Source of the DNA: an uncultured Chloroflexia bacterium
GTDB lineage: Bacteria > Chloroflexota > Limnocylindria > Limnocylindrales > CSP1-4
Length of the DNA: 64,000 nucleotides
NCBI GenBank assembly: GCA_963768655.1
Contig: CAVYIM010000009.1
Location: forward strand, 64,001-128,000
Direction of reading: 5' to 3'
Below are positions 1 through 64,000 of the stretch, one piece after another. The notes beneath the pieces are model-generated. The model saw only the letters and a program-made list of their open reading frames with translations, ran no database searches and had not been told where the DNA came from. Position numbers and translations under genes: made by a program. Each line of letters opens with the position of its first letter. Positions within the stretch are counted from its first letter, which is position 1.

Positions 1-428
1 GCTTCTTCCGAATCGAGACCCGAGACCGCGGTCAGGGCCAGGGCCGCGCGCTCGAGCCGGCTGAGCCGGGCGAACGCGGCCCGGACGTCGAGCCAGCGGG
101 CGCGCTGGTCGAGATCGAGCGCCGTCTCGATGGCGCGGGGGCCGATCAGCCGGCGCAGCCGCCGGAAGCGATCCGTGGCCAGGTGGCGGGCGGTCGTCAG
201 AAGCCAGGGCAGCATGGGCTCGCCCCAGTCGACCGAGTCGCGCCGCTTCCAGAGTCGCGCGAACGACTCCTGGGCGATCTCTTCGGCGGCCGGCCAGTCG
301 TTCGTCCACGCCAGGGCGAGGCGAAAGACCGGCGTCCAGCAATCCGCGTAGGCGCCCTCGAAGGCGCGCCTCGTCGGCTCTGCGGAGCCGGCCGACGCAG
401 TGGCGGCGGGAACGACGATCGGCATCAT
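1..428 (-). CDS. ECF-type RNA polymerase sigma-70 factor (3' end runs off the window)
   Basis: Manual translation of the minus strand: ...FEGAYADCWTPVFRLALAWTNDWPAAEEIAQESFARLW...PWLLTTARHLATDRFRR (sigma region 2), then ...VRAAFARLSRLERAALALTAVSGLDSEEA (start of region 4). Absent from the ORF track because it is open at the window edge. Confidence 0.85.
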   Translation of the reverse strand, partial: MMPIVVPAATASAGSAEPTRRAFEGAYADCWTPVFRLALAWTNDWPAAEEIAQESFARLWKRRDSVDWGEPMLPWLLTTARHLATDRFRRLRRLIGPRAIETALDLDQRARWLDVRAAFARLSRLERAALALTAVSGLDSEE

Positions 429-515
429 CACTTTGTACACGCCGGAGACGGCCGTTTCGTTCTACGGTAGTGGCAGACGGCGATCGAATCGAGCCGTGAA
501 GCGGAGGAGCGAGCG

Positions 516-1307
516 ATGGATCTGGGTCTGGCAGGGCGGACGGCCCTGGTCGGCGGCGCCTCGGCCGGCCTCGGGCGCGCCAGCGCGGAGCGGCTCGCGG
601 CCGAGGGTTGCCGGCTGGCGTTGTGGTCGCGCGGCGGCGAGGCGCTGGAGCGGACGGCAAGTGAGATCCGGCGCGCTCACTCGGTCGAGGTGACGACGAT
701 CTCCGGCGACGCCGCCGATCCTGCGACGGCTGGTCGGGTGGCGGCTGCCGCCGAGAAGGCTCTCGGCCGAGTCGACATCGTCGTCCTGAACGCCGGCGGG
801 CCGCCTCCCTCCGAGGCGACCGCGACGGACCCCGCGGAGTGGCGGCGCTCGTTCCAGCTGCTGGCGATAACGCCGATCGAGCTGACCACGCTCTTGCTCC
901 CGGGCATGCGTGAGCGCCAGTGGGGCCGAGTCGTGTCGATCATGTCGTCGGGCATTCGACAGCCTATTCCCGAGCTTGTGTATTCGGGCGCGTGCCGGAG
1001 CGCGCTGGCCGCCTGGCTCAAGACGATCTCGCTCGAAGTCATCGTCGATGGCGTGACGGTCAACGGCGTCCTGCCGGGCCGGCTCGACACGGCGCGGGTC
1101 GCCTCGCTCGACCGGACGCGGGCCGAACGCGCCGGCACGACCGCCGCGGATGTCAGGGCGGCATTCGAGCGGGCGATTCCGGCCGGCCGCTACGGCGACC
1201 CAGACGAGCTCGGCGCGTACGTGGCCTGGCTCTGTTCGGACCCGGCCCGCTACCAGACCGGCACCTTCGTCCCGATCGACGGCGGCTCGTTGCGCGGCCT
1301 GCCGTAG
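516..1307 (+). CDS. SDR family oxidoreductase (3-oxoacyl-ACP reductase-like)
   Basis: MDLGLAGRTALVGGASAGLG Rossmann motif, LNAGGP, YSGACR, C-terminal GTFVPIDGG; GGAG RBS upstream. Confidence 0.9.
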   Translation: MDLGLAGRTALVGGASAGLGRASAERLAAEGCRLALWSRGGEALERTASEIRRAHSVEVTTISGDAADPATAGRVAAAAEKALGRVDIVVLNAGGPPPSEATATDPAEWRRSFQLLAITPIELTTLLLPGMRERQWGRVVSIMSSGIRQPIPELVYSGACRSALAAWLKTISLEVIVDGVTVNGVLPGRLDTARVASLDRTRAERAGTTAADVRAAFERAIPAGRYGDPDELGAYVAWLCSDPARYQTGTFVPIDGGSLRGLP

Positions 1308-1336
1308 CCCGGACGAGGGGCACCGGCCGCTCGGCG

Positions 1337-3937
1337 TCAGGCGGCCTCGGCGTGCCGGCGTTCCCGACTGGGCGGATCGGCCGGCGCGACGATGGCCGGG
1401 CCTTGGCTCGCCCCGGTCCCGGCTTCGGCCCCCTCCGCATCGTCTCGATCTATCTTGAACCTGGCCGTGGAGCCCTCCAGCTCGCGGGCGATGCTCGTCA
1501 GCGCCGACGCGGCGTCGTTCACTTCCTGGGCTTGATGGGATACTTCGACGGTCGTGGCCGCCACGCGTTCGGCTGAGGCAGCGTTCTCCTCGCTGATGGC
1601 GGCCACGTTCTCGACCACTTCGAGCGCCTCGCGGATGCCGGCGGCGGCGGTCTCCGATCGTTCCGTGTTCGCCTCGACGACGGTCGAGACCTGTTCGATG
1701 GCCGTCGTGAGATCGTCCATGACGCTCGCCACCGCCTGGTTGGCATCGACCATCTCGGCGGTTTCGCGCTGCGTGGTCGCCGCAGACTGGAGCAGCTCGT
1801 CCAGCGCCTGACCCGAATGCCTGGCCAGGGACGAGCCTTCGTGGACCTTCTCCATGGCCGCGTCCATCGCCTCCGCGGCGTGCCGCGCGCTGGATTGGAC
1901 CGTGCCGATGATCGTCCCGATCTCCTTGGTCGCGGCCGCCGATTTCTCCGCCAGCTTGCGAACCTCGCTGGCGACGACGGCGAAGCCCTTGCCCTGCTCG
2001 CCCGCTCGGGCGGCCTCGATGGCGGCGTTCAGCGCCAGCAGGTTGGTCTGCGCGGCGATGTCCTCGATCGTGGCGACGATCTCGCCGATCTCCTCGGCGT
2101 GGGCGTTCGTCTGCTGGATGATCGTCGCGGACGAATCGACGGCCCGCTCGATCGACTCCATCTGCGCCAGCGTCTGGCGGAGCAATTCTGATCCGCGCTG
2201 AGCCGTGACCACAGCCTGGGTCGTCGCGGCCACGACGGCCTCCGAGCTGGAGGCGGCGACCTCCACGGCATGGGCTATGTGGGCGGCCGTCTGTGACAGG
2301 CTGCCAACGGATCGCGCCTGGTCCCGGGCACCCGCGGCGATCGCGTCGACCAATTCCGCGATACGGTGAAGGCTGTTGCTTGCGCGTGTCACCGCGGCGG
2401 CTTCGTTGTTGGCCGCCTCTGCCATCTGCGAGACGGTGTGGGCGATGTCGCTTGTCGCCGTCCCGGATGACTCCGCCGTGGTCGCCAGATCGGTGCTCAC
2501 CACCATCAGCCGCTGGGCCCGATGGCTGAGCGTATACATGAGCCCGCGCAGGCTGGACAATTCAGAGTTGAACGTCGCGACCGGCACGCCCGCGGCGACC
2601 GCCCTGTTGATCGACGCGACGAGCCCGGTGTCGTTTACCGGCGTTGCCAGCGCGTCGTAGCCCTGGTGCGCCAGCGACTCGATGGCCGGGCCACGGATCG
2701 ACAGATCCCACGCCAGGTTCGGCTCGGGGACGATCCACTCCACGTCCGCGTTGTATGGTCGAAGCTCTTCGGCGGCGGCCAGGGCACCATCGCGGACGGG
2801 ATACCAGAACGAGCTGTCCTCGATCCCGACGATGCCTATGCGCAGCCTGCGGGGCGAGGTCTTCATCGGTCTGGGCCGCCGCTCGATCGTCGCCTGCGAC
2901 TGGATCACGCCCTTGCCCGCCCGCCAGAACTGGCCCCAGTTCTCTGCTGTGACCAGGTCCATCGCGGTCAGCAGGCGTGGATCCTGCGGCTGCCAGCCTG
3001 CGGCCAGGTGGTTGAACAGATGTATCGCCACGTCATGGCCCTGGGCGTAGGGATCCTGGCCGACCGTCGCCGAGATGACGCCCTTAGATACGTAGGGCAT
3101 CACTTCGTCGGTCAGGTCGTGACAGATGAGCGTGACGCGGCCCGCCAGGCCGGCGTTGACCAACGTCAGCGCGGCGCCGGTGGCCGGGCCGGTGCAGTAG
3201 ATGCCCGCCAGGCGCGGGTACTTCCGCAAGAGCGAAGCTGGGACCTCGGCCTGGTCCGTCGACTCCAGGACTTCCACGATCTCGATACCCGGATACCTCT
3301 CGCGCAGCATCGACCCGAAGCCTCTGCGGCGCACTTCGAGGCCGGTGTTGCGCAGGTTGCCCGACAGGACGATCACCTGGCCGCGGCCGCCGAGCGTCCG
3401 GCCCATCAGGTCGCCGCAGGTCTGACCCTGCAGGTACCCGTCGGGACCGACATAGAAGAGTCGCCGGCAGGCTTCGTCGGTAACGCTGTTGAGTTGCTCG
3501 GCGCCTTCGGCGAGCCTGGCCGCGATCTCGTTGACGACCTCGCCGAGGTGGCTGACCTCCGCTGCGCAGGTGGAGTCCAATGCGATGGCGCGCGTACGAG
3601 GCTCGAGCCGGCTGGTCAGATCGCCCTGCGCGACGGAGCTGAGCATGTCCGCAAAGGCCGCGGCATCCTCCGAGGCGAGCGCTTCCGTGGCGATCGTGAT
3701 GCGGGCCAGCGGCCGCGACATGGTCAGTCGCACGATCCCGAGCGTCACGGCCCAACCTGCCGCCATCCCGAGGCCCAGGATCGCCGGCGCGCTTCCGGCT
3801 ACCGACGCCCCGGCCAGGGTGGCTATGACCCAGACAGAGATGCACAGCAGGCCAAGCCCCAGGCCGGCGTACGTGACCCCTCGAAGCAGCAACGGGCCGG
3901 CGGCAGAGACCGTCGAGCGCAGGAATCTCGGTGTCAT
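1337..3937 (-). CDS. Methyl-accepting chemotaxis protein: 2 TM + HAMP + circularly permuted sugar-binding PBP-I domain + MCP signalling domain
   Basis: [38 protein letters not shown] hairpin-tip motif; two N-terminal hydrophobic helices; RbsB-like segments in between. Start placed at ATG 3937 after GGCGGAG. Confidence 0.9.
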
Positions 3938-4267
3938 CTTTACTCCGCCTCGAACCTCAAGCTGGCGACGCTCCTTGACCGCACGATCTGCTTCGTGAGA
4001 CTCCCCGGGACGCCATGCGCAGGGCCGTTTCATCGCTGGGAGAGGAGCCCTTTCCAGTTGTCGGTCGCCACTCGGCTCCCCTTCAGCGGGAAACTGGGCG
4101 GGCTCACCACCGACAAGCGACCGCCAGTGGACGGGGAGCAGCCCATAGATGACCCCCATCGCGCGGAACTGGCCCTGTCGCTGCTATCACCTGGCGCTCC
4201 CGCATCGCGGGCACGAGACGAGCGGTCCAACAAGACGGGTGGCTCGACTGGGACCGGCGTCGTGCGA

Positions 4268-7222
4268 TCAGGCTCCGGAGTCCACGTCCCCGGCGACTGT
4301 CGGGGCATCCAGCGTCTCACGAACTGCCTCGAGCAGGGCGGCCACGCTGAACGGCTTTCCGAGCAATCTGGCTCCCTCGGGGAAGGCAGCTCCACCGGCC
4401 TCACCGGAAATATGGCCCGAGATGAAGAGGACCCGCGGAGGCCGAGAGGAGGCCTCCAGTTCGGCCGCAAGGGCCACGCCGGACTCCCCCGGCATCGTAA
4501 CGTCGGACAGGAGGAGGTCTATGTCGCCCGCGTGTTCCGACCACAGCTCACGCGCTTCGGCGGCGCTCGCAGCGCTGAGAACGCGGTAGCCCCGGCCAGC
4601 GAGGACTCGCTCAGTCAGCTTACGGATGGCCTGCTCATCCTCCACGAGAAGGACGGTCTCGGTGCCGTGGATGGGCGGCTCGCCTCCCGCCGCGCTCGCT
4701 TCCTGGGGACTTCCGCAGGCGGGGAACACGAGCGAGAAGCGCGTGCCGTGACCGGGCTCGGAGTCGACCAGGATGTCGCCAGACGCGTTGCGAACGATGC
4801 CGTAGACAATCGCCAGGCCAAGCCCTGTGCCCTTGCCGATATCCTTGGTGGTGAAGAATGGCTCGAAGATCCGATCTCGGATCTCGGGAGCGATTCCCAC
4901 GCCCGTGTCGCATACGTCCACGAAGGTCAGAGCCTGAGCCGGGACCGGCCTGGGAGTCCAACTGCTCCGCTCCAGAGTGGATGGGTTTGATGGAATCCCC
5001 TGCGCGACCGAACGCCGGCCTGTCTCGATCGTCAGGGAGCCGCCGTCCGGCATGGCGTCACGTCCGTTGACGCACAGATTCACGATCGCCTGTTCGAGCT
5101 GCGTCGGGTCGATCAGGATGTAGCCCGCCTCCGGCCGCAGAACAGTCGACAGCTGGATCGTCGGGCCGAGCAGGTGTCGCATCATCGGCACCGTCTGACT
5201 GACGCACAGATTCACGTCCACGACCCGCGCGTTCGCCCTGGCGGGCTGGCTGAAGGTGAGCAGCTGCCGCGTCAGCTCGGAGGCTCGGTCGGCAGCCCGA
5301 ACGATCTCCTCGAGGTCGGCAGCGAGTTCGACGTTGCGAGGATTGGCCGCCCTCGCCAGTTCGGCATAGCCATGAATAGCCTGAAGCAGGTTGTTGAAGT
5401 CATGTGCGATAGCTCCAGATAGCTGGCCGAGCGTCTCCATCTTCTGGGCCTGGCGGAGCTGGCTGGCGCGGAGCTGGAGTTCCTCGATGAGCAGAGCGAC
5501 CTTCAGGACGCCGCTGATCCGAACGCGCAGGGCGTCGTAGATGAACGCGTCAGTGGGCCCCATCTCGAAGACCGCGTAGCCCAACGGATCGTCCTTGAAG
5601 AAGAGCGGCTCAACGACCATGGCGTAGGTGCGGTCGGCTGGCAGCAGCCCGTCCGGTATGGAGGTCCCCTCGACCGTGGCGTCGCGCGGGTCCTCGAGCG
5701 CTGACGGGTCGAAGGCCGGATCCTGGGCGAAGACAACCCTCGCGCCGGACGGTGGAACGTCATCATCGAGCACGAGGAAGGCATTCGTCACGCCGAGTCG
5801 CGGCAGGCACTCGCGGAGCGCCTCACCGAGCGACTCGAGATCGAACGCCGCGCTCAGCGTCTCGGCGGCCTCGGACAGCGATTGCGTGCGGCGCTCCAGG
5901 ATCAGCCGATGGTGGGCCTGGGCGTCGACGGCCTCGTCGACCAGAACCCGCGCCTCCTCCAGAAGATCCTCGACCCGCAGACCCATGCTCGGGTTCGCGG
6001 CAAGGCAGGGCATCAGCTCGCGATGCAAGGCGGAGAGCGCCGGCTGCCAGTGATCTGCCGTCACGCCAGGACGCATCATCTCCTTGAGGAGCATCGTGAG
6101 CCGTTCGGCGAAGGCGCGGGGAGAATCTCGTAGTTCGGCTGCGAGGGCGTCGAACAGGCCTTCCTCCCATCCCGCCGGAAGCGCATCGGCGAGGCCGCCC
6201 ACGGCCTCCCGCATCGCCTCGAGGATCTTGGGGCGGCGGAGCCTGAGTGCGTCGTCGACGGTGAACTCGGTCTCGGTGGGAGTGAGCGGGGCCGGCTGGT
6301 TGCCAGTCGTCGAGACGCGACCTTCGTCCGAGCTACAGCCGCAGCTGCGTCGGACGACGAGTTCCGCAGGCAGGACCAGGACATCATCGACTCGCTCGCC
6401 GCGAAGGCGCCGCAAGAGGATCTCTACGGCGAGCCTGCCCTGCTGCCGGAGTGGCTGGCGGATCGTGGTCAGAGGCGGGTCACAGTAGCGGGCCTCGCCG
6501 ATGTCGTCGAACCCGATGATGGCCACGTCTCCTGGCATCTTGATGTCGCGAGCGCGCAGTGCGTCGATTGCCCCGAGCGCCATCAGGTCGTTGGCGGCCA
6601 CCATCGCGTCGAAGACGGCGCCCCGCTCATCGAGCAGGACCCGCACGGCATCGACGCCACTTTCGTAGCGGAAGTCTCCAGTCACGACGGCCAAATCGGG
6701 CGGGGAGAGTCCATAGGCGGCCAGCACATCACCGCAAGTGCCCAGGCGATCTCGCGCCTCGAGATTGGCCTCCGGACCACCCAGGAATGCGAAATGCCGG
6801 TACTGGTGGTCCTCCACCAGATGTCGAATCCCCTCTCGCAGGGCCTGCTCGCCGTCGACGAGGATGCCGGTTGTTCCCTCGACCGCGGCGGCGAGGCTGA
6901 CCATGGGCCGCGGACGGTAGTGCTCGCAATAGCGGGCGAGATCGTCCAGGCCCAGGTAGTTGACGAAGCTGCCGGCCTGGATCACGAGACCATCGATGCC
7001 CTCGGAACGAGCCAGGTCGTAGACGGCCCTATGCCGCTCGCCGAATGGCAGCGGTGCCCGGAGCAAGCACCCGTCGATGATCACGAGATTGACGCCGGAT
7101 TCGCGCGCGGCCTCCACCACGCCGCCGACGACGGCGCTCTGGTACTCGCCCGCCAACCCGTCGGCGAGGACGGCGAACGTCAGGGCACGGGTCAACGGCT
7201 CCGACGCCCTTGGAGGCATCAC
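4268..7222 (-). CDS. Hybrid sensor histidine kinase with an N-terminal LacI/PBP-I sugar-binding domain, HisKA, HATPase and receiver domain
   Basis: LacI-type motifs [30 protein letters not shown]; H-box [10 protein letters not shown]; [18 protein letters not shown]; receiver LLVEDE...[10 protein letters not shown]...KPF. Confidence 0.92.
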
Positions 7223-7525
7223 TTCAGCGGTCTCTCAGCCATTTCTGTTGCGGCGTCGTGGGAGGGCGTCCCACTGACGACTCGCGATGCCGTGCCGTGG
7301 ACGTGCCGTGAGCCCGGGCACTCCATCGGAGAGCACGGATGACAAGTCTGCAGGCCGGAAGACGGGTTCGTCCCACCAGGGTTTTCGGCCGGTCCGTACG
7401 GGCGGACGAATCTGACCGACGCTGGCATTGGGCCGGCGGTGGGCGGCAGGCAATGCTCGGGCCAATTGCGCCGCCGGAAGGTGGTGTCGGCGCGCAGGCA
7501 ACCGCGTCTCCCGGGAGCCCCGCTT

Positions 7526-7834
7526 TCAGTCGCCACGGTGACCCCGCGATTCGATGCTGAAGGTGCCCCAGTGGCCGGTGAACGGCAGCCAGACCTCGTC
7601 GACGCGCTCGACGATCGCGGATGCCGGGCCCTCGTGGAGGGCTTCCAGAAGATCCTCGAGATCGGCCCGCGGGCCTTCGACGACGACACGCACGCTGCCG
7701 TCCTGATCGTTGGCGACGAACCCGGTCAGGCCGCGACGCATCGCACGGGCGGCCACGAAGTAGCGAAAGCCGACGCCCTGGACACGGCCGCGAACGTTCG
7801 CCTCGAGGCGGGCCAGTTCGCCGGGCCGGCTCAT
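7526..7834 (-). CDS. acyP: Acylphosphatase
   Basis: VRGRVQGVGFR signature and GFVANDQDGSV. An alternative start at 7894 overlaps the holB stop (ATGA). Confidence 0.92.
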   Translation of the reverse strand: MSRPGELARLEANVRGRVQGVGFRYFVAARAMRRGLTGFVANDQDGSVRVVVEGPRADLEDLLEALHEGPASAIVERVDEVWLPFTGHWGTFSIESRGHRGD

Positions 7835-7890
7835 CGGCCCGCCATGCCGCGCGCCACGTGGCGGGTCATCGCGTGCGGCCCACGTGGCAG

Positions 7891-9141
7891 TCATGCCGCG
7901 CGGCCGGGTCGGGGCCAGGCCAGCGCCAGCACGTCGAGGGCCAGCTCCGGGTTGACGTTCTCGTCCAGCTGGGTCTCGACCGTCGCCAGCTGGGCGAGGA
8001 AAGCGTGCACGGAACCCGCGGGGACCGTGGGCGCCACGGCGGCCAGCTCGTCGAGCAGTTCCGGGTCGTGGAGCCGGCGACCTCCGAGCGCCACGACGGC
8101 GAGGTCGCGTCCGACCGAAGCCCAGATGGCCAGCAGCGCGGAGGCGGCCGCGCGGCGATCTGAGGCCGAAGCCTTCGGTGCGGCCAATTCGGCGGCTGCG
8201 TCCGCCTCGCCTTCGGCCTGTTGGTCGTTCGGATGGGTGGTGGCCGCGGCCGCGCGCGACGGTTTCCTGCGCCGCCCCGCCGCCCCCGTGCCGGCTTCGG
8301 TGGCCCCGCCGTCTGCGCCGCCGCCGGCCGTGCGCGCCACTTCGAGCGCCGCCTCGAGCGCCGCCGCCGAGCCCATCAGCGTGCGCACCGACGTCAACCG
8401 CTCGTTTCGGCCGGCCGTCAGGAGGTCAAGCAGACCACGGGCGATCTCGCCCCGAAGCCGAGCCGCTTCGGGGGCGCGGGCGTAGGCCAGCGCCAGGCCC
8501 GGGCATCCGCCGGCGAGTCGAGCGAACCGCGCGGCCGAGGGCGCGTCGGCGACGCCGAGTTCGCCGAGCCAGCGTTCGATCTCGCGCCCGGCGACTGGAC
8601 CCAGGCGCACCCGCACGCAGCGCGATCGAACGGTGGGCAGCAGGCATTCCTCCTCGTCGGCGCAGAGAACGATCGTCACGCCGGCCGGCGGTTCCTCGAG
8701 CATCTTGAGGAGTGCGTTTTGGGCGTCGTCGTTGATGCGGTGGGCCTGCTCGACGATCGCCACGCGCGCACCGCCCTCCACGGGCAGGAGTGCCAGCTCG
8801 CCGATGAGGTGGCGGATCGTTCCGGGTTCCGGGTCGGTGGCCTTGCCGATCCGAACCTGGCCGCCGGGGCCGTCCGGCGCGAGTCGGTGCAGGTCCGGGT
8901 GATTGCCCGAGTCGACTAGCCGGCAGCCCCGGCACGCGCGGCACGGTCGCGCCGCAGTGTCCGGGTGGACGCACAGGAGCGCCGCGGCCAGGTCCAGGGC
9001 GAGCGTGGTCTTGCCGCTCGATGCCGGCCCGACGATCAGGACGGCATGAGGGACGGAGCCACGCACCATGGCCGCGATCGAGGCCAGCCCTCCAGGCTGG
9101 CCTCGCGTCGCCGCGTTCTCTATCGGCACCGGGCCCGACAT
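7891..9141 (-). CDS. holB: DNA polymerase III subunit delta'
   Basis: HAVLIVGPASSGKT, Zn motif LLC...CRACRGC, HPDL, AQNALLKMLEEPP, LLPTVRSRC, C-terminal NVNPELALDVL. Confidence 0.9.
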   Translation of the reverse strand: MSGPVPIENAATRGQPGGLASIAAMVRGSVPHAVLIVGPASSGKTTLALDLAAALLCVHPDTAARPCRACRGCRLVDSGNHPDLHRLAPDGPGGQVRIGKATDPEPGTIRHLIGELALLPVEGGARVAIVEQAHRINDDAQNALLKMLEEPPAGVTIVLCADEEECLLPTVRSRCVRVRLGPVAGREIERWLGELGVADAPSAARFARLAGGCPGLALAYARAPEAARLRGEIARGLLDLLTAGRNERLTSVRTLMGSAAALEAALEVARTAGGGADGGATEAGTGAAGRRRKPSRAAAATTHPNDQQAEGEADAAAELAAPKASASDRRAAASALLAIWASVGRDLAVVALGGRRLHDPELLDELAAVAPTVPAGSVHAFLAQLATVETQLDENVNPELALDVLALAWPRPGRAA

Positions 9142-9172
9142 CACGATCGGGTGGTGGGCACGCGCCGGGTGG

Positions 9173-10984
9173 CTAGTCGCCGGCCTGCTCGCCGGAGGCT
9201 TCCGCGGACGTCTCGCCGTTAGTTGCGGCCGGCTTCTTGCGAGCCGGCGCACGACGCTTGGGCGCGCCTGCTGCCGGGGCTTCGCCACCCTCGGCGGCTT
9301 CGGCGGCGGACCCGGTTGCCGCGGGCTTGCGCCGGCCTCGAGCTGCCGGCCTGGCGGGCGCTTCGGCAGCCACGCCGGCGACCTCGGCGACGGCCTCGAT
9401 TGCCTCGATCGGAGCGGCCTCGGCCTTGCGACGGCCACCGCGGCGGGCGCCGGCCCTGGCCGTCTCGCCGCCCTTGGCCACGGTCTCTCCGCCTGCTGTC
9501 TCCGCGGCGCCCATTCCAGCCGCGGCGGTTTCGGACGGAGTCGCGCTCGCCGGCTCGGCCTGACGGCTCAGCTTCGTGGAGAGCTGGGCTCGCAGGAGCT
9601 CCTCGAGCTCGGGCGGGACTTCACTCCACGGCTCGGCCGAATCGCGGCCGGTGCTGCGCGGTGCTCCGCCACCGCCCCGATGCTGCTGTGGCTGCGGCTG
9701 GCGCTGCGGCCGCTCGTCGCGCCGGCGCTGCGGCTGGGCCTGTCGAACCGGCTCGGGGAAGCGCGTCGAGGATCGGCCGTAGCGTTCCCGCTCCACGGCA
9801 GAGGCGTAGGCGCTCCGAACGCCACGCCCACCCGAGCCGCGGCCCTGGCCCTGACCCCGACCGCTCCGCCGCCGCTCGGCCAGCAGGTATTCCGGGATTT
9901 CGGGCTCGGCAAAGTCGTCCTCATCCGATGGTGAGATCGGCGCGAGGCGCTCCGGCCGGCCGGCCATGCCGATCTGGGAGTCCCAGATTGATCCGAATTG
10001 ATTGGGTCGGGTCGCCGGAGTGGCCGCTGGGCTCTCCGGTTCGCCAGCCTCCACTTCTTCTGCAATTTCGGCACCAGCGACAAGCTCGCGGCCTCGGCCG
10101 CCGTGGCCGCGCCCGCGACCGCCACGGCGCCGGCGGCGGTGCCCGCCTTCTGTCCCCTGGACGTCTTCGCCGCCCTCGGCCGCCTGCCCTTCATCGGGGT
10201 TCTCGGCGAGATCCTCGACGGGCGCTTCGATCACGTCGGATTCCGCGCCGCCAGCCTGCACCCGCGAAAGCTTCTCACCGGGCAGAGCAACCAACCGAGC
10301 GGGGGCACCGCGTTCGGCTGCGCGACCCTCGCCGCGTGGCGCTCGCTCGTTCGCCGCCGCTGCGACCTCCACGCCTTCACGAGGCCCGGTCCGGCGCCCG
10401 CCACGCCCACGGCGCCCGCCGCGACCCTCGGTCTGCTTGTCGGGGACCTCGGTCATCGAGAGGTCTTCCTCGTCGCCGGCCACGCGCCGCCCCGAGCGAG
10501 TCGATTCGCGGTCAACTCGGGCGAGTTGGGTTATGTCGTAGAAGACGTCGGCAGCTTCGATCAGGTCGGAGCTGGTGTTGCCGCGGAAGCTGATGACTTC
10601 GACACGGACACCCATTTCCTGCACTGCTCGTATTGCTGGCGCGAAGTCTCCATCCCCGCTCACGACGATGGCGACATCCAGGTTGCGGGCCGTCTTCATC
10701 ATGTCGACGACCAGTTCGATGTCGAGATTCGCCTTGACCTTGCCGTCGCCATACTTGCGAATGTCCTTGCTCACGACTTTGTACCCATGCCGCGCAAGGA
10801 AGCTATGGAAGTTCCGCTGATTCTCGTTCTCGGGGTCGAGCCCCGTATAGGCGTATGCCCGGACGAAATCGCGGCCGGCCACGGCGGCTTTGAGGAGCGT
10901 GACGTAGTCGATGTCCGCCCCCGCCGCCTTCGCGGCGTAGAAGATATTCGCCACGTCCACGAAGACGGCGACGTTCTTGCTCAC
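9173..10984 (-). CDS. NYN domain (LabA/DUF88, PIN-like) protein with a long low-complexity C-terminal tail
   Basis: VAVFVDVANIF, KANLDIELVVDM, VSGDGDFAP, GVRVEV motifs; GTG start after an AAGGAG RBS. Confidence 0.88.
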   Translation of the reverse strand: MSKNVAVFVDVANIFYAAKAAGADIDYVTLLKAAVAGRDFVRAYAYTGLDPENENQRNFHSFLARHGYKVVSKDIRKYGDGKVKANLDIELVVDMMKTARNLDVAIVVSGDGDFAPAIRAVQEMGVRVEVISFRGNTSSDLIEAADVFYDITQLARVDRESTRSGRRVAGDEEDLSMTEVPDKQTEGRGGRRGRGGRRTGPREGVEVAAAANERAPRGEGRAAERGAPARLVALPGEKLSRVQAGGAESDVIEAPVEDLAENPDEGQAAEGGEDVQGTEGGHRRRRRGGRGRGHGGRGRELVAGAEIAEEVEAGEPESPAATPATRPNQFGSIWDSQIGMAGRPERLAPISPSDEDDFAEPEIPEYLLAERRRSGRGQGQGRGSGGRGVRSAYASAVERERYGRSSTRFPEPVRQAQPQRRRDERPQRQPQPQQHRGGGGAPRSTGRDSAEPWSEVPPELEELLRAQLSTKLSRQAEPASATPSETAAAGMGAAETAGGETVAKGGETARAGARRGGRRKAEAAPIEAIEAVAEVAGVAAEAPARPAARGRRKPAATGSAAEAAEGGEAPAAGAPKRRAPARKKPAATNGETSAEASGEQAGD

Positions 10985-11078
10985 AAGTGACTCCTTGATG
11001 TGATGGCCTGGTGGCCCTTGCCGTCGGCCTGAACCCGTGGCGCCGGCGCTCCCTGGCAGCTCGGCTGCGACGGTATTG

Positions 11079-11540
11079 CTAGCGGTTAGCCGGTGCCCTG
11101 ACCGGGACTTCCGCTCGGTAAGTGGTGGCCTGGTCCGAAGCGAAGCCATGCCGGATCCAGCACGCGCGCAATTCGGCGTTCTCCGGCAGCATGACTTCTA
11201 CTACGGTGCAGCCCTTTCTTCGCGCCGAGGTCATGATCTCGAGGATCAACTCATCGGCCACTTTTTCGACGCTGTGGCCTGGGGCTACGACCAGCACGTC
11301 GACCGTGCCTACGAACCCGCCGACCCGGACCGATGGTCTCAGGCCGAGTACCGCACCGCCGGCTATCTGACGACCCGCCTCGGCTACCACGACGCTTGCG
11401 TTCGGCATGTAGATGAGCTGGCGCAAGAGGCCTATCGCGTCCAATGGAGTGCCGGCGCCGGGCGCAGCCCCCATTTCCACGCAAAGCGCATACAACCGAT
11501 CGATATCGGTGATGCGGGCCTGTCTGACCAGGTAATCCAC
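11079..11540 (-). CDS. GNAT family N-acetyltransferase (possibly degenerate)
   Basis: VRQARITDIDRL, VVVAEAGRQIAG, GTVDVLVVAPGHS, ARRKGC, WIRHGF pattern; start inferred at GTG 11540. Confidence 0.75.
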   Translation of the reverse strand: MDYLVRQARITDIDRLYALCVEMGAAPGAGTPLDAIGLLRQLIYMPNASVVVAEAGRQIAGGAVLGLRPSVRVGGFVGTVDVLVVAPGHSVEKVADELILEIMTSARRKGCTVVEVMLPENAELRACWIRHGFASDQATTYRAEVPVRAPANR

Positions 11541-11785
11541 TCGAATGCACGAACCTCGTGGCGAGATGGCGATCGCACTACCGCTGCAGCCACGACGTCC
11601 TAATTGGCGCGATGGCCGCGCGCATTCGTGCCGACTCTCGGGCGGCGAGCTTTCTTGGGGCTCGAGCGCCACGCCAGAACGGGGTTGGCGGCCGCGCTCA
11701 TGCGTTCGGCTCGCCTTGTCCTACTATACGCCATCGCTCGCCGGGGCTGTCGAACTCGTCGCCTCGTTTCGTCGCGCGGGGACCG

Positions 11786-12232
11786 CTAGAAGCGCCGGCG
11801 AGCCTCCCAGAGCTCGAACACGCCGCGGGCGAAGATGAGCAGGCCAACAGCCGCGACCCAGAAGCCGGGGCCCCGGAGCGGCTGGATCGGGGGCGTCTGG
11901 CCGGTGTAGAGGAGCAGCCCGTCCTGCAGCATCTCGACAATTCGCAGGCAATAGGCAACGAACGCCACTCCGAGCAACAGCACATACGACATCGGTCGAT
12001 CGATCGCGATTGGCGCCTCGGCGGCATATGGCAACGAGACCAGCAGCAGCGTCGCCACAGCCGCAAGGAACAGCACGAAGCCCCGACCGTCAGAGATGCC
12101 GACGTCGCTCTGGGCTGGCAGCTCGCCCGGGCCGCCGCCGATCTGCCACCACTGCATCAACGTCGACGCGATGATCACGATGGCGCCGACAGTGACGACC
12201 CAGCGACCGCCTTGAACGGGACTTCGGTTCAT
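11786..12232 (-). CDS. Hypothetical integral membrane protein (about 4 TM)
   Basis: Four hydrophobic segments; GAGGGG RBS; directly downstream of hpt. Confidence 0.75.
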   Translation of the reverse strand: MNRSPVQGGRWVVTVGAIVIIASTLMQWWQIGGGPGELPAQSDVGISDGRGFVLFLAAVATLLLVSLPYAAEAPIAIDRPMSYVLLLGVAFVAYCLRIVEMLQDGLLLYTGQTPPIQPLRGPGFWVAAVGLLIFARGVFELWEARRRF

Positions 12233-12243
12233 CGTCGACCCCC

Positions 12244-12804
12244 TCAGGATTCGTATGCTTCGGGGCGGAGCACACCCACGAAACGCAGGTTTCGATAAAC
12301 CTCACCAAAGTCTAGCCCGTAACCGACGACGAAGGCATCGGGAATCTCGAACCCTACGTAGTCGATAGGGATCTCGATCAGGCGCCTGGCCGGCTTGTCG
12401 AGAAGGGCGCACACCTTGATCGACTGCGGGTTCTTGCCCCGAAGATATCGCAACAGGTAATTCAGCGTCAGGCCGGTATCGATGATGTCTTCGACCAGCA
12501 GGACGTCGCGACCGTCGATCGGTGCGCTCAGATCCTTGAGGATTCGTACGAGGCCGGATGACTCAGTGGCCGTTCCACCGTAGCTTGACACTTCCATCAG
12601 ATCGATTCGCAACGGAAGATCGATCTGCCGCATGAGATCGGCCATGAACGGAAGCGATCCTTTCAGGACGCTGACCAGAGTCAGCTCACGGCCTGCGTAG
12701 TCGGCGCTGATCCGCTTCCCCAGCTCGACCACCTTGACACGAATCTGGTCCTCGGACAGCAGGATCTCCGCGACGTCCTCGTTCAAGTCCTGGGAGTGCT
12801 TCAT
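12244..12804 (-). CDS. hpt: Hypoxanthine phosphoribosyltransferase
   Basis: VLKGSLPFMADL, VSSYGG, VLLVEDIIDTGLTL PRPP-binding loop, FVVGYGLD. Confidence 0.97.
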   Translation of the reverse strand: MKHSQDLNEDVAEILLSEDQIRVKVVELGKRISADYAGRELTLVSVLKGSLPFMADLMRQIDLPLRIDLMEVSSYGGTATESSGLVRILKDLSAPIDGRDVLLVEDIIDTGLTLNYLLRYLRGKNPQSIKVCALLDKPARRLIEIPIDYVGFEIPDAFVVGYGLDFGEVYRNLRFVGVLRPEAYES

Positions 12805-12818
12805 CGCTACCTCTTACA

Positions 12819-13412
12819 TCACGTGGTGGTCGAGTGGGGAGCGTACGCCGCGGCGGCCCGGCGCACAGCGCGGCGGCGCGCCGCGCGGGAGCGGCGATCG
12901 TGCGATGCACGCGGGTCGAGCGGCGGCTGGGCGGGCTCAGTCGACCGATCCAGCTGCCGCCCGGCGGTCGGAGGTGCGGCGGCGACGCTCGCCTCCGGCC
13001 CCGGTTCCGGGTTCTGGCGCGGCCCGACCTGGCCAAGCGTCCCGCTCAGCTCCGAGACGAGCGCCGAGCGGCCGTACTTGAGCATCAGGGCCCGGAAGTC
13101 GCGCGCGTAGAAGAGCTTGATCCGGAGGCTCGGATAGAGCTCTCGCAGGCGGCGTACCTTGCGGTTCTTCTTTCTGACCAGGCGCTGCTGAAGCGTCGTC
13201 AGCTCGATGTAGAGGTCCAGGTCGGGCAGGAAGAAGTCCGGGGCGAAGCTCTCGAGGACATTGCCGTCCAGATCCCACAGGATCGGGAAGACCTGCGGCT
13301 CGTACTCCCAGGTGACCTCATAGAAGTCGAGGATGCGGGCGAACTCGGCCTCGCTGGCGTGGGCGAACGTGCTGGCGGCCAGGTGATCGCGCGGCGTGCC
13401 GGCTTCGCTCAT
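12819..13412 (-). CDS. PD-(D/E)xK nuclease-fold hypothetical protein upstream of hpt
   Basis: FAHASEAEFARILDFY..WEYEP..FAPDFFLPDLDLYIELTT..KKNRKVRRL; ATG 13412 overlaps the upstream TGA at 13409-13411. Confidence 0.75.
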   Translation of the reverse strand: MSEAGTPRDHLAASTFAHASEAEFARILDFYEVTWEYEPQVFPILWDLDGNVLESFAPDFFLPDLDLYIELTTLQQRLVRKKNRKVRRLRELYPSLRIKLFYARDFRALMLKYGRSALVSELSGTLGQVGPRQNPEPGPEASVAAAPPTAGRQLDRSTEPAQPPLDPRASHDRRSRAARRRAVRRAAAAYAPHSTTT

Positions 13413-13832
13413 CCCGGCGTGTCCGTCTCGTCGTGGTCGGAACCGCGACCCGGGTCTCCTTCGTCGGGCGGGCCTTCGAACAGGCCGCGCACGTCGCCCT
13501 GATAATCGGCCAGGTAGGCTCGCATCTCCAGGACGTCGGCCTCGCTGATCGGTTGTCGCGCCCGCCGGGAGTCCTGGGGCATCTCCAGCTCGTTCGCCCG
13601 TTGGCAAATCGCGCACGGCCCCCTCACTGAGCCCGTCCGCGTCGTCATCGGTGGCCGGTGCGCCCGTGACCAGCGCCAGCGTCTGTGTCTGGCAGGCGAA
13701 GCAGACGAGCTGCACGAAGGCTATCTCCTGGCGCTGCGCGAGAACCCGGATGCCGTGGGCGGCATAGGGCTGACCGCACCGGGTACAGCCGGTACCGAGC
13801 AGAGCCATGCGCAGACGCTCTCGCGGATCCAC
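13409..13832 (-). pseudogene. Zn-ribbon (CxxC...CxxC) small protein, apparently frameshifted by 1 nt
   Basis: N-part CTRC...LVCFAC lies in one frame. A plausible C-part PISEADVLEMRAYLADYQGDVRGLF lies in another frame and ends at TGA 13409-13411, which overlaps the next ATG. Confidence 0.6.
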
Positions 13833-13909
13833 CCTGCAAGTCTACCGGAGCGACGCCATCGAGGCCGCCGCAGAGACGCTTCTCGATCCCACTCGGAACC
13901 GCCCCGACG

Positions 13910-13938
13910 TTGCTCCATATACTCCCCGGGGGTATGAT
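13910..13938 (+). promoter_or_regulatory. Sigma70 promoter (TTGCTC-17-TATGAT) overlapped by a CsoR-type operator ATACTCCCCGGGGGTAT (13919-13935)
   Basis: ATAC...GTAT inverted ends around a C-tract/G-tract, typical of CsoR/RcnR operators; immediately upstream of the csoR gene. Confidence 0.85.
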
Positions 13939-13957
13939 CCGAGTCGGGAGGTCACGC

Positions 13958-14416
13958 TTGGCGACAGATGATCCCGAGAAGTCGGGCGGCACGCGCCCGT
14001 TGGCTCGATCCGAGCGAGCCGCGCCGGAAGCCGGTAGCCCCGGCGGCGCCGTGGGCATCCTTCGGCCCAACCCGGAGATTACGCTCGAGCCTGCGGACGA
14101 GCGCGATCTCGAGGGCTCTTTCCGCCACGCCTATTCGCGAGACCAGGCGACGCTTGTCAGGCGTCTGCGCCGGATCGAAGGACAGGTGCGTGGCATCGAG
14201 CGAATGATCGAGCGCCGCGAGTACTGCGTCGACATCCTCCAGCAGACAGCCGCCCTGCGGGCCGCCGTGGATTCCGTGGCGCTGTTGATTCTGGAGGACC
14301 ATGTCCAGGGTTGCGTCAAGACCGCCGCCGAGCAAGGCGACGCCGATCGCTACATCGAGGAGGTGCTCGATGTCGTCCGCCGAACGCTCGGGAAGCCGGT
14401 CCGACCACGCGTCTGA
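13958..14416 (+). CDS. csoR: CsoR/RcnR family metal-sensing transcriptional repressor
   Basis: RRLRRIEGQVRGIERMIE, YCVDILQQ, LEDHVQGCV (Cys-His-Cys); TTG start after GGGAGG. Confidence 0.9.
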   Translation: MATDDPEKSGGTRPLARSERAAPEAGSPGGAVGILRPNPEITLEPADERDLEGSFRHAYSRDQATLVRRLRRIEGQVRGIERMIERREYCVDILQQTAALRAAVDSVALLILEDHVQGCVKTAAEQGDADRYIEEVLDVVRRTLGKPVRPRV

Positions 14417-14601
14417 CGGCTCAGTCGTGGGCGCCCCTGCGAGCGCCCGGGGAAGTCATCCGCCCTCGTCCACCGCGCCGGGCCGTGTGAAGTACTTATC
14501 CACGAAAGTGGATGACTGGCAATTCTTGGTGGAAAACCGCGTTGACGCCACACGACGCCGGACCTATCTTCCGACCTCCGCACCGCTGCTGCGGCCCGTC
14601 G

Positions 14602-15519
14602 ATGGGTAACCGCGTTCGCGAGGGGTCCGGGGAAACCCGACCGAGGACCGAACTGGCGTGGGAAGACCTAGGGACGCCGGGTGCGACAAGAGCCGACGCC
14701 GGGAGCGGCGCGGCCCAGAGTGTCCGGGAGCCTGAGACGGCCCCGACTCCGGTCCGCGATCCGCTCCCGGCGCGTGTTTCCGGCCTTGCGCCACTCCCCG
14801 TGGAATACGGGGTTGTGCTGCGCGCCGGCCTGGCCGCCGTCGCGGGTGGGGACCTGCCGGCGGCTGCCCGAGCCGCGATCGACGATCATGTCCGCCTCCT
14901 TCTCGCCTGGAACGAGGCGATCAACCTGAGCGGTATCCGCGCCCCGGAGATGGTCGCCCGGGAGCACGTCCTGGATAGCCTCACCGCCCTCCGTTTGATA
15001 CGGCAAGCGGGGATCGCGGAGTTCGTGGATCTCGGGAGCGGGGCCGGCTATCCCGGCCTGCCGCTCGCCATCGCGCTGCCGGCGCGACGGGCCCTGCTGG
15101 TCGAGTCGATCGGCAAGAAGGCCCGCTTCCTGGAGGTTGCGGTTGCGGCTCTCGGACTGACCGACCGAGTGGCCGTTGCGGCGGCCCGGGCCGAGAGCAT
15201 CGCCGCCGACCCTCGCCATCGGGGCCGCTGGCCCGCGGTCGTCTCGCGCGCAGTGGCGGACCTGACCGAGCTCTCCGAGCTGGCCCTGCCGCTCCTGGCC
15301 GCGGGCGGGCTGCTCGTGGCCTGGAAGCGGCGCCCGCTGGACGAGGAGCTCTTGCGGGCGGAGAGGGCGGTGGCGCAGCTGGGCGGTCGCGTGGTCTCCT
15401 GCGAGGCCGTGGCGGTGCCGGGTCTAGAGGACCACGTTCTGGCGGTCGTCGAGAAGGTCGGTGCCACTCCGCCGGAGTTCCCCCGTGACCCGGCGGCGCG
15501 GCGCCGGCGCCCGCTGTAG
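14602..15519 (+). CDS. rsmG: 16S rRNA (guanine-N7)-methyltransferase RsmG/GidB
   Basis: WNEAINLSGI, HVLDSL, DLGSGAGYPG, LVESIGKKARFL, VSRAVA, FPR..RRRPL. Start uncertain. Confidence 0.93.
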   Translation: MGNRVREGSGETRPRTELAWEDLGTPGATRADAGSGAAQSVREPETAPTPVRDPLPARVSGLAPLPVEYGVVLRAGLAAVAGGDLPAAARAAIDDHVRLLLAWNEAINLSGIRAPEMVAREHVLDSLTALRLIRQAGIAEFVDLGSGAGYPGLPLAIALPARRALLVESIGKKARFLEVAVAALGLTDRVAVAAARAESIAADPRHRGRWPAVVSRAVADLTELSELALPLLAAGGLLVAWKRRPLDEELLRAERAVAQLGGRVVSCEAVAVPGLEDHVLAVVEKVGATPPEFPRDPAARRRRPL

Positions 15520-15529
15520 GGTGACGTCC

Positions 15530-16258
15530 GTGCGCATCGCGGTCATCTCGGACATCCACTCCAATCTGCCGGCGCTGGACGCCGTTCTCGGCGCGGTCGG
15601 CAGCGTGGATGCGATCTGGCATCTCGGCGACACGGTCGGCTACGGCCCCGAGCCCCAGGCCGTGGTCGACCGCCTGCTCGCGGCCGGCGCCATCGGGGTC
15701 AGGGGGAACCACGACGACGCCGCGGGCGGCGGTACCTCCATAGAGTGGTTCAACCCGGACGGGTACCGCGCCATGGAGTGGACCCGCACCCACATCGACG
15801 AGACGACGCGGCTCTACTTGGCCGCACTTCCGGAACGCCGGGTGCCCGAGGGATCTTGCTTCACGCTCGCACACGGCAGCCCGAGCGATCCAATCTGGGA
15901 GTACCTTGATTCGCCGGCGGCCGCTGAGGTGAACCTGTCCGCCTTCCAGACACCGTACTGCCTCGTCGGCCACACGCACGTTCCGCTGGTCTTTCGCGAG
16001 TCGCGAGGGCGGATGAAGGCGATGCTCGTGGGCGAGGGCGATCGCCTCGAGCTGGACGACCGTCGCATGATCCTCAACCCGGGTAGCGTCGGCCAGCCCC
16101 GAGACGGCGACCCGAGATCCAGCTACATGTTGATGGACACGGACGCCGGCCTGGTCACCTGGCATCGGGTGGAGTACAACATCGAGGCCACTCAGGCGGC
16201 GATCCGCGACGCCGGTTTGCCGCCGCGGCTGGCTCGCCGGCTCAGCTTCGGCCAGTGA
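15530..16258 (+). CDS. Metallophosphoesterase family protein
   Basis: SDIHSN, LGDTVGYG, RGNHD, HGSP, GHTH, NPGSVGQPRDGDPR. Confidence 0.93.
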   Translation: MRIAVISDIHSNLPALDAVLGAVGSVDAIWHLGDTVGYGPEPQAVVDRLLAAGAIGVRGNHDDAAGGGTSIEWFNPDGYRAMEWTRTHIDETTRLYLAALPERRVPEGSCFTLAHGSPSDPIWEYLDSPAAAEVNLSAFQTPYCLVGHTHVPLVFRESRGRMKAMLVGEGDRLELDDRRMILNPGSVGQPRDGDPRSSYMLMDTDAGLVTWHRVEYNIEATQAAIRDAGLPPRLARRLSFGQ

Positions 16259-16512
16259 AAGCCCCGCCTCGAGCACTGCCATCGTAAATGGCGCGAATCT
16301 GACGCGGGCACGAATCCAGCGATCGGGTGTCGTGCTAGCCTTGCTCGCGTTCGACGAGGCGATCCGCCCGCGCGCGTCGAACCGGGCCTGCACGGGTTCG
16401 TCGGCTGCGAACCGGCTCGCAGCCAGCTCCGGCGCCGGTCCGCAGGCGGCTCGGTGGGAGCCCGCAGGTTCTTCGCGCATCTGAGCCCGCATCAGAGAGG
16501 ACCGACCGGTCG

Positions 16513-18585
16513 ATGACCGCTCCCAACTCGCCGCTCCGGGGCCGCAAGCTCGGCGACCGGCGCGTGGTGGTCGATCGACCGCACTCCGCTTACTTCCGCT
16601 ACGCCGGCCCGGGCGTCATGGTCGCCAAGGCCGCCGCGAGCGCGCCCATGACCGCCTTCGGGCGCCGGATGGCGCGCGTTCGGGCCCTCGTCTTCGGCAA
16701 GCCGCTTTCGAGCGCCCAGGAGATCGAAGAGCGGCTGTCCAAGAAGCTGGCACTGCCGATCTTCAGCTCGGACGCCATCTCGTCCTCGGCCTACGCGACC
16801 GACGAGATCCTGCGCGTCCTCGTCCTGGCCGGTCTGGCCTGGATGACCTGGTCGATTGCGGTTGCCGCAGCGATCGCACTGATGCTGACTATCGTCGCCT
16901 TCAGCTACCGGCAGGTATGCCGCGGGTATCCCTCCGGTGGGGGTGCGTACGTCGTCGCCAGGGAGAATCTCGGGCCCAACTTCGGCCTGATCGCCGCGGC
17001 GGCGCTGATGGTCGACTACGTCATGACCGTCGCCGTCTCGAGCGCCTCGGCCCTGGCCAACCTGGCGACGGCTTTCGAGGCGATCGCACCCTACAAGGTC
17101 GAGCTGGGGGCGCTGGTCATCGTCCTGGTGACCGCGGCCAACCTCCGGGGCGTGCGGGAGTCGGGCAACATCTTCGCGATTCCTACCTACCTCTTCGTGG
17201 GAACGGCCCTGCTCGCCGTTGGCGTCGGGCTGGTGAACACCGCCACGGGCGCCGCGCATCACCTCAGCCCGCCGCCGTTCGCGGAGCAGCCGGGCGTCCA
17301 GGCCTTCACGATGCTCCTGCTGCTCAAGGCCTTCGCGGGAGGCTCGGTGGCCCTGACCGGAGTGGAGGCGATCGCCAACGGCGTGCCGGCCTTCAAGCCG
17401 CCCGAATCGAAGAACGCCGCCAATACGCTGATCATCATGGCCCTGCTGCTGGGCACGATCTTCGTCGGGCTGACCTTCGTCGGCCTCCAGTACGGCGTCA
17501 TGGCGACCACACCCCAGGGTCCGACGGTCCTCGGGCAGGTGGGCAGCGCCGTCTTCGGTGGCGGCTTCCTGTTCATCCTGCTCCAGGTCAGCGCCGCCCT
17601 GATCCTCTTTCTGGCCTGCAACACCAGCTTCAACGCCTTCCCGCGCCTGGCGGCAATCCTGGCCCAGGACGATTGCATGCCGCGCCAATTCGCCTTCCGC
17701 GGAGACCGGCTGGCGTTCTCCTGGGGGATAGTCGTCCTGGCCGCGGTCGCCATCGGCATGCTCTACGCCTTCAACGCCTCGGTCGACGCCCTGATCCCGC
17801 TCTACTCGGTCGGCGTGTTCATCTGCTTCACGCTGTCTCAGGCCGGCATGGTCGTCCACTGGCGCAAGGAGCGCAGCTCCGGGTGGGCCTGGCGGAGCGT
17901 GGTGAACGGCTGCGGCGCAGTCCTGACCGGCGTGGTCTTCCTGGTCGTAGCCTCTGAGAAGTTCTTCAACGGGGCGTGGATGGTCCTGATCTTCATCCCG
18001 TCGCTGATCGCGATGATGATGTTCATCCGCCATCAGTACGCCTCCTCGGCGAGGCAGCTCACGATGCGGCCTGGGGCCGCGGTCCCGCAGCCGCACCGCC
18101 ACAACCGCGTCGTCATCCCGATCTCGGGCGTGAACCGGGCGGTCGTCCAGGCGCTCAACGTGGCCCGGTCCATCACTACGGACATTCGGGCGGTCTACGT
18201 CTCGGACGACCCCCATCACAGCGACGCCATCCGCGAGCTGTGGACGCAGGCGGTGCCGGACGTGCCGCTGGTTCTCGTGGAGTCGCCCTACCGCGCCCTG
18301 ATCGCCCCCGTCGTGGCCTACCTCGACGTCCTCGACCGCTCCTGGCCCAACGAGCAGGAGGAGCCGATCACGTTCGTCCTCATCCCCGAGTACGTAGCCC
18401 GGAGCTGGTGGGAGCGGATGCTCTACAACCAGGCCGCCAAGCAGCTGCGGGCGGCTCTGCTGGGCCGGCCGCACACGGTGGTCATCAACGTGCCTTACCG
18501 GCGCGACGAGACCCGGCCGGCAGTCACGGCAGAGGAGCAGCCGGCCGGCACCCTGGTGGCGGCGGACAACGGCCGGCCCCACTGA
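16513..18585 (+). CDS. APC family permease, KimA/YdaO-like K+ transporter
   Basis: ERLSKKLALPIFSSDAISSSAYATDEIL, YPSGGGAY, ALTGVEAIANGVPAFKPPESKNA, cytoplasmic C-domain with SPYR. Confidence 0.92.
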   Translation: MTAPNSPLRGRKLGDRRVVVDRPHSAYFRYAGPGVMVAKAAASAPMTAFGRRMARVRALVFGKPLSSAQEIEERLSKKLALPIFSSDAISSSAYATDEILRVLVLAGLAWMTWSIAVAAAIALMLTIVAFSYRQVCRGYPSGGGAYVVARENLGPNFGLIAAAALMVDYVMTVAVSSASALANLATAFEAIAPYKVELGALVIVLVTAANLRGVRESGNIFAIPTYLFVGTALLAVGVGLVNTATGAAHHLSPPPFAEQPGVQAFTMLLLLKAFAGGSVALTGVEAIANGVPAFKPPESKNAANTLIIMALLLGTIFVGLTFVGLQYGVMATTPQGPTVLGQVGSAVFGGGFLFILLQVSAALILFLACNTSFNAFPRLAAILAQDDCMPRQFAFRGDRLAFSWGIVVLAAVAIGMLYAFNASVDALIPLYSVGVFICFTLSQAGMVVHWRKERSSGWAWRSVVNGCGAVLTGVVFLVVASEKFFNGAWMVLIFIPSLIAMMMFIRHQYASSARQLTMRPGAAVPQPHRHNRVVIPISGVNRAVVQALNVARSITTDIRAVYVSDDPHHSDAIRELWTQAVPDVPLVLVESPYRALIAPVVAYLDVLDRSWPNEQEEPITFVLIPEYVARSWWERMLYNQAAKQLRAALLGRPHTVVINVPYRRDETRPAVTAEEQPAGTLVAADNGRPH

Positions 18586-18603
18586 CGCGCGCGAAAAAGT
18601 CCG

Positions 18604-19125
18604 ATGAGTGGCACCGTACGCTGCCGGGATTGCGGGGCACTCGTGCCGGATATCCCCGAGTTGCGAGCAGACCATCTGTACGGCGGCGCCGCGCCGGGCT
18701 GTTGGGCGGCCTATACAGAACTGATCGGACGCCAGATGGCCGACCCCGGGCTCTTCGAGGCGCGCATGATCGCGGCCGACGCCTACATGGCCCAGCATCC
18801 CGGGGATCCCGGCCGGCAGGCGAGCCAGTCGGTATGGGTCCACCTTATCGGCCTGTGCCTGGCACTGGAGCATGGCTACGACGGCCTGGCTTCGGCCAGG
18901 GCGAAGGCCCGGGCGGCTTCTCCCGATGTCAGGTTCGAATGGCTCGAGGCCCCTGCGTCGCTCGGCTCGATCACCGTTCTCGACGTGCTGGCCGCAGCGA
19001 CCCCCGAGGAGCACCGTGACGCCGTTCGGTGCTGGGCGATCTCGGTATGGGCGGCCTGGGAGCCTCATCGAGAAGCGATCCGGACGCGTGTCGCGGAGCT
19101 GCGGGGCGACCTCGAGCGCCGATGA
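18604..19125 (+). CDS. DUF5946-like hypothetical protein
   Basis: N-terminal CxxC, GAAPGCWAAY, DAYMAQHPG, QSVWVHLIGLCLALE; family recalled from memory. Confidence 0.7.
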   Translation: MSGTVRCRDCGALVPDIPELRADHLYGGAAPGCWAAYTELIGRQMADPGLFEARMIAADAYMAQHPGDPGRQASQSVWVHLIGLCLALEHGYDGLASARAKARAASPDVRFEWLEAPASLGSITVLDVLAAATPEEHRDAVRCWAISVWAAWEPHREAIRTRVAELRGDLERR

Positions 19126-19302
19126 TGGCTCGGACGGGTCGGGTCCGATGGGCCGACGGTCGAGCCGAACGGCGCAGGGGCGGGGCGACCGAACCCGGCG
19201 TCACGCTGACCTTCGGCACCTCCACACGAGCCTGCCGGTGGTATCGTTCCCGGGCGGATGCGGCCCCAACCGCCACCGCCCTGGGTCGAGATCGGAGGTC
19301 AG

Positions 19303-19761
19303 GTGCCCGAGGCTAATGCGCCCATCTTCCGGCGCGCCGTCGTCGCCCTGAACGGCGGCTCGATCGACGCCGGGATCGTGCGTCTGGCTCTCGAGGTGAC
19401 CCGCCACACCCACGCCGAGTTGATCGCCGTGCACGTGGTGGAGCTCGACTGGACGCAGCCGCTAGACGCCGACGTGGCCGAGCGCTCCGAAGAAGCCCAG
19501 CGCGTCCTCGATGCGGCGGAGGCAATCGCGGAGTCGCAGCACGCCAAGATGGAATCCGTGCTCGTTCAGGCACGCGACGTGGGCGCGGCTATCGTCGACG
19601 AGGCCGCGGCCCGAGAGGCCGACCTGCTGATACTCGGCCTGCCCTATCGGACCCGCTTCGGCGGCGATTTCGCCATCGGGCGGGCCGTCCCGTACGCGTT
19701 GAAGAATGCCCCCTGCACAGTGTGGGTGGTGCGTGAGCCGATGGGCGAGGAGTCTCGATGA
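19303..19761 (+). CDS. Universal stress protein (USP)
   Basis: RRAVVALNG, LIAVHVV, GAAIVDEA..ADLLILG, LKNAPCTVWVV; GTG start after GGAGG. Confidence 0.9.
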   Translation: MPEANAPIFRRAVVALNGGSIDAGIVRLALEVTRHTHAELIAVHVVELDWTQPLDADVAERSEEAQRVLDAAEAIAESQHAKMESVLVQARDVGAAIVDEAAAREADLLILGLPYRTRFGGDFAIGRAVPYALKNAPCTVWVVREPMGEESR

Positions 19762-20390
19762 AGATCGTGATCGTGGGCTGCGGTCGCGTCGGCTCGACGC
19801 TAGCCGAGAACCTCGATGCGGACGGCCACGAGGTGATCATCTTCGACATTCGGACGGCCGCCTTCGACCGCCTGCCGGAGACCTTCAAGGGCGCCGCCAT
19901 ACGTGGTGACGGGACCGACCTGGAGGTCCTCCGCAGGGGTGGGGCCGACGGAGCCGACGTATTCCTGTCGCTGACCGAGGGCGACAACCGGAACGTGATG
20001 GCCGCCCAGGTGGCCACGGAATCGCTCGGCATCCCGCAGGTGATCGCCAAGATCAACGACCCGGTCCGGGCTGCGGCCTACGCCGAGCTGGGCGTGGTAA
20101 CTCTGTGCCGGACGAACCTCATGGTCGACACGGTGGCGAAGTACCTCAACCTGCCGATGTCCACTGGCCCCGGCATCGATACGCCCGAAACGCCGGGCCA
20201 CGAGCATCCTCATCCGACCTCGCGCGGCCTGCCCGTGGCGGGGGAGACAACCGGGTTGGATTCGTCGCCGCTGGGTCCGCCCGCCAGACCTCGCTCGTCG
20301 GCTGAGCGCGCGGTGCTTCCGCAACATGCCGAAGCCGCGGCTGAAGCCGTCAGGGCGCAGCGCATTGGCTTCCGCCGGTGGCGCGGCTGA
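19758..20390 (+). CDS. trkA: TrkA family K+ uptake regulatory protein, RCK_N only, with a low-complexity tail
   Basis: MKIVIVGCGRVG, GDGTD, TEGDNRN, VIAKINDP; no RCK_C domain is visible. Confidence 0.85.
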   Translation: MKIVIVGCGRVGSTLAENLDADGHEVIIFDIRTAAFDRLPETFKGAAIRGDGTDLEVLRRGGADGADVFLSLTEGDNRNVMAAQVATESLGIPQVIAKINDPVRAAAYAELGVVTLCRTNLMVDTVAKYLNLPMSTGPGIDTPETPGHEHPHPTSRGLPVAGETTGLDSSPLGPPARPRSSAERAVLPQHAEAAAEAVRAQRIGFRRWRG

Positions 20391-20409
20391 GCGCGGGTAG
20401 GAGGCAGAC

Positions 20410-21084
20410 GTGTTCGTCATCGTCGTAGGCGGCGGCAAGGTCGGGTACTTCCTGGCCCGCGAGCTGATCCAGTCGGGACACGAGGTCGCCCTCATGGAGC
20501 GCGACCGAGCCCGCGCCGCGCAGGTCACCGAGGAGATCGGGTCGATCGTCATCGCGCACGACGGCTGCGAGGGCAAGTACCTGGGCGAGGCCGGGGCCAA
20601 TCGCGCCGACATCGTGGCCGCGGTTACCGGCGACGACGAGGACAACCTCGTCATCTGCCAGATGGCCAAGCATCATTTCGACGTCCCGCGGACGATCGCC
20701 CGGGTCAACAACCCCAAGAACGAGAGCCTGTTCAAGCATCTCGGCGTGGACGAGATCGTGTCGCCTACGCGCATGATCCTGGGCTCGATCGAGGCGGACA
20801 TCCCCGTCCACGAGCTGCTCCACCTGGCCGTCCTAGGCGGCGGCGAGCTCGAGCTCGTCGAGGCTCAGCTGCGCGCAGGCTCGCCGGCTGTCGGCCGCAC
20901 GGCCAGCAGCCTGTCGCTGCCGGAAGGCTGCTCGATCTTCGCCGTCATCCGCGACGAGCGCGCCCTGTCGGTGCGCTCAGACACGGAGCTGCGCGAGGGC
21001 GACAAGCTCATCGGCATCGGCCGCACCGAGTGCGAGGAAGAGCTGCACCGGCTCCTTCTGGGTGAGGACGAACCGACGGCCTGA
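20410..21084 (+). CDS. trkA: TrkA family K+ uptake regulatory protein (RCK_N + RCK_C)
   Basis: VIVVGGGKVG, VTGDDEDNL, IARVNNPKN, C-terminal AVIRD..LREGDKL. Confidence 0.92.
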   Translation: MFVIVVGGGKVGYFLARELIQSGHEVALMERDRARAAQVTEEIGSIVIAHDGCEGKYLGEAGANRADIVAAVTGDDEDNLVICQMAKHHFDVPRTIARVNNPKNESLFKHLGVDEIVSPTRMILGSIEADIPVHELLHLAVLGGGELELVEAQLRAGSPAVGRTASSLSLPEGCSIFAVIRDERALSVRSDTELREGDKLIGIGRTECEEELHRLLLGEDEPTA

Positions 21085-21134
21085 CCGCCCAGGGACCTCC
21101 GGGCGGGGGCGAGCGGACGGGATTCGGCGACGAA

Positions 21135-22079
21135 CTAGCTGTTCAGGTCCACGAGCACGAGGCCGAGGATTGCCACGGCCGCACCCACGTACCACAGGCG
21201 CGGTGGCTTGTGGCCCTCCAGCCAGAAGGCGAACGGAACGCTGATCATCGGCGCGATGGCCACGATCGACTGGACCACGCCGGCGTTCATGGTCTGCTGA
21301 GCCCAGACCGTGCCGCTGACGGCCAGGATCGGACCGAAGAGCGAGTTCAAGCTGCCCCAGAAGAGGGGCCGAGTGGTCAGCCTGCCGCCGTCGGAGCCCA
21401 GGACCGACCTGGTCGAACCGTCGGCTGCGGCGAAGCCCCATTTCTTGCGCCAGGCCCAGCGAGCGGCAGCGTAGACGACGACGGCGACGAGGAAGCCGCC
21501 GATCAGTCGCTGGAAGGCAACGGTGATGACGTCGGGCGGGGTATGCGCGGCCTTCATGAGCAACATGCCGTTGCGAGTGGCCGCGAAGCTGATACCCTGC
21601 CCGACGGCCGCCAGGAGCGCGAGGCCGATGCCGAGCGCGACGCCCTTGCCCGGAGCGTTCCCGACGGCGCTGCCTCGAACGTACGGCAGGAGGCCGATCA
21701 CGACCCCTGCGAGGATGACCGCACAGAAGACGATCTGGCGTGTCGTGAGCGGGTCCGAGTACCAGACCCAGGCCACCGCCGCCGCCACTGGAGCGGCCAC
21801 GGTCTCCTCGACCAGGGACGCGAGCGGGGCGCCGAGTCGGGGCAGGGCGGCCAGGAGGGACAGACCACCGACGCCGAAGCCGATCGCGCCTGCGGTCACG
21901 AACAGAAAGGTCTGGCCCCTCAACCCCTGGCCGAAGGCAAAGGCCCAGATACCCAGGATGACGACGGCGAACGACAGCCGAAGCACGTTGGCGCGGACGA
22001 AGCCGATCAGCCTGATCCCGCGACCCGCGACAACCGGAGTGATGCCCGAGAAGAGAGCGGCGAAAAGCGCCGCGATCAC
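21135..22079 (-). CDS. DMT/EamA family transporter
   Basis: About 10 hydrophobic helices in two EamA-like halves. Confidence 0.8.
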   Translation of the reverse strand: MIAALFAALFSGITPVVAGRGIRLIGFVRANVLRLSFAVVILGIWAFAFGQGLRGQTFLFVTAGAIGFGVGGLSLLAALPRLGAPLASLVEETVAAPVAAAVAWVWYSDPLTTRQIVFCAVILAGVVIGLLPYVRGSAVGNAPGKGVALGIGLALLAAVGQGISFAATRNGMLLMKAAHTPPDVITVAFQRLIGGFLVAVVVYAAARWAWRKKWGFAAADGSTRSVLGSDGGRLTTRPLFWGSLNSLFGPILAVSGTVWAQQTMNAGVVQSIVAIAPMISVPFAFWLEGHKPPRLWYVGAAVAILGLVLVDLNS

Positions 22080-22304
22080 CGGACGTCTCCCCGTGGCGCG
22101 ACAGTCGGGTCAGGACAGGCGGCGCTCGCGCGCGCGTCAACGCGGTCGGATGCGTCGCGGTGAATGGCCAAGGGGCGAGGTCTCCATCTCCGGGTCAGGC
22201 GCCGTAATGTACATGGACCTGGCCGCTGTTCGTTAGCCCAGATGGCCCGAGCCGAGGGGCCATCGGTAACGGCAGATGACCGCCGACGTCTGCGGGGCGA
22301 GATT

Positions 22305-22376
22305 GCAACGGGGCTGGTCGCCGGGAGCGGCGCAGCGGCGCAACGGGGCTGGTCGCCGGGAGCGGCGCAGCGGCGC
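22305..22376. repeat. Intergenic tandem duplication, 35 bp x2 (GCAACGGGGCTGGTCGCCGGGAGCGGCGCAGCGGC)
   Basis: Direct head-to-tail copies starting at 22305 and 22340. Confidence 0.9.
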
Positions 22377-22401
22377 GGGGCGCCATGCCCCGGCTGGTCT
22401 G

Positions 22402-23325
22402 TCAGCCGCGCCCGCGGCCGAAGAGCCGGCCCTTCTTGACCGGGGCGGCCTGCCCGGCATCTGGCGTCTCCGTCTTTCGGGAGAGCCAGTCGATCGATGT
22501 CTCGCGGTAGAACTGGGCGATGGCGTGCTCCGGTCCAAGCTCGAACCGCCTGGACACCTGGTCCATCGGGAAGGCGACTTGCCCGTTCAGCTCGACGCCG
22601 TAACCCTCCTTGGGGTCGCGAATCCAGTGTGCCCCGGTGTTCAGGATCAGCACTTCGCCGACGTACGCGCCCATGGCCGGGACCATCGACTCGTAGGAGT
22701 CTCGCTCCGGGGCGGCGGGCCACCATTCGTCGATCAGCTCGTCCAGACGAATCGCGCTCTCGGGTGAGTAGTCGAGCCAGGTGACCCCGTTGGAGCCGGC
22801 CGACTTCACGAAGGCGTCGGCAGCGAGTCTCATCATCGCGGCCGGCCCATCCACGTTCGCGGACGGGGGCGCGGTCGGGCCGACGACGCCGCTCTCGACG
22901 GCCCAGGCTCGACTCTGCTCGAAGACCTGGTGCTGGAGGGCCTCGCTCGCGGTCAGCCGCTTCTCGACCATGCGCGTGGGCTGTGCCGGCTCCGGCTTCG
23001 CCTTCCCTTTCTTGGGGTTGGTGTCCGGGGGCAGCACTTCGCCGTAATGCTCGCCTGTCGCCCACCGGCCTCCGAACTGGCGGACGAGCACCTCGCCGAC
23101 GTATGCGGCCAGTTCCATCCGGGTCTTGAGTGTGATGGGGCTTTCGATAGACAGGAGCACGTCGACAAAGAGGTCGACCTCGCTCAGGCTGCGCCAGGTG
23201 AAGTCCATCTTGGCGGCCCGCGCCGGTGGAGCCCCGGCCACGAAACGCTCGGCGGCCGCGACCCAGCTGGCCATCTCGTCGGCCTGAGCTGAGTCCGCTG
23301 TCGGGTTTTCGGTCTTGCTCGCCAT
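22402..23325 (-). CDS. Hypothetical protein with an internally duplicated domain (DUF3806-like)
   Basis: Two similar units: MDFTWRSLSEVD..LAAYVGEVLVRQFGGRW and LDYSPESAIRLD..MGAYVGEVLILNTGAHW. Confidence 0.7.
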   Translation of the reverse strand: MASKTENPTADSAQADEMASWVAAAERFVAGAPPARAAKMDFTWRSLSEVDLFVDVLLSIESPITLKTRMELAAYVGEVLVRQFGGRWATGEHYGEVLPPDTNPKKGKAKPEPAQPTRMVEKRLTASEALQHQVFEQSRAWAVESGVVGPTAPPSANVDGPAAMMRLAADAFVKSAGSNGVTWLDYSPESAIRLDELIDEWWPAAPERDSYESMVPAMGAYVGEVLILNTGAHWIRDPKEGYGVELNGQVAFPMDQVSRRFELGPEHAIAQFYRETSIDWLSRKTETPDAGQAAPVKKGRLFGRGRG

Positions 23326-23469
23326 CGATCCCCTGAGAGGTCGCCGCGCCCGCAAATCGGACACCCCCGACGACCACTTCCCAAAGTCTGCGATCTGTGC
23401 GAGACGACTGCAAGAGCCGATTTCGACCCACCCCGCCTGCCGGCGGCACGCGGCCGAAGACCGCCGTTC

Positions 23470-24033
23470 CTACGTGGCCGCGTCCCATTGGGCGTGGTAT
23501 CGGGCCACGCCCGAGGCGCCCCGCATGGCGGCCCAGTCCATGACCAGCACCATGAAGGCCTCGTCCGGAACGTTCCACTGACATCGGATCCCATGCCCGG
23601 AAGCCTTCTCGAATCCGAAGCGCGGATAGTAGGCTGGGTGCCCCAGCACGACGACAAACGGGCACGCTGTCTCTCGAATTGCGGCCAGGCCGGCGGACGC
23701 GAGCTCGGTCCCGATTCCGCGACGCTGCCACTCGGGCAGCACGGCCAGTGGCGCCAGTCCCATGCCCCAGAGGACCCCGCCGTCCGCGGCTTCGAGCGCG
23801 ACCGGGCTGAAGAAGATGTGGCCGACCACGTGACCCTCGGCCACCGCCACGAAAGAGACGAGCCCCTCGCAGACCCCGCGCAACTGTTCGATTACGGCGC
23901 CTTCGTTGGGCCGGCCGAATGCCCGGTCGTTGACGTTGCGGATCGCGAGGATGTCTTCGGGTCTCTCACGACGGATCTCGGCCAACGCTTCGCTCGCTCC
24001 TGGTTGTCCCGCTTCGGAGCTGGCCGGCTCCAT
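23470..24033 (-). CDS. GNAT N-acetyltransferase (YhbS-like)
   Basis: VVGHIFFSPV, LAPLAVLPEWQRRGIG, VVLGHPAYYPRFGF. Confidence 0.92.
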   Translation of the reverse strand: MEPASSEAGQPGASEALAEIRRERPEDILAIRNVNDRAFGRPNEGAVIEQLRGVCEGLVSFVAVAEGHVVGHIFFSPVALEAADGGVLWGMGLAPLAVLPEWQRRGIGTELASAGLAAIRETACPFVVVLGHPAYYPRFGFEKASGHGIRCQWNVPDEAFMVLVMDWAAMRGASGVARYHAQWDAAT

Positions 24034-24181
24034 TCAGGGTTGCCTCAGCCCGACGGTGCATTATCGACATCACTGCGGCGCCTGCGTGTTGGCGACGGCA
24101 ACAGCGTGCCCGCCCTTCGTGCCGGGCCGGCCCACTGTACGCAACCGTCGCAAGATATACGGTTCCCACTCAGGCAATAGA

Positions 24182-24212
24182 CTTGACAACGGCGTTGTCA
24201 AGGTTCTATGGT
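24182..24212 (+). promoter_or_regulatory. Heat-shock operon promoter (TTGACA-18-TATGGT) overlapped by a HAIR-like inverted repeat CTTGACA-N7-TGTCAAG (24182-24202)
   Basis: Perfect inverted repeat with the geometry of the HspR operator CTTGAGT-N7-ACTCAAG, upstream of hsp20-hspR. Confidence 0.8.
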
Positions 24213-24292
24213 CCCAGTGCGTCGTTCGGTCGGTCGGTCAGGCCCGCTGTGGGCCGCCAGATAATCAGGACCCGGCCGGTTGGAGGTGCACG

Positions 24293-24778
24293 ATGACGCT
24301 CATTCGCCGCTCTTCGGCCCCCTTCGGAGACCTGCTCTCGCTGCGTCAGGCGATGGACCGCCTGTTCGAGGAGAGCTTCGTCAACCCGCGAACGTGGAGT
24401 TGGGGCGAGCACCAGCTCGTCGCGCTCGATGTCTACGCCACGGACCAGGATCTCCTGATCGAGGCCAACCTCCCCGGCGTGAAGCCGGAGGAGGTCGACA
24501 TCACCGTCGAGGGCAATACCCTGACGATCGCCGGCGAAACCCGCTCCAGCCGCAAGGACGAGGAGGGTTCGACGCTGATCCAGGAGATCCGCCGCGGCAC
24601 GTTCAGCAGGACGCTGACCCTGCCCGACGGCCTTGAGGCAGACAAGGCAACGGCCACGTTCGAGGATGGCGTGCTCACCCTTCGCATCCCCAAGGCCGAA
24701 CAGGTCAAGCCGCGCCAGATCAAGATCACCTCCGGCGATGGCCAGCATACGCAGCCGGCTGCGGTCGGGACGAAGTAG
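24293..24778 (+). CDS. Hsp20/alpha-crystallin small heat-shock protein
   Basis: LRQAMDRLFEESF, LDVY, LPGVKPEEVDITV, GTFSRTLTLP, ATFEDGVLTLRIPK, KPRQIKI; GGAGG RBS. Confidence 0.95.
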   Translation: MTLIRRSSAPFGDLLSLRQAMDRLFEESFVNPRTWSWGEHQLVALDVYATDQDLLIEANLPGVKPEEVDITVEGNTLTIAGETRSSRKDEEGSTLIQEIRRGTFSRTLTLPDGLEADKATATFEDGVLTLRIPKAEQVKPRQIKITSGDGQHTQPAAVGTK

Positions 24779-24785
24779 GCCGGCG

Positions 24786-25319
24786 GTGTCCGATCGACGT
24801 TTCCAGCGAGACCCGGAGCGCCCGTGCTTCGTGATCAGCGTCGCGGCCGGTCTGGTTCAGGCCCACCCGCGCACGCTGCGGATCTACGAGGACGAGGGCC
24901 TGCTCTCGCCCGCGCGAACGCCGACGAACATCCGTCTCTACTCCGAGAACGACATCCGGCGCATCCTCTGGATCAGGCGCCTGACTCAAGAGAGAGGCGT
25001 CAACCTCGCCGGCGTCAAGCTGCTGTTCGAGCTCGAGGAGAGACTCCAGACTCGAATCCTGGAGGCTCTCTTCGACGACAACCAGGCTCGAGAGGCCGGT
25101 GCGGCCGCCGCGGCGCGACAGCCTCAATCCGGTGAATCCACCGAGACACAGAACCATCGCGCTGCCGAAACCCCTTCCGATGGAGATGGCTTCGGCGACT
25201 CGGAGGACGGCCGGACCGCCGGCCAGGCCCGATGGCCGGCGCAACCGACCAGACTTCCCATCACACGTATAGTGGCCACCCGCGCAACCACGACTCGATC
25301 AGGAGACTCCAATGACTGA
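24786..25319 (+). CDS. hspR: MerR-family heat-shock repressor HspR
   Basis: FVISVAAGLVQAHPRTLRIYEDEGLLSPART..RLYSENDI..GVNLAGVK, in a chaperone operon. Confidence 0.88.
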   Translation: MSDRRFQRDPERPCFVISVAAGLVQAHPRTLRIYEDEGLLSPARTPTNIRLYSENDIRRILWIRRLTQERGVNLAGVKLLFELEERLQTRILEALFDDNQAREAGAAAAARQPQSGESTETQNHRAAETPSDGDGFGDSEDGRTAGQARWPAQPTRLPITRIVATRATTTRSGDSND

Positions 25320-27840
25320 CCGGCCGGCCGAACAGGACGACGAGCTCGTCCAGGACGGCGAGGACCCCAAAACCGAAGAACAGCAGGTCCACGTGTCGGG
25401 CGTTCGGGAACTCCCCCTCGTTGCCTTGCGAGAGACGGTCATCTTCCCCGAGATGATCGTGCCGCTCCAGGTTGGGCGGGACAAGAGCGTTGCCGCGCTC
25501 AACGCGGCCACGGCCGCGAGCGGCCCGATCGCCCTCGTCACCCAGATTGAGGCGGAACGCGAGGAGATCGAGGATCCGAAGGAGCTCTATTCCGTCGGAA
25601 CGCTGGCCAAGATCGCCCAGGTCGTGCAGCTCCAGGACGGGACCGTCCGGGCCATCGTCCAGGGCCAGGGCCGGCTCAAGGTCCTGGAGTTCGTCCAGAC
25701 CAGCCCCTACATCATCGTGCGCGTCGAAGAGCTTCCGGACGTGACGCCCGAAGGCATCGAAGTCCAGGCCCTTATGCGCACGGTCCAGGCCCAGATCGAG
25801 CAGTACGTTGCCAACGGCGCGCCCGTGCCGCCGGAGGCGGCGGTGGCCGCCCGCAATATCAGCGAGCCCGGCCTCCTGGCCGACATGGTCGCCTACAGCC
25901 CCGATCTCTCGACGGAGCAGCGGATGCAGCTTCTCGAGACGACAGACGTACTGGAGCGACTCAAGATCGTCTCCAACTTCCTGGGCCGCCAGATCGAGAT
26001 CCTGGAGCTGAAGGGCAAGATTCAGTCCGAGGTCAAGTCCGAGATGGACAAGACCCAGCGGGAGTACATCCTGCGCGAGCAGCTGAAGGCCATTCAGCGG
26101 GAGCTCGGCGAAGACGACCCTCAGCAGGCCGAGATCAACGAGCTGCGGGAGAAGGTCGAGGCTGCCGGAATGCCCGAGGAAGTCAAGTCCCGGGCGCTCA
26201 AGGAAATCGACCGCATGAGCCGGATCCCATCCGCCTCGCCCGAGGTCGGCGTCATCCGGACCTATGTCGACTGGCTGATCGCGCTGCCCTGGAACGTCTC
26301 CACGACGGACAACCTGGACATCAAGGCCGCGGCCAAGATCCTCGACGAGGACCACTACGGCCTGGAGAAGATCAAGGAGCGCATTCTCGAGTACCTGGCC
26401 GTTCGAAGCCTGGCCGAAACGCTGCGCAGCCCGATCCTCGCCTTCGTCGGCCCACCCGGCGTCGGCAAGACCTCGCTCGGCAAGTCGATCGCCCGGGCAA
26501 TGGGCCGCAAGTTCGTGCGCATGAGCCTGGGCGGTATTCACGACGAAGCCGAGATCCGGGGCCACCGGCGCACCTACATCGGCGCGCTGCCGGGCCGGAT
26601 CATCCAGAACGTCAAGACGGGCGGCTCGAACAATCCGGTCTTCATGCTCGACGAGGTCGACAAGATCGGCATGGACTTCCGGGGCGACCCGAGCTCGGCG
26701 CTGCTGGAGGTCCTCGACCCGGAGCAGAACAACACCTTCCAGGACAACTACCTGGAGGTGCCCTTCGACCTCACCAAGGTGCTCTTCATCACGACCGCCA
26801 ACCTGCTCGACCCGATCCCGGCGCCGCTGCGCGACCGCATGGAGGTCATCCCGCTGCCCGGCTACACGGAGACCGAGAAGATCGAGATCGGCAAGCGGTT
26901 CCTCATCCCCAAGCAGATGAAGAACCACGGCCTGTCCGAGAAGACGATCGCCATCACCGACGAGGCGATGGTCGAGATGGTCCGCTCGTACACCCACGAA
27001 GCCGGCGTGCGCAACCTGGAGCGCGAGATCGCGAATGTCATGCGCAAGGTGGCTCGGGCAGTGGCCGAGGGTCGCAAGCGCAAGACCGTCGTCGACTGCA
27101 AGAAGCTCGTCGAGTACCTCGGGCCGCAGCGCTTCGAGTATGGCGAGCTGGAGTCCGAGGACCAGATCGGTGCGGCCACCGGCCTGGTCGTGACCGAGGT
27201 CGGCGGCGACGTGATCGCCATCGAGGTCACCCTGATGGAGGGCAAGGAGGACTTCATCCTCACCGGCCAGCTGGGCGAGGTGATGCGCGAGTCGGCCCGG
27301 GCAGGTCTGTCGTGGATCCGTGCCCACGCCGCACAGCTCGGCATCAAGCGCGAAGTCTTCGAGAAGAACACCCTCCACATCCACGTTCCGGCCGGCGGCA
27401 TCCCCAAGGACGGCCCGTCGGCGGGCATCACCATGACCCTGGCTATGGTCAGCGCCTTCACGGGCATCCCGGTCCGCAAGGACGTGGCGATGACCGGCGA
27501 GATCACGCTCCGCGGCAGGGTTCTGCCGATCGGCGGCCTGAAGAGCAAGATCCTGGCCGCGCATCTGTCGGGCGCGAAGATGATCATCCTGCCGAAGAAG
27601 AACGAGAAGGATCTGCGGGACATCCCCGAGGAAATCCGCAAGCAGATCAAGCTCGTGCTGGTCGAGAACATGGAGCAGGTCCTCGACGCGGCCCTCCGGC
27701 GCAAGCCGATGCCGCTCAGCACCGAACCGGGCAAGCCCGCCGGGGGCGGCAAAGAGTCCGAGACGGAAACCGTCCCCGAAGGACGGATCCGGCCCGGTTT
27801 CCCGCCACCTCCGGTCGATCAGCCTCCCGCGATGGCATAG
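25312..27840 (+). CDS. lon: ATP-dependent Lon protease
   Basis: [30 protein letters not shown] catalytic Ser, PIGGLKSK. Confidence 0.98.
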
Positions 27841-27896
27841 TCCCCGCTGCGACGGCAGCGGTAGTCTTCACAGAGCAGCCAACAGGCAACGTGGTG

Positions 27897-27916
27897 GCCG
27901 GCGGAAACGCCGGCCT
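27897..27916 (+). terminator. GC hairpin GGCCGGCG-GAAA-CGCCGGCC between lon and dnaJ (terminator or mRNA stabiliser)
   Basis: Perfect 8-bp stem with a GNRA loop; no U-tract. Confidence 0.35.
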
Positions 27917-27979
27917 CCGCGCGTGGCGAGCAACTGAATACGGCGTGTCGCCGGGCCCACGGCGACCGGGAGGCCGTCG

Positions 27980-29161
27980 ATGGAATACAAGGACTACTAC
28001 AAGACGTTGGGCGTGGCCCGCACGGCCACCCCGGCGGACATCAAGAAGGCGTACAGGCGGCTGGCCCGCGAGCTTCACCCTGACCGGAATCCCGGCGACA
28101 AGACCGCCGAGCGAAGGTTCAAGGACGTCAACGAGGCGCACGAGGTGCTGGCCGATCCGAAGAAGCGCCAACAGTACGACATGCTCGGCTCGAACTGGGA
28201 CCAGTACGCCAGGGCCGGCGGCCCGGGGGCGGGGGCGACCGGCAGTCCCTTCGGGGCCGGCGCCGGAGATCCATTTGGGCCGGGCGGTCCGTTCGCGGGC
28301 TACGCCGGCCAGGGGGGCGGCGGCAACGTCCGCTACGAATTCCACTCGGCCGGGTCGGAGGACTTCTCCGACTTCTTCCGGATGTTCTTCGGGGGCGCCG
28401 ATGCCGCGGCCGCTGCGGGCGGGGCACGGGCCGCGACGAGCACGGCCCAACCCGCCGGCCCCGCATCCGAGCGGTCCGCCCGCGGCAAGCCGGCCGGCGG
28501 GACACGGCGGGGCAACCCGCTGGAGGATCTGCTGGGGCGACTCCACAGCGACGGGGCCGGGGCCACTGCTACGCAGGCGGGTACGCGGCCGGTCACGCGC
28601 GGTCAGGACGGCGACGGCCGGGCCGCGGGGCGCGGCGTACGCCACGGCGACGACATGGACGTGGAAATCGACCTGAGCCTGGAGGAAGCCTTCCACGGTT
28701 CGGCGCGGCTCGTCCAGGTCGGCGATCGACGTCTGGAGGTCAAGGTTCCACGCGGCGTGGAGACGGGCAGCAAGATCCGCCTCCGCGGCAAGGCCGGCTT
28801 GGGCCCGGACTCCGGCGACCTGTACCTGGTCACGAAGATACGGCCCCACCCGGTCTTCACGCGAAGCGGGGCGGACCTGACTCGCGAGCTGCCGATCACC
28901 CTCGGCGAGGCGCTGCTCGGTGGCGAGGCGGAGGTGGAGACCCTCGGCGGGCGCGTCGTGCTGAAGATCCCGCCCGGCACTCAGCAGGGCCAGACCTTCC
29001 GGCTGGCCGGCAAGGGAATGCCGCGCCTCAAAGGCGAGGGCTCGGGCGACCTCTACGCCAGGGTCAAAGTCGTCCTGCCGGGCAAGCTGGAAGGCAAGCA
29101 GCGTCAGGCCGCCGAGGAGTTCCTCCGCCAGATCGTCCAACCCAACCCACGCAAGAGCTGA
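27980..29161 (+). CDS. DnaJ-class co-chaperone, type II/CbpA-like (no Zn finger)
   Basis: [12 protein letters not shown] motif, G/F-rich region, DnaJ C-terminal domain, no CxxCxGxG repeats. Confidence 0.93.
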
Positions 29162-29231
29162 TGCAACCGGACCTCCGTGATCGCCCGGCGGGCACCCGGA
29201 CAGGGCCGCGAGACCCACTGAGGGAAAGCCA

Positions 29232-31979
<2,748 letters not shown>

Positions 31980-32175
31980 AGGCGCCCGGCGCGACCTCGA
32001 TGGGCAGGACAGTCTCGGCGCGATGGTCGCCGCGCGATAAGGTGCGCCATCTGGCAGAGACGACGGGATCGCGGGGGTTCGTGCCAGCCGCCGGCGGTCT
32101 AGCATCGGAAGGCGTGCGCCGTTGCCATTCGCGGGCGGGAATCGGCAGGCGCTCGGCCGGTAGTCGGAGGTTCGG

Positions 32176-33408
32176 GTGAAGTTCGAGCTCGTTCGCGAGA
32201 GGCTGCGGGCGCTGCCGCGCGAGCTGCCGGCGGCGCCAGCCATCCTGACGCCGGTCCGCATCGACTCGCCCGAGCCCCTGTTCCTGCACCGGCCCGTGGC
32301 GCCGGTCAGGCAGGCGGCCGTGCTCGTGCTGCTCTTCCCTGATGAGGACGGCGAGGGGCGCGTCTTGCTGACGGCCCGCGTGCCGGAGCTGAGCTCGCAT
32401 GCCGGCGAGGTCAGCTTCCCCGGCGGCTCGGCCGAGCCGGGCGACGTGGACCCCGTCGCCACGGCGCTGCGGGAGTCGGCCGAGGAGATAGCCCTCGATC
32501 CGAAGGCCTGCGGCCTGCGGGTCATCGGCCCGCTCGAGCGCTTCGACATCTCCGTGTCGGGGTTCCGCGTGACGCCGGTGCTCGCGGTCGCCGACCGCCG
32601 TCCGGCATGCCGCCCCAACGCGGACGAGGTCGCCCGCATCATCGAGCCGCCGGTCGAGGCTTTCCTACCTGACGCACCCGTCGAGCTCGAAGAGCGGGTC
32701 ATCCGCGAGCGCTTGATCAGATATGGCGTCTACCCGGTCGAAGGCGAGCGCGTCTGGGGCGCCACCGCCCGAATGCTCGGCCAGCTCGGCGTGCTCCTGG
32801 CGACAGAGCCGGCCACGATCCCGGCCGCGATCCCGGCCACGACCCCGGCGGCAGAGCCGGCCACGGCCCCGGCGACCGACAGCGGGGAGCCGGCGTCCGT
32901 TCCGACCGAGGAGCCGCGAATCCGCCGCGCGACTCCCGCGGACAGGGCCGGCATCGACGCGTTTCTCGCCGCGATGGCTCCTGAGCTGGTCCGCTCGTTG
33001 CCGCCCGTGTCGGAGCTTTTCGTGGCCGAGATCGCCGGCCGCATCGTGGGCCTGGCAAGCTGGGCCCCGTGGGATCGGCCGCGCCGGGAGGACGAGCCGC
33101 GCGGTTTCGATGGGCTCAGCTTCGATGGAGATGGCCGCCCGCCCGCGGAACTGACCCTGCTCGCGGTGACCCCCAGCCTGCGCGGCCGCGGCGTAGGCCG
33201 CAGTCTGACCGATGCCATCGCCGCCGCCGCCGGCTCGGCCGGATTCCGCCGCCTGTTGGCCTGGACCCTGGCTGACACCGCGATCTCTCCGGCGTCCGTG
33301 GCGGCACGAGCCTACTTCCGCTCGAGCCGTTTCGTGGATCTGGCCGTCGACCGCTGCTACCGGGCCGGCGGGGAGGACCGCCTGATGCTCAGCCGCGCCA
33401 TCGATTGA
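32176..33408 (+). CDS. CoA pyrophosphatase-type Nudix hydrolase fused to a C-terminal GNAT domain
   Basis: AAVLVLL, LLTARVPELSSHAGEVSFPGG..ALRESAEE, VWGATARML; Pro/Ala/Thr linker; then IRRAT..LAVTPSLRGRGVGRSL. Confidence 0.85.
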   Translation: MKFELVRERLRALPRELPAAPAILTPVRIDSPEPLFLHRPVAPVRQAAVLVLLFPDEDGEGRVLLTARVPELSSHAGEVSFPGGSAEPGDVDPVATALRESAEEIALDPKACGLRVIGPLERFDISVSGFRVTPVLAVADRRPACRPNADEVARIIEPPVEAFLPDAPVELEERVIRERLIRYGVYPVEGERVWGATARMLGQLGVLLATEPATIPAAIPATTPAAEPATAPATDSGEPASVPTEEPRIRRATPADRAGIDAFLAAMAPELVRSLPPVSELFVAEIAGRIVGLASWAPWDRPRREDEPRGFDGLSFDGDGRPPAELTLLAVTPSLRGRGVGRSLTDAIAAAAGSAGFRRLLAWTLADTAISPASVAARAYFRSSRFVDLAVDRCYRAGGEDRLMLSRAID

Positions 33409-33531
33409 ACTCGTGCCACCGAGCCGTGGGTCGGAGAAACGCGCCATGGGTGTGATGCGATAGGCTTGCGTCGCCCGCCCCAGACGGATTGGCCGCCTCC
33501 CGGAGCCGGCTACCGGACGAGGAGAACCCAA

Positions 33532-35478
33532 GTGAGGAAGCCGACAGGCTCGCAAGGGGAGCTGACGTCGACTGGACCCAGGGTGCGTGGGCGCAACTCC
33601 AAGGCGGCACTTCTTCTGGCCCTGGCTTTAGGCCTGATCGGCTGTCTGGCACTGGGAATGGCCGGGCCCGCGACGGCTGCGGCGCCGACTCCGACAGCCA
33701 GGCCGACGGAGACCGCCCGGCCGACTCCGACAGCCAGGCCGACGAAGACCGCCCGGCCGACTCCGACAGCCAAGCCGCTGCCGACCTTCGTCGCGGGCCG
33801 CCACGTGTTCGACAACGGCAAGCTGTTCAGCACTCAGTTAGGGAACGCGGCCGGCACGCTGGCCGCTCAGATCGAGAAAGCGGGCGGCGGCCGAGTGATC
33901 ATCTACACCGCGGCCAGCCCTTCGGATCTGCCGAACCCTGATGCCCTGGCCGAAGCCGACCACATCGACGGCATGCTGCTGACCGCCTCGGGCACGGGCG
34001 GGACGCTGACCCTCGGCGCCACGCTCAAAGGCAAGCTCACCTCAGCGCAGATACAGATCCTCGAGGCGCCGATCGGATCGCAGACCGTCCCGAGCTGGAT
34101 GATGAGCACCCTGGCTCGCGCCGGCGCCTTCCTGAGCGGGGCGCACGTCTTCGACGGCGCAGGGGCTCTGACCGCGGCCGGCCACAGGAAGGCCGAGGCG
34201 GCGGCCAAGACCCTCTCGACCCAGCTCAACGCGCCGGTCTACATCGACATCGCGCTCGGTGGAACCAATTCCTCCTCCACGGCCGCCTTCAACGGCGCGT
34301 CGCTTTCGGGCGGCCTGGGCAACGCTCTGGTGATCGCGCTGGCAGTCTCCGGCAACGAGATAGCGGGCTCCATCGACTCGGCTGGCAGCCTGTTCGATAC
34401 GTACCTGACGAGTGCACCATGGACCACCGACACGCTGCCGAACCAGAGCGCGGCCAACGGGGACGTCGAGACCACGCTCCTGGCGGCGATCGGGGCCGTC
34501 CGGCCGCTGCCGACCTTCGTCGCGGGCCGCCACGTGTTCGACAACGGCAAGCTGTTCAGCACTCAGTTAGGGAACGCGGCCGGCACGCTGGCCGCTCAGA
34601 TCGAGAAAGCGGGCGGCGGCCGAGTGATCATCTACACCGCGGCCAGCCCTTCGGATCTGCCGAACCCTGATGCCCTGGCCGAAGCCGACCACATCGACGG
34701 CATGCTGCTGACCGCCTCGGGCACGGGCGGGACGCTGACCCTCGGCGCCACGCTCAAAGGCAAGCTCACCTCAGCGCAGATACAGATCCTCGAGGCGCCG
34801 ATCGGATCGCAGACCGTCCCGAGCTGGATGATGAGCACCCTGGCTCGCGCCGGCGCCTTCCTGAGCGGGGCGCACGTCTTCGACGGCGCAGGGGCTCTGA
34901 CCGCGGCCGGCCACAGGAAGGCCGAGGCGGCGGCCAAGACCCTCTCGACCCAGCTCAACGCGCCGGTCTACATCGACATCGCGCTCGGTGGAACCGATTC
35001 CTCCTCCACGGCCGCCTTCAACGGCGCGTCGCTTTCGGGCGGCCTGGGCAACGCTCTGGTGATCGCGCTGGCAGTCTCCGGCAACGAGATAGCGGGCTCC
35101 ATCGACTCGGCTGGCAGCCTGTTCGATACGTACCTGACGAGTGCACCATGGACCACCGACACGCTGCCGAACCAGAGCGCGGCCAACGGGGACGTCGAGA
35201 CCACGCTCCTGGCGGCGATCGGGGCCGTCGAGGTCAATACGAGCTACACCAGCGGCCCGACTCTCAAGCAGATACTGCCCTGGCTGATCTTCGTCGTCGT
35301 GGTGCTCCTCCTCTCGATCACCGCCCCGTTTCTTTGGGGCCCGTGGCTGGTCGGCAGGCTAAGAGGCACAACGGGGCCGATCGCGGCAGACGTGTCCGGC
35401 GACGCGGTCAGCCCGGTCATCGCCGACGCGGGACCGCCCGCGGCAACGCCTGACGGCGGACCCGAAGCGCCCAAGTAA
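33532..35478 (+). CDS. Secreted, C-terminally membrane-anchored protein with two 243-aa repeats (each with two TPM-like subdomains)
   Basis: Signal peptide, PTPTARPT linker, HVFDNGKLFS and HVFDGAGALT units, C-terminal TM helix. Confidence 0.75.
   Translation: MRKPTGSQGELTSTGPRVRGRNSKAALLLALALGLIGCLALGMAGPATAAAPTPTARPTETARPTPTARPTKTARPTPTAKPLPTFVAGRHVFDNGKLFSTQLGNAAGTLAAQIEKAGGGRVIIYTAASPSDLPNPDALAEADHIDGMLLTASGTGGTLTLGATLKGKLTSAQIQILEAPIGSQTVPSWMMSTLARAGAFLSGAHVFDGAGALTAAGHRKAEAAAKTLSTQLNAPVYIDIALGGTNSSSTAAFNGASLSGGLGNALVIALAVSGNEIAGSIDSAGSLFDTYLTSAPWTTDTLPNQSAANGDVETTLLAAIGAVRPLPTFVAGRHVFDNGKLFSTQLGNAAGTLAAQIEKAGGGRVIIYTAASPSDLPNPDALAEADHIDGMLLTASGTGGTLTLGATLKGKLTSAQIQILEAPIGSQTVPSWMMSTLARAGAFLSGAHVFDGAGALTAAGHRKAEAAAKTLSTQLNAPVYIDIALGGTDSSSTAAFNGASLSGGLGNALVIALAVSGNEIAGSIDSAGSLFDTYLTSAPWTTDTLPNQSAANGDVETTLLAAIGAVEVNTSYTSGPTLKQILPWLIFVVVVLLLSITAPFLWGPWLVGRLRGTTGPIAADVSGDAVSPVIADAGPPAATPDGGPEAPK
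33685..33772. repeat. 36-bp tandem repeat x2.4 encoding a PTPTARPT(E/K)TAR linker
   Basis: Units start at 33685, 33721 and 33757. Confidence 0.9.
33774..35229. repeat. Near-perfect tandem duplication with a 729-bp period (33774-34500 / 34503-35229)
   Basis: The copies look identical except A34267 vs G34996 (Asn/Asp); compared by eye. Confidence 0.92.
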
Positions 35479-35568
35479 CGGTCGGGCCAGACTCGGAAGG
35501 TCCGAAGGCGCCGGCGTGCCGGGCGGAAGTGCGACGCCGCTCCCGGCCGGCGCCTGGTCTGGACGGCT

Positions 35569-36096
35569 CTACCACGGTTCCCGTTCGGGCGATTCGTGGT
35601 CGTCGGGCCGGCCGCCGGGCTCGGACACGAGTCCGCCGCCGGCCGGCCTTCGTTCGGACCTCGATCGGTCGATCGTCCGCAATTCGGCGTTCGAGCCTTC
35701 GGCCTGCTCGGGCGGCCGAGCCGGCTCGGGTCCCTCGACCGCGCCGCCCTCCAGCATCAGCACGCCGTGGTCGTCGACCGCGAACTCCACGACCAGTGCC
35801 CGCATCGGGGTCTGCTCCGTCCATGCGGCGTGGACGACATTCGGGGGCCAGACGACTGCCTCGCCGGCGGCGACACGGGCCCGCTCGTCGCCGACCTGGA
35901 CGAAACCGCCACCCTCGATGACCACGAAGTAGATCAGATGCGGATTGGCGTGTGGCGCCAGCGTCGCATTCGGCCGAAAGGCGAGCTCCGCGATCGAACC
36001 CGTCGCGTCGGAGTGGATCGATTGCCCGTCCACGCCGTGCGTTCCTGCGGGCCCTTCATGACGCCGGTGTCCGATGCCAAACCGGCGGATTTCCAC
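35569..36096 (-). CDS. Cupin domain protein
   Basis: LAPHANPHLIYFVVIEGGG..VAAGEAVVWPPNVVHAAW. Confidence 0.85.
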   Translation of the reverse strand: MEIRRFGIGHRRHEGPAGTHGVDGQSIHSDATGSIAELAFRPNATLAPHANPHLIYFVVIEGGGFVQVGDERARVAAGEAVVWPPNVVHAAWTEQTPMRALVVEFAVDDHGVLMLEGGAVEGPEPARPPEQAEGSNAELRTIDRSRSERRPAGGGLVSEPGGRPDDHESPEREPW

Positions 36097-36155
36097 GGTC
36101 TGTCAGGGCCGCCTCGCCGGGGCCGCGCTCGGACGCACGCGATCCGGCCGGGGCA

Positions 36156-36587
36156 CTAGCGGCGCCGGCGCTTGGACCCGGAGACGGGCCGCTTGCGGAT
36201 CGTGGCTTCCGGGTGCGCGGTCTTGGATCGCTGGAAGTAGCGCTGGCGAGCGAGCCGCTCCTCGTACGCCTGGATGAGTGGCGGGAAATGGATGAAGCGG
36301 ATCCAGACGAAGAGGATCGCGCCGCCGACCATCGTGGGCAGGACGAAGATGAAGTCGAAGTTGAAGATCGCGTACATGAGCAGCAGGCAGAACGTCCCGA
36401 TCGAAGTCCAGAGCAGCCATTCGTTCAGGTCCAGGAAGACGGCGTAGTTGCGCAGCCTTCGACCCTGGAAGTTGTAGAAGAAGATCGAGACGGCGAGCAT
36501 GGTCAGCGCAAACATCCACGTGATCGTGAAGATCGGCGCGAAGTTGCTGGGGTCGAACGCGATGAAGAGGTATTGCCACGGCGCCAT
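36156..36587 (-). CDS. Hypothetical membrane protein (about 3 TM, basic tail)
   Basis: Hydrophobic helices, GGAGG RBS, strongly GC-biased third codon positions. Confidence 0.75.
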   Translation of the reverse strand: MAPWQYLFIAFDPSNFAPIFTITWMFALTMLAVSIFFYNFQGRRLRNYAVFLDLNEWLLWTSIGTFCLLLMYAIFNFDFIFVLPTMVGGAILFVWIRFIHFPPLIQAYEERLARQRYFQRSKTAHPEATIRKRPVSGSKRRRR

Positions 36588-36873
36588 GTTCGCGCGGACC
36601 TCCGGGCGTGATCAGTCGATGTGGTCGTGCGACCTGGATGTTCGCCGACCTGCCAGGGCCGGCTTCGAGCGGCGGTGCCGAGACAGGGCCCGGCTGCCGA
36701 CGCCGGCGACCGGGCGCCTGCGATCTCTGCGTCCGCTGAGTATGCCATGACGCGGCGTGTCTGACGTGGCCCCGCGCCGCGGGCGTCTACCGACAGGTCA
36801 CGGGCCGCGATGCGCGAACGCCAGAGTCGTTGGCGACGGGGCCGGCGCTATACTCGGCCCAATCCGGCAACCC

Positions 36874-36956
36874 GGGGCCACCATGCTGCCCGGCGCGCGG
36901 CTCACAGCTTGCCCGAGCGCCTCCGAAAGCAGGGAGGCACCGCGCCCGGGAGCCCC
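36874..36956 (+). promoter_or_regulatory. Candidate structured 5' leader (three-way junction) of purH, downstream of a TATACT -10 box at 36849-36854
   Basis: Nested complementary segments found by eye; see findings. Confidence 0.4.
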
Positions 36957-36985
36957 GAATGGCCGGCAGTTGGGAGGTAGGCCTG

Positions 36986-38533
36986 GTGCGAGCCCTGCTC
37001 TCGGTGGCCAACCGCGAGGGCATCGGCCCGTTCGCCCGGGACCTCCTTTCGTTCGGTGTCGAGGTCTACGCCACTGAAGGGACACGCGAGTTCCTCGCCA
37101 ATGAGGGCGTTGCGGTGCGTTCGGTCTCCGAGCTGACCGGCGCGGAGCCGATCGCCGGCGGCCAGGTCAAGACGCTCCACCCGGCGATCTACGCCGGCAT
37201 CCTCGCCCGCCGCGACCAGCCCGCGCAACTCGCCGAGCTCGAAGCCCAGGGAATCGGTCTGATCGATCTGGTGGCCGTCAACGTCAGCCACTTCGCCCCG
37301 CAGGTCGGCACCCGCCTCGTCCCCATCGATGAAGCCATCGAGATGATCGACGTAGGCGGCGCGGCGCTCCTGGCCGCGGCGGCGCGCAACTACGCCGGCG
37401 TGGCGGCGGTCGCGAACCCGGCCCGCTACTCCGCAGTGGTCGGTGAAATCCGGCAGCGCGGCGCCGTCTCGGCCGAGCTGCGCCAAAATCTTGCCGCCGA
37501 GGCATACGGACTGGTCGCCGCGTACCACGCCGAGGTCGCGGCATACCTGTCCAACGTGTGCGGACAGACCTTCCCGAACCGGCTGGCGATGGTCCTCGAA
37601 AAGGTCGACGACCTGCGCTACGGCGAGAACCCCACCCAAACGGCGGCGTTCTACCGCGAGACCACGCATCGCGCCGGCACACTCGCCGACGCCGCTCAGA
37701 TCCAGGGTTCGCGGCCCTCCTTCAACGACCTGCTGGACCTGGACGCGGCCTACGCGTTCGCGATGGATTTCACCTCGCCGACGGCGGTCATCGTCAAGCA
37801 CACCGACCCGGTCGGCCTGGCCTCCGCGGACGAGCTGGTCGAGGCGTACCGCAACGCTCTCGAGACCGACTCGGTGTCGTGCTTCGGGGGGATCGTCGGG
37901 GTCAACCGGGACCTGGACGGCGCCACGGCGCGTGAGATCGCCGCCAACTCGTACGAGGCGGTCGTTGCTCCGTCGTTCAGCCAGGCCGCGGTCGGCATCC
38001 TCGCCCAGAAGCCGCAACTCCGGCTCCTCGCCGTGCCGGCGAGCCCCAGCGACGGCCCGCGCGACTACGGCATCGCCAACCTGGACTTCAAGCGCATCGC
38101 CGGTGGGCTGCTCGTGGAGGCGAAGGACGAGCTCGGGCTCGACAAGACGCAGCTCCACGTCGTGACGAAGCGAAGGCCCACGCTCGAAGAGCTGACCGAC
38201 CTGCTGTTCGCCTGGCGGACCGTCCGCCACGTCCGGTCGAACGCGATCGTGCTGGCGCGCAACGCCTCGACGGTTGGCATCGGGGCGGCCCAGGCGAGCC
38301 GCCAGACGGCCGTCGAGATCGCCCTGCGGCGAGCCGGCGATCGGGCCAGGATGTCGGTCATGGCCAGCGACGCCTACTTCCCGTTCCCCGACGGGATCCA
38401 GTTCGCGGCCCAGGCCGGTGTCACGGCGATCATCCAGCCCGGCGGCTCGATCCGAGACGACATGGCCATCGAGGTCGCCGACCGCCACCACATGGCGATG
38501 GTCTTCACGGGGCGGCGCCACTTCCGCCACTGA
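36986..38533 (+). CDS. purH: Bifunctional AICAR transformylase / IMP cyclohydrolase
   Basis: RALLSVAN, VKTLHPAIYAGIL, IDVGG, LRYGENP, MASDAYFPFPD, IIQPGGSIRD, TGRRHFRH; GTG start after GGGAGG. Confidence 0.97.
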   Translation: MRALLSVANREGIGPFARDLLSFGVEVYATEGTREFLANEGVAVRSVSELTGAEPIAGGQVKTLHPAIYAGILARRDQPAQLAELEAQGIGLIDLVAVNVSHFAPQVGTRLVPIDEAIEMIDVGGAALLAAAARNYAGVAAVANPARYSAVVGEIRQRGAVSAELRQNLAAEAYGLVAAYHAEVAAYLSNVCGQTFPNRLAMVLEKVDDLRYGENPTQTAAFYRETTHRAGTLADAAQIQGSRPSFNDLLDLDAAYAFAMDFTSPTAVIVKHTDPVGLASADELVEAYRNALETDSVSCFGGIVGVNRDLDGATAREIAANSYEAVVAPSFSQAAVGILAQKPQLRLLAVPASPSDGPRDYGIANLDFKRIAGGLLVEAKDELGLDKTQLHVVTKRRPTLEELTDLLFAWRTVRHVRSNAIVLARNASTVGIGAAQASRQTAVEIALRRAGDRARMSVMASDAYFPFPDGIQFAAQAGVTAIIQPGGSIRDDMAIEVADRHHMAMVFTGRRHFRH

Positions 38534-38711
38534 GCGGGCGCGGGGCCGGGGCGGAGTGTCGGCCTCCACCGCGTCGGCGTCGTGCTTCTTCTCGAGATCG
38601 AGTGATCCGGCAGGCCCGGTCATCCGAATCAGAGGGTGACAGCCGATCGGAACCTGACGGGCCGATCGGTCGGTCGGAGGAAGGGAAGCCCGGTCTTCCG
38701 GGCGGAGGGGA

Positions 38712-38769
38712 CGAAACGGGCGACAGGTCGGTGCCCAGACAGCCGACGAGGGCCCTGTCGCCCGTTTCG
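38712..38769. repeat. Perfect 16-bp inverted repeat (CGAAACGGGCGACAGG / CCTGTCGCCCGTTTCG) with a 26-nt spacer
   Basis: Arms at 38712-38727 and 38754-38769. Confidence 0.85.
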
Positions 38770-38861
38770 CATACCTGGGGCATCCACGGACTTCGGCGGC
38801 TGGTACGCTTCGGGCAAGGAGCCCCGGGCCCCGAGGCTCGATCGGCCGGGGAGGGTGCGAA

Positions 38862-39668
38862 ATGGGACGGCTCATCGCCAGGCTCGCAGCCGTGACGTTG
38901 CTGCTGGGCCTCCTGCCGCTGACCGCGGGCGCGTGCGACATCGGCTGCGCCTGCGCGTTGCCACCAACTCGCCCGCCCGGCTGGACGCCGCCCCCGGTCT
39001 CGGAACAGGATGCCGCGACCGCGACCGCCGAATTCGCGGCCGGGCCGACCGGGACGCAGCCGGGCGGGCTTGTGGCCGAACTGACCTACTCGAGCGATGG
39101 CCATCCCGTCTACACGGTGGTGAGTCCGACCGTCGACGCCGTCGTTGAGGCGCAAACGGGCCTGGTGGTTGAGTTCGTGCTGGTGGACGCGCTGCCGGAT
39201 TCGAGCGTGGCCGCAGTCTCCAGCGCCGCAGCGCAGGCTCGAGCAACGTCGTTCCTGAGCGATCGCTCGAGAGACACAGGCATCCTCGTCGCCACGGATA
39301 CGCTCCAAAGCGGAGCCACTTCCGCATATGTAGTGACGTGGGCCGACAAGAGCGGAGGCGCCGGGCAGATATCGGTCTCGGTCAACCCGTCGACGGGCAC
39401 GCCGTTCGCCTTCGTCGACCAGCGGTTCGGAGTTCAGTTCGTTCCGCCGTCCATCGGCGCGGCCGCGGCCGGGCGGCTGGCCCTTGCCGCGGCCTCGACC
39501 GCGGGCGACGTCGTCCTGTCGACGGACTTCCAGTTCGGGTTCGACAGTGCCAGCTGGTCGGTGACCCTGGGCCCGCCGGGCGCCGGTGCGAGCGCCACGC
39601 CGGATCACGGCGCCGTCGTCGATGTCGATGCCGTCACAGGCTCGGTGGCCGTCGCCAAGAGCTGGTAG
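38862..39668 (+). CDS. Secreted protein or lipoprotein with three PepSY-like units
   Basis: Signal peptide ending TAGAC; repeated VSxxxAxxxA...V(D/E/N)xxTG pattern. Confidence 0.65.
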   Translation: MGRLIARLAAVTLLLGLLPLTAGACDIGCACALPPTRPPGWTPPPVSEQDAATATAEFAAGPTGTQPGGLVAELTYSSDGHPVYTVVSPTVDAVVEAQTGLVVEFVLVDALPDSSVAAVSSAAAQARATSFLSDRSRDTGILVATDTLQSGATSAYVVTWADKSGGAGQISVSVNPSTGTPFAFVDQRFGVQFVPPSIGAAAAGRLALAAASTAGDVVLSTDFQFGFDSASWSVTLGPPGAGASATPDHGAVVDVDAVTGSVAVAKSW

Positions 39669-39954
39669 CGGCCCGCTCGCGCGGGCGAGCGCGCGGCGGA
39701 TCCCGGTCCTGCGCCACGCTCGCGGGCGCCCGCGGCGGACAGAAGTTTCCGGATTCCCACCACGCCGACATCCGGCAAGCCGTGACGCCGGAGATCCGGC
39801 CCGGGCGGCCGCGCGAGGCGCCGGTCACGCTCAAGCGGCGTCCTCGTCGGCTGCCATCCCGGGTTCGTGGACCGTCCGGGCGGCCGGATCCGTGCCGGAC
39901 GACTTCGTCATGTGAATCTGGAAAGAACGCCGGCTGGCCCGCGATCCGGGGGCG

Positions 39955-40665
39955 CTACGCCGGGTCGACCCAGGCGCCCGCGGCCGGGTCCCAGCGCGCC
40001 ACGGGACGCACAGCCGCGACGCCCTCGATTGATTCGCGGCGGGCGCGGGCCTGTTCGACCAATTCGGTCCAGCCGGGCGGGACCAGGTCCGGGGCGAGGT
40101 CCGACAGTGGCGCCAGCACGAAGAGGCGGCGGCCGGCTTCCGGGTGCGGGATCTCCAGCAGGCGCGTGGCCTTGGCCGGATCCGGCGAGCGGCCTTCCTC
40201 CGGCCGCTCCACCAGCACTCGCTCCTCGCCAAAGAGCAACAGATCCAGGTCCAGCTCGCGCGGGCCGTACCGATATCGATCCTGACGCCCGAAGGCGCGC
40301 TCGATCGACTTGAGGGCAAGCAGCAGGGCGATTGGGCCGGTCGGCTCGGGCCGAGGAGCCTCGGACCCGGCCGCCTCCCCCTCCGCCGCCGCGCCGCCAG
40401 TCCCCGCGCCGCCGGCTCTGGCGCGGCTGCTTCCCACGCGGCCGGGTCCTCCGCCGCCCCGGCCGGCCGGCACGTCGAGCGCGATGACCGCGTTGTGGAA
40501 CTCGGGCTGGTCGACGACCTCCACCGGTGCCGTCACGTACAGGCGCGAGACGCCGGCCAAGTAGACGCCGGGCATTGCCGCCAGGGCGTGGACGGCGGCC
40601 GTGAGCGTCGCTCGGGCATCGCCGACGTTGGCCCCGAGCCCGATGTACGCCCGAACCGCTGGCAT
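39955..40665 (-). CDS. folK: 2-amino-4-hydroxy-6-hydroxymethyldihydropteridine diphosphokinase
   Basis: AYIGLGANVGD, SRLYVTAP, DQPEFHNAV, GPRELDLDLL, IPHP..RLFVLAPL; contains a Gly/Ala-rich insertion. Confidence 0.95.
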   Translation of the reverse strand: MPAVRAYIGLGANVGDARATLTAAVHALAAMPGVYLAGVSRLYVTAPVEVVDQPEFHNAVIALDVPAGRGGGGPGRVGSSRARAGGAGTGGAAAEGEAAGSEAPRPEPTGPIALLLALKSIERAFGRQDRYRYGPRELDLDLLLFGEERVLVERPEEGRSPDPAKATRLLEIPHPEAGRRLFVLAPLSDLAPDLVPPGWTELVEQARARRESIEGVAAVRPVARWDPAAGAWVDPA

Positions 40666-40759
40666 GGTCAGCCTCCGTTCCGTCGGCGGCACACGCGTCT
40701 CGCGCCGCCGCGCCGCCGCGCCACATAGCGCCGCGTAACGCCGCGGCTAGACTCCGCTG

Positions 40760-41911
40760 GTGCGCCCCGTTGTCGTGCTCATTTTCCACGCCGCGGCCCC
40801 GGACGGGGCCGGGCCGCTGGTGAGCGCGCTGGCCGAGTCGCGCCACTCTCTGGCGGAGCGCCAGAAGCTTGCCTTCCTCGCGGCCGGCGCCGACGAGGCG
40901 GAGCTCGTGACGGGGCCGCCCGACGGGTTGTCGTTTGGCGAGCGGCTCGGGGCGGCGATGCGGGCCCGGACGGGCGGCCGCGGTGGGGCGGCAGGGGGCG
41001 GCCCGGCGGAGCGCCCCAAGGGCGGCGCCATCGTCCTCGGTTCGGGCAGTATCCCGCTCGCGCGGGCGGCCGATCTGCGACGCTTCGTGGAGGTCGCCGC
41101 GGGGCCGGCCGGGCACGCCCTGGCGAACAACCGCTATTCCGCCGATGTTGTCGCGGTTTCGCGGGCGGCGGATCTGGCCGATCTGCCGCCACTCCCCGTC
41201 GACAACGCCCTTCCCCGGTGGCTGGAGGAACGGGCCGGAGTGGCCGTCTCGGATCTCCGGTCACGCTGGCGGCTGGGCGTCGACATCGACACGCCGCTCG
41301 ATCTGATCGTGCTCGGCGAGCGTGCGGCCGTCGGCCGCGCCGCCCGCGACGGCGACCGCCACGGAACGGAGCCGCTCATTGGCGAGCGGCTGGCAGCACT
41401 CTCCGAAGTTCTGGCGAATCGCCGCGCCGAGCTGCTGGTCGCCGGCCGCGTCTCCTCGGCCACTCTCCGCTGGCTGGAGAGCGGCGTCGCCTGCCGCGTC
41501 CGAGCCCTCGTCGAGGAGCGCGGTCTCCGCGCCTCGAGCCGCCTTGCCCAATCGGGCGTCACCACCGGCTCTCGACCCCCTCGCTCCGTACTCGGGGAGC
41601 TGCTCGACCGTGACGGCCCCGAAGCCCTGACCGCCCTCGTCGCCCGCCTCGCAGACGCGGCGCTGATCGACACGCGCGTCCTGCTCGCCCACCACCACGG
41701 CGTCGACGAGGGGGCGTCCTGGCCGCCGGCCGAGGATCGCTTCGCGTCTGACCTGCTGCTGCCGGCGTCGATCTCCGATCCGTGGCTTCGGGCCCTCACG
41801 GGATCGGCCGCCACCTCACCGCCCGACCACCCGATCCTGCTCGGCGGCCACACCCTGGTGAACGGCGGACTCCGCCTGCTCGCGCAGCGGGCTCGTGCGG
41901 GGGCTCGATGA
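40760..41911 (+). CDS. Hypothetical protein, CofC/NTP-transferase-like fold
   Basis: FGERL, GSGSIPL, NNRYSAD, DIDTPLDL motif; stop overlaps the next ATG. Confidence 0.6.
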   Translation: MRPVVVLIFHAAAPDGAGPLVSALAESRHSLAERQKLAFLAAGADEAELVTGPPDGLSFGERLGAAMRARTGGRGGAAGGGPAERPKGGAIVLGSGSIPLARAADLRRFVEVAAGPAGHALANNRYSADVVAVSRAADLADLPPLPVDNALPRWLEERAGVAVSDLRSRWRLGVDIDTPLDLIVLGERAAVGRAARDGDRHGTEPLIGERLAALSEVLANRRAELLVAGRVSSATLRWLESGVACRVRALVEERGLRASSRLAQSGVTTGSRPPRSVLGELLDRDGPEALTALVARLADAALIDTRVLLAHHHGVDEGASWPPAEDRFASDLLLPASISDPWLRALTGSAATSPPDHPILLGGHTLVNGGLRLLAQRARAGAR

Positions 41912-43164
41912 CGCCCGCTCATCGGCCTCCGTCGACCGGGGGCTCCTCACCGGGCGAACCACCGTCTCCGCCCAATTCTTCCTCCGACCGTTCCGCCCGT
42001 CTTTCCGCCCTGATCCGGTCCGAGATCGAATCGTCTGCCGACGGCCGGATCACTTTCGCCCAATTCATGGAGTTCGCCCTGTACGAGCAGGACCTCGGCT
42101 ACTACCGCCAGCCCGCCGACCGCCCCACCGACGCCGGCGACTTTCTGACCGCGCCGGAGACGCACCCGATCTTCGGCTGGACCTTCGCCCGCCGGATCGA
42201 GCAGATGTGGGCCGAGCTGGGTCGACCGCGCCCGTTCGACCTGATCGAATACGGAGCGGGGTCGGGCACCTTCGGGCTCTCGATTCTCGAGGGCTTCCGC
42301 CGCCACGACTCGATCGACTCGACAGACCTGCTGGCCGCCATTCGATACGAGCCGATCGAGTCGAATCCCAACCGCCTGGGCGACCTCCACGAGAGGTTCG
42401 AAAAGACCGGCCTTGCCGGGCTGCTGGCAATCTCGAGCTCCTGGCCGCCGCCCTCCGGGCCGGCCGCCTCGAACGAGGGCGTGCCCGTCACCGGCGTCAT
42501 CCTTGCCAACGAGTTCCTCGACGCGCTGCCGGTCCACCGGTTCGTCGTCCGGGGCGGACAACTGCTCGAGCTCTTCGTCACGTGGCGGGCGGGCTTCGTC
42601 GAAGTACCGGCCGAGCCATCCACGCCCGAGCTCGCCGCCCGTCTCGCCGCCGTCGGGATCGTGCCCGACCAGCTCGCCGAGGGTCAGGTCGGCGAAGTGT
42701 GCCTCGGCCTCGCCCCGTGGCTCGACGCCGTCGCGGCCCGCCTGGCCCGCGGGTTCGTGGTCGCCATCGACTACGGTTTCGAAGCCGCCGAGCTCTACGG
42801 CCCTCGCCATCTCGCCGGAACGCTGCTCGGTTATCGCGGCCACCGAGTGCAGGAGGATCCGTTCGCCGCCGTCGGGCTGACCGACCTGACCGCCCACGTC
42901 GACTTCACCGCTCTGGCGGTCCTCGGGGAGTGGCGCGGTCTCCGTTCCGTGGCTCTGACCACCCAGTCCGAGTTCCTCGTCGCCGCGGGGCTGGAGTCGG
43001 AGCTGCAAGCGCTCCAGGCCTCGCCCGCAACCACCATTGCCGATTACCTGCGCGCCCGCTCCGGCATCGTGCGCATGCTCGATCCCCGCCACATGGGCCG
43101 CTTCCGAGTGCTCACACTGGCCCGTGACGATGCTGTAGGTCCACCCGGAGGTCAGCCCGGCTGA
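41908..43164 (+). CDS. SAM-dependent methyltransferase, MidA/NDUFAF7 family
   Basis: ITFAQFMEFALY..GYY, GDFLTAPE, IEYGAGSG, ANEFLDALP, IDYG, DLTAHVDF, MGRFRVL. Confidence 0.92.
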   Translation: MTPAHRPPSTGGSSPGEPPSPPNSSSDRSARLSALIRSEIESSADGRITFAQFMEFALYEQDLGYYRQPADRPTDAGDFLTAPETHPIFGWTFARRIEQMWAELGRPRPFDLIEYGAGSGTFGLSILEGFRRHDSIDSTDLLAAIRYEPIESNPNRLGDLHERFEKTGLAGLLAISSSWPPPSGPAASNEGVPVTGVILANEFLDALPVHRFVVRGGQLLELFVTWRAGFVEVPAEPSTPELAARLAAVGIVPDQLAEGQVGEVCLGLAPWLDAVAARLARGFVVAIDYGFEAAELYGPRHLAGTLLGYRGHRVQEDPFAAVGLTDLTAHVDFTALAVLGEWRGLRSVALTTQSEFLVAAGLESELQALQASPATTIADYLRARSGIVRMLDPRHMGRFRVLTLARDDAVGPPGGQPG

Positions 43165-43665
43165 CCCGGGACGGCCGCCGCCCGGCCCCGCTGACCGGGT
43201 ACCCGTCATGGTCCCTCGACGGACAGGCGCTCGTGGTGATCTGCGAGACGGAGACACCGGGACCGACGACCACCCTCGGAAACAAGTCCGGGACGATCGC
43301 CGGCGAGGAGGCCGTGCTGATCGAAGTTCCGTGAGCCACGACCCGGCCCGCGATAGGGCACCTCCCGTATTGCCGGGCTTCGGCAATCGCGGCAACCTAC
43401 GCGGCGGAGCAGGGGGGAACGCGACGAGGCCGTCGGGTCGGGAGCGATCGGGCCCCTCGCCGCGTCGGCTCCGCTGATATCGAACATCCGTGTGCAGCCG
43501 TCAGTCGCTACCCCACTGACGGCCTAGCCGGAGACGCGGGCGGCACGACTAGCCCCGAGCCGCCCGCGCCGGCTTTTCTGGGACTCCCTGCAATCGCCGC
43601 TGTCTCACCAGCCTCCGGCGGCCCCCGCAGGTGACGGCTGCGATTCCCGGCTCCCCCGGCCCTGC

Positions 43666-43674
43666 TGGTAGACT
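43666..43674 (+). promoter_or_regulatory. Possible extended -10 promoter (TGGTAGACT) of the nuo operon
   Basis: TGn + TAGACT about 120 nt upstream of nuoA; the same hexamer precedes other genes in this window. Confidence 0.35.
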
Positions 43675-43791
43675 TTCAGCTGGACTGCGAGGGAACGGGC
43701 ATTGAACCCGTCCCCACGTCCGGAGATCAACGCTTATGCCCGAACGCCCCGCGGGACGCCCCCCGCGGCCGGCAGGTACGGCTGGAGATAG

Positions 43792-44148
43792 ATGACCGGC
43801 ATCTGGTACGTGCTTGGCTTGGCTGCCGCGGGGGTCGGTTTCGTATTCCTCGTCATCGGCCTGGCCTGGGTCCTTTCGCACCGCAACCGCGGTGATCGTC
43901 ACAAGGGCCTGCCGTACGAGAGCGGCATCGACACGGTCGGCGACACCTGGTCCCAATTCGGCGTTTCCTTCTACATCTACGCTCTGCTCTTCGTGGCCTT
44001 CGACGTAGAGGTCGTGTTCCTCTTCCTGTGGGCGATCGTCTTCCGAAGTCTGCTGCTGGGCGGCCTCGTGAGCATGGGCACGTTCGTGGTCGTGCTCATG
44101 CTGGGATTGGCTTACGCCTGGCGGAAGGGAGTCCTGACGTGGCGGTAG
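43792..44148 (+). CDS. nuoA: NADH-quinone oxidoreductase subunit A
   Basis: PYESGI, FYIYALLFVAFDVEVVFL, YAWRKGVLTW. Confidence 0.96.
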   Translation: MTGIWYVLGLAAAGVGFVFLVIGLAWVLSHRNRGDRHKGLPYESGIDTVGDTWSQFGVSFYIYALLFVAFDVEVVFLFLWAIVFRSLLLGGLVSMGTFVVVLMLGLAYAWRKGVLTWR

Positions 44149-44981
44149 GCGATCGAGGGCCGAAGGGAGCCAGGGCGGCGGCCTCCGGCCGGCCGGCCGG
44201 AGGCGCGGCAGCGCCACGGGTTCCGGCGGCGCCCGGGGCTTCGGCCGCGACGGGGGCTTCGGCCGCGACGGGGGCTTCGGCGGTCGGGGCCGCGGCGAAC
44301 GCGCCGGCGAAGAGCCAGCTCGCGCCCCTCGCTCCGGGCGAGCTGACCGCGCCCATCGTGGTTCGCAACACTCTCTGGCGGGCGGTCAACCCGCTGGCGT
44401 ACGACGGCGGGCGTCCGGCCGAGGCTACTCACCTGCGCGAGTTCGGTCTGACCGATGCCGGTCGGCGCGACGACGCGCGCTGGGGTGCGCTGCAGATCGT
44501 GCCGACCAAAGCGGACTACATCCTCGACCTCATCCGAGCCAACAGCCTGTGGCCGCTCCTTTCGGGCCTGGCTTGCTGCGCCTTCGAGATGATGTCGGGC
44601 GCCACCAGCAAGTTCGACATGGACCGCTGGGGCATGTTCCCGTTCCGGGCCTCGCCCCGCCAGTCGGACGTGCTCATCGTCGCCGGCACGCTCACGACAA
44701 AGATGTCCGGGCCGTTGGTCCGGTTGTGGGAGCAGATGCCGGAGCCCAAGTGGTGCGTTGCCCTCGGTGACTGCACCGTCTCGGGCGGCCGCTACAAGAG
44801 AAGCTACTCGACGGTCCAGGGCATCGACCGGGTCATGCCCGTGGATGTGTACATCCCCGGCTGCCCACCTCGTCCCGAAGGCCTCATTTACGGCATGCTC
44901 CAGCTCGGGCAGCTCGTCAAGGATCAGCGCGGGCACTGGCCCGAGCGCGAGATCGGCCCCACCGTACCGGACAAGATCTGA
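44139..44981 (+). CDS. nuoB: NADH-quinone oxidoreductase subunit B with an Ala-rich N-terminal extension
   Basis: SLWP..GLACCAFEM, RASPRQSD, QMPEPKW..GDC, DVYIPGCPPRPE. Start uncertain (GTG overlapping nuoA). Confidence 0.95.
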   Translation: MAVGDRGPKGARAAASGRPAGGAAAPRVPAAPGASAATGASAATGASAVGAAANAPAKSQLAPLAPGELTAPIVVRNTLWRAVNPLAYDGGRPAEATHLREFGLTDAGRRDDARWGALQIVPTKADYILDLIRANSLWPLLSGLACCAFEMMSGATSKFDMDRWGMFPFRASPRQSDVLIVAGTLTTKMSGPLVRLWEQMPEPKWCVALGDCTVSGGRYKRSYSTVQGIDRVMPVDVYIPGCPPRPEGLIYGMLQLGQLVKDQRGHWPEREIGPTVPDKI

Positions 44982-44984
44982 CCG

Positions 44985-45542
44985 ATGGATCGCACCCTGA
45001 AGCGCCGGCTGGAAGCGCGCCTGAGCGCGCAGATCCAGGGCCCGATTCGCCAGCGCCACGACCAGACCGAGATTCGAATCGAGGCGGGCGACGTTCCGGA
45101 CGTGCTCCGCACGCTGCACGACTCCGTCGATTTCCGCTTCGAGATCCTGGCGGACCTGGCCGGCGTCGACACGGGCCGCGGGATGCAGGTCGTGTATCAC
45201 CTCTGGAGCGAAACCAGCCCGGACTGGCTGCGCATCATCGTCGACGGAATCTCCCGCGAGGACCCGCGCTGCCCGTCGGTCACGTTCCTGTGGACCGGCG
45301 CCGAGTGGCTCGAGCGCGAGGCCTACGACATGTTCGGCATCGTGTTCGAGGGCAACCGCGACCTGCGCCGCATCTTCATGCCGCCCGACTACACGAGCTT
45401 CCCGCTCCGCAAGGATTTCCTCCTGCCCGACGACGCGGCCCGATCCCCGGGCGAGGGTGTCCGGCACATGGAGCGAACCTACGCCCCGGCCGTCCTGGCC
45501 GACGATCCGGCGGCCGGCGTCCGCCGGGCGCCGGCGAGTTGA
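44985..45542 (+). CDS. nuoC: NADH-quinone oxidoreductase subunit C
   Basis: DLAGVD, VVYHL, WLEREAYDMFGIVFEG, PLRKDF. Confidence 0.95.
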   Translation: MDRTLKRRLEARLSAQIQGPIRQRHDQTEIRIEAGDVPDVLRTLHDSVDFRFEILADLAGVDTGRGMQVVYHLWSETSPDWLRIIVDGISREDPRCPSVTFLWTGAEWLEREAYDMFGIVFEGNRDLRRIFMPPDYTSFPLRKDFLLPDDAARSPGEGVRHMERTYAPAVLADDPAAGVRRAPAS

Positions 45543-45550
45543 GGACCGAG

Positions 45551-46831
45551 ATGCCGCCTCGCCCCACCCGCCCGACGCCCCGCAAGACCCCCCGCCCGGA
45601 GGATCAGCGCCCGCCCGAGCAGCACCGCTCCGAGGACGACCCGCGCATCATGCTCGACCGCGAGATCAGCGCGGACCTGTACGAGCCGATCCCGCCCTAT
45701 CCAACTCGGACAGAGCGCGAGGCCGAGTTCTACACCCGCGGCGACGGGGAGATGTTCATCAACATCGGGCCGCACCACCCGGCCACTCACGGCGTCCTCC
45801 GTCTCGTGCTGAAGCTATCGGGCGAGCAGATAGTCGACGTCGACCCGGTCCTCGGCTATCTCCACCGCGGCGTCGAGAAGATCTGCGAGAACTCGGACTA
45901 CTACCACGTCATCGATCAGGTGGACCCGCTGGAGTACGTCAGCTCCCTGTTCCAGGAGTGGGCCGCGGTCCTCTCGTTCGAGAAGCTGATGGACGTGCAG
46001 GTGCCGCGACGGGCTGAGTACATCCGAGTCCTCTCCGGCGAGTTGCTGCGCGTAGCCAGCCACACCCTCTTCATGGGCTTCCTGGCCCTGGATCTGGGCG
46101 GTCTGACGCCGATCCTGTACAGCTTCATCGAGCGCGACGAGATCGTGGAGATGCTGGCGGCTCTCACCGGCGCGCGGATGCTCTTCAACTACTTCCGCAT
46201 CGGCGGCGTGAACGGCGACCTCAACCACGAATTCATGAGCCGCCTGGGCGACTGGATGAGCCGCGCCGCGAGGCAGACCGAAGCGAATTCCGGGCTGCTG
46301 AACGAGAACGAGATTTTCGTCCGGCGGACGCGCGGCGTCGGCGTCCTGGACCGGGCTACGGCCCTCCGCTTCGGGGTCACGGGCGGGAACCTGCGCGCTG
46401 CCGGCGTACCGTTCGACGTCCGCCGTGCCCACCCGTACAGCGTCTACCCGGAGCTCGACTTCAATATCCCGACTCGCCTGGAGGGCGACTCGCTGGCTCG
46501 CTACCTGATCCGCGTGGACGAGGTTCGCGAGTCGATCAGGATCATCGACCAGTGCCTGCACAACATGCCCGACGGGCCGGTCATGGCGAAGCTGCCACGG
46601 CTGCTCCGGCCCCGGCCCGGACGTGCCTGGGGCGCGTGCGAGGGCCCTCGCGGGATGCTCGGCGTGTACACGATCAGCGACGGCTCGGACCAGCCGTTCC
46701 GCTTCCAAATCCACGATCCGAGCTTCATGAATCTGGAGACGGTGCCCACGCTGCTGCCCGGCAACCTGCTGGCCGACACGATGACCATCGTCGCCTCGCT
46801 CGACCCGGTCCTGGGTGGGATCGACAAGTGA
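45551..46831 (+). CDS. nuoD: NADH-quinone oxidoreductase subunit D
   Basis: NIGPHHPATHGVLRL, GYLHRGVEK, RIGGV, EGPRG, SLDPVLGGIDK; no NiFe-binding CxxC motifs. Confidence 0.96.
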   Translation: MPPRPTRPTPRKTPRPEDQRPPEQHRSEDDPRIMLDREISADLYEPIPPYPTRTEREAEFYTRGDGEMFINIGPHHPATHGVLRLVLKLSGEQIVDVDPVLGYLHRGVEKICENSDYYHVIDQVDPLEYVSSLFQEWAAVLSFEKLMDVQVPRRAEYIRVLSGELLRVASHTLFMGFLALDLGGLTPILYSFIERDEIVEMLAALTGARMLFNYFRIGGVNGDLNHEFMSRLGDWMSRAARQTEANSGLLNENEIFVRRTRGVGVLDRATALRFGVTGGNLRAAGVPFDVRRAHPYSVYPELDFNIPTRLEGDSLARYLIRVDEVRESIRIIDQCLHNMPDGPVMAKLPRLLRPRPGRAWGACEGPRGMLGVYTISDGSDQPFRFQIHDPSFMNLETVPTLLPGNLLADTMTIVASLDPVLGGIDK

Positions 46832-46841
46832 GGGCCGTTCG

Positions 46842-48203
46842 ATGACCTTCGCCGCTCGGACCTGGGGCCGAATGTCCCTGACCGCCCGCCTGGCCGCGAT
46901 CCTCGTGCCGCTGGCCGTGCTGCTGGCCATAGCCACCGTCGTGGGCATCGTGTTCATCCTGCCGCCCACGATCGATTTCCTGGGGGCGAACCTGCCGCTG
47001 GTTCGGTTCGTCGTCGCGGTCGTCGGCATCCTCGTCCTGACCATCCCGACTGCGTTCGTGCTGATCTACATGGAGCTCAAAGTCATCGCCCGCATGAACC
47101 TGCGAGTCGGCCCCAACAGGATCGGACCGTGGGGCGCGGCAATGAGCCTTCTCCACGGTTTCAAGGTTCTCTCCAAGGAGGACTTCGCCCCCACCGGCGC
47201 CGATATCGCGGTCTTCACGCTGGCCCCGGTGGTCACCTTCCTGGCCAGCGTCATGACCCTGCTCGTCATCCCGTTCGCGCCCGGCATCTTCGGCCAGGAC
47301 CTCAACATCGGCGTGCTCTATTTCTTCGCCATGGGCGGTCTCGCCGTCCTTGGTCTGCTCATGGCGGGCTGGGCGAGCTTCAACAAGTACTCGCTGCTGG
47401 GCGGGCTCCGCTCAGCGGCGCAGATCGTCAGCTACGAGATTCCGCTGACCATCTCCGTCGTGGGCGTGGTCCTGCTCGCGGGCACGATGAGCATGAACCA
47501 CATCGTTCTGTCCCAGTCGGGCTCCGCGCTGGACTGGTTCGCCCTCAAGCAACCCCTCGCGGTGCTGATCTTCTTCATCGCCGCCACGGCCGAGGCCAAC
47601 CGCACCCCGTTCGACATGACCGAGGCCGACTCTGAGATCGTCGCCGGATTTGCCACTGAGTACTCGGGGATGCGCTTCGGCTTCTTCTTCTTCGCCGAGT
47701 ACGTGAACGTCTTCATCATCTCGGCCCTCATGGTGACGCTCTTCTTCGGTGGCTGGACGGCGCCGTTCAACTGGCCCTGGCCGTACAACCTGAACTGGCT
47801 CGACGCCTCGGGCATCGGCATCCTCTGGATCGGGATCGCGCTGGTCGTCCTGTTCGTTGCCACGGACATCCTCGGCGCGGCGATCTGGCTGATCGGGGGC
47901 CGAGAGTGGAGCAGCCCGGCGGCCTTCGGCCTCGGCTTCCTGATCGCAGGCGCCGGCATCACCGCCGCAGTCGGCCTGGCCTGCTTCGTCGCCTTCGGCT
48001 GGGTCCAGGGCATCTTCTGGTTCATGGCCAAGACCTACGTCTTCGTCTTCACCTTCGTCTGGATGCGAGGAACCCTGCCGCGCGTCCGGGTGGATCAGCT
48101 GATGGGCTTCGCCTGGAAATGGCTCCTGCCCGCCTCGCTCCTGAACCTGTTCGTGACGGCGGCCGCAATCATCATCCTCAACCAACCGGTGACCCCGCGA
48201 TGA
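46842..48203 (+). CDS. nuoH: NADH-quinone oxidoreductase subunit H (enlarged)
   Basis: RVGPNRIGPWG, KED, NKYSLLGGLRSAAQIVSYE, NRTPFDMTEADSEIVAGFATEYSG, RGTLPRVRVDQLM. Confidence 0.96.
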   Translation: MTFAARTWGRMSLTARLAAILVPLAVLLAIATVVGIVFILPPTIDFLGANLPLVRFVVAVVGILVLTIPTAFVLIYMELKVIARMNLRVGPNRIGPWGAAMSLLHGFKVLSKEDFAPTGADIAVFTLAPVVTFLASVMTLLVIPFAPGIFGQDLNIGVLYFFAMGGLAVLGLLMAGWASFNKYSLLGGLRSAAQIVSYEIPLTISVVGVVLLAGTMSMNHIVLSQSGSALDWFALKQPLAVLIFFIAATAEANRTPFDMTEADSEIVAGFATEYSGMRFGFFFFAEYVNVFIISALMVTLFFGGWTAPFNWPWPYNLNWLDASGIGILWIGIALVVLFVATDILGAAIWLIGGREWSSPAAFGLGFLIAGAGITAAVGLACFVAFGWVQGIFWFMAKTYVFVFTFVWMRGTLPRVRVDQLMGFAWKWLLPASLLNLFVTAAAIIILNQPVTPR

Positions 48204-49015
48204 GCTTCATCCCCGGCCTCGGCATCGCGAAGGGAATGGCGCTGACGCTGCGCCGCTTCTTCGCCCCCAAGGCCACGATCCAGTACCCCGAGACGAAGCC
48301 GGACATCGCCGTCCGCTTCCGCGGCCGGCTGCAGCTCCTGTACGATGAGTTCGGCAACCTCAAGTGCGAGACGTGCTTCCAGTGCGCCCAGGCCTGCCCG
48401 GTGGAATGCATCGACATGGGCGGCCACGACACCAAGGGCCGCTTCTACACCCACTGGGGACCGGCAGAGACTTACGGCGAGCGGCGCGAGGAGTCCGCGC
48501 TGCGGCGCTCCGGCCGGCCGGTTCCGGACGAGGCATTTGTCCATTTCGAGCCGATCGATCTGGTCGCGGTCGAGGAGATACTCGCGGCCCGCGACTACGA
48601 CCCGCGCAACATGCTGCCCATCCTCGAAGAGGTCCAGGCCGCGTACGGCTACCTGCCGATCGCCGCGATCAAGCACATCAGCCACGTAACCGGCGCCGCC
48701 TACGCCCTGGTGTATGGAACGGCGACCTACTACAGCCACCTGAGCTTCGAGCGACGGGCCCGAACGGTCGCGGTCTGCCGCTGCACGAGCTGCCTGCTCG
48801 CCGGGTCGGGACGGATCGCGAACGCGATCGGCGAGGGGCTGGGGACGAAGCTCGGCGGCCGGCCGGCCGGCGGCGTGGCGCTCGAGCAGCTGGCGGCCCA
48901 TATCCCCGGCGCGGCGTCGCCGCTCGTCACGCTGGATGGCGAGCCCCAGGCGGACGTGACCGAGACGAGCGCCGCCGCGTGGAGCCTTGCCCTGGCCGGG
49001 AAGACCGTGGCATGA
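48200..49015 (+). CDS. nuoI: Fusion of the N-terminal half of NuoI with a degenerate NuoE-like domain
   Basis: TIQYPE..RFRGR..CETCFQCAQACP (only one ferredoxin motif), then LPILEEVQAAYGYLP..VYGTATYYSHL..VCRCTSC (NuoE-like). Confidence 0.88.
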   Translation: MSFIPGLGIAKGMALTLRRFFAPKATIQYPETKPDIAVRFRGRLQLLYDEFGNLKCETCFQCAQACPVECIDMGGHDTKGRFYTHWGPAETYGERREESALRRSGRPVPDEAFVHFEPIDLVAVEEILAARDYDPRNMLPILEEVQAAYGYLPIAAIKHISHVTGAAYALVYGTATYYSHLSFERRARTVAVCRCTSCLLAGSGRIANAIGEGLGTKLGGRPAGGVALEQLAAHIPGAASPLVTLDGEPQADVTETSAAAWSLALAGKTVA

Positions 49016-50409
49016 CGACCGTGAACGTGCTTCCGACGCCGGACAAGTGGCCCCACCTGTTGCTGCCCGCGGCCTCGGGGAGTGGCGCGGCCGGTGGCAG
49101 TGGCGCGGCCGGTGGCAGTGGCGCGAATGGCGCCCCGAGCGCCGCCCCCACTGATCTCGACGCAGCCGTTGCCGCCGGTGCCTTCAAGGGTCTGACCGAG
49201 GCTATCAAGGACCTGACCGCCGGCGAGATCGTGGCGGCGCTGGCCAATTCCGGGCTGCGCGGCCGTGGCGGGGCCGGGTTCCCCACGAGCGAGAAGTGGC
49301 GTTCCTGCGCCCTCGCGCCGGCCGACCGCCGCTACGTCGTCGTCCACGCCTACCAGTCGGATCCCGCCGTCTTCGCCGATCGTGTCCTCCTGGAGCGCAA
49401 CCCCTACGCGGTGCTCGAGGGAGCGGCCATCGCCGCCGTCGCCGTGGGAGCCTCCGACGTAATCGTCGCGCTCCACGCGGACGCCACAGAGGCGATCGCC
49501 ACGCTGGAGACCTCGATCCGCGAAGCCGAGATCGCGGGCTATCTGGGTGACGATGTCCTGGGCAGCGGTCGCGACATCCACGTCGAGGTCAAGCCACTTC
49601 AGGGCGCCTACATGCTGGGTGAGGAGACGGTCCTTCTCAAGGGCATCGAGGGCCGGCGCGGCCAGCCCGAGCAGGAGCCTCCGTATCCCACAACCAGAGG
49701 CCTGTACGGCAAGCCCACTCTCGTCCACAACGCCCAGACCTTCGCCGTGGTCCCTGGGATCATCACCGGTGGCCCCGGCACCTACCCCGAGGCCGGACTC
49801 AAAGGCGGCGCCGGCACGGTGCTGGTCCAGATCTCAGGCTCGGTCGTCAATCCGGGCCTCGCCGAGGTCCCGCTCGGCACGACGATCGCCGACATCGTGG
49901 CCCTGGCCGGCGGCGTCCCCGCGCCCCACACGGTCAAGGCGTTCCTCGTCGGCGGCCCATCCGGCGGCATCCTCCCGGCCGGGGCAGGCAAGACCCCCTA
50001 CGAGTTCGAAGCCCTCGAAGCCGCCGGCGCCTGGATGGGCTCAGGGTCGATCGTCGTCGTCGACGAGCGCAGCTGTCTCGTCGACCTCGCCTCGGTGCTG
50101 ACCCGCTTCTGCGCCGACCAGGCCTGCGGCAAGACGATCCCCTGCCGGATCGGGCTGCGCCGCATGGCCGAGATCGGGACGCGCTTCTGCGAGGGTCAGC
50201 CCCGCGGCGACGAGGTCGAGCGCCTGAACGATCTGTCCGCAGACATCGTGGCCAGCCGCCTGTGCGACCACGAACGCCGCTCAACGCTGCCTCTTCTGAG
50301 CCTCGTCCGGTACTTCCGCGACGAGCTCGACGCTCACATCGTCCGTAGCACGTGCCCCGCCGGGATCTGCCAGCCGATGGCAGCCTCTCGGGCCGGGGCC
50401 GTCTCCTGA
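49012..50409 (+). CDS. nuoF: NuoF-like flavoprotein subunit, divergent
   Basis: GLRGRGGAGFP, GAYMLGEET, GGPSGG, MGSGSIVV, CGKTIPCRIG, CPAGIC. Confidence 0.88.
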   Translation: MTTVNVLPTPDKWPHLLLPAASGSGAAGGSGAAGGSGANGAPSAAPTDLDAAVAAGAFKGLTEAIKDLTAGEIVAALANSGLRGRGGAGFPTSEKWRSCALAPADRRYVVVHAYQSDPAVFADRVLLERNPYAVLEGAAIAAVAVGASDVIVALHADATEAIATLETSIREAEIAGYLGDDVLGSGRDIHVEVKPLQGAYMLGEETVLLKGIEGRRGQPEQEPPYPTTRGLYGKPTLVHNAQTFAVVPGIITGGPGTYPEAGLKGGAGTVLVQISGSVVNPGLAEVPLGTTIADIVALAGGVPAPHTVKAFLVGGPSGGILPAGAGKTPYEFEALEAAGAWMGSGSIVVVDERSCLVDLASVLTRFCADQACGKTIPCRIGLRRMAEIGTRFCEGQPRGDEVERLNDLSADIVASRLCDHERRSTLPLLSLVRYFRDELDAHIVRSTCPAGICQPMAASRAGAVS

Positions 50410-50417
50410 GGCGTCCC

Positions 50418-53198
50418 ATGCGAGACACCCATCTCCGCCCCAGCCCGAGCGCCCCGCCGGCGACACCGCCGGCCGGCAAACCCGCCCTGCCCGCCCCGCC
50501 CGCGATGCCCGCCAGCAGGCTCCCGGCGAATCCGCCGATAGTCGCGCCGGGACCCCTGCCGGCCCTGCCTGCCGCCCCGTCCGTGAAGGGCCTGCGGCCC
50601 GCCGCCAACGAGGGACCGGTGTGGAATCGCAGGGCCGGACGCCCCGACAGCCGCCCGGACGCAATGGCGCCGCGCGACACGGTTACGCCACTCGACGACT
50701 CGCCTGCCGAGCGTCTGCTCACGACCCAGGCTCCGCAGCGGCCGCTGTCGACGTCCACAATCAAGCTCACGATCGACGACCGCGAGGTCACCGGGACCGA
50801 GGGGCAAACGATCCTCGAGGTCTGCCGGGCCAACGGCACCGACGTCCCCACGCTCTGCTACGAGCCCAAGCTGCCCGGCTTCGGCGCCTGCCGGATGTGC
50901 GTCGTCGAGGTCGACGGCGACGATCATCCGACGATCTCGTGCGCCCGCGAAGCGGCGGCCGGCATGGTCGTCCGAACCCAGACCGACGAGGTTCGCCGGC
51001 TGCGCCGGACCAACCTGGAGCTGATCTTCAGCGACCACAACGCCTATTGCCTGCCGCCCTGCCAGAACAAGTGCCCGAGCCACATCGACATCCCGGGCTT
51101 CCTGAAGGCCAATGCCGAGGGCAAGTTCCGCGAGTCGGCGCGCATCTTCAAGCGCACCATCCCGTTCCCTTCGATCCTGGGCCGCGTCTGCCCGGCTCCG
51201 TGCGAGGAGCACTGCCGCCGCGACGAGGTGGACGAGGCCATCGCCATCCGGGATAGCCATCGCTACGCCGGCGACATCGTGCTGGCCGCGCAGAAGGACG
51301 GCATCGAACCGCCTCTGCCGTTCGAGACACAGCCCCGGACCGGCAAGCGCGTCGCGATCGTCGGCTCCGGACCGGCCGGCATGGCGGCGGCCTACTACCT
51401 GCAGCTCTCCGGCCACGACACGACCGTCTTCGAGCGCGACCCCGAGCCCGGTGGAATGCTCCGCTACGGCATCCCGGAGTACCGCCTGCCCAAGAAGGAC
51501 GTTCTCGAGCCCGAGTACGAGGCGGTCTGGCGCCTCGGCGCGAAGCTGGAGGTCAACCAGGCCCTGGGTCGCGACTTCAGCCTGGACGACCTGCGCGCGC
51601 GGGGCTTCGACGCCACGATCGTCGCCACCGGCTGCTACGACACCAACAAGCTCGGCGTCGAGAACGAGAACGCAGTCGGGGTCATCGACGGCCTGGAGTA
51701 CCTCAAGATCGCCACTCTGGGCCTGCCGTATCCGGGCCACGCCGGCAGCCGCGTCGTCGTCATCGGCGGCGGCTTCACCGCCATGGACTGCATGCGCACC
51801 TCCGTCCGCCAGGGCGCGAAGGAGGTCACCCTCGTCTACCGCCGTGACATGAAAGACATGCCGGCCGCCAGCGAGGTCCACGAGGGGCTCGAGGAAGGGG
51901 CTCGAGCCATCTTCCAGGCCGGCCCGACGAGGGTCATCGTCAACGCCAAGAATCGCGTCACCGGCGTCGAGTTCATCCGCATGCGCCCCGGCGCGCCGGA
52001 CGCCTCCGGCCGCCGCCGCCCCGAGCCCGCGCCCGGGACCGAGTTCGTGATCAAGTGCGACCGCGTCCTGCTCGCCATCGGCCAGGGGCCCGATTTGTCG
52101 TGGATAGGGCCCGGCAACGAAGGCATCGAGGCGGCCCGGTACAGGCTCAAGGCCGACGCGGTCACGTTCGAGACGGGCCGGCCCGGCGTGTTCGGCACCG
52201 GCGACGTGCGCATCGGGGCCGCGACCGTGGTCCAGGCCATCGCCGAGGGACGGCGCTGCGCCTACGCCGTGGACGCGTTCTTGCGCGGCACGGACCTCTC
52301 CGAGCTGCGCTCACGCGAGACCCTCGCCGAGCCCGAGCTCAAGTTCCTCTCGATCACGCCCTACACCGACGAGCCCAAGGAACCCCGTCACCGTCTGGCG
52401 GCAATGCCGGCGGAGGAGCGCAACAAGAGCTACGTCGAGTACGAGATCCCCTATACCCAGACCGAGGTCATGGCCGAGTCGAGCCGCTGCCTGCAGTGCA
52501 CCTGCGAGGCCATCGGCTACTGCGACCTGCGCAACCTGGGCCTGGAGTACGGGACCACGCTCGAAACGCTGGAGCCTCGGCACAACGAAGGCGCCGGCTA
52601 TCGCAGCGTGACGGAGAACCGCTTCACCGGCGCCAACCACGACTACATCCGCGACGACAGCCACGCCTTCATCCTGCGCGAGCCGTCGCGCTGCATCGAC
52701 TGCGGCCGCTGCGCCGCGGTCTGCGCCGACGTCGTCGGCGCCGCCTGCTACGACTTCATGCGCATCGGCTTCGACACGCTCGTGACGACGCCGCTCGACA
52801 TGAGCCTCAACGACACGCCGTGCGTCTCCTGCGGTCGCTGCGCCGAGACGTGCCCTACCGGCGCGCTCATGCTCAAGCCGCGCGTCTTGGAGAAGTACGA
52901 CGTCGACGAGAGCCGCTGCATCCTGTGCGGCATCTGCGTGGATGCCTGCCCGTACGACGCGCTGCGCGGCGGGCCCGACAACGAGCTGGCCCACACCGAC
53001 CGGTCCGGGCCGATGATCGACCTGATCGGCCTGGCCGCCATGGCCGGCGAAACCGAAGTGACCTACATCCAGCGCGAACGAGACTGGCTCGCCCACGCCG
53101 TGGCCGACGGTCGACTCGCGAACCCCGGGGCGGAGCTGCCGGCGCTGCCGCCCGCGCTCGCCACTCCCGGCGACGGAAATGGAGCCGAGCGCCAGTGA
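50418..53198 (+). CDS. NuoG/HydA-like Fe-S domain + GltD-like FAD/NAD(P)H oxidoreductase + 2x[4Fe-4S] + C-terminal half of NuoI
   Basis: TLCY..GACRMCVV..ISC (2Fe-2S); PCQNKCP, GRVCPAPCEEHC, GSGPAG, GGMLRYGIP, GGGFTAMD, VYRR (GltD); three CxxCxxCxxxC motifs, the last in a NuoI-like context. Start uncertain (50418 or 50664). Confidence 0.9.
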   Translation: MRDTHLRPSPSAPPATPPAGKPALPAPPAMPASRLPANPPIVAPGPLPALPAAPSVKGLRPAANEGPVWNRRAGRPDSRPDAMAPRDTVTPLDDSPAERLLTTQAPQRPLSTSTIKLTIDDREVTGTEGQTILEVCRANGTDVPTLCYEPKLPGFGACRMCVVEVDGDDHPTISCAREAAAGMVVRTQTDEVRRLRRTNLELIFSDHNAYCLPPCQNKCPSHIDIPGFLKANAEGKFRESARIFKRTIPFPSILGRVCPAPCEEHCRRDEVDEAIAIRDSHRYAGDIVLAAQKDGIEPPLPFETQPRTGKRVAIVGSGPAGMAAAYYLQLSGHDTTVFERDPEPGGMLRYGIPEYRLPKKDVLEPEYEAVWRLGAKLEVNQALGRDFSLDDLRARGFDATIVATGCYDTNKLGVENENAVGVIDGLEYLKIATLGLPYPGHAGSRVVVIGGGFTAMDCMRTSVRQGAKEVTLVYRRDMKDMPAASEVHEGLEEGARAIFQAGPTRVIVNAKNRVTGVEFIRMRPGAPDASGRRRPEPAPGTEFVIKCDRVLLAIGQGPDLSWIGPGNEGIEAARYRLKADAVTFETGRPGVFGTGDVRIGAATVVQAIAEGRRCAYAVDAFLRGTDLSELRSRETLAEPELKFLSITPYTDEPKEPRHRLAAMPAEERNKSYVEYEIPYTQTEVMAESSRCLQCTCEAIGYCDLRNLGLEYGTTLETLEPRHNEGAGYRSVTENRFTGANHDYIRDDSHAFILREPSRCIDCGRCAAVCADVVGAACYDFMRIGFDTLVTTPLDMSLNDTPCVSCGRCAETCPTGALMLKPRVLEKYDVDESRCILCGICVDACPYDALRGGPDNELAHTDRSGPMIDLIGLAAMAGETEVTYIQRERDWLAHAVADGRLANPGAELPALPPALATPGDGNGAERQ

Positions 53199-53223
53199 TG
53201 CATCATGAGGAGGGCAGGCAGGC

Positions 53224-53772
53224 ATGCCGATAGGTCAGACTCTCCCGTTCACGGCGGTCCGCTGGGACGACGTCCTCTTCGTCGTGCTGGCGATCATGCT
53301 CCTCGGCTCGGCCCTGCTGGTCGTGACCATGCGCGACATCATTCGCTGCGGTCTGGCGATGATCGCCTCGTTCGCCTCGCTGGCCGGCATCTACGTCCTG
53401 CTGGGCAATCCCCTCATCGCGGCCACCCAGGTCCTGGTCTACATCGGCGCGATCAGCATCCTGGTCCTGTTCGCGATCATGCTGACCGAGACCAAGAACG
53501 CCCCCACCCGGCTGGTCTTCCAGACCCAGGCCTGGGTCGGAGCCGCCGCCGCGGTGGTGATCGGCGCCATCATCTCCGGCACGGTCCTGACGACCACGTG
53601 GCCGTCCGGCGGTGCCGTGGTCTGGACCGCCACGTCGGACATCGCCACGATGCTCTTCGGCCAGTACGTTCTGCCGTTCGAGGCCGTGAGCGTGTTGCTC
53701 ACCGCCGCCGTCGTGGGTGGCGTGCTGCTGGCCAGACGCGAGCCGAACGCCGGCAAGGAGGATCGGTCGTGA
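53224..53772 (+). CDS. nuoJ: NADH-quinone oxidoreductase subunit J
   Basis: QVLVYIGAISILVLFAIML, YVLPFEAVSVLL. Confidence 0.95.
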   Translation: MPIGQTLPFTAVRWDDVLFVVLAIMLLGSALLVVTMRDIIRCGLAMIASFASLAGIYVLLGNPLIAATQVLVYIGAISILVLFAIMLTETKNAPTRLVFQTQAWVGAAAAVVIGAIISGTVLTTTWPSGGAVVWTATSDIATMLFGQYVLPFEAVSVLLTAAVVGGVLLARREPNAGKEDRS

Positions 53773-54080
53773 GCAATTCTCTCGACTCCTACCTGGTCCT
53801 GTCGGGCCTGCTCTTCGCCATCGGCACCTTCGGCTTCCTGGCCCGCCGCAACGCGATCAGCATGCTGATGTCCATCGAGCTGATGCTCAACGCGGTCAAC
53901 CTCACGATCATCGCCTTCGGGGCCTTCGAGAAGGGGCTCCACGTCCAGGCCTCGGTCATAGCCTTGATCGTCATCGCCGTGGCGGCGGCCGAAGCGACGG
54001 TCGGCCTGGCGATCGTCATCGCGATCTACCGGAACAAGAAGACGCCGCTCGTCGACGAGTACGACTCCATGAGCCAGTGA
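53769..54080 (+). CDS. nuoK: NADH-quinone oxidoreductase subunit K
   Basis: RRNAISMLMSIELMLNAVNL, AAAEATVGLAIV; GTG start overlapping the nuoJ stop. Confidence 0.96.
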   Translation: MSNSLDSYLVLSGLLFAIGTFGFLARRNAISMLMSIELMLNAVNLTIIAFGAFEKGLHVQASVIALIVIAVAAAEATVGLAIVIAIYRNKKTPLVDEYDSMSQ

Positions 54081-54087
54081 GCCCACG

Positions 54088-56055
54088 ATGACCGCGCTCC
54101 TCCCGCTCATCCCGATCATGCCGCTCGGCGGATTCGTACTGACCGGCCTGCTCGGCCGCCGCTACCCCGAGGACGCCCACCGCATCGCCGTCTGGGCCGT
54201 CGTGGCGTCGTGGGTCGTGGCCTCGATCGTGGCCGTCATGGCCCTGCTGCATGCCTCTCCGTTCGGGACGGCGGGCGCCGGCATCACGCTCTGGACCTGG
54301 ATCCCGGCCTACGTCCCGGGCGGCTTCAACGCCAGCATGGGTCTCTTCGTCGACCCCCTGACCGCCTGCCTGCTCATCGTGGTCACGACGATCGGCATGC
54401 TGGTGCACATCTACTCGATCGGCTACATGGCCCATGACCCTGGTCGGTGGCGCTTCTTCGCCTACCTGAACCTGTTCATGTTCTCGATGCTGATGCTGGT
54501 CCTGGCCGACAACTTCCTGCTCGTCTTCGCCGGCTGGGAGCTGGTGGGCCTGTGCAGCTACCTCTTGATCGGCTTCTGGTACCCGCGCCGGTCCGCCGCC
54601 GTTGCGGCCAAGAAGGCCTTCCTGGTCAACCGCGTCGGCGACATGGGCTTCGCGCTGGGGATCATGGCCATCTGGACCCAGCTCGGCACGCTCAACATGC
54701 AGGCCGTCTTCGCCAGGTTCGGCAGCGTCCCCCACGACTGGCAGATCGCGATCGCGCTGCTCATCTTCTGCGGCGCCGTGGGCAAGAGCGCCCAGTTCCC
54801 GCTCCACGTCTGGCTGCCGGACGCGATGGAGGGCCCCACTCCGGTCTCGGCCCTGATCCATGCCGCGACGATGGTCAACGCCGGCGTCTACCTCGTCGCC
54901 CGCTGCAACCCGATCTTCGGCGCAGCCCCCGAGGTCATGGTCGTCGTCGCCGCGATCGGCATCTTCACCGCTATCCTGGCCGCCTCGATCGCCTTCACCC
55001 AGACCGACATCAAGCGCGTCCTGGCCTACTCGACGCTTTCCCAGCTCGGCTACATGTTCGCCTCCCTGGGCGTCGGGGCGTGGACTGCGGCGATCTTCCA
55101 CCTCATGAGCCACGGCTTCTTCAAGGGCCTCCTCTTCCTGGACTCGGGCTCCGTGATCCACTCCGTCGGCGGCGAGCAGGACATGCGCAAGATGGGCGGC
55201 CTGGCCCGCAAGATCCCGATCACCTACGCCACGATGCTCGTCGGCGCGGTGGCGATCTCCGGCGTTCCGCCCCTGGCCGGCTTCTTCTCGAAGGACGAGA
55301 TCCTGGGCGGGGCATTCAAGAGCGGCTTCCTGTGGGTCTGGGCCATCGGCTTCGTGGTCGCCGGCATGACCGCCTTCTACATGTTCCGGCTGATGGGCAT
55401 GACTTTCTGGGGCCCGAGCCACGTCGATCCCGAGGTCGAGCACCACGTCCACGAGTCGCCCCGGTCGATGACCGGGCCGCTCGTCGTGCTCGCCATTCCG
55501 GCCGCGCTGCTCGGCCTGGCGATCGGCTTCCCGCCGGAGACGGGCCTGCTCCACCAGTGGCTCGCGCCGGTCTTCGAGGGCACGATCGCCGCCAGCGGCC
55601 ACACGGAGGCCGCCTACAACTTCTTCGGCATCGACGGCGCGCTGGCGATCGGGACGACGGCCCTGGTCGCCGTGGCGATCGTGCTGGCGTGGCGGCTCTT
55701 CGGCGTCGAGATCCCGGCCCTGGGCCTGCGGGCCCAGCCCCGTCCCGAGCGCGTGCGCGAGATCAGCACCCGGCGCGGCCTGTCGCTCCTCTACAAAGGC
55801 TCGTTCAACAAGTGGTGGTTCGACGACCTCAACAACAAGCTCTTCGTGGAGTGGGGCGGCAAACTCGCCGCCGCCGCCTTCTGGTTCGACCGCACGATCG
55901 TCGACGGCACCGTCAACGGCATCGGCGCCGTCACCACCGCCGCCGGTCGGGGACTGCGCCGCGTCCAGACGGGCCGGGTCCAGAACTACGCGCTCGGCAT
56001 CGCCCTCGGCCTGATCGTCATGGCCGCCGGCTATCTATACCTCGCGGTCAGGTAG
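54088..56055 (+). CDS. nuoL: NADH-quinone oxidoreductase subunit L
   Basis: GKSAQFPLHVWLPDAMEGPTPVSALIHAATMV, DIKRVLAYSTLSQLGYM, QTGRVQNY. Confidence 0.97.
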   Translation: MTALLPLIPIMPLGGFVLTGLLGRRYPEDAHRIAVWAVVASWVVASIVAVMALLHASPFGTAGAGITLWTWIPAYVPGGFNASMGLFVDPLTACLLIVVTTIGMLVHIYSIGYMAHDPGRWRFFAYLNLFMFSMLMLVLADNFLLVFAGWELVGLCSYLLIGFWYPRRSAAVAAKKAFLVNRVGDMGFALGIMAIWTQLGTLNMQAVFARFGSVPHDWQIAIALLIFCGAVGKSAQFPLHVWLPDAMEGPTPVSALIHAATMVNAGVYLVARCNPIFGAAPEVMVVVAAIGIFTAILAASIAFTQTDIKRVLAYSTLSQLGYMFASLGVGAWTAAIFHLMSHGFFKGLLFLDSGSVIHSVGGEQDMRKMGGLARKIPITYATMLVGAVAISGVPPLAGFFSKDEILGGAFKSGFLWVWAIGFVVAGMTAFYMFRLMGMTFWGPSHVDPEVEHHVHESPRSMTGPLVVLAIPAALLGLAIGFPPETGLLHQWLAPVFEGTIAASGHTEAAYNFFGIDGALAIGTTALVAVAIVLAWRLFGVEIPALGLRAQPRPERVREISTRRGLSLLYKGSFNKWWFDDLNNKLFVEWGGKLAAAAFWFDRTIVDGTVNGIGAVTTAAGRGLRRVQTGRVQNYALGIALGLIVMAAGYLYLAVR

Positions 56056-56065
56056 GAGGGGAACG

Positions 56066-57589
56066 ATGTCCGGCCTGCCGCTCCTGAGCCTGATCACCTT
56101 CCTGCCGCTCCTTGGAGCGGTGATCATCGCGGTCCTGCCCTCGCGGAACCTCGATCTCATCCGACGCGTGGCCCTCGGGACGTCGCTGCTGGCCTGGGTC
56201 CTGTCGCTGCTCCTGCTCGGCATCTTCGTCCGAGGCCAAGACGGCTTCCAGTTCAAGGAAGCTGCCGACTGGATCCCGAGCTTCGGCATCCAGTACAAGC
56301 TGGGCGTCGACGGCCTGAGCGTGCTGATGGTCGTCCTGACGACGACGCTCAGCTGGATCAGCATCCTGGCCAGCTTCGGGCCGATCAAGTTCCGGGTGAA
56401 GGAGTACATGATCTCCTTCCTGGTTCTCGAGGTCGGCATGATCGGGGTCTTCGTCGCCCTGGACCTCTTCCTCTTCTACATCTTCTGGGAGATCGTCCTG
56501 GTCCCGATGTACTTGATCATCGGCATCTGGGGCGGCGCGAACCGCATCTACGCCACGATGAAGTTCGTTCTGTACACGCTCGTCGGGTCGCTGCTGATGC
56601 TCGTCGCGATCCTGGCCACGGCCTTCACCTACCAGGCCGCGACCGGGTCCTGGGCCGGCGCATTCGACTACGAGAAGCTGCAGGCGTTCGCCGCCGCGGG
56701 CTCCTTCGGCCAGAACTTCCAGCTGCTGGCCTTCCTGGCGCTGTTCCTCGCCTTCGCCATCAAGGTCCCGATGTTCCCGTTCCACACCTGGCTGCCCGAC
56801 GCCCACACCGAGGCCCCGACCGCGGGCTCGGTCATCCTGGCGGGCGTCCTCCTCAAGCTCGGCGCGTACGGCCTGATCCGCTTCGCCGTGCCTCTCTACC
56901 CGTACGCGGCCCACACGTTCGCCTGGCCGATCATCGTCCTGAGCGTGATCGCGATCGTGTACGGCGCGATCGTCTCGATCGTCCAGCCGGACCTCAAGCG
57001 CCTGATCGCCTACAGCTCGGTCAGCCACATGGGCTTCGTGACGCTGGGCATCTTCGTCTTCACGGCCACCGCCCTCCAGGGCGCGATCCTGCAGATGATC
57101 AACCACGGCCTGATCACGGGCGGGCTCTTCCTCCTGGTCGGTGTCGTCTACGAGCGCACCCACGACCGATCCATCGCCAAGATGGGCGGCCTGGCGGCCA
57201 CGATGCCGCTGTGGTCGACGGTCTTCGGCTTCTTCATCCTGGCCTCGGCCGGGCTGCCGGGGCTGTCCGGCTTCGTCGGTGAGTTCCTGGTCTTCGTGGG
57301 GTCCTTCACCTACGCGCCCGGAATCGTCGTCGCCTCGATCATCGTCATGGTCCTGGTGGCCACGTACTTGCTGTGGATGTTCCAGCGCGTCGCCTTCGGC
57401 GCCGTGTCCGATTTCCTGGCCGGCCTGGGCGACCATCTGACGGACATGAGCCGGGTCGAGTTCGCCACTCTCGCCCCGCTGGCCGCCCTGATCGTCGTGT
57501 TCGGGCTCTTCCCGAGCCTGATCCTCGACTTCCTGAACGGTCCGGTCCAGCACTTCCTCCTGGCCGCTGGCACAGCGGTCGGCGGCTGA
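56066..57589 (+). CDS. nuoM: NADH-quinone oxidoreductase subunit M
   Basis: GVDGLS, IKVPMFPFHTWLPDAHTEAPTAGSV, DLKRLIAYSSVSHMG, GLPGLSGFVGEF. Confidence 0.97.
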   Translation: MSGLPLLSLITFLPLLGAVIIAVLPSRNLDLIRRVALGTSLLAWVLSLLLLGIFVRGQDGFQFKEAADWIPSFGIQYKLGVDGLSVLMVVLTTTLSWISILASFGPIKFRVKEYMISFLVLEVGMIGVFVALDLFLFYIFWEIVLVPMYLIIGIWGGANRIYATMKFVLYTLVGSLLMLVAILATAFTYQAATGSWAGAFDYEKLQAFAAAGSFGQNFQLLAFLALFLAFAIKVPMFPFHTWLPDAHTEAPTAGSVILAGVLLKLGAYGLIRFAVPLYPYAAHTFAWPIIVLSVIAIVYGAIVSIVQPDLKRLIAYSSVSHMGFVTLGIFVFTATALQGAILQMINHGLITGGLFLLVGVVYERTHDRSIAKMGGLAATMPLWSTVFGFFILASAGLPGLSGFVGEFLVFVGSFTYAPGIVVASIIVMVLVATYLLWMFQRVAFGAVSDFLAGLGDHLTDMSRVEFATLAPLAALIVVFGLFPSLILDFLNGPVQHFLLAAGTAVGG

Positions 57590-57601
57590 GAGGAGAACGA
57601 G

Positions 57602-59062
57602 ATGAACTGGTCAGACCTGGGCTCCCTGGCGCCGGTCATCTGGGCCGTCCTCACGGCGGCGGCGGTCCTGCTCGTGGACTTCATCGCGCCCGGGCGGCGC
57701 GGCCCGGCCATCGCCGTGGCGCTCGCCGGGCTGGCCGTGGCGGCGGCCGTGGTCCTGTCGCTCGCCGGCCACACCGAGACCGCCTTCGGGGGCGCGTACG
57801 TCGTGGACGGCCTGACGGCATTCCTCGACATCCTGTTCGTGGCCATCGCGGCCCTGACGATCCTCTTCGCCAACGACTACCTGGAGCCGCGCGGCCTGCC
57901 GATTGCCGAGTTCGCTGCCGTCCTGGTCTTCGCCATCACCGGGGCGATGCTGATCGCCGGCTCCGCCGACCTGCTCCTCCTCTTCGTTGCCCTGGAGCTG
58001 ATGGTCCTGCCCGGCTACCTGCTCGCCGGCTACGCTCGGAACGACCCCTACTCGACCGAGGGCGCGATCAAATACTTCCTCCTCGGCTCCTTCTCGAGCG
58101 CGATCCTGCTCTTCGGCCTGGCCTACGTGTGGGGCATCACGGGCAGCACACGAGTGGACGTCGTGGCCGCGGCCCTGGCCCAGGCTGCGGCGACCGGCTC
58201 GATCGCCCCCGGCCTGGCCATGGGTCTGGCCTTCATGACGGCGGGCGTGGCCTTCAAGATGGCCGCGGTGCCGTTCCACTACTGGACTCCGGACGCGTAT
58301 CAAGGCTCGCCGACGCCCGTCACGGCGTACCTGTCCGTCGGTCCGAAGATAGGCGCCTTCGCCATCGCCCTGCGGCTGTTCGTGGCCGCCCTGGGCCCGC
58401 TCAAGGCCGACTGGCTGCCGATCGTGATCATCCTGGCTGCCCTGACGATGACGCTGGGCAACCTGGTGGCGATCACCCAGGACAACGTCAAGCGGATGCT
58501 GGCGTACTCCTCGATCGCCCATACCGGCTACATCCTGGTCGGGCTGGCGGCCTACGCCGGCGGCCAGCACAGCGGCATCTCGGCGATCCTCTTCTACGGC
58601 GCCGCCTACACCTTCATGAACATGGGCGCGTTCGCCGTGGTCACGGCCCTGCAGCGCCGGCCAGGAGTGACGAGCCAGATCTCCACGTTCGCCGGCCTGG
58701 GGCGGCGCGATCCGTGGCTGGGGGCGCTGATGGCCCTGTTCCTGCTGTCGCTGACGGGCATCCCGCCGCTCGCCGGCTTCTGGGCCAAGGCCTACGTAAT
58801 CGTCGCGGCGGTCCAGGCCGGCGGCTGGCTGACGGCGCTGGCGGTGCTGGCGATGCTCAACGCGGCCGCGGCGGCGTTCTACTACCTGCGCGTGGTCGTG
58901 TACATGTACATGCGCGAGCCCGCCGAGGATGCCGCGCCGCTGTCGCCGGGGCTGCTCTTCCGAGTCGGTCTGGCCGTGACCGGCATCGCCACGCTCGTCT
59001 TCGGGCTCTTCCCGGCGATCCTGACCGCCGCCAGCAGCGCCGCCGACGTGCTGAAGGGCTAG
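57602..59062 (+). CDS. nuoN: NADH-quinone oxidoreductase subunit N
   Basis: EGAIKYFLLG, FKMAAVPFHYWTPDAYQGSP, NVKRMLAYSSIAHTGY, GIPPLAGF, YYLRVV. Confidence 0.97.
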   Translation: MNWSDLGSLAPVIWAVLTAAAVLLVDFIAPGRRGPAIAVALAGLAVAAAVVLSLAGHTETAFGGAYVVDGLTAFLDILFVAIAALTILFANDYLEPRGLPIAEFAAVLVFAITGAMLIAGSADLLLLFVALELMVLPGYLLAGYARNDPYSTEGAIKYFLLGSFSSAILLFGLAYVWGITGSTRVDVVAAALAQAAATGSIAPGLAMGLAFMTAGVAFKMAAVPFHYWTPDAYQGSPTPVTAYLSVGPKIGAFAIALRLFVAALGPLKADWLPIVIILAALTMTLGNLVAITQDNVKRMLAYSSIAHTGYILVGLAAYAGGQHSGISAILFYGAAYTFMNMGAFAVVTALQRRPGVTSQISTFAGLGRRDPWLGALMALFLLSLTGIPPLAGFWAKAYVIVAAVQAGGWLTALAVLAMLNAAAAAFYYLRVVVYMYMREPAEDAAPLSPGLLFRVGLAVTGIATLVFGLFPAILTAASSAADVLKG

Positions 59063-59066
59063 CCTG

Positions 59067-59546
59067 CTAGCCCTGGCTCGGGCTCGAAGCCGGCGCCGCG
59101 GCCGAGGGCGAATCCGAAGCCGGCGCCGCGGCCGAGGACGCCCCCGAGGACGAAGCCGAGCCGCCTTCTGCCTTCTCCGCCGCCTCGTCCGCCAGAGCGT
59201 GGGCCACCGTGTCGAGCGAGAGCAGGGCGCACTTGAGGCGAGCCGGGCTGATTTCGATCCCGATCAGGTCCAGCAGGTCGTCGGGCGTCATGGCCTCGAC
59301 TTCTTCGACGGTCTTGCCCTTGATCTCGTCGGTCAGCAGCGAGGCACTGGCCTGGCTGATGGCGCAGCCACGGCCGGTGAAGGCCACGTCGCGCACGATC
59401 CCGTCCGAGATTCCGAGGAACATCGTGATCCGGTCGCCGCAGAGCGGGTTGGAGCCTTCATAGCTCGCCGTGGGTGTCTCGAGGACGCCGAAGTTGTGGG
59501 GATGCCGGTAGTGTTCGAGGATGTAGTCGCGGTACAGGTCGTCCAT
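59067..59546 (-). CDS. sufU: SufU/IscU-family Fe-S assembly protein
   Basis: LYRDYILEHY, NPLCGD, GCAISQASAS, RLKCALL; Ser/Ala-rich repeated tail. Confidence 0.9.
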   Translation of the reverse strand: MDDLYRDYILEHYRHPHNFGVLETPTASYEGSNPLCGDRITMFLGISDGIVRDVAFTGRGCAISQASASLLTDEIKGKTVEEVEAMTPDDLLDLIGIEISPARLKCALLSLDTVAHALADEAAEKAEGGSASSSGASSAAAPASDSPSAAAPASSPSQG

Positions 59547-59564
59547 CGGAGTCGAGGATAGGCC

Positions 59565-60842
59565 CTAGCGGTCGAAGATGCGGGCGACCTCGCGCAGGCC
59601 GACTGCCAGCGCGTCGATCTCCTCTGGGACGGTGTAGACGTTGAAGCTCGCCCGGGCCGTGGCCGCGAGGTCGAACCGTTCGTGGAGTGGCATCGTGCAG
59701 TGGTGACCGGCGCGGACGCAGATCCCGGAGCGGTCGAGTATCTGGGCCACGTCGTGGGGGTGGATGCCCGGCAGGTTGAACGACACGACCCCGCCTCGGA
59801 GCTCCGCGGCCGGGCCGTACAGCTCGATGCCGGGGACCTCGCGGCGTAGCACGTCCAGGGTGTAGCGAGCCATCTCCTGCTCGTGGACTCGCACCGCCTC
59901 CATGCCTAGGCCCATCAGATACTCCGCCGCCGCGCCCATCCCGATCTGGGCGGCGATGTCGGGCGTGCCCGCCTCGAACTTGTACGGGACCTCGTTCCAC
60001 TCGGAGCGGCGTAGATGAACCTCGCGGATCATGTCTCCGCCGGCCATGAACGGCGGCATCGCCTCGAGCAGCTCGCGGCGAGCCCACAGCGCCCCAGAGC
60101 CGGTGGGGCCGAGCATCTTGTGACCGCTGAAGACGTAGAAGTCGGCGCCGATCTCCTGCACGTCGACCGGCATGTGCGGGACCGCCTGCGCGCCGTCGAT
60201 CAGAACCAGGGCGCCGGCGGCGTGGGCCATCTCGGTCATCTCACGGACCGGATTGACGGTTCCGAGCATGTTCGAGACGTGGGTGAAGGCGACCAGCTTG
60301 GGCCGCAAGTGCAGCAGAACCTCGTAGACCTCGAGGCGCAGGACGCCGTCGTCCGTGATGGGGACGAACTCCAGGTCGCCGTCCATTTCCTGGACGACGA
60401 GCTGCCAGGGCACGAGATTGGCGTGGTGTTCCATCTCGGTCAGGACGATCGTGTCGCCGCGGCCGATGTTGTGCCGGCCCCACGAATACGCCACCAGGTT
60501 GATGGCCTCCGTCGCGTTGCGGACGAAGACGATCTCGTTGGGATTCGGGGCGTTGATGAGGCGAGCGATCTTGACTCGGGTTCCTTCGTAGGCGCCGGTG
60601 GCGCGCTCCGCCAGCTCGTAGATGCCGCGGTGGATGTTCGAGCTGTACTCCCGGTTGTAGGCGTCCACGGCTTCGATGACGGCGCGCGGCTTGAGGCTCG
60701 TGGCGGCCGAGTCGAGGTAGACGAGCGGCTTGCCGAAGCGGTTCGACGTCGACAGGATCGGGAAGTCGACGCGAAGGCGGTAGGGATCGAGGCGGGCTGG
60801 CGCCGCCTGGCTCATGGGCCCGGTTGTCGCGAGGTCGGCCAT
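59565..60842 (-). CDS. sufS: Cysteine desulfurase SufS
   Basis: YLDSAATS, MEHHANLVPW, FSGHKMLGPTG, RAGHHC. Confidence 0.96.
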   Translation of the reverse strand: MADLATTGPMSQAAPARLDPYRLRVDFPILSTSNRFGKPLVYLDSAATSLKPRAVIEAVDAYNREYSSNIHRGIYELAERATGAYEGTRVKIARLINAPNPNEIVFVRNATEAINLVAYSWGRHNIGRGDTIVLTEMEHHANLVPWQLVVQEMDGDLEFVPITDDGVLRLEVYEVLLHLRPKLVAFTHVSNMLGTVNPVREMTEMAHAAGALVLIDGAQAVPHMPVDVQEIGADFYVFSGHKMLGPTGSGALWARRELLEAMPPFMAGGDMIREVHLRRSEWNEVPYKFEAGTPDIAAQIGMGAAAEYLMGLGMEAVRVHEQEMARYTLDVLRREVPGIELYGPAAELRGGVVSFNLPGIHPHDVAQILDRSGICVRAGHHCTMPLHERFDLAATARASFNVYTVPEEIDALAVGLREVARIFDR

Positions 60843-60856
60843 TCGATCGCCCCGCC

Positions 60857-61723
60857 CTAGTGGGCGGCCCCCATCGCTGGTTCGGCGGCCTCCGGCGCCT
60901 CATCGCCGATCTCGCCCTCCAGGCCGGCCTCGGCGAGGATCGGCGCGTAGCCCTCCTCCTCCAACCGCAGCGCGAGGTCCTTGCCGCCGCTGGTGATGAT
61001 CCGGCCGGCCGCCAGAACGTGGACGGTGTCCGGCGTGATGTAGTTGAGCAGGCGCTGGTAGTGGGTGATCACCAACACGCCCATGTTCGGGTTCAGCATG
61101 GCGTTCACGCCCTCGGCCACGATGCGCAGGGCGTCGATGTCCAGGCCCGAGTCCGTTTCGTCGAGGATCGCCATCTCGGGCTCCAAGACGGCCATCTGGA
61201 GCATCTCCAGGCGCTTCTTCTCGCCGCCCGAGAAGCCCTCGTTGACGTAGCGCGCCGCGATCGACTCGTCCATCTTGAGCAGCGCCATCTTCTCGCGGAC
61301 GATCTTGCGGAACTCGCCCATCGGGATGCCGCCCCGGTAGGCGTCGGTCGGGTCGACGTTCGGGTCCGGGTTGAGGCCGGCACGGTGGGCGTTGATCGCC
61401 GACCGCAGGAAGCTCGCCACCGATAGGCCGGGGATCGCCATCGGGTACTGGAAGGCGAGGAACATGCCCAGCCGGGCGCGCTTGTCGGCGGACAGCTTGA
61501 GCAGGTCGTGGCCCTTCCAGAGCACCTCGCCCGACCGGACGATGTAGGCGGGGTGGCCCATCAGCGCATAGGCGAGCGTGGTCTTGCCCGAGCCGTTGGG
61601 ACCCATGATGGCGTGGACCTCGCCCTTGCCGACGGCCAGCTCGATCCCCTTGAGGATCTCGTGGTCCGGATTTGCGACTGGCGCGACGTGCAGGTCGTGG
61701 ATGACGAGATCTTGGTCGCTCAC
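60857..61723 (-). CDS. sufC: Fe-S assembly ABC ATPase SufC
   Basis: MGPNGSGKTT, FLAFQYP, NEGFSGGEKKR, LDETDSGLDIDAL, ITHYQRLL; GTG start overlaps the Rrf2 gene stop. Confidence 0.96.
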   Translation of the reverse strand: MSDQDLVIHDLHVAPVANPDHEILKGIELAVGKGEVHAIMGPNGSGKTTLAYALMGHPAYIVRSGEVLWKGHDLLKLSADKRARLGMFLAFQYPMAIPGLSVASFLRSAINAHRAGLNPDPNVDPTDAYRGGIPMGEFRKIVREKMALLKMDESIAARYVNEGFSGGEKKRLEMLQMAVLEPEMAILDETDSGLDIDALRIVAEGVNAMLNPNMGVLVITHYQRLLNYITPDTVHVLAAGRIITSGGKDLALRLEEEGYAPILAEAGLEGEIGDEAPEAAEPAMGAAH

Positions 61724-62229
61724 GTTGAGGGGTGTGCTCCTTGGGTCGGATGCGGCGCCGGCAGGCTGACTGCCGCCAGATGCGCCGACGCGGGTACCAG
61801 ATCTGCCAGGGTCATCGACTCGAGGGCGCCGGCGATGGCGTCCCGAACCCTGACCCACATGAAGTTGACGGTGCAGTAGCCGGCTCGCGCGCAGATGTTG
61901 TGGGCGGGGTCGTCGGTCACGCAGATCATCGGCGCGATCGGGCCCTCGAGAGCGCGAAGAACCTCGCCCATGCGAATCTCGCCGGGCGGGCGGGTGAGCT
62001 CGTAGCCACCGTGGGCGCCACGGGTGCTGTGCACCAGCTCGGCGTCTCGAAGGCTGATGACGAGCTGCTCCAGGTAGGCCCGCGGCAGGGCCTCCTGTTC
62101 GGCGATCTCGGTCAGGCTGGCCGGCCCAAGACCGTAGCGCTGGGCGAGCTGCGCCATGAGGCGCACGCCGTATTCGCCCTTCGTGGAGAAGGAGACGGCG
62201 CCGGTGCTGTGGTACGTCCGCGTGGCCAG
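61720..62229 (-). CDS. Rrf2/IscR-like transcriptional regulator (start codon probably non-canonical)
   Basis: FSTKGEYGVRLM, YLEQL, STRGAHGGYEL, three Cys (MICV..NICARAGYC). Confidence 0.9.
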   Translation of the reverse strand: MATRTYHSTGAVSFSTKGEYGVRLMAQLAQRYGLGPASLTEIAEQEALPRAYLEQLVISLRDAELVHSTRGAHGGYELTRPPGEIRMGEVLRALEGPIAPMICVTDDPAHNICARAGYCTVNFMWVRVRDAIAGALESMTLADLVPASAHLAAVSLPAPHPTQGAHPST

Positions 62230-62280
62230 CTTGATGCTCCCGGGCGACGCTCGGCCGGGCCGGCGGGACTCGCAGGCTAA

Positions 62281-62333
62281 TTCCGACCTAAACCGTCGGA
62301 AATGAGTATAGGAGCGCGGCCGCGGAGCGTCAA
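62281..62333 (-). promoter_or_regulatory. Sigma70 promoter (TTGACG-17-TATACT) followed by an IscR type-1-like operator TTCCGAC-N7-GTCGGAA (62281-62301)
   Basis: On the minus strand, -35 at 62333-62328 and -10 at 62310-62305; the inverted repeat overlaps the predicted transcription start. Confidence 0.85.
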
Positions 62334-62537
62334 CGACGGGCGGGGAGTGCCGGCGACTGTGAACGGGACGGCGACGCGAGACGGGACGGCGCAGTGGCCG
62401 GACGGCACAGTGGCCGGACGGGTCCGAGACTCGGCGAGCGGTCGAGACCCAAATGCCCCCAATCAGCCGAGCGGTCTCGGGCCCTATCCTGCAAGCGCAT
62501 GTTCCAGCTTGCAGCAGCCCATTCCGCGGGCTCGCAG

Positions 62538-63680
62538 TCAACGCGAGAAGTCGCGTTCCTCGAAATTGGTCACGGTGAGCGTCTGCTCTTGTCCCGTGTC
62601 CTGGATCTCAATGCCTCCGGTCCAGCCGGTGGCGGGCAGATCGGTTGTGGTGTCGGTGAAGTCGGTAATCTTCTGGCCATCGAGGAAGAGTATTAGCCGC
62701 GTCGTCTGCCCATCGTCGAGCGTCGCGCAGACGCCCTCGATCGTCAGGCGAGCGGGTCCCGGATTGATGGGGATCGAGCCTTCCTGGAGGCCCTTTGGGT
62801 AGAACCCCAAGGTACGCTTCTGAATGATCGCGTGTTCGTACGAAGTCACCAGGAACTCGTAGCTGACGGCTGATCTGCCGATGCCGCGCGAGCATTCGAC
62901 TCCGAATCCGTTGCCGGTGGCGGCCGTCGCCGACTCACTCGCAGTCACACTCACGGACAGTTGGGAGACTGGCTCCAAGTACGGCGAGTCGACGTAGTAG
63001 TCGTTACTGCCGTCGGTGGTTATCTCGTAACCGCCTCCACCGTACTGGATGCTCTCGCCGAACATGGGCGTGCCTGTGACCCAGCCCGCAGTCATGGAGT
63101 GGAAGTCGTCGGAGAAGACCGGGGAGCCGTCGGAAGGCACGGATGGCGAACTCGCAGCCATGCTCGTAGGTCTGGATGAGGGGCCGTTGCTCCCGAGTAT
63201 GAGCGGCTGCGACATCAGGACGGCACCGGCCACGAGGACGGGCACCAGCCCCAGGACGACGAGGCCTCGACGGTTGCGCACCGACGTCCGGGCGGGTTCA
63301 GGCGAACATGAAACTCCGGCGGGCTGCCAGGCAGGAAGAGGCGACGCGGGCAGAGTCTGGGGTGGTGGCGGATACGAAGGCCGGGCGAAGCCGGGTGGAG
63401 GCGGCCCGGACCAGTATGCGGGCGGCCAGGACGAATGGGGGGTCAACGGCCAACTGGGAGGCGGCGCCGAAGGGAAGGCAGGTGAAGTCGGCTGGCCCTG
63501 GGGTCGATAGAGGCTCTGACAGGGCGGCAGGTTCTGAGAGGGCGGGAGCGCGACGGTCGGAGGCATCCCATCCGCGGACCCGAAGCCGGGCGAAGTCGTC
63601 GCATCGGCTTTCGAGGGAGCGTCCGGGCCGGCGGTATTGTCCTGCCTCTCGTCCCTCATCGCCCGCATCCCATCCCGCAC
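62538..63680 (-). CDS. Hypothetical membrane-anchored protein: Pro-rich N-terminus, one TM, beta-rich (LamG/lectin-like) C-domain
   Basis: Pro-rich region, hydrophobic segment, FSDDF..LFLDGQKITDFTD..GGI..VTNF pattern. Start uncertain. Confidence 0.7.
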   Translation of the reverse strand: MRDGMRAMRDERQDNTAGPDAPSKADATTSPGFGSADGMPPTVALPPSQNLPPCQSLYRPQGQPTSPAFPSAPPPSWPLTPHSSWPPAYWSGPPPPGFARPSYPPPPQTLPASPLPAWQPAGVSCSPEPARTSVRNRRGLVVLGLVPVLVAGAVLMSQPLILGSNGPSSRPTSMAASSPSVPSDGSPVFSDDFHSMTAGWVTGTPMFGESIQYGGGGYEITTDGSNDYYVDSPYLEPVSQLSVSVTASESATAATGNGFGVECSRGIGRSAVSYEFLVTSYEHAIIQKRTLGFYPKGLQEGSIPINPGPARLTIEGVCATLDDGQTTRLILFLDGQKITDFTDTTTDLPATGWTGGIEIQDTGQEQTLTVTNFEERDFSR

Positions 63681-63944
63681 GGCATGCGGGAATCATACGC
63701 ACCCAGGCGCTGGTCTGCGGCAGCTGGGGGCATTGCAGCGAATGAGGGCCCGCTTCCCGGCAGTCATATCCCAACCCCAGTCAGTACCAGGCTATTTCCC
63801 CGTTGACCTGCCGCGGCGCGCGATGTACGGTCGGCGTCTGTGTCGAGGCGGGCAGGTTCCTGCCCTCTCGACAGGACGTCAGCTGTGGGAACGGTCGCCG
63901 GGATGGCGCGACAGCCCACTTAGGAACTCGACGGGAGGAGTCGG

Positions 63945-64000
63945 ATGAGACGTCGCGCATTCACCGTCCTGGCCATCGCGGCCCTTGTCTGTGGGGCGCT
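63945..64000 (+). CDS. Start of a secreted protein (runs off the window)
   Basis: GGAGGAG RBS, then the signal-peptide-like MRRRAFTVLAIAALVCGA. Confidence 0.55.
   Translation, partial: MRRRAFTVLAIAALVCGA

Follow-up and report, generated by a model that had tools for sequence, protein, structure and literature searches.

A circularly permuted sugar-binding fold inside the signalling helix of a Chloroflexota chemoreceptor: a conserved, predicted cytoplasmic sensor

INTRODUCTION

The sensor domains of the LacI/GalR family have a type I PBP fold and sense sugars in the cytoplasm, while Aer-type receptors, which are membrane anchored and have no outside sensor, receive a cytoplasmic input through a PAS domain placed at a terminus. 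Sugar chemotaxis mediated by PBPs is known mainly as an outside process in which a periplasmic protein docks on the receptor (PMC8050422). Canonical PBPs signal by docking on an outside receptor domain, as in XylFII-LytS and GBP/RBP-Trg, and in the accessible text of the same review of binding proteins in signalling they are separate outside proteins and the string "permut" is absent. A natural permutant is nevertheless on record, the "type Ic / cluster Bc" glucose-binding protein TpMglB-2 (Tp0684) of Treponema pallidum (PDB 5JX2, 6BGC), which according to the accessible text of PMC4990184 binds glucose and changes conformation. PBP switches have also been engineered by insertion and permutation, and the accessible part of PMC6335823 cites cpGltI inserted into RFP.

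The chemoreceptor described here, P0001, is encoded in a 64,000-nucleotide stretch of DNA from an uncultured Chloroflexia bacterium, analysed as a whole and called the window below. Like TpMglB-2, its sensor is a natural type I PBP permutant in which N-terminal strands have moved to the C-terminus, but TpMglB-2 is cut before N-lobe strand 4 (order 5-4-6-1-2-3), whereas P0001 is cut one strand later, after strand 4; moreover, TpMglB-2 serves an ABC importer as a free lipoprotein outside the cytoplasm, whereas the domain of P0001 is internal and predicted to be cytoplasmic. PDB 5ER3 also appears permuted, with another cut. The canonical CUT2 PBPs (PF13407; the T. maritima glucose/xylose-binding protein, 2H3H and 3C6Q; GanP, AraP, XylFII, CbpD) share the fold and the family with P0001 and give its best sequence matches, but they have the canonical order and are secreted as separate polypeptides. 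Aer-type receptors share the near-loopless TM hairpin, the HAMP-like region, the MCP domain and sensing from the cytoplasmic side; the sensor of P0001, in contrast, is a permuted PBP inside the helix between the HAMP and methylation regions. LacI/GalR domains and LacI-type hybrid kinases, one of which is encoded next to P0001 (4268-7222), are canonical in order and fused end to end, unlike the permuted and inserted domain of P0001. As in the engineered switches, a permuted binding protein inside another protein would couple ligand binding to output, but the P0001 family is natural and conserved, the insert is in register in a coiled coil with both junctions on one lobe, and several natural outputs occur.

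RESULTS

Gene and domain layout of the receptor

P0001 starts with the ATG at 3937, which is preceded 5 nt upstream by GGAG (3943-3946), and its homologues begin at the equivalent position. An ATG further upstream, at 4159 (940 aa), was considered and dropped, since the homologue starts match 3937 instead. The segment 2558-3466 (minus strand) is a stop-free translation inside the 866-aa ORF, and every motif quoted for it in the first-pass annotation is present in the translation, in the quoted order. The features are the following:

1337..3937, minus strand: methyl-accepting chemotaxis protein gene P0001, 866 aa; TM-TM, HAMP-like region, permuted type I PBP domain, MCP signalling domain
3812..3868, minus strand: transmembrane helix 1, residues 24-42; Kyte-Doolittle scan and helix in the AlphaFold model
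3731..3787, minus strand: transmembrane helix 2, residues 51-69; Kyte-Doolittle scan; 8-residue loop to helix 1, without an outside sensor domain
3479..3721, minus strand: extended HAMP-like region, residues 73-153; below the Pfam cut-off as HAMP (E 8e-4); subtype also in uninserted Chloroflexota receptors
3461..3493, minus strand: N-side junction, residues 149-159; first copy of the F/L-N motif, then a retained PBP loop
2918..3466, minus strand: residues 158-340, C-terminal two-thirds of the fold in canonical PBPs; comprises strand 5 of the N-lobe, the first hinge (D166), the complete C-lobe and strand 6 of the N-lobe
2852..2917, minus strand: linker from old C-terminus to old N-terminus, residues 341-362; resembles the N-terminal extension of the nearest canonical PBPs
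2561..2851, minus strand: residues 363-459, N-terminal third of the fold in canonical PBPs; contains strands 1-4 of the N-lobe
2546..2572, minus strand: C-side junction, residues 456-464, FNSELSSLR; strand 4 ends in the second F-N motif, after which the signalling helix begins
1457..2557, minus strand: signalling hairpin of the MCP, residues 461-827, with its tip near E647 and about 26 heptads in each arm; Pfam MCPsignal E 3.8e-40

The signalling domain scored 138 bits with PF00015 (cut-off 34.6), and its hairpin has one strict methylation-consensus site, at 779-788. The HAMP-like region reached 20.1 bits with PF00672 against a cut-off of 25, which marks it as a divergent HAMP; it aligns with the extended HAMP-like subtype of 11 uninserted receptors, and the AlphaFold model of P0001 has helices at 50-103 and 126-152. 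The layout proposed initially, HAMP followed by permuted PBP and MCP, therefore holds for its PBP and MCP parts, while its HAMP part is a below-cut-off Pfam match.

Circular permutation of the binding-protein fold

In a Pfam scan of the whole protein, Peripla_BP_4 was matched in two stretches besides MCPsignal. When each part was scanned on its own, the first matched positions 93-246 of PF13407 (E 1.1e-27) and the second positions 9-89 (E 1e-8), the pair of inverted partial matches that the first-pass annotation had anticipated. The same inversion was found in the PDB sequence search, where query residues 2-152 matched 2H3H 97-253 and residues 208-301 matched 2H3H 2-90. Against a profile built from 16 canonical-order units, the native order aligned in two pieces, HMM 149-341 (178 bits) followed by HMM 50-148 (94 bits); swapping the halves, likewise proposed at the outset, gave a single piece spanning HMM 50-340 with 288.6 bits. 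Of the 273 collected proteins, 270 matched this profile. A clean pair of inverted matches was seen in 227; another 23 aligned in one piece, 13 of them being canonical proteins and the remaining 10 fragments or partial matches; the other 20 comprised 4 tandem forms along with 16 inverted ones whose ends were ragged.

The N-lobe sheet of a type I PBP consists of strands 1-5 and a late strand 6, the xVGxD strand being the last before the first hinge (PMC4990184, accessible text). The strand order derived from the AlphaFold model of P0001 is 4-3-5-6-1-2, with strands 1-4 last in the chain, and the canonical order 2-1-3-4-5-6 is absent. The tests of order, register and model all bear out the earlier claim that the new termini lie in the loop between the PVxxFN and xVGxD strands. 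We thus confirm that the sensor of P0001 is a type I (RbsB/MglB-like) PBP fold in circularly permuted order.

Prediction of a single folded domain

AlphaFold2 modelled the 303-residue domain alone (20-row alignment) with a pLDDT of 93.3 and a pTM of 0.89, all five models exceeding 90; for residues 1-532 (118 rows) the pLDDT was 83.8. Both halves are predicted to form one bilobed domain holding all strands of both lobes. Both were accommodated in one superposition of the domain model on TpMglB-2 6BGC (Z 21.3, 265 residues, rmsd 3.3, model residues 1-291), the match ending at model residue 291 of 303, before strand 4 of the P0001 domain, and the longer model aligned over 274 residues (rmsd 3.5). 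Canonical sugar-binding proteins aligned structurally with the first 170-200 model residues only, because the aligner follows chain order.

These models bear on two other readings of the inverted segments. According to one, the segments are leftovers of two tandem PBPs that do not fold together. Tandem-duplicated relatives do exist (P0086, P0100, P0259, P0124), but the two pieces of P0001 are exactly complementary (HMM 145-341 and 50-150), the insert has a near-fixed length among the homologues (308-319 residues), and one model fits a solved permutant in a single superposition; we therefore consider this reading, taken together with the placement of the domain outside the cell discussed below, exceedingly improbable. 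The other reading has the halves pairing in trans, domain-swapped across the receptor dimer, so that each binding site bridges both chains. Chemoreceptors are indeed dimers. Engineered ribose-binding proteins, moreover, can refold as swapped dimers (PMC6335823, accessible part). A single chain nevertheless gives a complete domain at high confidence in AlphaFold2, and the 22-residue linker, whose G343, R353 and P357 are conserved among homologues, aligns with the N-terminal extension of single-chain relatives, which makes swapped pairing very unlikely.

Membrane topology

The two TM helices with almost no extracellular loop, noted at the start, were recovered at residues 24-42 and 51-69, 8 residues apart. 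To place the domain, we predicted hydrophobic segments in 187 homologues that start with Met and have both the domain and the MCP tip. Two helices precede the domain in 122 of them, one in 60 at the threshold used, none in 4 and six in 1; the loop between the helices of the 122 has a median of 9 and a maximum of 22 residues. A hydrophobic segment between the PBP domain and the MCP tip was found in none of the 187. Since the MCP signalling tip is cytoplasmic and no membrane segment separates it from the domain, the permuted PBP domain is predicted to sit on the cytoplasmic side, as the first-pass annotation had it; the same result argues against a domain outside the cell.

Insertion in register into an ordinary receptor

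The source genome encodes three further chemoreceptors without the insert, and a search with the signalling region gave more. For the register test, the parts of the homologues before and after the insert were aligned to a profile of the 11 uninserted receptors, out of 75, that have the extended HAMP-like subtype; the test failed with mixed uninserted receptors, so that its result rests on this subtype. Both junction motifs were present in 177 of 219 homologues, 34 of which could not be anchored, leaving 143 measurable. In 141 of these, N150 and N457 fall on the same host position (offset 0), and nearly all parsed homologues have the insert length given above. The N-side bracket motif is LN, FN or YN in 157 and the C-side motif FN, YN or LN in 167 of the 177. 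The insert thus sits in register within the helix by which an ordinary receptor connects its HAMP-like region with its methylation helix. According to their Pfam labels, many uninserted relatives carry a four-helix-bundle outside sensor, whereas the permuted-PBP family is without one; by this comparison, the host receptor has also lost its outside sensor.

In the nearest canonical PBPs, the loop that connects N-lobe strands 4 and 5 carries FNSE, and the uninserted host helix has an aromatic residue at the place matching the F/L-N motif. At the C-side junction the family pattern is (F/Y)NxEPxS(L/F)R; in 106 distant homologues E459 is conserved at 95%, P460 at 89% and R464 at 86%, P0001 itself having L460. 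The simplest reading of these junctions would be a crossover at the shared two-residue motif, starting from a tandem or circular copy of a PBP gene. Along the full length of the permuted domain, and through its linker, the tandem PBPs P0086 and P0100 align in collinear order (40% over 372 columns). The tandem-duplicated PBPs were considered as the direct ancestor and dropped, their repeats being 94%, 100% and 100% identical and hence recent; they show only that the junction geometry arises easily. The 100%-identical repeats may be assembly artefacts.

Predicted ligand site

Conservation was measured in 119 near and 106 distant homologues. The first part of the fold carries R203 (100% near, 98% distant), D274 (100 and 94%), Q294 (99 and 79%) and H273 (93 and 90%), besides the hinge residue D166 (99 and 92%), and the second part carries F377 (100 and 75%), W378 (100 and 72%) and N457 (97 and 82%). 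The sugar contacts of EcMglB include R158, D236, N256, F16 and N91 (PMC4990184, accessible text), and the conserved residues of P0001 appear to match them when mapped by strand and motif position, without superposition. The best PDB sequence match was 2QVC (E 5e-28, or 2e-47 with a profile), and the nearest solved relatives bind glucose, xylose, galactose or arabinose according to their PDB titles. These residues, together with the genomic context, point to an intracellular sugar as the predicted ligand.

Positions 196-202 and 249-253 are variable and are candidate determinants of specificity, and Q294 is D or E in 12% of the distant members. Since several such positions vary, the ligand may differ between clades, and since the specificity loops vary, no single sugar can be named. 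With the architecture and in-line sensing unchanged, the ligand could instead be a sugar derivative, a polyol, a nucleoside or an AI-2-like compound, possibly depending on the clade. The variable loops would fit this, as would the titles of some structural matches (binders of AI-2, myo-inositol and methylthioribose) and the replacement by H273 of an aromatic residue of the canonical relatives (F in 79%). However, the best matches in both sequence and structure are monosaccharide binders, and the conserved core fits the sugar-contact pattern under the mapping used; such a ligand therefore seems rather unlikely.

The domain could also be folded but non-sensing, a spacer or docking site, with the input arriving via the membrane hairpin or via a partner, for instance a transporter. 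Both the TM hairpin and the HAMP-like helices are indeed kept, with G57, G61, P76, G105 and L107 conserved in the near clade. Against this, members that share 30-50% identity have kept cleft residues from both halves, several unrelated outputs make use of the module, and the membrane region is uneven, the homologues with one predicted helix or none numbering 60 and 4 of 187. We judge a non-sensing domain improbable and prefer a sugar-sensing one.

Family, outputs and origin

A word-based protein search scored 7,999 candidates and yielded 273 proteins at E<=0.001; of these, 120 were listed, and among these the closest named homologues belong to Candidatus Limnocylindrales. Homologues with the same permutation, which the first-pass annotation had suggested looking for, turned out to be abundant: the best 150 clusters (50% identity) comprise 103 permuted MCPs, 22 permuted proteins without the MCP tip, 8 with the first part only, 13 canonical and 2 tandem proteins, and 2 fragments. 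Among 24 hand-picked unusual members were a GGDEF cyclase (P0128), a HisKA-HATPase-REC-AraC hybrid (P0164), a SpoIIE phosphatase (P0172), two AraC regulators (P0183, P0195) and a MASE11-PAS-MCP protein (P0173). The GGDEF, HisKA-HATPase-REC-AraC, SpoIIE and AraC outputs sit after the same junction as the MCP, and at nine genome loci the module precedes a GGEEF-motif domain, read by motif.

In GTDB genomes we confirmed 399 stretches, which may include canonical relatives, and kept the best 79 loci. By title, 43 of these 79 are from Chloroflexota, 23 from Bacteroidota or Ignavibacteria, 2 from Kryptoniota, and 1 each from KSB1 and Fibrobacteres; the permuted module thus occurs in at least five named lineages, and these best 79 of the 399 loci are all from MAGs. 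A cluster look-up of 10 distant members returned no cultured organism. The ESM Atlas gave no usable match, which tells neither absence nor novelty. The listing of sequencing runs contained no RNA run and small DNA shares only.

In a FastTree phylogeny all 62 permuted rows lie on one side and the 18 canonical units on the other (support 0.98), and in the IQ-TREE phylogeny a branch with an SH-aLRT of 100 parts the permuted domains from 15 canonical PBP rows. IQ-TREE puts a canonical-order, long-branch LacI-type repressor (P0268) among the permuted domains, which FastTree does not. A single origin of the permuted domains is likely from these trees, but not proved. Their canonical parent was sought in 401 genomes of the phylum (E<=1e-40, at most 3 candidates scored per genome), and only permuted receptors, in 4 genomes of the genus, were found. 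The identity of the P0001 domain is 17% to TpMglB-2 versus 43-53% to canonical-order relatives, which points to an independent origin of the two permutations.

Genome context

The source genome encodes CheA, CheW, CheR, CheB, CheX, MotA and flagellin in a cluster on another contig (C4). A second copy of the permuted-PBP receptor, 65% identical to P0001, lies on the same contig about 6.5 kb from motA, at the edge of this flagellar and chemotaxis cluster, which also includes a CheY-like receiver. Flagellar and chemotaxis loci have been noted in freshwater members of a related lineage (PMC13212565, accessible part). Among 36 other genomes of the genus, which are kin and partly incomplete, 20 have both the domain and CheA, 2 the domain only, 3 CheA only and 11 neither; 24 genomes of another family have neither.

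Downstream of the paralog come an aldo-keto reductase gene and, in convergent orientation, a gene for a xylulokinase-like FGGY kinase. Xylulokinase and aldo-keto reductase neighbours occur in 15 and 17 of 81 loci, respectively, mostly from related Chloroflexota, and the arrangement itself in 15 of 81; neither gene is present in the stretch around P0001, the pair being characteristic of the paralog's type of locus. The neighbours hint at a pentose, but weakly, because the loci with this arrangement are mostly from related Chloroflexota. Two CUT2-type sugar importer loci are also present in the genome. The gene upstream of P0001 (4268-7222) encodes a hybrid kinase with a canonical LacI-type sensor (PF13377, LacI-family models); neither this kinase nor the downstream SDR is a conserved neighbour, each being found at 2 of 79 other loci, with one of the kinase matches close.

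DISCUSSION

We consider it probable that P0001 is a membrane-anchored chemoreceptor whose cytoplasmic permuted PBP domain senses a monosaccharide, binding and coupling both being predicted. A free cytoplasmic monosaccharide of the glucose, xylose, arabinose or galactose class would bind between the lobes and close them. The first-pass annotation proposed that closure acts directly on the signalling helix from a cut at the loop near the hinge; the cut is where it was placed, but a direct lever is not what the model suggests. In the model the incoming helix ends at 152 and is followed by a loop, strand 5 is at 162-164, strand 4 (PVATFN) comes last, at 453-456, and the signalling helix runs from 463. 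Both junctions thus belong to the N-lobe, and the helical path that comes from the membrane is interrupted. Since both termini are on the same lobe, a rigid closure need not alter the distance between them, and coupling at the level of the dimer or of a local loop seems more likely than a direct lever.

The signal would most likely be passed on as the strand-4/NxEP loop becomes ordered and the two N-lobes of the receptor dimer reorient. The loop route is favoured because the signalling helix begins six residues after the cleft residue N457 and both junctions are on the N-lobe. Reorientation of paired N-lobes is the signalling mechanism of LacI-type repressors. The altered coiled-coil packing would in turn alter CheA activity, the membrane hairpin would mainly anchor the receptor in the array, and the cell would steer by sugar that has already been imported.

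The permuted-PBP receptor sensor is real and conserved, its module is common to other signalling proteins, and the architecture is apparently undescribed: targeted literature searches, from which subscription journals were largely missing, returned no description of a permuted PBP within a receptor. For the family as a whole, we lean, by a narrow balance, towards a mobile cytoplasmic sugar-sensing module that arose by natural circular permutation, came into a signalling helix through a zero-offset crossover at a two-residue motif common to that helix and the PBP loop, and gates MCPs, kinases, cyclases, SpoIIE and AraC proteins through one junction. If this is true, nature would have its own counterpart of the engineered permuted-PBP switches, and the module would serve as a portable in-line sensor cassette and offer a direct route to sugar taxis linked to metabolism.

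For protein evolution, the family offers an unusually clean natural case of a permutation that enables domain insertion, in which the crossover point can still be read. To engineers, the family would supply junction sequences that are predicted to work already with several types of output. The soluble domain and the natural GGDEF member make the sensing claim directly testable. In the P0001 family the binding protein has moved inside the cell and inside the signalling helix, and these receptors probably let uncultured bacteria steer by the sugar that they have taken up. Since the domain is present in 20 of the 23 CheA-bearing genomes of the genus and in other uncultured lineages, it may act as a main sensor of motile bacteria that have so far been little studied.

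Genes neighboring the permuted receptors

Directly upstream of the gene for P0001, the chemoreceptor with a circularly permuted type I PBP domain inside its signalling helix, and on the same strand, lies a gene for a hybrid histidine kinase. In the source genome, G000, a second permuted receptor (L089), i.e., a P0001 homologue with the same swapped-order domain, is encoded on contig C4, where the flagellar cluster has its margin.

Features of the permuted-receptor neighborhoods
Window, 4268-7222, minus strand: hybrid histidine kinase of 984 aa
G000, C4, 566618-569242, plus strand: second permuted receptor (L089), 65% identical to P0001
G000, C4, 588409-589599, plus strand: aldose 1-epimerase (L090; PF01263)

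The kinase, in which a canonical LacI-type sensor (PF13377) is combined with HisKA, HATPase, and receiver domains, is a second cytoplasmic sugar-type sensor next to P0001. A relative with 65% identity adjoins a permuted receptor at locus L016 only. The L089 gene is followed on its 3' side by that of an aldo-keto reductase and then by a convergent one for a xylulokinase-like kinase. The L090 epimerase gene lies within the flagellar cluster, with the flhA region on one side and genes for hook-associated proteins and flagellin on the other; apart from flagellin, its flanking genes were named by eye. Elsewhere, two permuted-receptor copies (L034:5539-8129 and G424:C5:207538-208453) are each spread across reading frames, the breaks being frameshifts or sequencing errors.

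Signalling-arm length

Among the 128 P0001-family members with a parsed tip motif, the distance from N457, the cleft residue at the C-side junction, to the tip was about 190 versus about 162 to 165 residues. At least two arm lengths, differing by four heptads, stand behind the same module.

Duplicated and permuted relatives and a possible domain donor

In four sugar-binding proteins (P0086, P0100, P0259, and P0124), the entire domain is duplicated in tandem with 94 to 100% identity between repeats, and some of these duplications may be assembly artefacts. Three of the four have an N-terminal hydrophobic segment; P0124 is a fragment. In P0086 and P0100, a cysteine of the N-terminal extension and another close to each unit's C terminus could link the termini.

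In PDB 5ER3, a Rhodopirellula baltica solute-binding protein, the type I fold appears to have undergone natural circular permutation as well, with the cut at another place: canonical P0086 residues 56 to 210 match 5ER3 residues 183 to 332, and 5ER3 aligns in chain order to residues 55 to 303 of the AlphaFold2 model of the P0001 domain.

In the IQ-TREE phylogeny, the canonical-order sensor domain of P0268, a LacI-type repressor (helix-turn-helix read by eye), fell with the permuted domains on a long branch. The donor of the permuted domain may have been a cytoplasmic regulator.

Follow-up and report, generated by a model that had tools for sequence, protein, structure and literature searches.

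Complex I is, by the textbook account, specific for NADH, and its N-module is usually regarded as a single acquisition. An engineered E. coli complex I with NuoF Glu183 variants reportedly oxidizes NADPH, the specificity of the NuoF site having been altered by mutation. A different head was predicted by Schut et al. 2022 for Nuo-Bfu, a 14-subunit complex I with a BfuABC head and without a GltD/NADPH domain, described from Deferribacteres, Proteobacteria, Planctomycetes and Nitrospirae; the prediction is of a proton-pumping, menaquinone-linked enzyme, and the main text mentions neither NuoI nor Actinobacteria (PMC9304861). According to the sections of the respective papers used here, NADPH is oxidized in the soluble enzymes NfnA and StnC at the homologous FAD and electrons pass along A7-A6-A3-A2-A1, with A4/A5 as a dead-end branch (PMC11829005, PMC10482914); a Lys that ligates the FAD-proximal cluster is described as strictly conserved in StnC (PMC10482914); the minimal flavobicluster of the Bfu enzymes is B1-FMN-C1 (PMC11829005); and the insertion of a GltD domain into the His-cluster motif is already known for NsoC/StnC, with the motifs named (PMC7483475). 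For a complex I with a split NuoI and an NfnABC-type cassette in its nuo operon, as in the locus reported here, we found no published description.

The window analyzed is a stretch of 64,000 nucleotides from an uncultured Chloroflexia bacterium (contig CAVYIM010000009.1). It carries a complex I operon of the order nuoA-B-C-D-H-(I'E)-F-(G'I'')-JK-L-M-N, in which a three-gene cassette (NuoE-like, NuoF-like and NfnA-like) is placed inside nuoI:

43792..44148, + strand, nuoA (Pfam Oxidored_q4, E 2.9e-32)
44028..44981, + strand, nuoB (Pfam Oxidored_q6, E 1.6e-25, ORF residues 183-292)
44985..45542, + strand, nuoC (Pfam Complex1_30kDa, E 1.5e-36)
45650..46831, + strand, nuoD (Pfam Complex1_49kDa, E 6.7e-82; start unsettled within the ORF 45290..46831)
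46815..48203, + strand, nuoH, 462 aa, longer than usual (Pfam NADHdh, E 6.8e-105; NCBIfam NuoH models)
48200..49015, + strand, I'E fusion (half match to TIGR01971; Pfam 2Fe-2S_thioredx, E 2.7e-19)
49012..50409, + strand, NuoF/BfuB-like flavoprotein, 465 aa (TIGR01959, PDB 9bov_B, column counts)
50664..53198, + strand, G'I'', the GltD-bearing subunit in the NuoG slot (motifs, Pfam, TIGR01971, PDB alignment, column counts)
53205..54080, + strand, fused nuoJ-nuoK ORF (NuoK at residues 191-289, Pfam/NCBIfam)
54088..56055, + strand, nuoL (Pfam Proton_antipo_M, _N and _C)
56066..57589, + strand, nuoM (Pfam Proton_antipo_M)
57602..59062, + strand, nuoN (Pfam Proton_antipo_M)

The full complement of Q-module and membrane-arm genes is gathered in one operon, nuoA, B, C, D, H, K, L, M and N being matched by Pfam or NCBIfam models; the N-terminal 190 residues of the JK ORF, which match no Pfam family, are presumed to be NuoJ. 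ATGA start/stop overlaps occur at the nuoH/I'E and I'E/F junctions. The start of nuoB is unsettled, as the ORF from 44028 opens with low-complexity Ala/Gly/Pro sequence and its conserved part begins at ~44478. NuoD scores against PDB (305.5 bits for Nqo4, 2fug_4, vs 301 bits for cyanobacterial NdhH) do not discriminate between an 11-subunit and a 14-subunit core and were not used as a sign of either.

The frame encoding G'I'' is open over 50352..53198 (+), with its stop codon at 53196-53198. The preliminary description had the gene extend over 50418..52870: the frame is indeed open across this region, but it runs on past 52870 through a third CxxCxxCxxxCP motif. A start at 50418 appears doubtful because conservation sets in only at 50664, the codon-position GC upstream of this point deviates (in frame 0.78/0.73/0.86 over the Pro/Ala-rich 246 nt, vs 0.67/0.49/0.93 in the conserved part of the gene) and the spacer is <=88 nt in 34/57 related loci, one of comparable size (186-314 nt) being found in 18/57. 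In comparison with these loci the conserved region opens at the ATG at 50664, the probable start, from which the protein has 844 aa; read from 50418 it has 926 aa, and residue numbers from the Pfam scan, in which 25 families reached E <= 0.001, refer to this longer form. Sequencing depth is reduced over 50371-50704, an observation that we do not count as a finding. The following elements were distinguished:

50418..50663, + strand, region rich in Pro/Ala, which is an untranslated spacer or else extends the N-terminus as a disordered segment
50757..50993, + strand, 2Fe-2S domain, N1b/A1 equivalent (Pfam Fer2_4, residues 114-189, E 1.5e-20)
51036..51077, + strand, HxxxCxxxCxxxCP (HNAYCLPPCQNKCP), N-terminal half of the split His-cluster motif, here merged with that of the GltD cluster (9bov_A alignment, column counts)
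51048..52250, + strand, GltD/NfnL-like module with 2x[4Fe-4S], FAD site and NAD(P)H site (Fer4_20, Pyr_redox_2, 9bov_A alignment)
52488..52523, + strand, CxxCxCxxxxxC (CLQCTCEAIGYC), C-terminal half of the split His-cluster motif (9bov_A alignment, column counts)
52692..52856, + strand, HydA/FdhA-type 2x[4Fe-4S] domain (CIDCGRCAAVC ... CVSCGRCAETCP), A2 + A4 equivalent (9bov_A alignment, Fer4_Nqo3)
52881..53198, + strand, NuoI, C-terminal half (CILCGICVDACP with the tail; TIGR01971)

The N-terminal 2Fe-2S domain, already recognized in the preliminary description, has four Cys that are invariant in the aligned Nuo-type sequences. The His-cluster motif likewise begins and resumes where it had been placed (~51036 and ~52488-52523): SDHNAYC lies at 51030-51050 with its His codon at 51036, RCLQCTCEAIGYCDL lies at 52485-52529, and a gap of ~480 residues separates the two halves of this N5 motif. 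The NADH-G_4Fe-4S_3 profile (PF10588) is matched with positions 1-17 of 40 only (residues 196-212, 21.1 bits vs a cut-off of 27). The interruption consists, as had been proposed, of a complete GltD-like domain, with Fer4_20 at residues 211-289 (E 4.7e-18), Pyr_redox_2 at residues 311-611 (E 5.7e-24), the FAD site GSGPAG at 51363-51380 and the NAD(P)H site GGGFTAMD...VYRR at 51765-51845. It hence combines the features by which a GltD/NfnL-type domain is recognized, namely Fer4_20, the FAD GxGxxG and a second Rossmann motif GxGxxA...YRR, and scores 308 bits over residues 213-622 with TIGR01318, below the cut-off of 483. His199 takes the place of the Lys that ligates the FAD-proximal cluster. Further towards the C-terminus Fer4_Nqo3 matches weakly (residues 752-817) and a 4Fe-4S dicluster family matches residues 795-850; the polypeptide ends 82 residues past the NuoI-like motif. 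No molybdopterin or Fe-hydrogenase family is among the 25 Pfam families at E <= 0.001, and no H-cluster was found in G'I'', both in line with the earlier reading. An AlphaFold2 model of the 844-aa protein (46 sequences, mean pLDDT 63.5) is confident for the GltD module, and with pLDDT < 50 over residues 612-803 and 821-844 it is uninformative there, including for the path through the clusters.

The closest solved relatives of G'I'' are 9bov_A (E 2.2e-161, aligned residues 33-762), 9n5u_A ('NfnA') and 8oh5_C, which upholds the preliminary description both in its statement that a similar A subunit occurs in soluble Nfn-Bfu enzymes and in its view that a GltD/Nfn-like flavoprotein has replaced NuoG; a protein of the NfnA/StnC type in the NuoG slot is thus supported by sequence comparison. 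Like NfnA/StnC/NsoC, G'I'' possesses the 2Fe-2S domain, HxxxCxxxCxxxCP, a GltD-like 2x[4Fe-4S]/FAD/NADPH module, CxxCxCxxxxxC and a dicluster domain; it is 36-47% identical to long representatives, retains an Arg near the FAD (R239 of StnC) and scores 532 bits with NF009454 over residues 113-767, below the cut-off of 916. Unlike them it is encoded in a nuo operon and has no Fdh-like domain with an A5 cluster at its C-terminus, the C-terminal half of NuoI standing there instead; the solved chains measure 963-1178 aa against its 844, and the alignment stops at chain residue 699. The ligand column of the FAD-proximal cluster (K170) also differs, with Lys in 105/108 soluble-type sequences and His in 119/120 Limnocylindria-type and 107/107 Thermoleophilia-type ones. 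A domain scan and a phylogeny had been suggested as a check on the assignment: the scan recovered Fer4_20 and Pyr_redox_2, and in a quick LG+G4 tree a branch with SH-aLRT 100 separates the Nuo-type A subunits, together with P0247, from the 49 soluble-type rows. With NuoG/Nqo3/NDUFS1 the protein shares its operon position beside a NuoF homologue and the 2Fe-2S and ferredoxin-like domains, but TIGR01973 (606 positions, cut-off 470.05) gives 92.5 bits, matched over positions 1-126 and 116-212 in two scans. It further departs from NuoG in its split N5 motif, the second cluster that its ferredoxin-like domain carries, the lack of a molybdopterin-like domain and the possession of a flavin and nucleotide site.

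The wiring to the quinone module that the preliminary description envisaged turns out to be closer than claimed, as G'I'' ends, over its last ~100 residues, with the C-terminal half of NuoI, while the N-terminal half forms a fusion with the NuoE-like protein encoded two genes upstream. On the TIGR01971 profile (121 positions) I'E residues 12-78 cover positions 1-66 (51.6 bits) and G'I'' residues 822-863 of the 926-aa form cover positions 71-112 (47.1 bits). The two halves thus complement each other with one CxxCxxCxxxCP each, that of G'I'' being the NuoI-like CILCGICVDACP; neither reaches the cut-off of 113.05, and the two motifs are not in one polypeptide. NuoI/Nqo9/NDUFS8, in contrast, is one chain, whereas here each half is fused to another subunit. 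A scan of the organism's own genome with NuoI gave 39.4 bits for the C-terminal half vs 21-28 bits for other ferredoxin motifs, and no further NuoI or canonical NuoG above cut-off was present in the 3.37-Mb, 88.6%-complete assembly. In the 2x[4Fe-4S] ferredoxin fold three Cys of each motif bind one cluster and the fourth binds the second cluster; with the motifs on separate polypeptides, both NuoI clusters would therefore span two proteins. A predicted complex of G'I'' residues 650-844, I'E residues 1-100 and four 4Fe-4S clusters scored 0.40, rated as weak support (best of 3 controls 0.00), a pass that likeness to one-chain NuoI could yield, with partner pLDDT at least 52 and at least 75% of contacts agreeing between runs. 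The mark used is reached by 116/157 solved complexes and 2/215 mismatched pairs, scores <= 0.60 comprising only 18/157 of the former and both mismatches. As NuoI has been solved as one chain and the score lies in this low range, we set the prediction aside as evidence for re-association.

The replacement is wider than NuoG, judging from the nearest relatives of the NuoE-like and NuoF-like proteins, which are Bfu C and B subunits. I'E comprises the NuoI half with its CxxCxxCxxxCP (~48233-48433) and a NuoE/BfuC-like thioredoxin-like domain (~48572-48973), closest among solved structures to the Bfu C subunits 7p5h_C, 8oh5_A and 9bov_C; the second Cys pair of its 2Fe-2S site (N1a/C1) is absent in all 53 Limnocylindria-type sequences. 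The F-like protein scores 339 bits with 9bov_B vs 266 and 244 with the complex I chains 8e9g_F and 2fug_1, and 343 bits with TIGR01959 (cut-off 558.65); in the window its 465 aa contain no Fer4 or C-terminal ferredoxin domain by Pfam, the canonical flavin loop NADEGDPG reads HAYQSDPA, and the N3/B1 cluster motif has Thr at the second Cys. These substitutions recur across the Limnocylindria type: Tyr for the first Asp of NADEGDPG in 53/53, Thr/Ser at the second N3 Cys in 52/53 and, five positions before the first N3 Cys, an extra Cys in 53/53, with GRGGAGFP (Gly in 48-53 of 53), GEET (53/53) and three or four cluster Cys retained. Since most motifs are kept and the substituted Tyr is invariant, F is remodelled, not decayed, and may still oxidize NADH. 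The C-terminal 2x[4Fe-4S] domain of BfuB and the C1 cluster of BfuC, which mark the BfuBC core, are lacking in the window and present in Thermoleophilia-type relatives, where F has 529 aa with such a domain and E has four Cys; there the NADH site, the NADPH site and the ferredoxin-type domain all look intact.

The arrangement is conserved in two phyla. The order D-H-I'E-F-G'I''-JK-L is found in 69/69 Limnocylindria-type (Chloroflexota) loci, and the same A-to-N order in 28/28 Thermoleophilia-type loci > 12 kb, in both cases as far as the flanks extend; the Thermoleophilia homologues, at ~44% identity, represent the second phylum. I' and E are in a single frame in 53/54 Limnocylindria-type and 28/28 Thermoleophilia-type loci with both matches. 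Every motif Cys/His of G'I'' is invariant in 120/120 and 107/107 sequences of the two types respectively, and the motif pattern is not due to chance. A search of sequencing runs yielded no run with > 0.14 of the sampled words. Contigs from four metatranscriptome libraries (four studies) cover 24-28 of 30 bins and are mostly 90-95% alike, and hence belong to relatives; they attest presence only, not expression, DNA carry-over being possible.

We propose that in the peripheral arm of a variant respiratory complex I G'I'' is probably the largest subunit, and that this enzyme has an input module descended from a soluble NfnABC/StnABC (Bfu-type) NADPH/NADH transhydrogenase. Like Nuo-Bfu, it would have an input module of Bfu origin encoded in the midst of the nuo genes. 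The YRR of G'I'' aligns with the NADPH-using 9bov_A and 9n5u_A, and motif conservation together with homology at 41-46% identity suggests NADPH, rather than NADH, as the donor; the wider GltD/NfnL-type family includes NADH-using members. The two NuoI halves would re-associate around N6a/N6b, thereby anchoring the module to NuoB/C/D. Electrons would pass from NADPH to the FAD of the GltD-like domain, on through the His-ligated proximal cluster A7, A6 and the His-cluster A3 to the dicluster A2 and A4, and from there via the split NuoI clusters and N2 to menaquinone, a flow that would drive proton pumping. The A2-A4 branch leads nowhere in the soluble enzymes, but would serve as the exit here. 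Given the remodelled NuoF-like subunit of the Limnocylindria type, electrons may enter there mainly at the FAD/NADPH site. The underlying idea, a proton-pumping NADPH:quinone oxidoreductase, is that of the engineered E. coli NuoF Glu183 enzyme, but here a separate FAD domain would supply a natural NADPH site. More tentatively, and with somewhat less than even confidence, we suggest that an 11-subunit ancestor (A-B-C-D-H-I-J-K-L-M-N) gained an input head a second, independent time by capturing a soluble NfnABC-type transhydrogenase inside nuoI, giving a natural proton-pumping NADPH:menaquinone oxidoreductase wired via A2-A4 and not by the canonical N5-to-N6a route, with N6a and N6b each shared by two polypeptides.

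Canonical complex I uses NADH, and the F subunit keeps GRGGAGFP, GEET and most cluster Cys, so NADH at its FMN site might be the physiological donor and the GltD-like domain an accessory inlet, a redox sensor with a regulatory role or mainly a structural and electron-relay relic; in the Thermoleophilia type the GGG/YRR motif is indeed lost in 10/107 sequences that retain the domain, which can thus persist without a pyridine-nucleotide site. We nevertheless regard this as unlikely, given that the FAD GxGxxG and GGGxxAMD...YRR motifs are present in 120/120 Limnocylindria-type G'I'' sequences, that across the Limnocylindria loci G'I'' is among the best conserved proteins (median identity to the window's protein 77.2%) and F the operon minimum (54.5%), and that the FMN loop is rewritten and N1a lost. 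The module could also work outward, with NADP+ reduced by pmf-driven reverse flow from quinol or by a built-in NADH-to-NADP+ transhydrogenase using the shared Fe-S chain. One cluster chain is common to the two nucleotide sites, and the soluble relatives are, in the sections used here, described as reversible transhydrogenases making NADPH in vivo (PMC11829005, PMC10482914); the sequence, however, carries no cue to direction, and PntB, encoded in the same genome, already makes NADPH and NADH interconvertible without the variant complex I, so that we find such a mode quite unlikely. The presence of PntB counts against the NADPH input proposed above as well, and a missing transhydrogenase was accordingly dropped as a functional argument.

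The Bfu descent of the cassette, along with the C-terminal 2x[4Fe-4S] domain of F and the four Cys of E in the Thermoleophilia type, could point to a bifurcating or confurcating enzyme using ferredoxin and NAD(P)H, as proposed for Nuo-Bfu. In the window and its lineage, on the other hand, the C1/N1a pair (53/53) and the ferredoxin domain are missing and a B1/N3 ligand is swapped, whereby the B1-FMN-C1 flavobicluster cannot form as in Bfu enzymes, making this very improbable. That the cassette is a soluble Nfn-like enzyme merely located in the operon, with complex I working without it, would accord with its soluble nearest relatives but is barely plausible: both halves of the genome's only NuoI are fused to cassette proteins, these fusions are kept in two phyla, and the Fdh-like domain, which in the relevant part of the Stn study mediates oligomers (PMC10482914), is absent here.

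If the proposed NADPH-linked complex I is true, it would represent a second route of module capture, with a split iron-sulfur subunit as covalent adaptor on both sides, and a natural test case for the rewiring of an input chain. The hosts are Limnocylindria and Thermoleophilia of soil, peat and freshwater, abundant and uncultured. In annotation pipelines the names given to the G'I''-type protein are 'FAD-dependent oxidoreductase' or 'formate dehydrogenase major subunit', and such genomes would be scored as without NuoE, F, G and I. In these organisms the anabolic NADPH pool would then be coupled directly to respiration and the proton-motive force.

The nuo operon of the window runs in the order nuoA, B, C, D, H, an ORF that joins an N-terminal NuoI half to a NuoE-like domain (I'E, 48200-49015), a nuoF-like gene (F, 49012-50409), the gene in the nuoG slot (its protein here termed G'I''), a nuoJ-K fusion, nuoL, M and N, with no separate nuoE, nuoG or nuoI in the operon and with ATGA overlaps at both the nuoH/I'E and the I'E/F junctions. 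The G'I'' gene lies within an open ORF at 50352..53198 (+ strand), in DNA of about 70% G+C. The preliminary description had ended it at 52870, which is wrong: this position falls just past the second ferredoxin motif, and 109 further codons follow. Its proposed start, 50418, is indeed the first ATG after the nuoF stop at 50409, but similarity to relatives sets in only at ATG 50664, from which the protein comprises 844 aa. The 246 nt between nuoF and the conserved start (50418-50663) are Pro/Ala-rich, with codon-position G+C in frame of 0.78/0.73/0.86 versus 0.67/0.49/0.93 in the conserved part of the gene. Of 57 related loci, 18 have a gap of 186-314 nt from the nuoF stop to the conserved start and 34 a gap of at most 88 nt, with 4 intermediate and one value being an artefact; the stretch could be a disordered N-terminal extension or an untranslated spacer. 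The nuoB ORF, whose start is putative, likewise opens with about 150 low-complexity residues (44028-44477) in which GASAAT is repeated, and this part has a codon-position G+C of 0.81/0.72/0.83, resembling this spacer. The features of the gene, all on the + strand, are as follows, with Pfam matches numbered on the 926-aa form read from 50418:

51036, +: His of the SDHNAYC motif
52485-52529, +: RCLQCTCEAIGYCDL
residues 114-189, +: 2Fe-2S domain
residues 196-212, +: NuoG His-cluster model, only the first 17 of its 40 positions
residues 211-289, +: Fer4_20
residues 311-611, +: Pyr_redox_2
residues 752-817, +: Fer4_Nqo3, weak match
residues 795-850, +: 4Fe-4S dicluster

The protein also carries GSGPAG, GGGFTAMD and VYRR, so that the motifs of the preliminary description are confirmed, SDHNAYC and RCLQCTCEAIGYCDL lying where it had put them. 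Its central observation, a GltD-type module interrupting the His-cluster motif of the protein in the NuoG slot, is correct; and, as it had stated, the Pfam scan recovered neither a molybdopterin nor a hydrogenase family in the protein.

The extended C-terminus proved to be one half of a split NuoI. In the 271-aa product of the I'E ORF at 48200, a NuoI-like beginning leads into a thioredoxin-like domain of the NuoE kind. Residues 12-78 of this product align to positions 1-66 of the 121-position NuoI model TIGR01971, and residues 822-863 of G'I'' (926-aa numbering) align to positions 71-112. These halves are the best two NuoI matches in the whole assembly (53.4 and 39.4 bits, other ferredoxin motifs scoring 21-28 bits), and the assembly (3.37 Mb in 9 contigs, 88.6% complete) contains no NuoI match above cut-off and no canonical NuoG. 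A second NuoE/NuoF-like pair in the same genome belongs to a HydABC-type locus (G000:C4, locus L159 5209-10329, - strand), in which the pair, a 549-aa NuoF-like ORF and another that includes a NuoE-like domain, adjoins the gene of a 666-aa [FeFe]-hydrogenase-like protein. In this protein the His-cluster motif of NuoG type is intact and accompanied by a 2Fe-2S domain, Fe_hyd_lg_C (E 4.2e-91) and Fe_hyd_SSU. Elsewhere in the window's operon nuoJ and nuoK are apparently fused in a single 291-aa ORF (53205-54080), with NuoK at residues 191-289 and no Pfam family at E <= 0.01 in residues 1-190; NuoH (46815-48203) has 462 aa, exceeding the length of NuoH models (325-433 positions), with a Pfam match in two stretches and additional sequence beyond about residue 350.

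Sequence comparison with all solved chains places the cassette of I'E, F and G'I'' nearest to soluble Bfu-type transhydrogenases. The closest chain to G'I'' is 9bov_A (E 2.2e-161, residues 33-762 versus 4-699 of the chain), followed by 9n5u_A ('NfnA') and 8oh5_C, which bears out the earlier suggestion of a similar A subunit in soluble enzymes; all three derive from NfnABC/StnABC transhydrogenase structures, according to the portions consulted of PMC11829005, PMC12018979 and PMC10482914. For the NuoF-like protein the scores are 339 bits with 9bov_B and 336-338 with HydB/StnB chains, compared with 244-266 for complex I NuoF chains, and the NuoE-like part is nearest to HydC, StnA and NfnC chains. 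At least 791 stretches in a species-representative genome collection encode a relative of G'I''. The same C-terminus occurs in all 120 listed close homologues, which are 77-95% identical and, where their sources name them, are termed 'FAD-dependent oxidoreductase' (Candidatus Limnocylindrales or Chloroflexota MAGs) or 'formate dehydrogenase major subunit'. More distant homologues of about 825 aa (41-47% identity) are from Thermoleophilia per their sources, and one of them, P0131, has relatives in 370 stretches of metagenome contigs. Among the matches listed, and as far as flanks reach, the order D-H-I'E-F-G'I''-JK-L is found in 69 of 69 kept Limnocylindria-type loci; all 28 Thermoleophilia-type loci exceeding 12 kb show, to the same extent, A-B-C-D-H-I'E-F-G'I''-J/K-L-M-N. 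I' and E share a reading frame in 53 of 54 Limnocylindria-type and 28 of 28 Thermoleophilia-type loci having both hits; in six further Thermoleophilia-type loci tblastn hit the E part only, and I' lay in the same frame in all three that were read. A frameshift or faulty assembly could account for the sole Limnocylindria-type locus with the two parts out of frame (L034, 5938-6540).

An unrooted LG+G4 quick tree of 83 rows, based on random samples of the Limnocylindria-type (14 of 120), Thermoleophilia-type (18 of 107) and soluble-type (50 of 108) sequences, placed the 15 Limnocylindria rows on one side of a branch, as it did the 18 Thermoleophilia rows (SH-aLRT 100). Both, together with the library protein P0247, are separated from the 49 other soluble-type rows by one branch (SH-aLRT 100). 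Column counts over 120 Limnocylindria-type, 107 Thermoleophilia-type and 108 soluble-type (>=1000 aa) sequences showed that: 1) all Cys/His of the 2Fe-2S site, HxxxCxxxCxxxCP, GRVCPxPCExxC, CxxCxCxxxxxC and the three ferredoxin motifs are invariant in both Nuo-type groups, the third ferredoxin motif, CxxCxxCxxxCP, occurring among these sequences in the Nuo types only. 2) All 120 Limnocylindria-type sequences have both the FAD motif GxGxxG and GGGxxAMD...YRR. 3) Ten of the 107 Thermoleophilia-type sequences, which make up the P0131 clade (P0131, P0273-P0277, P0279, P0280, P0283 and P0310), have a degenerate second nucleotide site (GDGFAAAE, without YRR), although their FAD motif and every cluster ligand are intact. 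4) The column of K170, described in the parts consulted of PMC10482914 and PMC11829005 as the Lys ligand of the FAD-proximal cluster of NfnA/StnC, strictly conserved in StnC and crippling Stn when changed to Ala or Cys, holds Lys in the soluble type (105 of 108 sequences) and His in the Limnocylindria type (119 of 120), the Thermoleophilia type (107 of 107) and P0247.

The two lineages are unlike each other in their partner subunits. In the Thermoleophilia type, F has canonical NADEGDPGAF, CGEET and ESCGKCVPC and, at 529 aa, a C-terminal 2x[4Fe-4S] domain, and all four Cys are present in the E domain; by these motifs the two form a full Bfu-like core, for which Bfu-type bifurcation is conceivable. 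Limnocylindria-type F, including that of the window, has no C-terminal 2x[4Fe-4S] domain; the first Asp of its loop is Tyr in 53 of 53 sequences (HAYQSDPA in the window), the second cluster Cys is Thr/Ser in 52 of 53, and an additional Cys stands five residues upstream of the first cluster Cys in 53 of 53. The second Cys pair of the E domain is absent in 53 of 53 and the first is kept in only 16, the window's among these. F also has the lowest median identity in the operon to the window's proteins among Limnocylindria loci (54.5%, versus 85.7% for B, 77.2% for G'I'' and 75.9% for D). With neither the C1 cluster nor a ferredoxin domain on the B subunit, the Limnocylindria lineage is unlikely to carry out Bfu-type bifurcation.

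On the observed gene layout, fusions, cassette descent and conservation we base a proposed electron path. The two NuoI halves would re-form one 2x[4Fe-4S] fold. In this fold each motif supplies one cluster with three Cys and the other with its fourth; therefore both NuoI clusters would bridge two proteins, clamping the module to the Q-module. From the His-ligated N5 of canonical complex I electrons pass to N6a; here the junction between the His cluster and NuoI is probably rewired, because the His-ligated cluster abuts the inserted GltD module. In the soluble enzymes, as far as the portions consulted of PMC11829005 and PMC10482914 describe them, electrons pass along NADPH-FAD-A7-A6-A3-A2-A1-B1-FMN, and a side branch of A4/A5 leads from A2 to a dead end. 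In G'I'' the NuoI half takes the place of A5 and its domain, about 20 residues past the A4 motif, so the simplest wire would exit through A2-A4, as FAD-A7(His)-A6-A3-A2-A4-N6a/b-N2-quinone, with the flavin of F entering via B1-A1-A2.

The weakest step is the donor. The invariant NADPH site and the remodelled F subunit suggest that NADPH is a real donor in the Limnocylindria lineage, perhaps the main one. However, most F motifs are retained and the F substitutions are themselves invariant, one Thermoleophilia clade retains the GltD domain without its nucleotide motif, and the genome encodes PntB, the beta subunit of proton-translocating transhydrogenase (locus L160, G000:C9:197923-199323, - strand, 573 bits). 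Nor is the path as a whole backed by a structure: the AlphaFold2 model of G'I'' is poor past residue 612, and a complex prediction for the two halves gave weak support.

G'I'' falls outside NuoG by the curated model, and lacking an Fdh-like domain and having His for Lys it is not a full NfnA/StnC either. Interruption of the His-cluster motif is already published for soluble enzymes (PMC7483475, as consulted in part), and the architecture in itself is therefore known; what is apparently new is its setting, an NfnA-like protein in a nuo operon with a split NuoI. Among published proposals the closest is Nuo-Bfu, which in the portions consulted of PMC9304861 is a 14-subunit operon of other phyla without a GltD domain, unlike that described here; 'NuoI' or 'Actinobacteria' is absent from the main text of that paper, and its supplements could include such operons. 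Full-text searches of literature outside subscription-only papers found no account of a split NuoI, or of a GltD/Nfn-type subunit in a complex I, nor is one mentioned in the consulted parts of PMC12018979 and PMC3144371. As regards architecture and wiring to the quinone module the original interpretation is supported, whereas its biochemistry is a prediction: G'I'' would work like an Nfn-Bfu A subunit grafted onto NuoI. P0247 (1049 aa) has a NuoI-like third ferredoxin motif and, as its last domain, TPP_enzyme_C (E 8.5e-20), and thus the same adaptor may also couple an NfnA-like module to a 2-oxoacid oxidoreductase.
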